Below, one piece after another: positions 1-53,292 of a stretch of 53,292 nt of DNA. The notes below the pieces were generated by a model, which did no database searches, was not told the DNA's origin, and saw nothing but the letters and a program-made list of their open reading frames with translations. Positions within the stretch are counted from its first letter, which is position 1; each line of letters opens with the position of its first letter. The stretch is from Nemertoderma westbladi. Taxonomy: Eukaryota > Animalia > Xenacoelomorpha. The stretch is from assembly GCA_032718475.1 (NCBI GenBank), contig JAUCBJ010007193.1, positions 1-53,292 of the forward strand, read 5' to 3'. Both the position numbers and the translations under genes were made by a program.

Positions 1-318
1 CAGTTTACATCGCAATCTACGACTTCGAGGAAGACTTGTGAGCCTACCGAACAACGGAGAACAGTGGAGACGCGACCGTTCAACCAGTTTACATCGCAAT
101 CTACGACTTCGAGGAAGACTTGTGAGCCTACCGAACAACGGAGAACAGTGGAGACGCGACCATTCAACCAGTTTACATCGCAATCTACGACTTCGAGGAA
201 GACTTGTGAGCCTACCGAACAACGGAGAACAGTGGAGACGCGACCGTTCAACCAGTTTACATCGCAATCTACGACTTCGAGGAAGACTTGTGAGCCTACC
301 GAACAACGGAGATCAGTG
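1..318 (+). repeat. 84-bp in-frame tandem repeat (28 aa) in gag, at least 4 units
   Basis: CAGTTTACATCGCAATC recurs at 1, 85, 169 and 253. Confidence 0.95.
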
Positions 319-1130
319 GACGATGTTCCGAAACGAGCCGTTAGAATTCGAACGACGCAACGGACGCGAGCACGTCGACCACCATATCCAGATGATAGTA
401 GTACTTCGAGCGAATCGGATTACCCGAAACGCGAGGTATTTAGAACAGGGGCGGCCGACGAATATAAACGCGAGCGTTCAGACAACTCCTTTGCAGACAA
501 TCCTCCACAGAATACACCAACACAGAAGGCGTTACAACCAACGAACGCAATTAGTACACAACAGTTCGCCGACATTCTGCGACCAGTTGTCAATAAGTTG
601 GCTCAGATCGAGGAACGTCTGGAGGAAGTTCAAACCGACAGTTCGAGAAATTCCGAATTCGAACACAATAGACACCCGAAGGGACCACAAAGACCGGTAC
701 CTTCAAACCCCACATCGTATCAGGGAAAAGCGCCAAGAAGGGAGAACATCAACCAGGTTACCAACCAAGGACGCGAAACTCTGAACGTTGCCGAGGAGAT
801 AGCGAAATTCGCAGCCAGACAGGGATTGCCGGTACAACAACCACCGAAGTTCTCCGGTAGCTCAAAACACTGGCATACCTTCGTAGACTATATTGAATCC
901 CAGATCGCCGTGTGCGCCTTTACATCACGAGAGAAGTTCAATTACTTGCTCCAAACGTTGTCAGGAGAACCTAAACGTTTGGCGGAGACTTTCGTTGGTG
1001 TACCGGACGCTTTCGAACTAGCGTACGATCGTTTGACTTCGATATACGGAGGTACAGTGAGTATGGCCAGGTCAGTAATAGAAGAACTCTGTAAGGGAGG
1101 GGCTATCACTAAACCCGTCGACTTACTAAA
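1..1130 (+). pseudogene. Truncated BEL/Pao gag fragment (sister copy of the element at 43026-53292)
   Basis: Near-identical to 47520-48559. Encodes PPKFSGSSKHWHTF...EKFNYLLQTLSGEPK (DUF1759-like BEL gag). Identity stops abruptly after GACTTACTAAA at 1130, so the C-terminus of ORF 64-1320 is read-through into unrelated DNA. Confidence 0.93.
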
Positions 1131-1502
1131 TGTAGAGAGAGCAAGAGTAGTAAGAGGGTACGTAGTACCGCTAGTTAGGAGTGTTAGTAGAGCAGTAGAG
1201 GGTTGTGGGCACCATAAGCGCCACATAGATGGAAGTAGCAGTAGAGGTTGTGGGCACCGTAAGCGCCATGTAGTTAGAGTTAGTAGGGAATGCGCTGAAC
1301 TTAGTGGGGCACGGGCGTGATGACGTGTTTGATGTAAGAGCAGGGTATGTTAATTAGGGTGGGTGCCGGGCACAAGAGGTGCCGGGCACAAAAAGAGTTA
1401 GTAGTAGAGTTAGTTGAGTTAGTAGTAGAGTTAGTTGAGTTAGTAGAGAGTTAGTGGAGTTAGTAGAGTTAGTAGAGAGTTAGTAGAGTTAGTAAGAGTT
1501 AG
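1131..1502 (+). mobile_element. Orphan fragment of the purine-rich 3' region of the non-autonomous LTR family
   Basis: About 1307-1500 matches 7687-7900 (GGGCACGGGCGTGATGACGTG...GTGCCGGGCAC...). Also carries GGTACGTAGTACC and GTGGGCACC-N-AAGCGCCA motifs. Confidence 0.88.
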
Positions 1503-1580
1503 CGAATCCACTCATTGCGTTCATCATCCAGCTGCATAACTAGCTCAGCATCAACTCTACCTTTTGCTGCCAATGCTAAC
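1503..1580 (-). pseudogene. hAT (ZMYM1-like) transposase fragment, continuation of 9708-10410
   Basis: Minus strand reads LALAAKGRVDAELVMQLDDERNEWIR, the helix that follows the TTF zinc finger in this family. It joins in frame to ...HIESMMAY(V) at 9708. Confidence 0.8.
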
Positions 1581-2522
1581 TGTATACAGAAATCTTATAT
1601 TTTCATCGAGTTATTATTCGGTTTCAGTGCATATAATATTTGTGCTTCGTATGTATTGAATAGCACATAAAATTGTTTATATTGTTGCCTAACAACAGTT
1701 ATGGTATTACTGAACTCTCATTGGTAGCTGCCGAAACCGGTATCCTTGCGTCTTATTGGCTGATAATATTTTACTGTGCATTGTGTATCCATATATAACT
1801 GTTGTTAGCCTCTATAGGGCAGGCATAGCCTTGATAACATCTCAGGTCATTTACATCGATTTTATAGCCTAGTAAGTCACGTTAGTTATAGTGGCCTACG
1901 ATATTTTACCTAATCGCTTGTATTAACAACTAGTCACTTGCGCTAGTCACTTGCAATTTATAACTAATCATTTGCAATTTACTATTATTGCATTACTTGT
2001 TGATGAATACATTGGACCAGAGATCAAATCAACTCGATTTCCACACGGTGAGTGTAAGTGCGCCTTGTCAGTAATAAGATTCGGTTCATTTAATGCGAAT
2101 GTGTGAGTCCATAGTATTGTTATATTATTCCCAACTAGTAACTATTATTTACCAGCAATGCACGTGATTCGAGTAAATCATGCGCTTATCACGCACTAGG
2201 CCTCAAGTAGCGTCCTACCTGTGATATATGTAAGTCATACGTACATCCACTAGCCAACAACACAATATAACGGAACGGTTTACACGTAACTATCGTACCC
2301 CTTTGAAGCAGTTTGTAAGTGCTGAGGCCTTATACTTACAGTAGCTAATTCTAGATCCCGTTAAGATATATATATTAGATAATATATATATACCCCCAAA
2401 CTTTTGTGAGTGTATCCCTAGGCATTGATCACATTCATAAGAACTACATAACGGCTTACTAGGAATCTTCAGGTTAGCCTCCCATAAACGCCTCGACACT
2501 ACCACGACACATTGCCCGTCGC
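1581..2522 (+). mobile_element. Unclassified LTR-like non-coding insertion in the hAT ORF
   Basis: Starts TGTATACA. Contains an X-box-like GTTGCCTAACAAC, two ATTGG boxes and TATATAA at ~1792, with a possible end ...GAATACA at 2011 followed by TTGG. No TSD found. Confidence 0.45.
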
Positions 2523-2527
2523 ACATA

Positions 2528-3078
2528 TGTTAGCTTATCCAATTCCGCTAACATGAACCCACAAAGTAAGCCGTTGAGCAATATTGGGAGCACGAGGTTG
2601 ATTACCAATCAACCTCGTGTCAGCCCAGTAAACGGGGACAATAGGCCCCAAAGGAGACACACACAATAAGGGTCAGGGGCCAAACCCCTAACAGAGAGAG
2701 AACAACAGGGGCAACGGGAAACACACCAGGGAAGGTGAAAGGGCGAGAAGTGGGATATTAGCTAATGGGGGGACATCATCGACTAGGTACAGTAATATGG
2801 CCAACTGTGCAGTACATATATTACCTGTTGGTGCTTCCCTATTCAGTTTAGTTTACTCAGTCAGATCAGTAGGGTGGAACGGGGACTTCTGTCACCGTCC
2901 GCTACCGCCATCATACTTATCTACCGGTAACCGTGTCATACTATACTGTGCTATATCAGACTATTATACCTTTATATACATATTACCGAACATCAGAACT
3001 CTTTTACCTTTCACACACGGCGGGGACGCGTGGATAGAAAACCCAACGGATAAACCGGGATCCGTAGATCCCGGCACA
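2528..3078 (+). repeat. 5' LTR (551 bp)
   Basis: TGTTAGC...GGCACA. Direct repeat of 9159-9707 with about 6 substitutions and one 2-bp indel counted by eye. Confidence 0.96.
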
Positions 3079-3215
3079 GTGACAGAATCAGATCCACCCA
3101 GCTGCCCTGACAGTGACAGAATCAGATCCGCCCAGCTGCCCTGACAGAGATAGAATCCTAGCAGCTGCCCTAACAGTCTGACAGTGATAGAACTAGATCC
3201 AACCAACTGACAGAC
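3079..3215 (+). repeat. Tandem 34-bp units at the primer-binding-site position (non-TGG)
   Basis: GTGACAGAATCAGATCCRCCCAGCTGCCCTGACA occurs twice (3079, 3113), followed by two degenerate units. Confidence 0.85.
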
Positions 3216-3242
3216 TGTGGCTGCCAGCCACCAAAGACAAAG

Positions 3243-6200
3243 ATGAGTCGAGAGAAAGGAACGACACCGCCGTGGACCCCGGACAACGATCTAACGATCC
3301 GCGAGGCCACGGCGGGACGATACGAACCCACGACGCCGGTCGATGCTACGCCGACCACGTCGACGCACGTTGACGCCATGTCGATAACGAGCGACCCGGC
3401 GAACCAAGATGTGGGGGGTCGTCTACAAAGAGAAATCGAGTCGGGAGGAGAAGAGGAAGACGAGTCGACGCGGAGCGAGGGTCGACGTACCGATGTCGCC
3501 GGCCAGCCACAGGCCGAGGACAACGAACGGTCCACCGGAACGGTGACGGTGGGGCCGTCGGTACGATGTCGGACCCGGAGAGACGGAAGAGAGGTCGGCG
3601 ACGAGGACGTCGGGGTTTCTGATCGACTTCAATGAGCCTACCTCGCGACCAGGGAGCGACTGAGAGAGGCCAAAGGAGGGGCGAAGATAGACGAGGTGAG
3701 ACTGAGGAGACGACTAGGTGAGTCGAACAGATACTTTGATTACCTAGTGCGTTCTGGGCAGGGAGAACTAGCCGAGGAGAGGGCGAGGGGAGTTGCCAAC
3801 GAACTGATTGAACTATGGGAGTGTAGGGGTATGGAACCTAGCGTAGTGTACGTAGGGCCATACTTAGTCGATGCCCGGGGAGTAAAATTAGTGGGTTGGA
3901 AGAGACCTGAGGAGGGCGAATCCGAGGTTAACTCCGAGGATTCGGTCTCGTCGGTCGGAAGAAGTTCCGGGAAGCGGGGGAAAGTTGGTAGGATGGAGGG
4001 GCGACGGGAGTCTGTCGCAACCGATAAGTCTGCTACATCCTCCGCAAAAGAAAGAAGGGTGCGGGAGATAAATCTGACGTATAAAATAGAAATGGCGGCG
4101 AATAAGCAGAATGGGTTAGAGAGATAATTGAGGGATAAAACCGCATACTCAGAGAAGTTAGGAGAGTTGGCGAGGGAGTATAGAAAGAGAGTCGAGGAGC
4201 GTATGGAGCGGGAGATGAGAGTAGAGGATGAGCCGGCGAGGCGGTTTGAGATGGTTACGAGAGGGGTAGAGTTGGCCGTGCAGAGTGTACGAGAGGAGAG
4301 AGAGAGAGAGATAGAGGCAAAGCGTGAGCGGGATGATTTGCATGCCCGCCTAAGGGGGCTTATGCAATATCAAGCCAAACTGAAGTACCGACTAGAACTG
4401 GCGCGGTTGGGACTGTCAGAGAGTGAGACCCCACTTATAAGCACCGAGCGAGAAAACCAGAACTGGTGTAGCCGTACGGGCGGGGGGGGGGGGGTAATAG
4501 TAGTACGCTAGAAATAGTTAATATTAATAGTACCGTAGTAGATAACCCTAATCCCTTTATTACAGGAAATAATATTTTACCGGGTAGTAGTAATTTAAAT
4601 TTAAATACAAATATTCTAAATAATAATTTCAATTCAAACCCGCAAAATAATTCGGATAATAATTTAAGTTTAGAGAATAGTAGTGATCTAAGTAATTTAA
4701 ATAATTTAAATAATAATCCCGTTTCAAATTCTAATAATTTAATTGATTTAACAAATAATATTGGGAATGGTGCTATTAATATGAGCGTGTCGGACGTACA
4801 TAACCCGGCAGACGGGGGCCTGGTAGGCCACGTGCTTAGTAGGCAGGAGGTGGCAGGGTTGAGCCAACCCGACGGCGGCCTGGTAGGCCACGTAGTTGGT
4901 AGGCAGGAGGTAGCGGGGTTGAGCCAACCCGAGGTGGGCCACGCAGTAGTAGAGAGAGAGGCGGGGGTGAATAGACCCAGCCGTAGTAAAGACAGTGCGT
5001 CGACTAGAGAGGGGTGTAGAGACGAAGTAAGAGATAGTGAAGTTAGATGTGGCGAGTGGGGGGGGGGGGGGCTACCGGCGTCCCACCACGTAAGACTAGT
5101 GGCGAGAGAGGGGGGGCAGATAATGCCCCACAAGAGGGGTGTAGAAGTGTAGCAAGAGGTAGTGAAGTTAGAAGTGGCGAGTGGGGGGGGGGGGGGGGGG
5201 CTACAGGAGCCCCACCACAGAAGATTAGTGGCGAGAGAAGGGGGGTAGAGAATGTCCGACAAGAGGAACGTGAAAGTGCAGTAAGAGATAGTGAAGTTAG
5301 AAGTGGCGGGTGGGGGGGGGGGGGGGGGCTACGGACACCCCACCGCGAGAGGTTAGTAGAGAGAGAGGGGGGGCAGAGAGTGTCCCACAGCCGTCAGCGG
5401 ATAATGCGCGGGCCGAATCAGGAAAACCGCAACACCCGGCGACAGAGAGTAATAGGGGGATTGCGAGTGTCCCCGGCGGCGTGCGATCGAGTAGAGAGAG
5501 GCAGGTTGACGTCGCGAGAGGGCAGACGAAGCGTCGAGCCCGATTAGAAGAGGGAAGAAGAAGAGTGGAGTTTAACCGGGAGGTCGACGAGAGATCTCAT
5601 GAGCCGGAATACTGCACTGAAAAGAGAAGAAGAGGAGATAGTAGAAAAGGTCTCGCCACGAACGATAGGAGTGCGAGGACGGATAACGGACCGTCGATAG
5701 TAGAGATGGAGTCAGGGAACCAGTGGGGTCGAACTTCGGGAGATTACCGTCGCCCCGGAGAAACGCCCCGCACGCCAAGAGAGGGGTACAGGAGGTACCA
5801 ATACAAAGTCGAGAACAGGAGAAGGGATCGAAGAGAAGCTTCCCGACGGGATATAGCTGCCGATCGAGAATGCAGTAGTCGCGGGGAGATTCGAGATTCG
5901 CGAAGAATAAACTTCGGTTCGGAAGGGCACATGCAGACTGCAGGACATACTGTAGGCCTTACTGCACATACTATTATAGGCCATGCCGGGAGAGATAGAG
6001 TAGGCGATGGGGTAGCGCGAACGACGGGATAAAACCCGGAAGTCGCGGAGTACATACCGGTAGGTAGGCGAGAGGTAGGTAGGCCTATATCGGTACAGCA
6101 GCATGACTATAATACACAGGGACATAACATATACCCGGTTGAGGGGGATATTGCAGATAGATGGATGGGCCCCAATATATTAACATCAACCCCAGTACCA

Positions 6201-7094
6201 AACATAACACTGGTTGGGGGGGGACAGGGTGACATTCCCCCATTACAAAATATCCGCAGTATAAACAACCAAGAACATATAGGAGCAAGAACATCGAACT
6301 CCCTGGACGAGAACAGGTCGTGCGGACAGTCACCACCACACGCGGCCGTACAGGGGACTGCTAGTCCACAGTTAGCTGGTAGCAGGGCCACGCCGTGGCA
6401 GGGACAGGAAGAAAATAACACCAAAAATAAACACAATCCCAATATACCCAGTAGGCCGAGTCTAGACAATCGAAACATTAAATCGGTACATATAAACCTA
6501 AGCGCGATACGTGAAGGACTATACAGGAAACGCTATAATCCAGGATTCCAATGTCAATTACATCGGGACGGAACCCATAAGACCAGGAGTTGTAAGTACT
6601 GGCAAGCGTTGCCCAAACGAGATCGTGTAGCCTACACAGACGCAAACGGACTATGTCATCGATGTGTGGTAAAAGGACACAGATCCGGAGAGTGTTGGAA
6701 AGGGAGAGGATATGAAAGGACTAAACCAGGGGCAGAGAAGCCCATTAGCAAACATAAGGGAGTCGGGAAAGTAGAAGGAGGCGTGTTGCATACGCACGCG
6801 GGGCTGGCACGGTGCGAGGGGGCATTACATGGGCAGACACCGCGTATACCGAGGGACGAGCGGGGGTCGTCGAGGGCTTTAATGCCAGCGCACATACGAA
6901 GGGGGAGGCCAGCAGAGGTAGCACCGAAGAGAGTGTGGCGAAGAGTTAGAGGACGTATAGGAGGGCAGCGGGAGAGTGCCTACTGGAAGAAGGGGCACCT
7001 GAGAGTTTTTAGTCGTCCAAAGTTTTGGACTGAGGGGGGTGGGAATGAGGGCGAGACGCCCTTCCCACGCACAAAATATAAAATAATTATTTAA
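3243..7094 (+). pseudogene. Degenerate BEL-type gag-like ORF
   Basis: ORFs 3243, 3696 and 4128 share one frame, split by stops (coiled-coil-like). Frameshifts occur at poly-G runs and there is an Asn-rich tract at 4500-4780. The C-terminal part has CQLH...H...C and LCHRCVVKGHRSGEC knuckles. The protease is deleted relative to the sister copy at 20.7-21.6 kb. Confidence 0.75.
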
Positions 7095-7119
7095 TTAAAA
7101 ATAAGAAAATAATTAAATA

Positions 7120-8950
7120 ATAGAGTAGGTAGAAGTTAGGTAGTAAGAGTTAGTTAGTTAGTTAAAGGGTGGTACGTAGTACCGTTAGAGAGTAAGAGTT
7201 AGAGGGTATGCAGTACCGTTAGTGAGAGTAGAGTCAGAGAAGTTAGTAAGAAGGTACGCAGTACCGTTAGTGAGAGTAGAGTCAGAGAAGTTAGTAAGAA
7301 GGTACGTAGTACCGTTAGTTAGTGGAGTTAGAGAAGTTAGTTAGAGGGTACGTAGTACCGTTAGTTAGAGTAGTGAGAGGGTACGTAGTACCGTCAGTTA
7401 GAGAGTTAGTTAGAGGGTACGTAGTACCGCTAGTCAGTTAGAGAGTTAGTTAGAGGGTACGTAAGTACCGTTAGTTAGAGGAGAGTTAGAGGGTACGTAA
7501 GTACCGTTAGTCAGTTAGAGAGTTAGAGGGTACGTAAGTACCGCTAGTTAGTTAGAGGGTACGTAAGTACCGTTAGTTAGTTAGAGAGTTAGAGGGTACG
7601 TAAGTACCGCTAGTTAGAGGAGAGTTAGAGGGTACGTAGTACCGTTAGTTAGTTAGAATTAGAGGGTACGTAGTACCGTTAGTAGAGGGCACGGGCGTGA
7701 TGACGTGTTTGATGTAAGAGCAGGGTATGTTAATTAGGGTGGGTGCCGGGCACAAGAGGTGCCGGGCACAAGAGGTGCCGGGCACAAAAAGAGTTAGTAG
7801 TAGAGTTAGTTGAGTTAGTAGTAGAGTTAGTTGAGTTAGTAGAGAGTTAGTGGAGTTAGTAGAGTTAGTAGAGAGTTAGTAGAGTTAGCAAGAGTTAGTA
7901 GTAGTTCACATAATTAACGTACCCGCTCTGCCGGCATTCAGAGCGTCACGTGCAGGCGAGTGGATGTAAAGGAAGTAAGTTAGAGATAGAGTAGAGTAGC
8001 AGAGAGGGCACATAGGGTGCCAGGTAGTAAAGTTAGAGATAGAGTAGAGTAGTAGAGAGGGCACATAGGGTGCCAGGTAGTAGAGTAGAGTGTTAGAGGT
8101 AGCAGAGAGGGCACATAGGGTGCCAGAGAGTAGAATAGTAGAGACGGGCACATAGGGTGCCAGGTAGTAGAGTTAGAGAGTTAGAGATAGAGTAGAGAGG
8201 GCACATAGGGTGCCAGGTAGTAGAGTAGAGTGTTAGAGGTAGCAGAGAGGGCACATAGGGTGCCAGAGAGGAGAATATTAGAGACGGGCACATAGGGTGC
8301 CAGGTAGTAGAGTTAGAGAGTTAGAGATAGAGTAGAGTAGTAGAGACGGGCACATAGGGTGCCAGGTAGTAGAGTTAGAGATAGAGTAGAGCAGTTGAGA
8401 GGGGTAGTAGAGTAGAGCAGAGAGGGCACATAGGGTGCCAGGTAGTAGAGCTAGAGAGGTAGTTGAGTAGTAGAAGGGCACATAGGGTGCCAGATAGTAG
8501 AGTGGTTGTGGGCACCGCAAGCGCCACGTAGTGAGAAGAGTGGGTAGAGTTAGGGAGTTCTAGTTAAAGGGCTAGAGAATTGGTAGACTTAGATGAGTCA
8601 AGTAGAGTTAGTAGAAGTAGAGAGCTAGTAGGAGTTAGTTAGACTTAGTAGTTCTAGTTAGAGTTAGTAGAAAGTTAGAGGCTTTAGTTAGAGCCAGAAG
8701 TAGTGAGAGTTAGCGGAGAGTAGAGTTAGTAGTTAGTAGAGTTAGATAGTTAGAGTTAGTAAGCAGTAGGTAGATGGTATGATAGCACAGGGGTAGCATT
8801 AGAGGTCAGGGCCTTAGAGAGTGGCAGAGATTAGAGAGGAGATAGTGAGAGAAGCTGTTGGCGAGAGGGAAGAGTGCGATTCAGGTGTGGGGAGAGGGTA
8901 AGAGCGAGTTGAGTCAGAGAGCGGAGTTAGAGTGGTGAGAGTGTTGGGGA
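7120..8950 (+). repeat. Purine-rich, C-poor 3' region with hairpin-motif arrays
   Basis: About 14 GGTACGT(A)AGTACC units (7171-7680), 3 GTGCCGGGCAC (7743-7785) and 10 GGCACATAGGGTGCC (8007-8490), set in AGAGTTAGT-type spacers. Confidence 0.92.
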
Positions 8951-9149
8951 AACAAAAATTGTGTGAGAGAAGCGCACGATCGGCCCGACACGAGACGCCA
9001 GAGGGTAGTGACATCATACCCATAGGGAGCGGCCTGGAAAGCCGACTCCGAAAAAATAGACCCACCCCACACCCGATACTAGATCGGGATCCAGCGGAAT
9101 TGTAGCGCACTTTTTGGTGGATGCTATCTTCTCACCGGGAAGATAGCAT

Positions 9150-9158
9150 GGGGGGGAG
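9150..9158 (+). promoter_or_regulatory. Polypurine tract
   Basis: GGGGGGGAG directly abutting the TG of the 3' LTR. Confidence 0.85.
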
Positions 9159-9707
9159 TGTTAGCTTATCCAATTCCGCTAACATGAACCCACAAAGTAA
9201 GCCGTTGAGCAATATTGGGAGCACGAGGTTGATTACCAATCAACCTCGGGTCAGCCCAGTAAACGGGGACAATACGCCCCAAAGGAGACACACACAATAA
9301 GGGTCAGGGGCCAAACCCCTAACAGAGAGAGAACAACAGGGGCAACGGGAAACACACCAGGGAAGGTGAAAGGGCGAGAAGTGGGATATTAGCCAATGGG
9401 GGGACAGCATCGACTAGGTACAGTAATATGGCCAACTGTGCAGTACATATATTACCTGTTGGTGCTTCCCTATTCAGTTTAGTTTACTCAGTCAGATCAG
9501 TAGGGTGGAACGGGGACTTCTGTCACCGTCCGCTACCGCCATCATACTTATCTACCAGTAACCGTGTCATACTATACTGTGCTATATCAGACTATTATAC
9601 CTTTATACATATTACCGAACATCAGAACTCTTTTACCTTTCACACACGGCGGGGACGCGTGGATAGAAAACCCAACGGATAAACCGGGATCCGTAGATCC
9701 CGTCACA
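9159..9707 (+). repeat. 3' LTR (549 bp)
   Basis: TGTTAGC...GTCACA followed by TSD ACATA. Confidence 0.96.
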
Positions 9708-10410
9708 ACATATGCCATCATCGACTCAATATGATCACTGGATGTCTCATGCTGCTCGAGGCGTGTATGAGCATGGGTCCAGTCACTGAATCCAGTTACA
9801 AGTTGTTGGTGACGCAGTGTACAAAAGAGCTTACAAACTAAACAGTATACATAACCATTGTATGGACTAAAGCACAACCATGTGCACTTGGAAGACTTTG
9901 TGTTCTTTAGCTTGCGTTCAAACATGCTCATACCACACTTCCGAGCTACTGAACGTCCTTCCTTCAGAACTGTCTGCACTGCGGACAGTTCAAGTGACTT
10001 TGGATCCTCATGCTGTAGCTTGGACACATTCAAGTTATCCACAGCATCAATTTGAACGTGTCAGTAAGTTTATCTGGCCACAGGCCGACATCACATTCAA
10101 CAAGCAGCACTTTAGGTTCCATCTCTGGATCTTGCTGCACATCTATGTCTCCCTCTTGGACCTCACAGTCCGAGTCCGTACCTGGTAAATAACTGGAGCC
10201 AGCATCACATTGCGATTCCAAACCGTCATCACTCTCAACTTCACTTACTGCTGCACCTGTCACTGGTCCAAAGAAAGCTGTAAGTGGCTGTGTTCCTGCA
10301 ATACCCGCAGATTCCTTGCATCTCCTCTCTTTACATTTTTCATGGCCAGACATTTGCTTTCTTTGCTTTCGTTTCTTTTCAATGTGTCGGTCTGCTGATC
10401 GGTCTGCCAT
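9708..10410 (-). pseudogene. hAT transposase N-terminus with TTF-type zinc finger (ZMYM1-like), frameshifted near 10040
   Basis: ATG at 10410 and a basic N-terminus (KKRKQRKQMSGHEK), then WLCFSPYNGYVYCLVCKLF...GFSDW...HETSSDH. Confidence 0.88.
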
Positions 10411-10429
10411 AATTACAGTTAGCAAAACA

Positions 10430-10721
10430 GTACTGTATACATGTAGGTAGTGTACTGTAGACCTACTACTGTAAGTTGTACTCACAGACTGAACATCAAA
10501 CTGAAACTTTATAGCTTATACGTGTAGGCCTACTCCTACTAGAGAATAACTGCAACATTTATGTACTAAACCACTGTTCTTTCTGTATACATGTAGTGTA
10601 CTGTAGACGCATACTACTGTAAGTTGTACTCACAGACTGAACATCAACTGAAACTTTATAGCTTATACGTGTAGGCCTACTCCTACTAGTGAATAACTGA
10701 AACATTTATGCACTAAACCAC
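10430..10721. repeat. ~157-bp tandem duplication in the hAT 5' region
   Basis: TACTACTGTAAGTTGTACTCACAGACTGAACATCAA...GTAGGCCTACTCCTACTAG is present twice. Confidence 0.85.
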
Positions 10722-11124
10722 CTATAGGGGCTGTTGCGCTGTCAGTCAGAGAGGTAACAGCCCATGGGGTAAGGATTTACCCATGGGGCGCTAACTATCA
10801 GATAGTCTGATACCAACTGTCAGACACAGTCTTTTTCAACTATCAGATAGATGATCGCCCAGTTACAAGTTGCCCGATAGTTGTATTTTTTAAACCCCGA
10901 GTGTTGTTGACGGAGTCTGTTACTTCTGAAATCGTTGGTCGTGGTGCCGGTGCCGGAATTCTGGCTTTGATTAAAAACACTGAACTGCTGAACGATGGCA
11001 GAATCTACGAAACCCGGCCGGATTCCTAATCCGAGGAGGCGACGGAGTCAATTAAACGTAACAATGAAACAATCGCGATGGACTGATAGAGTCTATTCAA
11101 TGTATCCAGAACGATACAATGGCG

Positions 11125-11440
11125 GCGGGGTCTATTACAGTATTAAACACGCAACCAAAGCGATCAGATGATGGCGAAGTAATCTACAAAACAGAGAACG
11201 ACAGGATGGCGATGGAGTTTCTGAGTTTATTAAACCCAGTAAGATGTGCATAGCGAAGCGATCGAGGCGGATAACGGAGTCTATTACAGTATTAAACATG
11301 CAACCAAAGCGATCAGACGATGGCGAAGTAATCTACAAAACAGAGAACGACAGGAAGGCGGTGGAGTTTATTAAACCCAGTAAGATGGTGCATAGCGAAG
11401 CGATCGAGACGGATAACGGAGTCTATTACAGTATTAAACC
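11125..11440. repeat. ~150-bp tandem duplication inside the MULE-like element
   Basis: GTCTATTACAGTATTAAAC occurs at ~11130, ~11279 and ~11420 with shared downstream sequence. Confidence 0.85.
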
Positions 11441-12226
11441 TGGAACGAAGACGGTGGAATCTATAGGCCTAAACCTGGAACAATGCGAACAAGGCTACTC
11501 TAAAGTTAGACTAGACTGGTTTGTGAGATTAACTTGCCAATACTAAACTCAATACAATTTGGTTTCTTCGAATTCCTAATAATATGTTTTAATCTTAATA
11601 ATAAATTATTCAACATCAATTATTTTATAAGTTTTGTCAATGTATAAGATTGCTAAAGACTAAAGAGCTAACTTTAGGAAGATCTGCCTTATATTTTTAG
11701 AATTATTATAATAAATTTTTGTTATGTTTATAATGAATTGTATCTTTTGACAGACTACTTGATGTGCGACCGTGATAATAAAATTAAATGGTGCCGAAAT
11801 ATTTTCACTTACTTAAGTGCAGGGGGGGGGGGGGGGCAATCAATATTCTTCCCTCTCCAGGTGAAAATCGACGCAAATAACAGCTTGTTTACTACTAAAA
11901 TAAAACTGCATCCTGTTCTATAGGAAAAAACATTATAAGGGAAACTTTAGCAAGTTGTGTTTATTTTAGCCGATAAACAAGATTACATGTTTACCAAGTT
12001 TGGTATAATTTAGTCAAAGATTGAATAAGTTACGATTTTAAATTATCAGTGGAGGGTGAAGGCGGCGGGCCAGGATTCAGTTATACTTGAATAAAGAATA
12101 GTGATTAAACCAAGGGATACGCGATATATGACACTGCTGTATAAGTTCATTGAATGACTGTTGATTTCGAAACATTTAATTCAAAACTATATAAATGTTA
12201 ATATAATGTTTTTTGTAATAATTAAC

Positions 12227-12988
12227 AGATGAATTATATTTCATTAATTTTTTTTTTTATCTAATCACATTATTAAATAACGAAGCACAGAAATAATACT
12301 AAGATTGAATATTTAATTGAAGGCACAGTACCGAATTGAATATTTGAATGGGAGAATCTTTTAGGCTCGTTAAGCCAAGGAATGCCTGTTCACCACCATG
12401 GGTGATCTTCCACAGTAAACCCTTCCACTCTGTTTCCCAAGTTGCCTTGGTTCCCAATCGACCACTGAAGGATGAAAGCCGGGGTTGGGCTAGGCTGCAG
12501 CATTTAAAGCACTGTGCCCAAACAGTACTGCCCCATCTAGGGATCGAACATTGAATATTTGAGATTGCATTAGATAGAATATTGAATATCTTCGTCCGTC
12601 ATCCCGTTGGTGACTGCATTGGCATCATTTCGACAGTTTCGATTGGTTTCGGCTCTTCAGTCCCCGAATAGACTGATGGTCGGCGTGGTTGCTGTCCCCA
12701 TGACTGAGGCTGCATTGCCAACCAAAATTGCCATCTCCAGGCGTTGGAGCAGAAACTGGTGTGACCGCGGTTCGTGGGTGGCACTGTGGAGACGAGCCCC
12801 GATCTCCCAGAGGAAGGTGGATGTCTCTGGACCAGGGCGGCCAAAGGTCCCAAAGGCCACGGGGTGAAATAAATGGCCCCGGTCCATTAGGTCGCGATAC
12901 TTATAGTTTTTAATGCGCTCCGCCCCCTTAGCTGAGTGCCCCTCGGCAATGATGGTTTGTTGAAGGTGGCTGGGGGCCAGTGGATCTA
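12227..12988 (-). mobile_element. 5'-truncated CRE-clade non-LTR retrotransposon (restriction-like endonuclease C-terminus)
   Basis: DPLAPSHL...AERIKNYKY...FHPVAFGTFG...FLLQRLEMAILVGNAASVMGT, stop at 12657. A-rich 3' end near 12248-12258 and a 12-bp TSD GTAATAATTAAC (12215-12226, 12989-13000). Confidence 0.85.
12348..12549 (-). mobile_element. 5'-truncated tRNA-derived SINE with Nin/Deu-like central domain
   Basis: Begins with B-box GTTCGATCC. CCAACCCCGGCTTTCATCCTTCAGTGGTCGAT resembles the Nin-domain core as recalled. 13-bp TSD ATTGAATATTTGA (12335-12347, 12550-12562). Confidence 0.75.
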
Positions 12989-13710
12989 GTAATAATTAAC
13001 GCAAAGATATGATTAGGTAGGCCTACGTGATATTACTGTATTAATTTCTCAAACCAATCCTCCATTGACGTCAAATATATCCAATTTCTCAATCCATACT
13101 AATCCGTATGTAATAATGCAGTAATGTACACTGTAATGCAATACCGGTAATGTCAATGTCCATGTCCAACCAAACAATGCGTTGAGTGTTATCGGACCAG
13201 CCTCCGAGAAATGTTAGGCTAACGGCACCTCGTGCCTCGCTCTGTTGCATCAGTTTTTGTAGTGGTCAGGTGGTCTAGTTCCAGGCTACCAGAATCCGTT
13301 AGGCCTAGTGCATGATATAGAATCAGCACATCCTGACATCTGTGCAATTCCTGAACTCAGGCGAGCATTTTACAGATGGTGGTCTAATTTATATGGTCTT
13401 GTACCGCGAAACCGTGTATTATTTACAGACGTAGGCTAAATTTCGGGTCTTGTACCGTGCACAGTACTGGTGGGCCTACACAGCTACTGCTATTTTGCCT
13501 AATACAGGTCCCAGAGGTAAATCCTTACCCCACAGGCTGTTACCTCTCTGACTGACAGCGCAACAGCCCTCTCTCCTAAACCACTGTCCTTTCCTGTAAG
13601 TTATTCTGTTAATTTTTTTCATAATTTTTGAGTGTTGAGTGGTGGAGGCCCCTCAGTGGCAGAGGCCCTTGAGCACGTGCACACTGTGCGCATTGGGTAA
13701 TCCAGCACTG

Positions 13711-14261
13711 CTCAGAACCGTCGGCCCTCATAAAGGATCAGCAACTGAACTTCCTACACCGAATGAATGCCTCTCAGAACTGTCGGCGCTCATAAAGGAT
13801 CGGCAACTGAACTTCCTACACCGAATGAATGCCTCTCAGAACCGTCGGCCCTCAAAGGATCGGCAACTGAACTTCCTACACCAACTGAATGCCTCTCAGA
13901 ACCGTCGGCCCTCATAAAGGATCGGCAACTGAACTTCCTACACCGAATGGACACCTCACAGAACCGTCGGCCTTCATAAAGGATCGGCAACTGAACTTCC
14001 TACGCCGAATAAACACCTCTCAGAACCGTAGGCCCTCATAAAGGATCGGCAACTGAACTTCCTACACCGAATGAATGCCTCCCTGAACCGTCGGCCCTCA
14101 TAAAGGATCGGCAACTGAACTTCCTACACCGAATGGACACCTCACAGAACCGTCGGCCTTCATAAAGGATCGGCAACTGAACTTCCTACGCCGAATAAAC
14201 ACCTCTCAGAACCGTAGGCCCTCATAAAGGATCGGCAACTGAACTTCCTACACCGAATGAA
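13711..14261. repeat. 62/60-bp satellite, block 1
   Basis: Unit AAGGATCGGCAACTGAACTTCCTACACCGAATGAATGCCTCTCAGAACCGTCGGCCCTCA(TA). Confidence 0.97.
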
Positions 14262-16404
14262 CCCTGCAAACAATGTATTGTTAAAAAGCTGTTATTAAAA
14301 TGTTATTTAATGACATAGATAACATTATTTCAAATTGTTAGATTAATGGTAAAAAAACTGTAAATTGGCCAAGAAATATGACGTTATATACTAACGTTAT
14401 TATTTCGTTTTTAATAACATTAAAATAACAAAGCCAGGATGGTTACATATATCATTACTTTTATGTTATTCCTCATCATTATTATTGTGTTTTTATTGAC
14501 ATTAAAATAACAACGGCGTAATGTTTATTTAGATCGTTAATTTTATGTTATTTCTTAACATAAAAATATTGTTTGCTAAAAACGTAACATTATACGTACA
14601 TTTAAGCCCTTCTCTCATGTTTTATGGTTGGTTCGCTTGCTCAAACTAATAATCCCCCTCCATTGCCGTTCCTTATATCGTTCTTTATAATTGCCAAACC
14701 CTTTATTGAATAATTAATTAATAATTTCCCTATGCATGTTGATATGGTAGTGGCAGGCTACAATCTCTAACACAGTTTGATTGAATACAATTTTGTTGTA
14801 GGCAATTGTATGCAAATTAATAACAATTAAAACGTTTAACATGAATTGAATTTTTTGTATAATGACCAGTCAGGAACAAATAATGAAATAAACAGCAAAA
14901 TCAAAGTAAAATATCGCAGAATAAGTAAAACAACAAATATATGGCTGTATGGCCCATTATGTAAATGGTTTTGATATTTCGGTTAAAGTTAATTACAGAC
15001 TTAAAAAGAATATGTTTATGACGTAATAATAAGTGACAACAACGTAATGAATTGCATCAATTAAAATACTTTGAGTTAATATTATTCACTAGATTTATAG
15101 ATCTAATTTGTAGACTATATAAAATAATGTACATAGTGGGTTTAATAAATAATACCTCACAACAATGTTAAATTATTAAAAGGAGCAGGTTACAGTTGGC
15201 TACAGAGGCACATTATTATATCCTACGGGTAAACAAAAAAAAACAGGTTACAGATTTATTTCTGGGAGAGTAATCAGTACTTATTTGAATCGATATCTCC
15301 CTGGAGAGGGATGATTTTGATTGCATCGCAAATCCTCTCTATCTGAACAAATCATATTTAAAAAATTAAATGTTAATTATAATTATAGCTGAGTGAGCTT
15401 CATTTATTAAACTGTAAAAATAAATCAATAGGCCTAGGCCCTACAAAAGTACAATCTAAAAACTGAAACAATAAATAGTTTGTAATAACAGTTAATGTGA
15501 AGTTTTCAAATCGAAATCGAATCGAAAGTTTTGTAGTAATGCTGTCCCTGTGCCCTGCCCCTTCAACTGAAAACTGGGACCTCCCAATAATAAGAATTCC
15601 AATCTTTAGTCCTCGGCTGTTGAAATCCACCATCAGTACAGACAAATAAGTCAATCCTCCACCTGTCAGTTCTGGTTTAAGGGGACTTTCTGGTCCTGGC
15701 AGACTTGAATTCTGTAATTGGTAGGTCTAATGCAGTAATGTGTGAATCCAGAGGGTAAAGGCTAACTCGCATTCAGGTAGATATGTTTTATTTATGAGTT
15801 CAGGTTAAATAAATCACAAAACCAAAACTATAAAACCAAAAATATAAGCTACTGTACAGAGCAGTAGGCCTGCAGTAACTACACTACAGTAATATAGAGA
15901 TAGGCCTTGCAGTACAGCAGTATAACAATACATATACACAATAAACATTGAATACAGGCATGACAGAATGAGTATTGTACAACATACCATACTGTATACC
16001 ATTTACATGTGGAAAATTCCTCCATTACCGCGAATTTTAAAATTAGCCAATCATCAATCTCAGATTGGATAATAGAAGTGACAGCGTCTATCGCATAATG
16101 TTTATTTTATGTGACAAAATAACATTGTTCTGATATGTAACAAACCATGTTCTTAAAATGTTAGAACTAAACACTTATAAAACATTTTTGACTAATGTTT
16201 ATGTTCTCACATTATAATTACGTTTTTTTAACATCAACAGTTATCATTTATTTAATGTCTGACAAAGACATTATAGAGTAATGTTAAAATAACATATATT
16301 GAACATCTAAATATTCTATCAAACAAGGGAATAACATTTATCAACATTTATAACAAATTAATGATGTTTTTCTGACATTCCTTGAAAGTAAATTGTTTGC
16401 AGGG
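14262..16404. mobile_element. Non-autonomous EnSpm/CMC-type DNA transposon
   Basis: 13-bp TIR CCCTGCAAACAAT/ATTGTTTGCAGGG. 2-bp TSD AA is proven by the satellite register (GAATG-AA-TGCC). Many AACATT/AATGTT subterminal motifs; no transposase ORF. Confidence 0.88.
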
Positions 16405-19400
16405 AATGCCTCTCAGAACCATCGGCCCTCATAAAGGATCGGCAACTGAACTTCCTACACCGAATGAATGCCTCTCAGAACCGTTGGCCCTCATAAAGGA
16501 TCGGCAACTGAACTTCCTACACCGTATGAACGCCTCCCAGAATAGTAGGCCCTCATAAAGGATCGGCAACTGAACTTCCTACACTGAATGAATGCCTCTC
16601 AGAACCGTCAGCCCTCATAAAGGATCAGCAACTGAACTTCCTACACCAAATGAACGCCTCTCAGAACCGTCGGCCCTCATAAAGGATCGGTAACTGAACT
16701 TCCTACGCCGAATGAACGCCTCTCAGAACCGTCGGCCGTCAAAGGATCGGCAACTGAACTTCCTACACCGAATGAATGCCTCTCAGAACCGTCGGCCCTC
16801 ATAAAGGATCGGCAACTGAACTTCCTACACCGAATGAATGCCTCTCAGAACCGTCGGCCCTCAAAGGATCGGCAACTGAACTTCCTACACCGAATGAATG
16901 CCTCTCAGAACCGTCGGCCCTCATAAAGGATCGGCAACTGAACTTCCTACACCGAATGAATGCCTCTCAGAACCATCAGCCCTCAAAGGATCGGCAACTG
17001 AACTTCCTACACCGAAGGAATGCCTCTCAGAACCGTCGGCCCTCAAAGGATCGGCAACTGAACTTCCTGCACCGAATGAATGTCTCTCAGAACCATCAGC
17101 CCTCATAAAGGATCGGCAACTGAACTTCCTACGCCAAATGAACGCCTCTCAGAACCATCAGCCCTCATAAAGGATCGGAAACTGAACTTCCTACACCGAA
17201 TGAGCACCTCTCAGAACCATCGGCCCTCATAAAGGATCAGCAACTGAACTTCCTACACCGAATGAATGCCTCTCAGAACTGTCGGCCTTCATAAAGGATC
17301 GGTAACTGAACTTCCTACACCGAATGAATGCCTCTCAGAACCGTCGGCCCTCATAAAGGATCGGCAACTGAACTTCCTACACCGTATGAACGCCTCCCAG
17401 AATAGTAGGCCCTCATAAAGGATCGGCAACTGAACTTCCTACACCGAATGAATGCCTCTCAGAACCGTCGGCCCTCATAAAGGATCGGCAACTGAACTTC
17501 CTACACCAAATGAATGTCTCTCAGAACCAGCGGCCCTCATAAAGGATCGGCAACTGAACTTCCTACACTGAATGAATGCCTCTGAGAACCGTTGGCCCTC
17601 ATAAAGGATCGGCAACTGAACTTCCTACACCGAATGAACGCCTCTCATAACCGTCAGCCCTCATAAAGGATCTGCAACTGAACTTCCTACACCAAATGAA
17701 TGCCTCTCAGAACCATCAGCCCTCAAAGGATCGGCAACTGAACTTCCTACACCGAAGGAATGCCTCTCAGAACCGTCGGCCCTCAAAGGATCGGCAACTG
17801 AACTTCCTGCACCGAATGAATGTCTCTCAGAACCATCGGCCCTCATAAAGGATCGGCAACTGAACTTCCTACGCCAAATGAACGCCTCTCAGAACCATCA
17901 GCCCTCATAAAGGATCGGCAACTGAACTTCCTACGCCGAATGAACGCCTCTCAGAACCGTCGGCCCTCAAAGGATCGGCAACTGAACTTCCTACACCGAA
18001 TGAATGCCTCTCAGAACCGTCGGCCCTCATAAAGGATCGGCAACTGAACTTCCTACACCGAATGAATGCCTCTCAGAACCGTCGGCCCTCAAAGGATCGG
18101 CAACTGAACTTCCTACACCGAATGAATGCCTCTCAGAACCGTCGGCCCTCATAAAGGATCGGCAACTGAACTTCCTACACCGAATGAATGCCTCTCAGAA
18201 CCGTTGGCCCTCATAAAGGATCGGCAACTGAACTTCCTACACCGAATGAATGCCTCTGAGAACCGTTGGCCCTCATAAAGGATCAGCAACTGAACTTCCT
18301 ACACCGAATGAATGCCTCTCATAACCGTCGGCCCTCATAAAGGATCTGCAACTGAACTTCCTACACCAAATGAATGCCTCTCAGAACCATCAGCCCTCAA
18401 AGGATCGGCAACTGAACTTCCTACACCGAAGGAATGCCTCTCAGAACCGTCGGCCCTCAAAGGATCGGCATCTGAACTTCCTGCACCGAATGAATGTCTC
18501 TCAGAACCATCGGCCCTCATAAAGGATCGGCAACTGAACTTCCTACACCGAATGAATGCCTCTGAGAACCGTTGGCCCTCATAAAGGATCGGCAACTGAA
18601 CTTCCTACACCGAATGAACGCCTCTCATAACCGTCGGCCCTCATAAAGGATTGGCAACCGAACTTCCTACGCCGAATGAATGCCTCTCAGAACCGTCGGC
18701 CCTCATAAAGGATCGGCAACTGAACTTCCTACACCGAATGAATGCCTCTCAGAACCGTCGGCCCTCATAAAGGATCGGCAACTGAACTTCCTACACCGAA
18801 TGAATGCCTCTGAGAACCGTTGGCCCTCATAAAGGATCGGCAACTGAACTTCCTACACCAAATGAACGCCTCTCAGAACCGTCGGCCCTCATAAAGGATT
18901 GGCAACCGAACTTCCTACGCCGAATGAATGCCTCTCAGAACCGTCGGCCCTCATAAAGGATCGGCAACTGAACTTCCTACACCGAATGAACGCCTCTCAG
19001 AACCATCAGCCCTCATAAAGGATCGGCAACTGAACTTCCTACACCAAAAGAATGCCTCTCAGAACCGTCGGCCCTCAAAGGATCGGCAACTGAACTTCCT
19101 ACACCGAATGAATGCCTCTCAGAACCTTCGGCCCTCATAAAGGATCGGCAACTGAACTTCCTACACCGAATGAATGCCTCTCAGAACCGTCGGCCCTCAA
19201 AGGATCAGCAACTGAACTTCCTACACCGAATGAATGCCTCTCAGAACCGTCGGCCCTCATAAAGGATCGGCAACTGAACTTCCTACACCGAATGAATGCC
19301 TCTGAGAACCGTTGGCCCTCATAAAGGATCGGCAACTGAACTTCCTACACCGAATGAACGCCTCTCATAACCGTCGGCCCTCATAAAGGATCGGCAACTG

Positions 19401-19627
19401 AACTTCCTACACCAAATGAATGCCTCTCAGAACCATCAGCCCTCAAAGGATCGGCAACTGAACTTCCTACACCAAAATAATGCCTCTCAGAACCGTCGGC
19501 CCTCAAAGGATCAGCAACTGAACTTCCTACACCAAATGAACGCCTCTCAGAACCATCGGCCCTCATAAAGGATTGGCAACTGAACTTCCTACACCGAATG
19601 AATGCCTCTCAGAACCGTCGGCCCTCA
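16405..19627. repeat. 62/60-bp satellite, block 2 (~52 units)
   Basis: Same unit, in register with block 1. Confidence 0.97.
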
Positions 19628-22208
19628 CTTTGAACTCTAACTTCTCACTCTAACTCCATTTACTCTATCTAACTTCACTCTGCTCTATCTCACCCTCGGA
19701 CCTCTCTGTCCCTTACTCTCTCTCTCTCTCTCTCTCTCTCACTACTCGCTCCCCACACTTGAATTGCACTCGTCTGCACTCTCTCACGCGCCCACACCAC
19801 CTCTCAATATCTTCTCCCGTCTGTGCTATTATCATTCTTACTTACTACTTACTTGCTACTTACTACTTACTTCTTCACTCTACTAACTCTGCTAACTTTA
19901 TTAACTATACTAACTCTACTAACCCTCTTACTCTCTACTAACTCTCCACCTCTACTAACGGTACCGTCCTACTCTCTTTCTACGTGGCGCTTTCGGTGCC
20001 CACCACCCCTCTACTCTCTTTCTACGTGGCGCTTTCGGTGCCCACAACATCTCTACTACTACTTTCCATGTAGCGCTTCCGGTGCCCACAACCCCTCTGC
20101 TACTACTCGTGGTATGTCAATATACCACACTCCCTTACTGCCTACTTCTAACGGTACTACGTACCCCTCTACTCCCGTGGTATGTTTATATACCACACTC
20201 CCTAATCTGCCTGCTTCTAACTAACTCCTCTTACTTTCTCTTACTCTTACTAGCTTCTACTAACTTTCTTACTACTTACTGTCTAACTATCTACTAACTA
20301 TCTGACTATCTATCTACTTATTTTATTATTTATTATTTATTTTATTTTAATTTCTTATTTGTGTGGGAAGGGCGTCTCGCCCTCATTCCCACCCCCCTCT
20401 GTCCAACATTCGGACAACTAAACTCTAAGGTGCCCCTTGATCTTCCATCGTTCCTTCCAGGAGGCATTCTCCCACTGCCCCCCTGTAGCTCCTCTTATTC
20501 TTCATCCCACTCTCCTCGTCAATTCCAACTCTCTAGGAATTGATTCTCCCTCTTCTGCCACCCTAAAATCGGGTCTCTCTGCCACCTTCTTAACTTCCTC
20601 ATCTCCTGCAGCAAAATGCCACCCTTCATCTGGTCGTCGCCTGCCGGTAGAATGAAAAGAAATCGGAAGAATAGATAAAACAGAACGGACAGTACTAATC
20701 CTATCCCTTTCCACCCTGTCTTCTTACTCGACCTCCCCCTTTTCGGTATGCCTCTCAACCGGACCGGTGTCTCTTCCGGGCACTCCTCTGGACACTCCTC
20801 CGGACTGTTGTCCTCCGGACATCTCGCCGTCCACTCCTCTCCATCCCCATACCGATACTTGATGGGAACATCCTTGTTCCATCCCATTGTCTCTAAGTCT
20901 TCCGCGTCGAATCCTTCTCCTCCGCCCATTCTCTTGCTGTTACTTCTCCTTCTAGCTTATCTACCATCTCTAGTTTCTTCTCTGCGTCCTCAATGGTGCC
21001 TGGTAGCATGCACCCTGATGTCTCCGACACCCTGGATGGAATCTTGGTTTTAATTGGGCCGCTAAGCGTCCATCCGAACGGCGTGAGAATCGCCGTTGGA
21101 TCCCGCTGTCTGTCTTCCCCGAAGATCGTCTGTACTCTTTCGTGGGCCGTCAGGCAGTCCATACCCACTATGATGGATACCTTCGAGATGTCCACTTCCG
21201 GTATTGAGAAATCGATATCGTCCAGGAACCGGTATTGCTCGACCTCGATGTTAGTTGGTCTCCTGGCATTTATATTGATCGATTCTATTATCTGTATGGG
21301 GTCGATGGTTGCCCCTTAGTCACATCCCGGTGCTATTGCTGATATCTTGCACCGTCCCGTCCTCATCTCCAGGACCTCATCCTTACTCGAGATGGTAGTT
21401 ACCGCCATCTTACTCGGCCTCGTCTGAAACCCTATCTCCTCGGCCACCCAATTCTCCACCAGCGTGAAGGCTGCTCCGCTGTCGACCAGCATCAATGTTG
21501 TGACTGATCGGCCACCCCTTCCTGTTATCTTCACTGGTACTACCCCGAGTAGTACTTTCCTCTTTCTTCTTGCTCCTGTCGTGCTCGTAGCCATTGTTTG
21601 GCCTCCAGTCTCATCGTCTCCTATTGCTGTTTCTCTACACTCTCCAGATCTGTGTCCTTCTACCACGCATCGATGACATAGTCCGTTTGCATCCGCGTAG
21701 GCTACACGATCTTGTTTGGGCAACGCTTGCCAGTGCTTACAACTCATGGTCTTATGGGTTCCGTCCCTATGAAATTGACATTCGAATCCTGGATTGTAGC
21801 GTTCCCTGTATAGTCCTTCACGTATCGCGCGTAGGTTTATATCTACCAATTTAGTGTTTTGGTTATTTGGACTCGGCCTACAGGGTGTGTTGGGATTTTG
21901 TTTGTTCGTGGTGTTATTTTCTTTCTGTCCCTGCCACGGTGCGGCCCTACTCACCACTAACTGTGGGCTTGTAGCCCCCTGTGTGGCCGCGTGTGGTAGC
22001 GACTGTCTTAGTCTCGGAAAAGGATCTGCCGGATTATGTTAGGGTTTAGGCCTGTTGTATTCGGTCTTTGGCGCCTTCCCCAAACTATCCTCACTATAGA
22101 CTGGGTCTGTAATCAACTCTGCTTCATAGTTGAGGAAGTTCAACATTTCCTCTAAGCCCGGTTCCGCACCTTTCTTCTTCCGGGTGGAGAAGGCGATCTT
22201 CCTCCACT
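19628..22208 (-). mobile_element. LTR-less internal fragment of a diverged sister of the non-autonomous BEL family (gag C-terminus, aspartic protease, purine-rich 3' region)
   Basis: LCHRCVVEGHRSGEC; VLLGVVPVKI...MLVDSGAAFTLV (protease DSG); IIVGMD...TPFGWTLSGP. Shares its C-terminus and GGTACGTAGTACC motifs with 6330-7200. In-frame stops are present. Confidence 0.9.
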
Positions 22209-22646
22209 GGATCGGCAACTGAACATCCTACGCCGAATGAATGCCTCTCAGAACCGTCGGCCCTCATAAAGGATCGGCAACTGAACATCCTACGCCGAAT
22301 GAATGCCTCTCAGAACCGTCGGCCCTCATAAAGGATCAGCAACTGAACTTCCTACACCAAATGAACGCCTCTCAGAACCATCAGCCCTCATAAAGGATTG
22401 GCAACTGAACTTCCTACACCAAATGAATGCCTCTCAGAACCGTCGGCCCTCATAAAGGATCAGCAACTGAACTTCCTACACCAAATGAACGCCTCTCAGA
22501 ACCGTCGGCCCTCCCTCATAAAGGATCGGCAACTGAACTTCCTACACCAAATGAACGCCTCTCAGAACCGTCGGCCCTCATAAAGGTTCGGCAACTGAAC
22601 TTCCTACGCCGAATGAACGCCTCTCAGAACCGTCGGCCCTCATAAA
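22209..22646. repeat. 62/60-bp satellite, block 3
   Basis: Same unit resumes at GGATCGGC. Confidence 0.96.
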
Positions 22647-23300
22647 GCACCAGTGTCTGGACCAGTATCTGTACCAGGTGTCTGCCACAGTGTCTGAACC
22701 AGTGTCTGCATCATGTTTCTGCACCAGGTATCTGAATCTGTACCAGTGTCTGGACCAGGTAGATGTCTGCATCAGGTGTCTGTACCAGTGTCTTTACAAG
22801 GTGTCTGCACCAGTGCCTGCACCAGTGTCTGGGCCAGGTGGGTGTTTGAACCGGTGTCTGCACCAGTGTCTGTACCAGGTGTCTGCACCAGTGCCAGCAC
22901 CAGTGTCTGGACCAGGTGGGTGTTTGAACCGGTGTCTGCACCAGTGTCTGAACCAGGTGTCTGCACCAAGTGTCTGCATCAGGTGTCTGGACCTGGTAGG
23001 TGTCTGCACCAGTGTTTGCATAAAGTTTCTGTACCAGGTGTCTGCATCACTGTCTCACCACGTGTCTACATCAGGACTCTGCACCAGGTGTATGTACCAG
23101 TAGTGTCTGCACCAGGTGTCTTCACCAGGTGTCTGCACCATGAGTCTGCACCAATGTCTGCACCAGTGTCTGCATCAGGTGTCTGCAGCAGTGTCTGAGC
23201 TAGAGTCTGCACCAGGTGTCTGCATCAGGTGTCTGCACCAGTGTCTGCATCGGGTGTCTGCACCAAGTGTCTGCATCAGGTGCCTGGACCTGGTAGGTGC
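22647..23300. repeat. Degenerate 12/13-bp minisatellite (GTGTCTGCACCA[G])n
   Basis: Direct inspection; ends in a poly-C run at ~23300-23310. Confidence 0.92.
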
Positions 23301-23310
23301 CCCCCCCCCC

Positions 23311-23501
23311 TTAAGAGACATCTCCAGAAAGTCGTGGACTATCCACCATGCTTATTTACTCCATGAGACCGCCAAACTGGCCAAAGCACAACAATATGCA
23401 CTAGCTGGTCCTCACGGCGAAACCAATGTCCTACAAAGCGGAGGCGGCTTTGTTCTAGAGATTTGGTTCTAACGAAGCAAACCAGCTTCTGAAGTGGAGA
23501 T
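23311..23501 (-). pseudogene. Older diverged 3' fragment of an RTE-type RT (target of the younger LINE)
   Basis: SLEQSRLRFVGHWFRREDQLVHIVVLW...HGVNKHGG, compared with TLEQNRLRFAGHCFRREDQPVHNLVLWQPHGVNKHGG in the younger copy. Confidence 0.85.
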
Positions 23502-24997
23502 ACTACTACTAGGATCGGCATGCTGCATTGCAGCTGCATTTTTAAGAATGCTGTGCCGTCTTATCGACAAAATTGCACCGCCACAACTCCCTATCACACA
23601 TGACATTTGCTAGATCATCCGCATCTTCAAGGCCAGTGTCCTTTAAGATGCATCTCAAGAAAGTCATGGGCTGTCCACCATGCTTATTCACTCCATGAGG
23701 CTGCCAAAGTACAAGATTATGCACTGGTTGGTCCTCACGGCGAAAGCAATGTCCTGCAAAGCGGAGGCGATTTTGTTCTAGTGTCAAGCTTGGGGGAACC
23801 AATGAGACACCTCCAATGTTATATAGTGTCTGGTTGGAGATGTGTGCATTGTACTCGACACAATGAACCCGGCGTAGCATTCTTGTGAATGTGCCATCCA
23901 CAGATTTGGTGTCCTCAGCTGTTAGAGCCCAGCATGGACTCCCATAGAGGAGTACTGGAACTACTGCTGCTCTAAATAATCGGACCTTAAGTTTCCGATT
24001 AATTCTCGGTGACTTCCAAATCATGGAAAGCCTATTCAAGGCTGCCCATGCCTTTCCCTTACGTATTCGAAGGTCCCCACCTGACTTCCGGATCCATGAT
24101 CCCAGGTAAAAGAAGTCATCCACATGCTCAAGCATACCATCTTTTGAGCTTATGCTCATCCGATCAGAGACTTGCTGAGGACTTTCAAAGTTAACTTAAA
24201 AGTTAACTTTCAAAATGTTGGTCTTTCTGGAGTTAATAAAAAGACCAACACTAGAAGCAGCATGTACTAATGAGCTGAGGAGCCGTTGGGCTCCCTCTAG
24301 TGATTCTGAGAGTACTCCTAAGTCATCTGCAAAGTCTAGATCAGTTAGGTACTTGGCAGGATTTCCTCGACTTCTGGAGCCAGTAGGTGGAGTTATCATC
24401 ACCCCATCATCATTATGATGATCTAAGGACATGCGTAGAACATAGTCAACCACAATTATGAACAAGAATGGTGCAAGTGTGTCTCCCTGGAGGACGCCCC
24501 ATAACACTTCAAATGGTTCTGTGTCACCGTCAACAGTAGACACAAATGTTGTCGAACCATCGTATACTGATCTGATTGCTGCAATAATTTCATCAGGAAT
24601 CCCATATAATGAAAGTATGCTGAACATACGTGAGCGAGAGACTGAATCAAAGGCCTTGAAGAAGTCAACAAAGATAACAGCCAGATGCCTGTCTTTCTTT
24701 ATTGATAACTCTTCAATTATCCTTCTAAGTGCCAAAATGGACTCCATGGTCCCACGACCTTTACGGAACCCATTCTGATTTCCACGGAGCAGTCTCTCAA
24801 TGGGATCCCTGATGCGATTTAATAGAATTATATTGTATAGCTTTGGAGCAATCGAGATCAATGAGATTCCCTGAAAAGAACCATAGAGTGTTAGGTTGCC
24901 CTTCTTGGGAACTGGCACCAACTTATTTGTTTTCATTTCTTGTGGGACTCTTGTTGTTCGGTACATGTCTACTATGATGGGATAGATGAGCTTTAAA
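23502..24997 (-). mobile_element. 5'-truncated RTE-clade LINE (reverse transcriptase, one in-frame stop at 24196)
   Basis: QNGFRKGR, FVDFFKAFDSV, GVLQGDTLAPFLF, DLDFADDL and FFYLGSW motifs. Short 3' UTR and (TAG)n tail at ~23502-23511. Flanked by 159-bp direct repeats. Confidence 0.92.
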
Positions 24998-25156
24998 CCA
25001 CCATGCTTATTTACTCCATGAGACCGCCAAACTGGCCAAAGCACAACAATATGCACTAGCTGGTCCTCACGGCGAAACCAATGTCCTACAAAGCGGAGGC
25101 GGCTTTGTTCTAGAGATTTGGTTCTAACGAAGCAAATCAGCTTCTGAAGTGGAGAT
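24998..25156. repeat. 159-bp direct repeat (long TSD) of 23343-23501
   Basis: CCACCATGCTTATT...GAAGTGGAGAT; one mismatch seen. Confidence 0.93.
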
Positions 25157-25556
25157 GATTTGTTAACAAATATTGGCGATTTGAGTTTCTGAATCGTAAA
25201 GATTTAAACATATTAATTCAAAAATACATCAATACCAACAGCAAATAACCACAGAATCGTATTTATCTGAAAAAATGTGAAATTGTAACAATTTAAAACT
25301 TAGAGTTGAGTTATTTATAACATTGATTACAGGTAAACTAAATAGGAAAGTTTCTTAAAACAAATATTACAAAATATAATATGATATTACATTCCTGAAT
25401 TAGATGACGGCCGTTCTGTTTAGCGAATTAAGTACCGGTATATATAACAGAAACAGCTAAGTAAAATATGTTAAACTAATATTATTGCACTGGCTATATT
25501 GGGTTCCCAGTTGAGTTTCAAGTAGTAGAAGGAGACCGGAAGTTATATAAAACATT

Positions 25557-26170
25557 CGGAAGTGACGTAATAGGAAACTGCGGAAGTGACGTAATAGGAA
25601 ACTACGGAAGTGACGTAATAGGAAACTGCGGAAGTGGCGTAATAGGAAACTGCGGAAGTGGCGTAATAGTGAACTACGGAAATGACGTAATAGTGAACTA
25701 CGGAAGTGACGTAATAGTGAACTACGGAAGTGACGTAATAGTGAACTACGGAAGTGGAGTAATAGTGAACTACGGAAGTGACGTAATAGTGAACTACGGA
25801 AGTGGAGTAATAGTGAACTCCGGAAGTGACGTAATAGAGAACTACGGAAGTGACGTAATAGTGAACTCCGGAAGTGACGTAATAGTGAACTACGGAAGTG
25901 ACGTAATAGTGAACTACGGAAGTGACGTAATAGTGAACTACGGAAGTGGAGTAATAGTGAACTCCGGAAGTGACGTAATAGTGAACTACGGAAGTGACGT
26001 AATAGTGAACTACGGAAGTGACGTAATAGTGAACTACGGAAGTGGAATAATAGTGAACTACGGAAGTTACGTAATAGTGAACTACGGAAGTGACGTAATA
26101 GTGAACTACGGAAGTGACGCAATAGTGAACTACGGAAGTGACGTAATAGTGAACTACGGAAGTGAGGTAA
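25557..26170. repeat. 24-bp minisatellite (~25 units) carrying an ETS-CRE composite motif
   Basis: Unit CGGAAGTGACGTAATAGTGAACTA. Confidence 0.95.
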
Positions 26171-26189
26171 CATGACAGTTCCTTGTATT

Positions 26190-26365
26190 TTGAACGGTTG
26201 CTAGGCAACAACATCACGCGGTCTCCGTGGGAACCACAGTTTCCTCCGCGTTGCCTTGGATATCATCGTCGGTTGTGGTATCGGCAGACTTCAGCTTCTT
26301 TAAGGGAGAAACCTTCTCCCCGCTAGGGGCGCTACGTTTAGTTGCGTCACCGGCACCGCCTGCAA
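26190..26365. promoter_or_regulatory. CpG-rich promoter/insulator-like segment
   Basis: RFX X-box GTTGCTAGGCAAC (26197-26209) and CTCF-like CCGCTAGGGGCGCTA (26320-26334). Motif matches only. Confidence 0.4.
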
Positions 26366-26485
26366 ACAACTAGGTATAATAATAAGAAAAGATACACCCC
26401 TGCTGGGGGAAATAGATGTTAAAATAAATAACTAAATAAAAGGGCACCATTGCAGTACTAAAATATTATTATGCAGTAAAATAAA

Positions 26486-29400
26486 GTTAGGGGAGACGGT
26501 TCGGGTGTTAGCAATAAGTAAGGTTAGATGGTTCGGGTGTTAGAAATCAGTTAGGTTAGATGGTTCGGGTGTTAGCAATCAGTTAGGTGAGACGGTTCGG
26601 GGTGTTAACAATCAGTTAGGAGAGATGGTTCGGGTGTTAGCAATCAGTTAGGTGAGATGGTTCGGGTGTTAGCAATCAGTTAGGTGAGATGGTTCGGGTG
26701 TTAGCAATCAGTTAGGAGAGATGGTTCGGGTGTTAGCAATCAGTTAGGTGAGATGGTTCGGGTGTTAGCAATCAGTTAGGAGAGACGGTTCGCGTGTTAG
26801 CAATCAGTTAGGTGAGATGGTTCGGGTGTTAGCAATCAGTTAGGTGAGATGGTTCGGGTGTTAGCAATCAGTTAGGTGAGATGGTTCGGGTGTTAGCAAT
26901 CAGTTAGGAGAGACGGTTCGGGTGTTAGCAATCAGTTAGGTGAGATGGTTCGGGTGTTAGCAATCAGTTAGGTGAGATGGTTCGGGTGTTAGCAATCAGT
27001 TAGGTGAGACGGTTCGGGTGTTAGCAATCAGTTAGGAGAGATGGTTCGGGTGTTAGCAATCAGTTAGGTGAGACGGATCGGGTGTTAGCAATCAGTTAGG
27101 AGAGACGGTTCGGGTGTTGGCAATCAGTTAGGTGAGATGGTTCGGGTGTTAGCAATCAGTTAGGAGAGATGGTTCGGGTGTTAGCAATCAGTTAGGTGAG
27201 ATGGTTCGGGTGTTAGCAATCAGTTAGGTGAGATGGTTCGGGTGTTAGCAATCAGTTAGGTGAGACGGTTCGGGTGTTAGCAATCAGATAGGAGATATGG
27301 TTCGGGTGTTAGCAATCAGTTAGGTGAGATGGTTCGGGTGTTAGCAATCAGTTAGGAGAGACGGTTCGGGTGTTAGCAATCAGTTAGGAGAGACGGTTCG
27401 GGTGTTAGCAATCAGTTAGGTGAGATGGTTCGGGTGTTAGCAATCAGTTAGGTGAGATGGTTCGGGTGTTAGCAATCAGTTAGGTGAGATGGTTCGGGTG
27501 TTAGCAATCAGTTAGGTGAGATGGTTCGGGTGTTAGCAATCAGTTAGGTGAGATGGTTCGGGTGTTAGCAATCAGTTAGGTGAGATGGTTCGGGTGTTAG
27601 CAATCAGTTAGGTGAGATGGTTCGGGTGTTAGCAATCAGTTAGGTGAGATGGTTCGGGTGTTAGCAATCAGTTAGGTGAGACGGTTCGGGTGTTAGCAAT
27701 CAGTTAGGTTAGATGGTTCGGGTGTTAGCAATCAGTTAGGTGAGACGGTTCGGGTGTTAACAATCAGTTAGGAGAGATGGTTCGGGTGTTAGCAATCAGT
27801 TAGGTGAGATGGTTCGGGTGTTAGCAATCAGTTAGGTGAGATGGTTCGGGTGTTAGCAATCAGTTAGGTGAGATGGTTCGGGTGTTAGCAATCAGTTAGG
27901 TGAGATGGTTCGGGTGTTAGCAATCAGTTAGGTGAGATGGTTCGGGTGTTAGCAATCAGTTAGGTGAGATGGTTCGGGTGTTAGCAATCAGTTAGGTGAG
28001 ATGGTTCGGGTGTTAGCAATCAGTTAGGTGAGATGGTTCGGGTGTTAGCAATCAGTTAGGTGAGATGGTTCGGGTGTTAGCAATCAGTTAGGTGAGATGG
28101 TTCGGGTGTTAGCAATCAGTTAGGTGAGATGGTTCGGGTGTTAGCAATCAGTTAGGTGAGATGGTTCGGGTGTTAGCAATCAGTTAGGTGAGATGGTTCG
28201 GGTGTTAGCAATCAGTTAGGTGAGATGGTTCGGGTGTTAGCAATCAGTTAGGTGAGATGGTTCGGGTGTTAGCAATCAGTTAGGTGAGATGGTTCGGGTG
28301 TTAGCAATCAGTTAGGTGAGATGGTTCGGGTGTTAGCAATCAGTTAGGTGAGATGGTTCGGGTGTTAGCAATCAGTTAGGTGAGATGGTTCGGGTGTTAG
28401 CAATCAGTTAGGTGGGACGGATCGGGTGTTAGCAATCAGTTAGGATAGACGGTTCGGGTGTTAGCAATCAGTTAGGAGAGACGGTTCGGGTGTTAGCAAT
28501 CAGTTAGGTGAGATGGTTCGGGTGTTAGCAATCAGTTAGGTGAGATGGTTCGGGTGTTAGCAATCAGTTAGGTGAGATGGTTCGGGTGTTAGCAATCAGT
28601 TAGGTGAGATGGTTCGGGTGTTAGCAATCAGTTAGGTAGGAGAGACGGTTCGGGTGTTAGCAATCAGTTAGGTGAGACGGTTCGGGTGTTAGCAATCAGT
28701 TAGGTGAGACGGTTCGGGTGTTACCAATCAGTTAGGTTAGACGGTTCGGGTGTTAGCAATCAGTTAGGTGAGATGGTTCGGGTGTTAGCAATCAGTTAGG
28801 TGAGGCGGTTCGGGTGTTAGCAATCAGATAGGTTAGACGGTTCGGGTGTTAGCAATCAGTTAGGTGAGATGGTTCGGGTGTTAGCAATCAGTTAGGTGAG
28901 ATGGTTCGGGTGTTAGCAATCAGTTAGGTGAGATGGTTCGGGTGTTAGCAATCAGTTAGGTGAGATGGTTCGGGTGTTAGCAATCAGTTAGGTGAGATGG
29001 TTCGGGTGTTAGCAATCAGTTAGGTGAGACGGTTCGGGTGTTACCAATCAGTTAGGTTAGACGGTTCGGGTGTTAGCAATCAGTTAGGTGAGATGGTTCG
29101 GGTGTTAGCAATCAGTTAGGTGAGATGGTTCGGTTGTTACCAATCAGTTAGGTAGGAGAGACGGTTCGGGTGTTAGCAATCAGTTAGGTGAGACGGTTCG
29201 GGTGTTAGCAATCAGTTAGGTGAGACGGTTCGGGTGTTACCAATCAGTTAGGTTAGACGGTTCGGGTGTTAGCAATCAGTTAGGTGAGATGGTTCGGGTG
29301 TTAGCAATCAGTTAGGTGAGATGGTTCGGGTGTTAGCAATCAGTTAGGTGAGATGGTTCGGGTGTTAGCAATCAGTTAGGTGAGATGGTTCGGGTGTTAG

Positions 29401-32400
29401 CAATCAGTTAGGTGAGATGGTTCGGGTGTTAGCAATCAGTTAGGTGAGATGGTTCGGGTGTTAGCAATCAGTTAGGTGAGACGGTTCGGGTGTTAGCAAT
29501 CAGTTAGGTTAGATGGTTCGGGTGTTAGCAATCAGTTAGGTGAGACGGTTCGGGTGTTAACAATCAGTTAGGAGAGATGGTTCGGGTGTTAGCAATCAGT
29601 TAGGTGAGATGGTTCGGGTGTTAGCAATCAGTTAGGTGAGATGGTTCGGGTGTTAGCAATCAGTTAGGTGAGATGGTTCGGGTGTTAGCAATCAGTTAGG
29701 TGAGATGGTTCGGGTGTTAGCAATCAGTTAGGTGAGATGGTTCGGGTGTTAGCAATCAGTTAGGTGAGATGGTTCGGGTGTTAGCAATCAGTTAGGTGAG
29801 ATGGTTCGGGTGTTAGCAATCAGTTAGGTGAGATGGTTCGGGTGTTAGCAATCAGTTAGGTGAGATGGTTCGGGTGTTAGCAATCAGTTAGGTGAGATGG
29901 TTCGGGTGTTAGCAATCAGTTAGGTGAGATGGTTCGGGTGTTAGCAATCAGTTAGGTGAGATGGTTCGGGTGTTAGCAATCAGTTAGGTGAGATGGTTCG
30001 GGTGTTAGCAATCAGTTAGGTGAGATGGTTCGGGTGTTAGCAATCAGTTAGGTGAGATGGTTCGGGTGTTAGCAATCAGTTAGGTGAGATGGTTCGGGTG
30101 TTAGCAATCAGTTAGGTGAGATGGTTCGGGTGTTAGCAATCAGTTAGGTGAGATGGTTCGGGTGTTAGCAATCAGTTAGGTGAGATGGTTCGGGTGTTAG
30201 CAATCAGTTAGGTGAGATGGTTCGGGTGTTAGCAATCAGTTAGGTGAGATGGTTCGGGTGTTAGCAATCAGTTAGGTGAGATGGTTCGGGTGTTAGCAAT
30301 CAGTTAGGTGAGATGGTTCGGGTGTTAGCAATCAGTTAGGTGAGATGGTTCGGGTGTTAGCAATCAGTTAGGTGAGATGGTTCGGGTGTTAGCAATCAGT
30401 TAGGTGAGATGGTTCGGGTGTTAGCAATCAGTTAGGTGAGATGGTTCGGGTGTTAGCAATCAGTTAGGTGAGATGGTTCGGGTGTTAGCAATCAGTTAGG
30501 TGAGACGGTTCGGGTGTTACCAATCAGTTAGGTTAGACGGTTCGGGTGTTAGCAATCAGTTAGGTGAGATGGTTCGGGTGTTAGCAATCAGTTAGGTGAG
30601 ATGGTTCGGTTGTTACCAATCAGTTAGGTAGGAGAGACGGTTCGGGTGTTAGCAATCAGTTAGGTGAGACGGTTCGGGTGTTAGCAATCAGTTAGGTGAG
30701 ACGGTTCGGGTGTTACCAATCAGTTAGGTTAGACGGTTCGGGTGTTAGCAATCAGTTAGGTGAGATGGTTCGGGTGTTAGCAATCAGTTAGGTGAGGCGG
30801 TTCGGGTGTTAGCAATCAGATAGGTTAGACGGTTCGGGTGTTAGCAATCAGTTAGGTGAGATGGTTCGGGTGTTAGCAATCAGTTAGGTGAGATGGTTCG
30901 GGTGTTAGCAATCAGTTAGGTGAGATGGTTCGGGTGTTAGCAATCAGTTAGGTGAGATGGTTCGGGTGTTAGCAATCAGTTAGGTGTGATGGTTCGGGTG
31001 TTAGCAATCAGTTAGGTGAGATGGTTCGGGTGTTAGCAATCAGTTAGGTGAGATGGTTCGGGTGTTAGCAATCAGTTAGGTGAGATGGTTCGGGTGTTAG
31101 CAACAGTTAGGTGAGATGGTTCGGGTGTTAGCAATCAGTTAGGTGAGATGGTTCGGGTGTTAGCAATCAGTTAGGTGAGACGGTTCGGGTGTTAGCAACC
31201 AGTTAGGTTAGATGGTTCGGGTGTTAGCAATCAGTTAGGTGAGACGGTTCGGGTGTTAACAATCAGTTAGGAGAGATGGTTCGGGTGTTAGCAATCAGTT
31301 AGGTGAGATGGTTCGGGTGTTAGCAATCAGTTAGGAAGATGGTTCGGGTGTTAGCAATCAGTTAGGTGAGATGGTTCGGGTGTTAGCAATCAGTTAGGTG
31401 AGATGGTTCGGGTGTTAGCAATCAGTTAGGTGAGACGGTTCGGGTGTTAGCAATCAGTTAGGTGAGATGGTTCGGGTGTTAGCAATCAGTTAGGTGAGAC
31501 GGTTCGGGTGTTAGCAATCAGTTAGGTGAGATGGTTCGGGTGTTAGCAATCAGTTAGGTGAGATGGTCCGGTTCGGGTGTTAGCAATCAGTTAGGTGAGA
31601 CGGTTCGGGTGTTAGCAATCAGTTAGGTGAGATGGTTCGGGTGTTAGCAATCAGTTAGGTGAGATGGTTCGGGTGTTAGCAATCAGTTAGGTGAGACGGT
31701 TCGGGTGTTAGCAATCAGTTAGGTGAGATGGTTCGGGTGTTAGCAATCAGTTAGGTGAGATGGTTCGGGTGTTAGCAATCAGTTAGGTGAGACGGTTCGG
31801 GTGTTAGCAATCAGTTAGGAGAGATGGTTCGGGTGTTAGCAATCAGTTAGGTGAGATGGTTCGGGTGTTAGCAATCAGTTAGGTGAGATGGTTCGGGTGT
31901 TAGCAATCAGTTAGGTGAGATGGTTCGGGTGTCAGCAATCAGTTAGGAGAGACGGTTCGGGTGTCAGCAATCAGTTAGGTGAGACGGTTCGGGTGTTACC
32001 AATCAGTTAGGTTAGACGGTTCGGGTGTTAGCAATCAGTTAGGTGAGATGGTTCGGGTGTTAGCAATCAGTTAGGTGAGATGGTTCGGTTGTTACCAATC
32101 AGTTAGGTAGGAGAGACGGTTCGGGTGTTAGCAATCAGTTAGGTGAGACGGTTCGGGTGTTAGCAATCAGTTAGGTGAGACGGTTCGGGTGTTACCAATC
32201 AGTTAGGTTAGACGGTTCGGGTGTTAGCAATCAGTTAGGTGAGATGGTTCGGGTGTTAGCAATCAGTTAGGTGAGATGGTTCGGGTGTTAGCAATCAGTT
32301 AGGTGAGATGGTTCGGGTGTTAGCAATCAGTTAGGTGAGATGGTTCGGGTGTTAGCAATCAGTTAGGTGAGATGGTTCGGGTGTTAGCAATCAGTTAGGT

Positions 32401-35400
32401 GAGATGGTTCGGGTGTTAGCAATCAGTTAGGTGAGACGGTTCGGGTGTTAGCAATCAGTTAGGTTAGATGGTTCGGGTGTTAGCAATCAGTTAGGTGAGA
32501 CGGTTCGGGTGTTAACAATCAGTTAGGAGAGATGGTTCGGGTGTTAGCAATCAGTTAGGTGAGATGGTTCGGGTGTTAGCAATCAGTTAGGTGAGATGGT
32601 TCGGGTGTTAGCAATCAGTTAGGTGAGATGGTTCGGGTGTTAGCAATCAGTTAGGTGAGATGGTTCGGGTGTTAGCAATCAGTTAGGTGAGATGGTTCGG
32701 GTGTTAGCAATCAGTTAGGTGAGATGGTTCGGGTGTTAGCAATCAGTTAGGTGAGATGGTTCGGGTGTTAGCAATCAGTTAGGTGAGATGGTTCGGGTGT
32801 TAGCAATCAGTTAGGTGAGATGGTTCGGGTGTTAGCAATCAGTTAGGTGAGATGGTTCGGGTGTTAGCAATCAGTTAGGTGAGATGGTTCGGGTGTTAGC
32901 AATCAGTTAGGTGAGATGGTTCGGGTGTTAGCAATCAGTTAGGTGAGATGGTTCGGGTGTTAGCAATCAGTTAGGTGAGATGGTTCGGGTGTTAGCAATC
33001 AGTTAGGTGAGATGGTTCGGGTGTTAGCAATCAGTTAGGTGAGATGGTTCGGGTGTTAGCAATCAGTTAGGTGAGATGGTTCGGGTGTTAGCAATCAGTT
33101 AGGTGAGATGGTTCGGGTGTTAGCAATCAGTTAGGTGAGATGGTTCGGGTGTTAGCAATCAGTTAGGTGAGATGGTTCGGGTGTTAGCAATCAGTTAGGT
33201 GAGATGGTTCGGGTGTTAGCAATCAGTTAGGTGAGATGGTTCGGGTGTTAGCAATCAGTTAGGTGAGATGGTTCGGGTGTTAGCAATCAGTTAGGTGAGA
33301 TGGTTCGGGTGTTAGCAATCAGTTAGGTGAGATGGTTCGGGTGTTAGCAATCAGTTAGGTGAGATGGTTCGGGTGTTAGCAATCAGTTAGGTGAGATGGT
33401 TCGGGTGTTAGCAATCAGTTAGGTGAGATGGTTCGGGTGTTAGCAATCAGTTAGGTGAGACGGTTCGGGTGTTACCAATCAGTTAGGTTAGACGGTTCGG
33501 GTGTTAGCAATCAGTTAGGTGAGATGGTTCGGGTGTTAGCAATCAGTTAGGTGAGATGGTTCGGTTGTTACCAATCAGTTAGGTAGGAGAGACGGTTCGG
33601 GTGTTAGCAATCAGTTAGGTGAGACGGTTCGGGTGTTAGCAATCAGTTAGGTGAGACGGTTCGGGTGTTACCAATCAGTTAGGTTAGACGGTTCGGGTGT
33701 TAGCAATCAGTTAGGTGAGATGGTTCGGGTGTTAGCAATCAGTTAGGTGAGGCGGTTCGGGTGTTAGCAATCAGATAGGTTAGACGGTTCGGGTGTTAGC
33801 AATCAGTTAGGTGAGATGGTTCGGGTGTTAGCAATCAGTTAGGTGAGATGGTTCGGGTGTTAGCAATCAGTTAGGTGAGATGGTTCGGGTGTTAGCAATC
33901 AGTTAGGTGAGATGGTTCGGGTGTTAGCAATCAGTTAGGTGTGATGGTTCGGGTGTTAGCAATCAGTTAGGTGAGATGGTTCGGGTGTTAGCAATCAGTT
34001 AGGTGAGATGGTTCGGGTGTTAGCAATCAGTTAGGTGAGATGGTTCGGGTGTTAGCAACAGTTAGGTGAGATGGTTCGGGTGTTAGCAATCAGTTAGGTG
34101 AGATGGTTCGGGTGTTAGCAATCAGTTAGGTGAGACGGTTCGGGTGTTAGCAACCAGTTAGGTTAGATGGTTCGGGTGTTAGCAATCAGTTAGGTGAGAC
34201 GGTTCGGGTGTTAACAATCAGTTAGGAGAGATGGTTCGGGTGTTAGCAATCAGTTAGGTGAGATGGTTCGGGTGTTAGCAATCAGTTAGGAAGATGGTTC
34301 GGGTGTTAGCAATCAGTTAGGTGAGATGGTTCGGGTGTTAGCAATCAGTTAGGTGAGATGGTTCGGGTGTTAGCAATCAGTTAGGTGAGACGGTTCGGGT
34401 GTTAGCAATCAGTTAGATGAGATGGTTCGGGTGTTAGCAATCAGTTAGGTGAGACGGTTCGGGTGTTAGCAATCAGTTAGGTGAGATGGTTCGGGTGTTA
34501 GCAATCAGTTAGGTGAGATGGTCCGGTTCGGGTGTTAGCAATCAGTTAGGTGAGACGGTTCGGGCGTTAGCAATCAGTTAGGTGAGATGGTTCGGGTGTT
34601 AGCAATCAGTTAGGTGAGATGGTTCGGGTGTTAGCAATCAGTTAGGTGAGACGGTTCGGGTGTTAGCAATCAGTTAGGTGAGATGGTTCGGGTGTTAGCA
34701 ATCAGTTAGATGAGATGGTTCGGGTGTTAGCAATCAGTTAGGTGAGACGGTTCGGGTGTTAGCAATCAGTTAGGAGAGATGGTTCGGGTGTTAGCAATCA
34801 GTTAGGTGAGACGGTTCGGGTGTTAGCAATCAGTTAGGTGAGATGGTTCGGGTGTTAGCAATCAGTTAGGTGAGATGGTTCGGGTGTCAGCAATCAGTTA
34901 GGAGAGACGGTTCGGGTGTCAGCAATCAGTTAGGAGAGACGGTTCGGGTGTTAGCAATCAGTTAGGTGAGATGGTTCGGGTGTTAGCAATCAGTTAGGTG
35001 AGATGGTTCGGGTGTTAGCAATCAGTTAGGTGAGATGGTTCGGGTGTTAGCAATCAGTTAGGTTAGATGGTTCGGGTGTCAGCAATCAGTTAGGAGAGAC
35101 GGTTCGGGTGTTAGCAATCAGTTAGGTGAGATGGTTCGGGTGTTAGCAATCAGTTAGGTGAGATGGTTCGGGTGTTAGCAATCAGTTAGGTGAGATGGTT
35201 CGGGTGTTAGCAATCAGTTAGGAGAGATGGTTCGGGTGTTAGCAATCAGTTAGGTGAGATGGTTCGGGTGTTAGCAATCAGTTAGGTGAGATGGTTCGGG
35301 TGTTAGCAATCAGTTAGGAGAGATGGTTCGGGTGTTAGCAATCAGTTAGGTGAGACGGTTCGGGTGTTAGCAATCAGTTAGGTGAGATGGTTCGGGTGTT

Positions 35401-38400
35401 AGCAATCAGTTAGGTGAGATGGTTCGGGTGTTAGCAATCAGTTAGGTGAGATGGTTCGGGTGTTAGCAATCAGTTAGGTGAGATGGTTCGGGTGTTAGCA
35501 ATCAGTTAGGTGAGATGGTTCGGGTGTTAGCAATCAGTTAGGTGAGATGGTTCGGGTGTTAGCAATCAGTTAGGTGAGATGGTTCGGGTGTTAGCAATCA
35601 GTTAGGTGAGATGGTTCGGGTGTTAGCAATCAGTTAGGTGAGATGGTTCGGGTGTTAGCAATCAGTTAGGTGAGATGGTTCGGGTGTTAGCAATCAGTTA
35701 GGTGAGATGGTTCGGGTGTTAGCAATCAGTTAGGTGAGATGGTTCGGGTGTTAGCAATCAGTTAGGTGAGATGGTTCGGGTGTTAGCAATCAGTTAGGTG
35801 AGACGGTTCGGGTGTTAGCAATCAGTTAGGTGAGATGGTTCGGGTGTTAGCAATCAGTTAGGTGAGACGGTTCGGGTGTTAGCAATCAGTTAGGAGAGAT
35901 GGTTCGGGTGTTAGCAATCAGTTAGGTGAGATGGTTCGGGTGTTAGCAATCAGTTAGGTGAGATGGTTCGGGTGTTAGCAATCAGTTAGGTGAGATGGTT
36001 CGGGTGTTAGCAATCAGTTAGGTGAGATGGTTCGGGTGTTAGCAATCAGTTAGGTGAGATGGTTCGGGTGTTAGCAATCAGTTAGGTGAGATGGTTCGGG
36101 TGTTAGCAATCAGTTAGGTGAGATGGTTCGGGTGTTAGCAATCAGTTAGGTGAGATGGTTCGGGTGTTAGCAATCAGTTAGGTGAGATGGTTCGGGTGTT
36201 AGCAATCAGTTAGGTGAGATGGTTCGGGTGTTAGCAATCAGTTAGGTGAGATGGTTCGGGTGTTAGCAATCAGTTAGGTGAGATGGTTCGGGTGTTAGCA
36301 ATCAGTTAGGTGAGATGGTTCGGGTGTTAGCAATCAGTTAGGTGAGATGGTTCGGGTGTTAGCAATCAGTTAGGTGAGATGGTTCGGGTGTTAGCAATCA
36401 GTTAGGTGAGATGGTTCGGGTGTTAGCAATCAGTTAGGTGAGATGGTTCGGGTGTTAGCAATCAGTTAGGTGAGATGGTTCGGGTGTTAGCAATCAGTTA
36501 GGTGAGATGGTTCGGGTGTTAGCAATCAGTTAGGTGAGATGGTTCGGGTGTTAGCAATCAGTTAGGTGAGATGGTTCGGGTGTTAGCAATCAGTTAGGTG
36601 AGATGGTTCGGGTGTTAGCAATCAGTTAGGTGAGATGGTTCGGGTGTTAGCAATCAGTTAGGTGAGATGGTTCGGGTGTTAGCAATCAGTTAGGTGAGAT
36701 GGTTCGGGTGTTAGCAATCAGTTAGGTGAGACGGTTCGGGTGTTACCAATCAGTTAGGTTAGACGGTTCGGGTGTTAGCAATCAGTTAGGTGAGATGGTT
36801 CGGGTGTTAGCAATCAGTTAGGTGAGATGGTTCGGTTGTTACCAATCAGTTAGGTAGGAGAGACGGTTCGGGTGTTAGCAATCAGTTAGGTGAGACGGTT
36901 CGGGTGTTAGCAATCAGTTAGGTGAGACGGTTCGGGTGTTACCAATCAGTTAGGTTAGACGGTTCGGGTGTTAGCAATCAGTTAGGTGAGATGGTTCGGG
37001 TGTTAGCAATCAGTTAGGTGAGGCGGTTCGGGTGTTAGCAATCAGATAGGTTAGACGGTTCGGGTGTTAGCAATCAGTTAGGTGAGATGGTTCGGGTGTT
37101 AGCAATCAGTTAGGTGAGATGGTTCGGGTGTTAGCAATCAGTTAGGTGAGATGGTTCGGGTGTTAGCAATCAGTTAGGTGAGATGGTTCGGGTGTTAGCA
37201 ATCAGTTAGGTGAGATGGTTCGGGTGTTAGCAATCAGTTAGGTGAGATGGTTCGGGTGTTAGCAATCAGTTAGGTGAGATGGTTCGGGTGTTAGCAATCA
37301 GTTAGGTGAGATGGTTCGGGTGTTAGCAATCAGTTAGGTGAGATGGTTCGGGTGTTAGCAATCAGTTAGGTGAGATGGTTCGGGTGTTAGCAATCAGTTA
37401 GGTGAGACGGTTCGGGTGTTAGCAACCAGTTAGGTTAGATGGTTCGGGTGTTAGCAATCAGTTAGGTGAGACGGTTCGGGTGTTAACAATCAGTTAGGAG
37501 AGATGGTTCGGGTGTTAGCAATCAGTTAGGTGAGATGGTTCGGGTGTTAGCAATCAGTTAGGAAGATGGTTCGGGTGTTAGCAATCAGTTAGGTGAGATG
37601 GTTCGGGTGTTAGCAATCAGTTAGGTGAGATGGTTCGGGTGTTAGCAATCAGTTAGGTGAGACGGTTCGGGTGTTAGCAATCAGTTAGATGAGATGGTTC
37701 GGGTGTTAGCAATCAGTTAGGTGAGACGGTTCGGGTGTTAGCAATCAGTTAGGTGAGATGGTTCGGGTGTTAGCAATCAGTTAGGTGAGATGGTCCGGTT
37801 CGGGTGTTAGCAATCAGTTAGGTGAGACGGTTCGGGCGTTAGCAATCAGTTAGGTGAGATGGTTCGGGTGTTAGCAATCAGTTAGGTGAGATGGTTCGGG
37901 TGTTAGCAATCAGTTAGGTGAGACGGTTCGGGTGTTAGCAATCAGTTAGGTGAGATGGTTCGGGTGTTAGCAATCAGTTAGATGAGATGGTTCGGGTGTT
38001 AGCAATCAGTTAGGTGAGACGGTTCGGGTGTTAGCAATCAGTTAGGAGAGATGGTTCGGGTGTTAGCAATCAGTTAGGTGAGACGGTTCGGGTGTTAGCA
38101 ATCAGTTAGGTGAGATGGTTCGGGTGTTAGCAATCAGTTAGGTGAGATGGTTCGGGTGTCAGCAATCAGTTAGGAGAGACGGTTCGGGTGTCAGCAATCA
38201 GTTAGGAGAGACGGTTCGGGTGTTAGCAATCAGTTAGGTGAGATGGTTCGGGTGTTAGCAATCAGTTAGGTGAGATGGTTCGGGTGTTAGCAATCAGTTA
38301 GGTGAGATGGTTCGGGTGTTAGCAATAAGTTAGGTTAGATGGTTCGGGTGTCAGCAATCAGTTAGGAGAGACGGTTCGGGTGTTAGCAATCAGTTAGGTG

Positions 38401-41400
38401 AGATGGTTCGGGTGTTAGCAATCAGTTAGGTGAGATGGTTCGGGTGTTAGCAATCAGTTAGGTGAGATGGTTCGGGTGTTAGCAATCAGTTAGGAGAGAT
38501 GGTTCGGGTGTTAGCAATCAGTTAGGTGAGATGGTTCGGGTGTTAGCAATCAGTTAGGTGAGATGGTTCGGGTGTTAGCAATCAGTTAGGAGAGATGGTT
38601 CGGGTGTTAGCAATCAGTTAGGTGAGACGGTTCGGGTGTTACCAATCAGTTAGGTGAGATGGTTCGGGTGTTAGCAATCAGTTAGGTGAGATGGTTCGGG
38701 TGTTAGCAATCAGTTAGGTGAGATGGTTCGGGTGTTAGCAATCAGTTAGGAGAGATGGTTCGGGTGTTAGCAATCAGTTAGGTGAGACGGTTCGGGTGTT
38801 AGCAATCAGTTAGGTGAGATGGTTCGGGTGTTAGCAATCAGTTAGGTGAGATGGTTCGGGTGTTAGCAATCAGTTAGGTTAGATGGTTCGGGTGTCAGCA
38901 ATCAGTTAGGTTAGATGGTTCGGGTGTCAGCAATCAGTTAGGAGAGACGGTTCGGGTGTTAGCAATCAGTTAGGTGAGATGGTTCGGGTGTTAGCAATCA
39001 GTTAGGTGAGATGGTTCGGGTGTTAGCAATCAGTTAGGAGAGACGGTTCGGGTGTTAGCAATCAGTTAGGTGAGATGGTTCGGGTGTTAGCAATCAGTTA
39101 GGTGAGATGGTTCGGGTGTTAGCAATCAGTTAGGTGAGATGGTTCGGGTGTTAGCAATCAGTTAGGAGAGACGGTTCGGGTGTTAGCAATCAGTTAAGTG
39201 AGACGGTTCGGGTGTTAGCAATTAGTTAGGTGAGATGGTTCGGGTGTTAGCAATCAGTTAGGTGAGATGGTTCGGGTGTTAGCAATCAGTTAGGAGAGAT
39301 GGTTCGGGTGTTAGCAATCAGTTAGGTGTGACGGTTCGGGTGTTAGCAATCAGTTAGGTGAGATGGTTCGGGTGTTAGCAATCAGTTAGGTGAGGCGGTT
39401 CGGGTGTTAGCAATCAGTTAGGTGAGATGGTTCGGGTGTTACCAATCAGTTAGGTTAGACGGTTCGGGTGTTAGCAATCAGTTAGGTGAGATGGTTCGGG
39501 TGTTAGCAATCAGTTAGGTGAGATGGTTCGGGTGTTAGCAATCAGTTAGGTGAGACGGTTCGGGTGTTACCAATCAGTTAGGTTAGACGGTTCGGGTGTT
39601 AGCAATCAGTTAGGTGAGATGGTTCGGGTGTTAGCAATCAGTTAGGTGAGATGGTTCGGGTGTTACCAATCAGTTAGGTAGGAGAGACGGTTCGGGTGTT
39701 AGCAATCAGTTAGGTGAGACGGTTCGGGTGTTAGCAATCAGTTAGGTGAGATGGTTCGGGTGTTAGCAATCAGTTAGGTGAGATGGTTCGGGTGTTAGCA
39801 ATCAGTTAGGTGAGACGGTTCGGGTGTTAGCAATCAGTTAGGTGAGATGGTTCGGGTGTTAGCAATCAGTTAGGTGAGATGGTTCGGGTGTTAGCAATCA
39901 GTTAGGTGAGACGGTTCGGGTGTTAGCAATCAGTTAGGTGAGATGGTTCGGGTGTTAGCAATCAGTTAGGTGAGACGGTTCGGGTGTTAGCAATCAGTTA
40001 GGTGAGATGGTTCGGGTGTTAGCAATCAGTTAGGTGAGATGGTTCGGGTGTTAGCAATCAGTTAGGTGAGATGGTTCGGGTGTTAGCAATCAGTTAGGTG
40101 AGATGGTTCGGGTGTTAGCAATCAGTTAGGTGAGACGGTTCGGGTGTTACCAATCAGTTAGGTAGGAGAGACAGTTCGGGTGTTAGCAATCAGTTAGGTG
40201 AGACGGTTCGGGTGTTAGCAATCAGTTAGGTGAGATGGTTCGGGTGTTAGCAATCAGTTAGGTGAGATGGTTCGGGTGTTAGCAATCAGTTAGGTGAGAC
40301 GGTTCGGGTGTTAGCAATCAGTTAGGTGAGACGGTTCGGGTGTTAGCAATCAGTTAGGTGAGATGGTTCGGGTGTTAGCAATCAGTTAGGTTAGATGGTT
40401 CGGGTGTTAGCAATCAGTTAGGTGAGATGGTTCGGGTGTTAGCAATCAGTTAGGTGAGACGGTTCGGGTGTTAGCAATCAGTTAGGTGAGATGGTTCGGG
40501 TGTTAGCAATCAGTTAGGTGAGATGGTTCGGGTGTTAGCAATCAGTTAGGTGAGATGGTTCGGGTGTTACCAATCAGTTAGGTAGGAGAGACGGTTCGGG
40601 TGTTAGCAATCAGTTAGGTGAGATGGTTCGGGTGTTAGCAATCAGTTAGGTGAGATGGTTCGGGTGTTAGCAATAAGTTAGGTTAGATGGTTCGGGTGTC
40701 AGCAATCAGTTAGGAGAGACGGTTCGGGTGTTAGCAATCAGTTAGGTGAGATGGTTCGGGTGTTAGCAATCAGTTAGGTGAGATGGTTCGGGTGTTAGCA
40801 ATCAGTTAGGAGAGACGGTTCGGGTGTTAGCAATCAGTTAGGTGAGATGGTTCGGGTGTTAGCAATCAGTTAGGTGAGATGGTTCGGGTGTTAGCAATCA
40901 GTTAGGAGAGACGGTTCGGGTGTTAGCAATCAGTTAGGTGAGATGGTTCGGGTGTTAGCAATCAGTTAGGTGAGATGGTTCGGGTGTTAGCAATCAGTTA
41001 GGTGAGATGGTTCGGGTGTTAGCAATAAGTTAGGTTAGATGGTTCGGGTGTCAGCAATCAGTTAGGAGAGACGGTTCGGGTGTTAGCAATCAGTTAGGTG
41101 AGATGGTTCGGGTGTTAGCAATCAGTTAGGTGAGATGGTTCGGGTGTTAGCAATCAGTTAGGTGAGATGGTTCGGGTGTTACCAATCAGTTAGGTAGGAG
41201 AGACGGTTCGGGTGTTAGCAATCAGTTAGGTGAGATGGTTCGGGTGTTAGCAATCAGTTAGGTGAGATGGTTCGGGTGTTAGCAATCAGTTAGGTGAGAT
41301 GGTTCGGGTGTTAGCAATCAGTTAGGTGAGATGGTTCGGGTGTTAGCAATCAGTTAGGTGAGATGGTTCGGGTGTTAGCAATCAGTTAGGAGAGACGGTT

Positions 41401-42949
41401 CGGGTGTTAGCAATCAGTTAGGTGAGATGGTTCGGGTGTTAGCAATCAGTTAGGTGAGATGGTTCGGGTGTTAGCAATCAGTTAGGTGAGACAGTTCGGG
41501 TGTTAGCAATCAGTTAGGTGAGTTGGTTCGGGTGTTAGCAATCAGTTAGGAGAGATGGTTCGGGTGTTAGCAATCAGTTAGGTGAGATGGTTCGGGTGTT
41601 AGCAATCAGTTAGGAGAGACGGTTCGGGTGTTAGCAATCAGTTAGGTGAGATGGTTCGGGTGTTAGCAATCAGTTAAGTGAGACGGTTCGGGTGTTAGCA
41701 ATCAGTTAGGTGAGATGGTTCGGGTGTTAGCAATCAGTTAGGTGAGATGGTTCGGGTGTTAGCAATCAGTTAGGAGAGATGGTTCGGGTGTTAGCAATCA
41801 GTTAGGTTAGACGGTTCGGGTGTTAGCAATCAGTTAGGTGAGACGGTTCGGGTGTTAGCAATCAGTTAGGTGAGACGGTTCGGGTGTTAGCAATCAGTTA
41901 GGTGAGACGGTTCGGGTGTTAGCAATCAGTTAGGTGAGACGGTTCGGGTGTTAGCAATCAGTTAGGTGAGACGGTTCGGGTGTTAGCAATCAGTTAGGTG
42001 AGACGGTTCGGGTGTTAGCAATCAGTTAGGTGAGACGGTTCGGGTGTTAGCAATCAGTTAGGTGAGACGGTTCGGGTGTTAGCAATCAGTTAGGTGAGAT
42101 GGTTCGGGTGTTAGCAATCAGTTAGGAGAGATGGTTCGGGTGTTAGCAATCAGTTAGGTTAGACGGTTCGGGTGTTAGCAATCAGTTAGGTGAGATGGTT
42201 CGGGTGTTAGCAATCAGTTAGGTGAGACGGTTCGGGTGTTAGCAATCAGTTAGGTGAGACGGTTCGGGTGTTAGCAATCAGTTAGGTGAGACGGTTCGGG
42301 TGTTAGCAATCAGTTAGGTGAGACGGTTCGGGTGTTACCAATCAGTTAGGTGAGATGGTTCGGGTGTTAGCAATCAGTTAGGTGAGATGGTTCGGGTGTT
42401 AGCAATCAGTTAGGTGAGATGGTTCGGGTGTTAGCAATCAGTTAGGTGAGATGGTTCGGGTGTTAGCAATCAGTTAGGTGAGACGGTTCGGGTGTTACCA
42501 ATCAGTTAGGTAGGAGAGACAGTTCGGGTGTTAGCAATCAGTTAGGTGAGACGGTTCGGGTGTTAGCAATCAGTTAGGTGAGATGGTTCGGGTGTTAGCA
42601 ATCAGTTAGGTGAGATGGTTCGGGTGTTAGCAATCAGTTAGGTGAGACGGTTCGGGTGTTAGCAATCAGTTAGGTGAGACGGTTCGGGTGTTAGCAATCA
42701 GTTAGGTGAGACGGTTCGGGTGTTAGCAATCAGTTAGGTGAGATGGTTCGGGTGTTAGCAATCAGTTAGGTGAGATGGTTCGGGTGTTACCAATCAGTTA
42801 GGTAGGAGAGACAGTTCGGGTGTTAGCAATCAGTTAGGTGAGATGGTTCGGGTGTTAGCAATCAGTTAGGTGAGATGGTTCGGGTGTTAGCAATCAGTTA
42901 GGTGAGACGGTTCGGGTGTTAGCAATCAGTTAGGTGAGATGGTTCGGGT
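26486..42949. repeat. 32-bp satellite array, ~16.4 kb (~510 units)
   Basis: Unit GTTAGGTGAGATGGTTCGGGTGTTAGCAATCA; highly homogeneous and uninterrupted. Confidence 0.99.
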
Positions 42950-43075
42950 ATAGAATTATATTCCCTAAATGCCGTGGATTTTCAAAATTTTATTTTATTC
43001 GGATTAACTTTGTAAAAGATTGCTTTGAGTTCTCATTCGTATTGGTTCTATCATTTGTGCATCTATCGGTCAAGT

Positions 43076-43150
43076 GGTTCAGTAGCTCAGTTGGTAGAGC
43101 GTTGGAAATTATATGTGTAGTAGGTATCGAGTTCGAATCCTAGTAAGTGC
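43076..43150 (+). pseudogene. tRNA-derived sequence with intact A and B boxes
   Basis: TAGCTCAGTTGGTAGAGC (perfect D-arm) and GAGTTCGAATCC. The acceptor and anticodon stems do not pair. Confidence 0.7.
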
Positions 43151-43318
43151 GAATTATTTTTTGTGCAGAATTTCAACTCATTTAAATTAACCGCTACAAA
43201 TTAATTGCATTTGTCTGTACCAATGAGACTGTAGTTATTTGATTGTAACCAATGTCGTGCAAGTTATATATTAGCTGGACCAATAGCTATCTTTAAAACC
43301 TTGTTAGAACCCATAGAA

Positions 43319-43367
43319 CAATCGAGAATTTTCTCGATTGATTGCGGCACAAATTTAGTATATAAAG
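43319..43367 (+). promoter_or_regulatory. Heat-shock-element palindrome plus TATA box
   Basis: CGAGAATTTTCTCG (43323-43336) fits CnnGAAnnTTCnnG within a 22-bp inverted repeat, about 20 bp upstream of TATATAAA. Confidence 0.6.
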
Positions 43368-45674
43368 GTGCGATTTCGTTCATTAGTTCACTACTTCTCT
43401 CAATCTATCCATCATTCACTTTCTGTCTTATTTCAGATTACATTGTTTATTGTATAATAGTTATTATATCTTTTGTAATAAAAGTCAGAAATACTAGTCA
43501 CATCTCAGCCCTTTTCTATCTGTTTTACTATGGTTTCACTACGGTGAACAAACTCAGGGACAGGATGGCCGGCTAGAGATCGGGCCGCAGCAATGAACGG
43601 GAACATCACGGGAATGTAGACGAGAGACAACCCGCAATACCATTTAGAGTTATTCGCCCATCGCCTGAAAGGTTAGACAGCGTTCGATCCTTGCTACCTA
43701 AGTGTAAGACCAAAAGATCAAAAGGTAGACGTAGTGACACGCTGTAAGCCCAAAATTACATCATAGGGACTGTACTGTCTTGATTCAGGAAAAACCCACA
43801 GTAGACCTTCATATTCCTACGGGGGGGAGGGAGAGAGAGCAGATACTAGTGCGCAGATAGGACGTAGGCACACCGGTACAAGGCATACACATTGGTTAGG
43901 GTGCAGCAAACTGTACGCTTAACTCTTGCTAAGTACAGGTGTGTGTGCGACTATTTGCAGTACGACAGTGTCCATTACATCAGAACTTGTAGGCTAGGGG
44001 GTTGCTGTGTTTTCACCTGAATTGGGATTGTACCGTTCAGGCGGTAGGGCAGTTTACACTAGGCGCAAATAAATTGAGGCTATCAGGGATATACTAACAT
44101 CTACCGTGTCCCCGCCAACGCCCTAATAGGAAGTTACCCGGACTACCTGGGTGACTAAAATTCTAGATAGGAGCCAGGATAGCTATTAGTACCCGTACGC
44201 CTACAGTAGTAAACTAACACATCTCTTCTTAGTATCAGGGACCTGGTACCTAAAATTGCCGAATTCTGGGCGTAGTATTAACTTTATGCCTGAATTTGAG
44301 TCCTGGAAATACGCAAGAGGGGAAGGAACCTTACCATTCGTGAGTATTGGACCTACAAGTTACAAAATTAGAATATTCGTAAATGCACACCGTACCCAGT
44401 AATTATATATGTGAAGGAGCAAAACTGTTTTTGACCGTTCAGAATTAACACACGCGCGTTAGAAATTATTTACACCTCAAAATATATAAAATTAACTTTG
44501 TCCGTACTGTGCTTTGCCCGCTAGTTAGACATCTCCAAATATCTGCCTCTGTACCTAGCTAGCGTCCCTTTGCCCAACCATATAAATCACACCGCGGCAA
44601 GGTATACGAGCCTCTTAGTCCGCCAGTGAGTCAGCCTGATTTTAGGATTCGCTGCGCGGGATTTGTTTTATCGAAGTTTGTCTGCTCGTAGACTGTTTTC
44701 TGCCTCACCGGTTATAAGAGATCGATACTGCAATATATTCGCTTACTTAGGGTTTACTGTTTTGGTGAGAAGGTCGGATTTATGATTTGATTTACAAACT
44801 TTACAGTAGGATATTGCAGGTATTGTTACCGTCTTTCCGCATAGTAGGAATAGGCGTATCTCTTCCAATAGTAGGAATATGTTTTACTGAACTACGGTTC
44901 GGTAGGACTAAAGTTTTTTGAAAAATTTGTATTTTGAGGTAAAATTTGTATTTGATTAGCTAAGTGCTAATATTTTGAAATAAAATTTGATTTGAACCGC
45001 GTGTAATATTTTTGGAATTGAATACCGGTGTTTAAAAGGGTTTAAATACCATATTGTACCGGTACAAAATTTTCGTAAAGTAAAACCTAACTCTTTTGTT
45101 TTTTCAGGATTCAGAACTCATTTCTAGGCTGTAACGGGAGCAAGACCGTGTTTAGCAAGTTTGGGAGATAGATAACTCAACAACTTTGGTTGGGAAAATC
45201 GCGTTTCGTCCGCAACGTTAAAAACGGAAAGGTTCACGTTCGGTTTGTATCTGGGCATCTGTTTTTCTGGAGAATTATTGGAGTGGGTGAGTTCGAAAAG
45301 TTGCATAAATAAGTTAGGCATTACCGTATTAGTTAAAATTATTGTGGGTTCCACTGTCTCAAGTATTTATGCATTCCGTATGATTTCTTTGTTCATTGCT
45401 GAATTAGTCCGTATTATTGTATTTAATTTACCTTTTGATAACGCATATCGTTATCCGATTTATTTGTTATAAAATTGGCCGCTAGGCTAATTTTATTATA
45501 TACTTATTCCATGACATTTATTTGCTGTAAAATTGGCCGTTTAGGCTAATTTTATCCATCTGCTATAAAATCGGCCGGTAGGCTAATTTTATAAGACTGT
45601 AATTAGTACCGTTTAGATAAATACGGTAAACTCGATACTTTGACACTCACTTTACTTGACTTACAACTACCGAA

Positions 45675-48600
45675 ATGAGTGACAAACAAGACTATACGAA
45701 GAATACACAAACCGACTATGACTCGTGTGACGGAGATAAGTCAGCAGCGGAAGAACAACAGGGGAAGACTCGCGAGCCTACCGAACCTACACCGTGTGCG
45801 TCACCAGTACATCCAACGGGAGTACCGGATGCCGTAGTACGAGGCGACGGCAGGACCGAGGACTTTCTAACTGTTCCGCAACCTAGATATAGGGAAACGG
45901 AAATGGTAAGTTCAGCAGGAAGCACAGAAAGTGTGGTTAGAAGCGTCGGTGGATACATGGCGCATATAACCAGGAGCATTGGAGAAGGCCAACGCATATT
46001 AGACGGGTTGACCGCTCCGATGTCTCGATTCGAGTTCTACACCCTCCAGGTTAGAGTACAGAGTAAAGTATATAAGTCCGTAGATAATCTAGTTGGCCTA
46101 CAAGATCTAGCTAGACAGAGACAGGACATGGATACTCAACTTAGAATCCTCGAGAAACTAATGATCACTAGAGAGAAACTGATTCAGTTTAAATCGACGA
46201 TTAGACAGATACAACAGGAACAAGCGGACCAGTTGTTAGGTGAGTCAGTTTCAGACGAATTATTACAGCCCGAGGAAGAACAGGAACTGTACCGACTGGA
46301 TGGACAATTGAAACACCTGACAGATCACTTACGCATGTGTGGCGAGGACGTCGGAGATTTGGAAACCGTGCCGGAATACACGAGGGAAACTCCATTCGCA
46401 CAAATCGAATCGGCACCGGAAATATTGAATCAATCATTGGTAAGTATTCGTAGCGAAATCTGCGAGGGAAGTATGGTCACGTCAGAAGTTGCTCGACAAC
46501 AGCAACAGTTCTACAGACAGCAACACGAGATGGAAGAACAAGCTCAACTTCTAATGATACAAACAGCAGTAGAGGAAGAGAAAATACGTGTTGCGAATGT
46601 AGCGAGAATCTCTCATCTGCAGGAACAAGCCGAACTTGAAGCGGCCGAAATGGAAAGGTTAGAGTTGGACATTGCCCAACAAGCGGCAGCGGCCGAGTTA
46701 GCGCAACGAACGGCAGCGGCCGAATTAGAGCGACAAACGGCAGCGGCAGCGGCAGCGGCCGAGTTAGAGCGACAAACGGCAGCGGCAGCGGCAGCGGCCG
46801 AGTTAGAGCGACAAACGGAAGCGGCAGAGTTAGAAAGAAAAAGGTTAGTTTCGGAAGCCAGAGTCGAGATGAAGACACGGCAAATAAAAGCCCAACAAGC
46901 GATACGACAAGCAGAGTTCGAGGCGCAACAACAACAAACGGAACAACGAGAAAAGGAAGTTAAACTTCGTTTCGAACTTGAGAAAAGGGCGAGAGAATTA
47001 GCCGAAACCAAGGAAAATCTGGATCTTCTAGCCCGTGATCGATCGATGAGATCTCGTGACGGACATGACTTGGACCAGCTAGAGGTAAGGCACCGCCAAA
47101 TCCAGGAACGACTAAAGGAAGGTTCGATAGGAGCACCCGGACGGGAACGACAATTAGTAAAAGACGTGTGTCAACGATTCCCACAGGTAACTCATATGTT
47201 TGCACCGGTTACGACTAAAGAACCTGTTTCGATTGCTGGTAGCATCGATATCTCTCCTATCCATGGTGTGACGGAACACAGGTTTGTTATTCCGGACAAG
47301 TTTACACCGCCAAGAGCAACATCATCGCCTATTCCGAAAGTCAAGGTAAGTAACCCACCGATTACAGATCGTAGTAGTTTATTAGTCGGACCTGCACTAC
47401 TGACGACAAAACAGGTGAGTCCACCTTTGACACCTAAACCCGTTACGCACTACGAATACCCAATGACATTTCGGCCTACAAGGCCTTTGGATTCAAACGC
47501 GGTCGTCCGACCACCGGTTCAGTTTACATCGCAATCTACGACTTCGAGGAAGACTTGTGAGCCTACCGAACAACGGAGAACAGTGGATACGCGACCGGTT
47601 CAGTTTACATCGCAATCTACAACTTCGAGGAAGACTTGTGAGCCTACCGAACAACGGAGAACAGTGGATACGCGACCGGTTCAGTTTACATCGCAATCTA
47701 CGACTTCGAGGAAGACTTGTGAGCCTACCGAACAACGGAAACCAGTAGACGATGTTCCAAAACAGAATGTTAGGATTCGTACGACGCAACGAACGCGAGC
47801 ACGTCGACCACCGTATCCAGGTGACAGTAGTACTTCGAGCGAGTCGGATTACCCGAAACGCGAGGTATTTAGAACAGGGGCGGCCGATGAATATAAACGC
47901 GAGCGTTCAGACAACTCCTTTGCAGACAATCCTCCACAGAATACACCAACACAGAAGGCGTTACAACCAACGAACGCAATTAGTACACAACAGTTCGCCG
48001 ACATTCTGCGACCAGTTGTCAATAAGTTGGCTCAGATCGAGGAGCGTCTGGAGGAAGTTCAAACCGACAGTTCGAGAAATTCCGAATTCGAACACAATAG
48101 ACACCCGAAGGGACCACAAAGACCGGTACCTTCAAACCCCACATCGTATCAGAGAAAAGCGCCAAGAAGGGAGAACATCAACCAGGTTACCAACCAAGGA
48201 CGCGAAACTCTGAACGTTGCTGAGGAGATAGCAAAATTCGCAGCCAGACAAGGATTGCCGGTACAACAACCACCGAAGTTCTCCGGTAGCTCAAAACACT
48301 GGCATACCTTCGTAGACTATATCGAATCCCAGATCGCCGTGTGCGCCTTTACATCACGGGAGAAGTTCAATTACCTGCTCCAAACGTTGTCAGGAGAACC
48401 TAAACGTTTGGCGGAGACTTTCGTCGGTGTACCGGACGCTTTCGAACTAGCGTACGATCGTTTAACTTCGATATACGGAGGTACCGTTAGTATGGCCAGG
48501 TCAGTAATAGAGGAACTCTGTAAGGGAGGGGCTATCACTAAACCCGTCGACTTACTAAAACTGGCTGACGAGATCAAGAACGCTATCACTACCTTAAGAT

Positions 48601-51068
48601 CAATTGGACAACTTGATTACGGGAATACCCCTACAGTCCTATTAAAGATAATAGGACGACTCCACCATCGACTTCGTCGGGAGTGGAGGAAGGTCGAATA
48701 CCAGCGAGAAGAGCGGGGAGGATTCTTAAAATTAGAAGATGTGTACCTTTTAATATCCAGGGAGGCGGTAGTAGAAACTCGATCTAACTACACCGACCAG
48801 CACATCGTGGCAGAAGGAATCACACTGCCATCCTCCAACCGACAAAAACCCCAGACAACATCCACTAAGACGGCCACTTACGCCACACCGACGGAATCAC
48901 GACAATTCTCAGACGGTAATAGAGTATCTGCGCCCATTGGGACGAAACAGACGAGACAGCAACTCAGCACCGACTTCAACGGCTGCCAATACTGCGAGCA
49001 TCTAGGTAAGCGGTATATTGGTCACAAGTTACGAGGTTGTCGACAATTTCGCGAGTTGAACTCGGAAGAACGACGGCTGCAGATACGGCCACTGGACTCT
49101 TGTTGGCGATGTACACGACACGGACACGTGCGCAAGGATTGCCCAAATACCGACACTTGTCCATCCTGTGGACGCAACCATGACGGTCTGCTCCACACAG
49201 ACAGCCACACGCCGACGAAACGCTTCGCCAGGGAACACCCGGAAGCAGCAGCGAGATGTGATGCGGCCTACCGAAAACGAGAATCGAAAACGACTCCAAC
49301 CTTCGTGACCCATATTGAGGATTGCTTCTCAGAACAATCCGGATCGTCGGACGAAGAATCAGAAGACGACGAATATTCTAATGGAGACGAACAACCGTCG
49401 ATCGCGCTTCTGACCACTGACCAACTGAAGGGATTCAGTGTAATCCCGATTAAGATCACTGGCACAAAGGGGAGTAAGAGGATCTACGCGATTCTAGATT
49501 CAGCCTCATCTCACAGCTACGTGGACGAAAAGATAGCTGACGTAGTGACGGATCTTAAACAAGGTAAGCACGTCAGTTATACAGTAAGTAGTATGCACGG
49601 ACAGCGTGCAATACCAGTGACACGAGTTAAGTTGGACTTAGACTCTCTTCTTCCAAAATCGCAACACAGCGAGAGGGAGAGGTCTTTGTTACCCTTTAGA
49701 GATCTCACCTTTGCGGCCACGGAGGACTTTAGTAACCTACTAGGTCCAGTGCCGGAACAATCTCTGGAGGACCGTAAGTATTTCAGACACCTTGGTGTAC
49801 CCGAATGTCCTGTCAATTATAGATCGGTAGCAATGCTGATCGGGACGGACCAATTCAACCTACATCAGGTGTGGGAAACCAGACCATCGGCAGTTGTAGC
49901 GGGAAACGCATACGCCTGCAGAACGCCGATAGGGTGGTATACTCGAGCGCCTGTGCGCACACTAGACGTAAGTGACGAGGAAGACGATGTACAGAGTACA
50001 TGTAGTTTATTAACTACAAATTCAATTCATTCCTTTTCACCCGACGTGAACCATACTACACTACAGTCGACAAAACATGACAGACGTGTAACTAGTATGA
50101 TAAGTCACAAGGAGCAGCTAACCCACAAGGTGAGTTTAGAACTAGGGGGGAAGACGAGTCAGCTAGAGATTCCATCGACGACAGATGATAGGCTTGCGAG
50201 TCTACCTACCCCAATAACCTCAACAGTGCCCGTCGATATCGATGATGACGCGTTGAGAAATCATCAGTTGGAACAAGCCGCCTTGGACAAAGAATTAACG
50301 GAGAAGACTATCAGGTGGTTAGAACAAGATACAGCTGAACCTGGTAGCTACGAACCTTGCATGTCGGAACAGGAGAAACAATCTCTGAAGATCATGGAAG
50401 ATACTATCCGACAGACGGAGGACGGACATTACGAGGTGGGTATGTTATGGCGTAGCCAAAGTCCTAAACTTATAAATAACTACCCACTGGCTTTGAGACG
50501 TCTACACTCAATACGACAACGTCTATTAAAGGACGAGAAAGCCCATCTGCAGTACAACACTCAGATGGAGACGTATTTGACTAAAGGATACGCTATCCGA
50601 ATGACTAACCCGGAGCGAGTGACCGACCAAACATACTACCTGCCACATCACTATGTGAGACATCCCGACAAACCAGACAAAGTACGTGTAGTCAATGACT
50701 GTGCGGCTCTGTTTGAGGGAATGTCCCTCAATAGTGAGTTGATGGATGGACCGAACATGAATAATTATCTTATGGGGGTGATTATGCGCTTCCGTCAGCG
50801 TCAAGTAGCCTTTACTTGCGACGTTGAAGCGATGTTTCACCAAGTAAAAGCGTTAGAGCGAGACAGAGACAGTTTGCGGTTCCTCTGGTACCCGGAAGGA
50901 GATTTAAGTCTACCACCGGCGACTTACCAAATGCAAGTTCGCGTTTTCGGTGCCAGAGACAGCCCAAATTGTACGATGTACGCCTTGAAGCAAGCCGCTA
51001 GAGATCAGAAACATCTATATGACCCAGAGATAATTAGAATTGTGGAGCGTGACTTTTACGTTAGATGA
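45675..51068 (+). CDS. BEL/Pao Gag-protease-RT polyprotein (1797 aa), ends by frameshift at YVDD
   Basis: Coiled-coil N-terminus, DUF1759-like gag, three Cys/His knuckles (CWRCTRHGHVRKDC, CPSCGRNHDGLLH), protease ILDSAS, and RT motifs YYLPHH, KVRVVNDCAA, DVEAMFHQV, FGARDSP. Confidence 0.95.
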   Translation: MSDKQDYTKNTQTDYDSCDGDKSAAEEQQGKTREPTEPTPCASPVHPTGVPDAVVRGDGRTEDFLTVPQPRYRETEMVSSAGSTESVVRSVGGYMAHITRSIGEGQRILDGLTAPMSRFEFYTLQVRVQSKVYKSVDNLVGLQDLARQRQDMDTQLRILEKLMITREKLIQFKSTIRQIQQEQADQLLGESVSDELLQPEEEQELYRLDGQLKHLTDHLRMCGEDVGDLETVPEYTRETPFAQIESAPEILNQSLVSIRSEICEGSMVTSEVARQQQQFYRQQHEMEEQAQLLMIQTAVEEEKIRVANVARISHLQEQAELEAAEMERLELDIAQQAAAAELAQRTAAAELERQTAAAAAAAELERQTAAAAAAAELERQTEAAELERKRLVSEARVEMKTRQIKAQQAIRQAEFEAQQQQTEQREKEVKLRFELEKRARELAETKENLDLLARDRSMRSRDGHDLDQLEVRHRQIQERLKEGSIGAPGRERQLVKDVCQRFPQVTHMFAPVTTKEPVSIAGSIDISPIHGVTEHRFVIPDKFTPPRATSSPIPKVKVSNPPITDRSSLLVGPALLTTKQVSPPLTPKPVTHYEYPMTFRPTRPLDSNAVVRPPVQFTSQSTTSRKTCEPTEQRRTVDTRPVQFTSQSTTSRKTCEPTEQRRTVDTRPVQFTSQSTTSRKTCEPTEQRKPVDDVPKQNVRIRTTQRTRARRPPYPGDSSTSSESDYPKREVFRTGAADEYKRERSDNSFADNPPQNTPTQKALQPTNAISTQQFADILRPVVNKLAQIEERLEEVQTDSSRNSEFEHNRHPKGPQRPVPSNPTSYQRKAPRRENINQVTNQGRETLNVAEEIAKFAARQGLPVQQPPKFSGSSKHWHTFVDYIESQIAVCAFTSREKFNYLLQTLSGEPKRLAETFVGVPDAFELAYDRLTSIYGGTVSMARSVIEELCKGGAITKPVDLLKLADEIKNAITTLRSIGQLDYGNTPTVLLKIIGRLHHRLRREWRKVEYQREERGGFLKLEDVYLLISREAVVETRSNYTDQHIVAEGITLPSSNRQKPQTTSTKTATYATPTESRQFSDGNRVSAPIGTKQTRQQLSTDFNGCQYCEHLGKRYIGHKLRGCRQFRELNSEERRLQIRPLDSCWRCTRHGHVRKDCPNTDTCPSCGRNHDGLLHTDSHTPTKRFAREHPEAAARCDAAYRKRESKTTPTFVTHIEDCFSEQSGSSDEESEDDEYSNGDEQPSIALLTTDQLKGFSVIPIKITGTKGSKRIYAILDSASSHSYVDEKIADVVTDLKQGKHVSYTVSSMHGQRAIPVTRVKLDLDSLLPKSQHSERERSLLPFRDLTFAATEDFSNLLGPVPEQSLEDRKYFRHLGVPECPVNYRSVAMLIGTDQFNLHQVWETRPSAVVAGNAYACRTPIGWYTRAPVRTLDVSDEEDDVQSTCSLLTTNSIHSFSPDVNHTTLQSTKHDRRVTSMISHKEQLTHKVSLELGGKTSQLEIPSTTDDRLASLPTPITSTVPVDIDDDALRNHQLEQAALDKELTEKTIRWLEQDTAEPGSYEPCMSEQEKQSLKIMEDTIRQTEDGHYEVGMLWRSQSPKLINNYPLALRRLHSIRQRLLKDEKAHLQYNTQMETYLTKGYAIRMTNPERVTDQTYYLPHHYVRHPDKPDKVRVVNDCAALFEGMSLNSELMDGPNMNNYLMGVIMRFRQRQVAFTCDVEAMFHQVKALERDRDSLRFLWYPEGDLSLPPATYQMQVRVFGARDSPNCTMYALKQAARDQKHLYDPEIIRIVERDFYVR
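47520..47750 (+). repeat. 81-bp in-frame tandem repeat (27 aa), 3 units
   Basis: CAGTTTACATCGC occurs at 47520, 47601 and 47682. Confidence 0.95.
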
Positions 51069-53292
51069 CGGATTACAGAGTTGCGACACAGTAGAACGTG
51101 CTACAACAGTAGCACATCAATTACGGGACTGCTTGGCGGGCGGAGGTTTTAACCTCACCAAATTCGCCTCAAACAGTGCCGAATTAGTAGACTCATTCGG
51201 AACTACTGAGCGTGGAGGTGGTGACATAGACCTAGAGTTCGAACCACTACCGACGACTAAGGTGTTGGGGCTCTTTTGGGACCCAAACACAGACAACTTT
51301 CGAGTGAAGGTGAGACTGGACAGTCAAGGGAACACGCTGACCAAGAGATCATGCTTGTCAAAATTGAGCCGATTGTTCGATCCGTTAGGATTCATCAGTC
51401 CAGTGATACTGCAAGCCCGCATTTATATGCGCAGTATATGGAAAGATGGACTAACGTGGGATGAGCCGATCTCATCAGACCAAGTGGACTTATGGAAGAC
51501 CTGGGAGGCGGAATTATCTTCGCTAGAGGATTATTTCATACCCAGGGTTTACTTTCCATTGCAAAGTACATTTCCTGACAACTTGGAACTACACTGTTTT
51601 TCTGACGCCAGTGACAACGGTTTTGGTGTGGCAGCGTACCTGCGCAGACAAGTAGAATCAGACGAGTTCGATGTTTCGCTCATTACTTCTAAGGCTAAGA
51701 CCATGCCTACTAAGTATATGACGACACCACGAGCCGAGCTACAAGCCGCAACCCTGTCAACCACCATCGTGAACCTCATACAGACAGAACTACAGTCGAG
51801 TTTACAGATATTTTATTGGACTGACGCGACGTTGGTTTTATTTTACATAAACAACGACACACTCGAATTCAAGACATTCGTTGCTAACCGTCGCGCGGAA
51901 ATTCTAGACCGTTCAATAAAAGGGGATTGGCGACATTGTCCCGGACCACAAAACCCAGCTGATATTGCGTCGCGAGGAATGATGCCTGAGGAATTCTGTA
52001 AACCGGAGAACAAAGAGTTTTGGCAACACGGACCCCAGTTCTTGCAGAAATCGACACAAGATTGGCCTCCGTTATACGACAACAAGTCCAACACCATTCC
52101 TAAGGACGCCGAAATCAAGAAACCAAAAAAGGGGAAGACAAAGAAAAGGACGACGGCGGCAAAACTCAAGAAAAAACCGAAGGCGAAATGGAAGGATATA
52201 ACTTCAAAGGTCAAGAGAGGAAGACTTGCGAGCCTTTCTACACCAGACATATCGCCAGACGGTCAACCAGACACGTTACCAGACGGTCAACCAGACATGT
52301 TACTAGACAGCCAACCAGACATTTTGCCAGACATATCACAAAATGTTCCACCAGACGCTAGTAACACACTGACAAACAGTAAAGCCGCAGTTTCCCTATT
52401 GGAGCGGCCTTCTATTGACAAACTACCAGATACGTTACCAGACGTATCGCCAGACACATTACTAGACAGTCGACTAGACATTTTGTCAGAAACATCACAA
52501 AATGTTCTACCGGACATTAGTAATGTATCAACTAACAGTAAAGCCGCAGTTTCCCTATTGGAGCGGCCTTGTATTGACAAACTACCAATTTTGACACACT
52601 TGAGCAACCATAAGCACGGTGAAACCTCATGTATTACAGATGTGGGTAGTACCTACGCTAATGTAAATACAGGTGTTACTTTGCGCTCAAGAGACATACC
52701 GAACTTACAACCTATAGTGAGACCTGGGATTAATGTCGGCAGGAAAATAAGTTTACCGAAACCTGCTGACCCCATAGAGTTCAAACCACCATTAACGATC
52801 GACTTACAAAGTACTGACAATCAAGGTAAGAGGACAAAAGAGGACAAATTACTTGTAGACCCGGACGGATCAACAGTCAACAAGGGAATACTTACCGGCG
52901 GACCCGTGGGCCCTTCTAGTAATTCAAAACCTTCCAAAATCTCCATTGACTTACCTGATGACGTCACAAATACTTACGTCGACCGTATTGTAAACTTAAC
53001 AGACTCTTGGTCAAACGCTTGCCGAAAATTAGCGTGGATTGTACGTTTCGTACAATACGTTAAAGGCAAACGTGACTTTACACGTCGACTTACATTGGCT
53101 GAGATTGACAGGTGTGAGATTCAATTAATTCGCCATTATCAACTGCGATATTTCGCGCGCGAATTCACATCTATACATCAAGGTCAACCAATCAAGTCGT
53201 CACCGATACTGAGTTGGAGTCCGATAATTTATAATGGCTTACTTTGTCATAAATCTCGGCTTCAAAACATTGACTTTAACACAAACTTTAGG
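51064..53292 (+). CDS. Pol continuation: RT C-terminus, RNase H and linker towards integrase (open to window end; absent from the ORF track)
   Basis: Translated by hand with no stop: DDGLQS...GGFNLTKFASNS, KVLGLFWD, LFDPLG, LHCFSDAS, PRAELQAA, YWTDA, FVANR, NPADIASRG. Confidence 0.93.

Follow-up and report, generated by a model that had tools for sequence, protein, structure and literature searches.

The RNA of a high-copy, defective LTR element of Nemertoderma westbladi (positions 2528-9707) probably primes its own minus-strand DNA synthesis, with reverse transcriptase that an autonomous partner would supply; this is the reading that best fits the sequence. The window, the whole stretch of DNA that was analysed, comprises 53,292 nt of the forward strand of contig JAUCBJ010007193.1 (GCA_032718475.1). 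Since the right-hand boundary of the LTR is determined by the minus-strand primer in elements of this kind (according to the available part of PMC7175516), the 3' end of a primer is expected within a few bases of the LTR end, and any priming RNA must pair at about position 3079. The segment 2887-2895, inside the 5' LTR, does exactly this.

Architecture and BEL/Pao origin of the element

Comparison of the window with itself identified an LTR pair that is about 98.5% identical over 551 nt. The 5' LTR (2528-3078, 551 nt) and the 3' LTR (9159-9707, 549 nt) both begin with TG and end with CA, a polypurine tract (9150-9158) adjoins the latter, and a 5-bp target-site duplication, ACATA, was read directly on either side (2523-2527 and 9708-9712; all on the plus strand). 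The interior has no long open frame. A plus-strand gag remnant (6033-7094) with BEL/Pao-type zinc knuckles at about 6507-6701 was recognised by tblastn, by a weak Pfam zf-CCHC_3 match and by 88% DNA identity to 21637-22007 on the minus strand. When 79 proteins, all from BEL/Pao elements, were used as tblastn queries against the window, they matched the focal element in the zinc-knuckle region only (about 6500-6700, E values down to 4e-6), and the same queries detected no protease, reverse transcriptase (RT), RNase H or integrase in 3079-9158.

A second fragment of the same family, on the minus strand at about 19630-22210, is 88% identical to the focal element over 371 bases and carries both knuckles and an aspartyl protease, which Pfam assigns to generic knuckle and aspartyl protease families; BEL/Pao proteins match its minus strand at 21046-21807 with E values down to 4e-22. 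The fragment ends in a short integrase-like tail, lacks RT and RNase H, and has a 62-bp satellite on both sides. Because the BEL/Pao matches are limited to the gag knuckles and to this knuckle-protease fragment of the same family, the focal element is, judged by its sequence, BEL/Pao-derived and non-autonomous and is not a complete BEL/Pao member. The BEL/Pao derivation given in the preliminary description is thus upheld by the gag and knuckle matches, and, as the queries were BEL/Pao proteins only, the superfamily call rests on these matches together with the knuckle pattern. Features of BEL/Pao elements that we found are the TG...CA LTR pair, the polypurine tract, the target-site duplication and the Gag/protease homology; no remnant of a pol region with RT, integrase and a Peptidase_A17 RNase H, ordered PR-RT-RH-IN, was detected, and an 18-nt tRNA-complementary primer site is absent. 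A search among long proteins only returned no homologs of the family's gag-protease fragment at an E value of 0.001, protein scans of viral contigs returned no relatives, and the LTR pattern had 0 matches in metagenome contigs.

The window also contains a BEL/Pao element of another family (45660-53292), with frames of 1802 aa and at least 753 aa, DUF1759 and Peptidase_A17, and a frame change inside RT at about 51034-51068. Upstream of it lie splice-like donors (44340, 44626) and, near 45109, a T-run that resembles an acceptor and ends in CAG; direct and spliced scans for its primer site gave nothing convincing, its 3' LTR being outside the window and its 5' LTR ends not fixed. The motif TCAGAACT is common to the focal LTR (2991-3001) and to two sites upstream of this neighbouring element (43978-43988 and 45110-45121). 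At 1-1502, a gag sequence 95.8% identical to 47520-48559 is joined, at about 1130-1144, to the A/G-rich 3' non-coding repeats of the focal family (88% to 7650-7898), and this chimera suggests recombination between two BEL families. Repeats include a 32-bp satellite of about 510 copies (26467-42950), three blocks of a satellite of about 62 bp (13700-14262, 16404-19627 and 22209-22647) and a repeat with an 18-bp period (25539-26170). Broken non-LTR reverse transcriptase frames, RTE-like by appearance, occupy the minus strand at 23542-25203, and tRNA-like A-box and B-box motifs at 43075-43145, where ARAGORN calls no tRNA, possibly represent a SINE head.

Pairing between the LTR and the leader, its conservation and a predicted competing fold

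No TGG primer-binding site follows the 5' LTR. The nine nucleotides at 3079-3087, GTGACAGAA, which form the candidate non-tRNA primer-binding site, stand 0 nt from the terminal CA of the LTR and are the exact complement of TTCTGTCAC at 2887-2895, the predicted 3' end of the self-primer, for which the family contigs list no substitution; cleavage is predicted at 2895|2896. Both points, made in the preliminary description, held when the sequence was re-read and the coordinates were checked. The same is true of the colinear helices reported beyond the 9-mer, all of which appear in the minimum-energy folds of 2845-3112, 2845-3300, 2859-3300 and 2845-3500. The helices concerned are 2887-2895 with 3079-3087, 2872-2878 with 3093-3099, 2867-2870 with 3101-3104 (3 Watson-Crick pairs and one G-U) and 2860-2864 with 3107-3111. 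The 5' arms of the three anchoring helices (within 2860-2878) have pair probabilities of 0.96-1.00 in folds of the first register, in which the first leader unit is the partner. Two additional 5-bp helices, 2896-2900 with 3024-3028 and 2905-2909 with 3019-3023, have probabilities of 0.90-0.94 in these folds, and no substitution is listed in their 5' arms (2896-2909); together with a terminal LTR hairpin at 3055-3074 (probability 0.98-0.99), which has the position of a U5 stem-loop, they flank the proposed cut.

The leader is repeat-prone and consists of four related units. Unit 1 (3079-3112, 34 nt) holds the primer site and the 3' arms of the anchoring helices; unit 2 (3113-3146) is its tandem copy with one A>G change and offers a second pairing register, in which, as had been described, G3130 in place of A3096 converts the U-A pair with 2875 to U-G. 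Two degenerate further units (3147-3215), with anti-primer motifs at 3147 and 3184, form duplexes of -36.4 and -29.0 kcal/mol with 2856-2896. There are five similar anti-primer motifs, and one alone sits at the LTR end. Folding of 2845-3150, which the preliminary description had proposed as a check, gave a z-score of -2.21; in this fold the second unit is the preferred partner. Across the six folds that hold both repeats, the second register is preferred in three (2845-3150, 2845-3230 and 2700-3300), and the z-score of -2.57 for 2845-3230 is, like that of 2845-3150, modest for the whole region. A pair of the pretzel type known from Tf1, 3030-3035 with 3092-3097, is seen in second-register folds only and overlaps variable sites. 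Neither a splice-junction primer nor an LTR intron was found in the focal element, and an Rfam match to mir-236 (E 0.17) fell below threshold and was rejected.

The pairing exceeds what shuffled sequences provide. Of 2000 dinucleotide shuffles of the LTR, 1 yielded a complement of 9 nt that begins directly behind the LTR, and the energy of the 35-nt duplex (-39.8 kcal/mol, against -25.4 +/- 2.9 for shuffles) was reached by 0 of 1000 shuffles and by 0 of 295 internal 35-mers. The upstream extension of the pairing was matched in 1 of 300 shuffles, and when the criterion was relaxed to offsets of 0-4 and to direct or spliced pairing, 4 of 200 shuffles reached the 9-mer by itself. A scan of viral contigs for the spaced complement pattern returned a single match, which had no LTR context and was rejected as chance.

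The position of this pairing within the transcript is predicted from motifs. As noted previously, TATA-like and Inr-like motifs lie upstream of the LTR partner: a TATA-like motif (2815-2823, CATATA from 2815) is situated 30 nt 5' of a start predicted at 2845 within the Inr-like TCAGTT (2843-2848), and an alternative Inr-like TCAGTC (2857-2862) predicts a start at 2859. By these motifs alone, transcription would begin 28-42 nt upstream of the 9-mer. In sequencing run X4, likeness to the focal LTR begins at 2843 in one diverged contig and at 2850 in two, and these breakpoints weakly hint at a start nearby. The LTR contains neither AATAAA nor ATTAAA, so R is undefined. Run X6, whose type was guessed as RNA, covered U3 only and carries no evidence on expression.

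Copies of the family were compared in five of seven public sequencing runs, of which none is recorded as RNA, all used as assembled contigs, which drop rare forms. The family is abundant, with 1493 contigs of run X1 aligning to 901 bases. In that run, contig depth, a sum that is not a copy number, reaches 63,000-82,000 in the bins of 2856-2907 against 6,000-10,000 at 2934-2959, and the partner block 2856-2907 and the interval 2999-3037 are the two most widely shared parts of 2830-3200. At a threshold of 1%, the sole substitution listed in 2843-2915 is G2883>T (23-33% of depth, four runs), which lies in a loop and adds a pair; at the primer site itself, C3083>T (in three runs, at 22-29% of the summed contig depth) still allows pairing, as G-U. 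With the core set defined from the fold of this copy, and a weaker helix broken by T2984>A excluded from it, 1 of 13 substitution sites in 2845-3111 falls within the 84 core paired positions of 267 (P 0.047). Substitution and indel sites taken together place 1 of 20 distinct sites there (P 0.004), a tally that includes 10 listed indel sites and leaves aside 28 further indel entries. Variants close to contig ends are hidden, as illustrated by the G/T difference at 3074, which is evident from the LTR pair and absent from the variant list. As to covariation across copies, a check that the preliminary description had proposed, the partner block is nearly invariant, the single change listed for the core preserves G-U pairing, and no two-sided compensatory change was seen. 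Among the family contigs, from which rare forms drop out, there was also no joint in which the primer had been copied past the 9-mer and no strand-changing joint.

A competing fold is predicted within the LTR. A decoy copy of the primer site at 3030-3039, with one bulged base, is a predicted alternative partner of 2887-2895 and would form a continuous long hairpin with 2887-2909; among its variants in the family are T3035>C and the deletion of a single base at 3033. Position 3074 is G in the 5' LTR; its counterpart in the 3' LTR is T, which is also the letter in the loose ends of family contigs. In models with T at 3074 the decoy captures the primer segment, and the primer helix, 0.9 kcal/mol less stable than the minimum, has a probability of 0.11. 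A further change, G3032>A or C3083>T, lowers this to 0.01-0.03, and G2883>T brings it back to 0.65-0.96 (at 37 C). The variants at 2883, 3032, 3074 and 3083 are unphased, so that the modelled combinations may not co-occur. The 2872-2878 helix has a probability of 1.00 in every variant fold. From these models we infer that either a protein chaperone would be needed for the primer helix or the two folds would act as a switch, in which case the decoy at 3030-3039 is possibly an RNA switch.

Primer sites of related elements

The preliminary description had suggested a screen of curated BEL families for complementarity between the primer site and their own LTR, and we made a comparison of this kind on the loci of coding relatives. 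An alignment of 34 homologs led to 66 metagenome loci and 27 loci from genome contigs (93 in total). The LTR ends could be read through the terminal repeat in 17 of these, of which 15 were tested; L024 (ambiguous end) and L071 (the contig cuts the 3' LTR) were left out, and four of the tested loci (L022, L029, L041 and L090) have manually adjusted ends. The 27 loci L068-L094 are BEL/Pao loci in contigs of bacterial genome records, and are most likely animal host DNA binned with symbiont genomes.

Complementarity of 11-15 nt to the own LTR was found in 10 of the 15 relatives. Three (L021, L037 and L079) have TGG within 0-5 nt of the LTR, and a self-complement is present in 10 of the 12 that lack it, beginning 0-3 nt after the LTR. 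In nine relatives (L002, L005, L022, L033, L038, L076, L077, L083 and L090) the 11-15 nt are complementary to a predicted exon-exon junction in the own LTR, at a level reached by 0-2 of 200 shuffles each; the predicted introns mostly have GTAAG donors and pyrimidine-rich acceptors, the splicing itself being a prediction. In the tenth, L029, 11 contiguous nt are complementary to the own LTR (1 of 200 shuffles). The strict test was failed by L074, with 11 nt and one mismatch across a junction, and by L041, with 13 nt at offset 6. As L033/L090 and L076/L077 are close pairs, the ten represent about eight independent families. The letters of the primer site differ between these families, a pattern that one tRNA common to all of them would not produce. 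By eye, a junction-complementary primer site also appears in L010, L016, L026, L028, L061, L067 and L071.

Pairing that extends beyond the core is clear in few of the relatives: it was reached, in 300 shuffles each, 1 time for L002, 6 for L033, 8 for L083, 17 for L090, 19 for L038 and 30 for L077; it is absent in L005, L022, L029 and L076. For L002 and L083, the spacing of TATA and Inr motifs predicts a first exon of about 5-6 nt, in which case the spliced RNA would supply its first 11-12 nt as the primer, an arrangement like that of Tf1. The focal element resembles L029 in its contiguous complement and L002 and L033 in its extra colinear helices, whereas its core of 9 nt is shorter than the 11-15 nt of the relatives.

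In a quick RT tree of 88 rows, in which 8 of 20 labels were set by eye and L090 and the window's own elements were left out, a branch with support 94 has all three TGG elements on the same side, and 3 changes suffice to explain the labels, where shuffled labels need 4.8 on average (0 of 200). The focal family was not placed in the self-priming clade because the window holds no RT of this family and the scores of its gag-protease fragments are similar for both groups (at most 55 and 52 bits with self-complementary relatives, at most 44 and 48 with those of the tRNA type). We consider it an even proposition that self-priming has taken the place of tRNA priming in a large clade of BEL/Pao elements of marine invertebrates, mostly through LTR splicing and 11-15 nt of pairing, and that the focal element is an intron-less form of this, with a capped fragment of 37-51 nt, four helices and a decoy switch.

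Proposed priming mechanism, alternatives and known systems

Under self-priming, transcription would start near 2845 (or 2859) and the first 37-51 nt of the RNA would fold onto 3079-3111, where cleavage at 2895|2896, for which the RT's RNase H domain would be responsible if the analogy with Tf1 holds, would free a 3' end paired to 3079. The RT, supplied in trans, would then copy the stretch from 3078 to 2896 and transfer to the 3' LTR, a step that would require R to extend beyond 2896. The outer helices may hold the cut fragment in place and compensate for the short 9-bp core, and the decoy at 3030-3039 may hide the primer segment until the RNA refolds. Of the arguments that bear on this proposal, the TGG-less site, the pairing, the conserved partner block and the 10 of 12 relatives support it. 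Against it stand the unseen compensation, a primer helix that is not dominant with T at 3074, the second register preferred in three of six folds, the short core, the undefined R and the tRNA primers that the ICTV lists for the family.

Other explanations of the same pairing were weighed against self-priming. That a 3'-truncated host tRNA-Arg primes at 3079, with the LTR-leader fold merely positioning, protecting or regulating the site, seems unlikely to us, although tRNA-Arg is among the BEL/Pao primers listed by the ICTV (PMC8742986) and relatives of the tRNA type exist (3 of 15). The Arg-type site of 412/mdg1 elements shares 7 letters with 3079-3085, and C3083>T would keep a G-U pair with tRNA-Arg too, for which reason that variant does not discriminate. 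The tRNA would, however, have to lose 8 nt including its CCA, and the self match of 9 nt and 16 further pairs stands against a tRNA-Arg match that ends after 7 nt. The helix moreover covers the bases that a tRNA would require, and in each of ten relatives, whose primer-site letters are unrelated, the site matches the element's own LTR. ARAGORN found 0 tRNAs in the window and 0 in the 28 scanned of the 93 related loci, and none of the 98 matches to the Arg-type motif in viral contigs lay within a tRNA. Slightly less probable again is a role of the fold in packaging, dimerisation, translation or stability, with another RNA or a protein as the primer. The outer helices are stable (1.00 in all variant folds) and the primer helix marginal, as such a role would have it, and just one of the five anti-primer motifs is at the LTR end; yet this explanation leaves the missing tRNA site unexplained, and it does not account for the place of the complement, directly behind the LTR in the focal element and within 0-3 nt of the LTR end in 10 relatives.

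It is improbable that the element's own RNA primes without a cis cut of the Tf1 type, as an abortive 5' transcript, a fragment of a dimer partner or a processed 3' LTR end. Complementarity is the same in cis and in trans and the 3' LTR has the identical 9-mer, but a polyadenylation hexamer is absent upstream of 2895, and the nested helices and those flanking the cut form readily in cis. We give very little credence to a neutral inverted duplication or chance match of no function: the repeat-prone leader and the modest z-scores (-2.2 to -2.6) would suit it, and the shuffle tests, the conservation across copies and the exact register with the LTR end argue against it.

If the reading of self-priming in the focal element is correct, it would make BEL/Pao the third LTR superfamily with this mechanism, after Ty3/gypsy, where it has been shown for Tf1, and Ty1/copia, where it is predicted. 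It would explain why no primer site can be recognised in elements of this sort and would offer an easy test for annotation, and the predicted RNA end at 2895|2896 is precise and can be checked. It also raises the question of how an RT would cut deep inside its own RNA instead of after nucleotide 11. The preservation of the fold in a high-copy, non-coding family points to a cis signal needed for mobility. The C. elegans element Cer7 has reportedly been proposed to encode its own tRNA-like primer.

The replication of BEL/Pao elements is poorly understood and is assumed in the ICTV profile to be primed by host tRNA, at a primer site of 18 nt complementary to tRNA-Arg or tRNA-Gly (PMC8742986). A description of self-priming in BEL/Pao was not found in the literature covered, mostly as titles and abstracts. 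The main texts of three BEL/Pao papers and one network review (PMC554778, PMC3118150, PMC6238403 and PMC2774666) make no mention of PBS, tRNA or priming, and the available parts of PMC3601003, PMC8220671, PMC11042837 and PMC6934838 add nothing on BEL/Pao priming. Like the Belpaoviridae (Semotivirus), the focal element has TG...CA LTRs in the range of 0.2-1.2 kb, a polypurine tract, a total length within 4-10 kb and gag knuckles; unlike them, it has no 18-nt tRNA site, and pol is absent from the focal copy (PMC8742986).

Self-priming has been described for Tf1/sushi elements and predicted for Tcn1 (Ty3/gypsy) and the copia TAR lineage, as far as the accessible portions of PMC6317226 and PMC4600332 extend. 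For TAR/Houba/Osr-1 (Ty1/copia) and Tcn1 it was likewise deduced from complementarity alone, 0-5 nt after the LTR; these are plant and fungal lineages of other superfamilies, and the survey used a minimum of 10 bp, compared with the uninterrupted 9 bp of the focal element (PMC6317226, in the portion available).

The closest parallels are with Tf1/Tf2/Tj1 and the Tf1/sushi group, which, according to the parts available of PMC7175516, PMC10085805 and PMC4600332, likewise have no tRNA site, a sequence behind the LTR that complements the RNA of their own LTR, flanking duplexes and a stem-loop at the LTR end. In Tf1, the RNA's initial 11 bases pair with the primer site, and cleavage by RNase H falls between bases 11 and 12 (PMC7175516, same part), and the primer helix sits within a structure of three duplexes (PMC10085805, same part). 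Where the Tf1 primer comprises these first 11 nt, that of the focal element would be a fragment of 37-51 nt whose last 9 nt pair at the LTR edge; and where both side duplexes of the Tf1 'pretzel' use LTR sequence downstream of the primer, the leader-side helices of the focal element use upstream sequence and are nested and colinear (both contrasts drawn with the same parts of these sources). Tf1/sushi elements are Ty3/gypsy chromoviruses, whereas the focal element is BEL/Pao-like and non-autonomous, and a Pfam scan of 11 frames found no chromodomain. The focal element would work like Tf1 but is not a member of the Tf1/sushi group.
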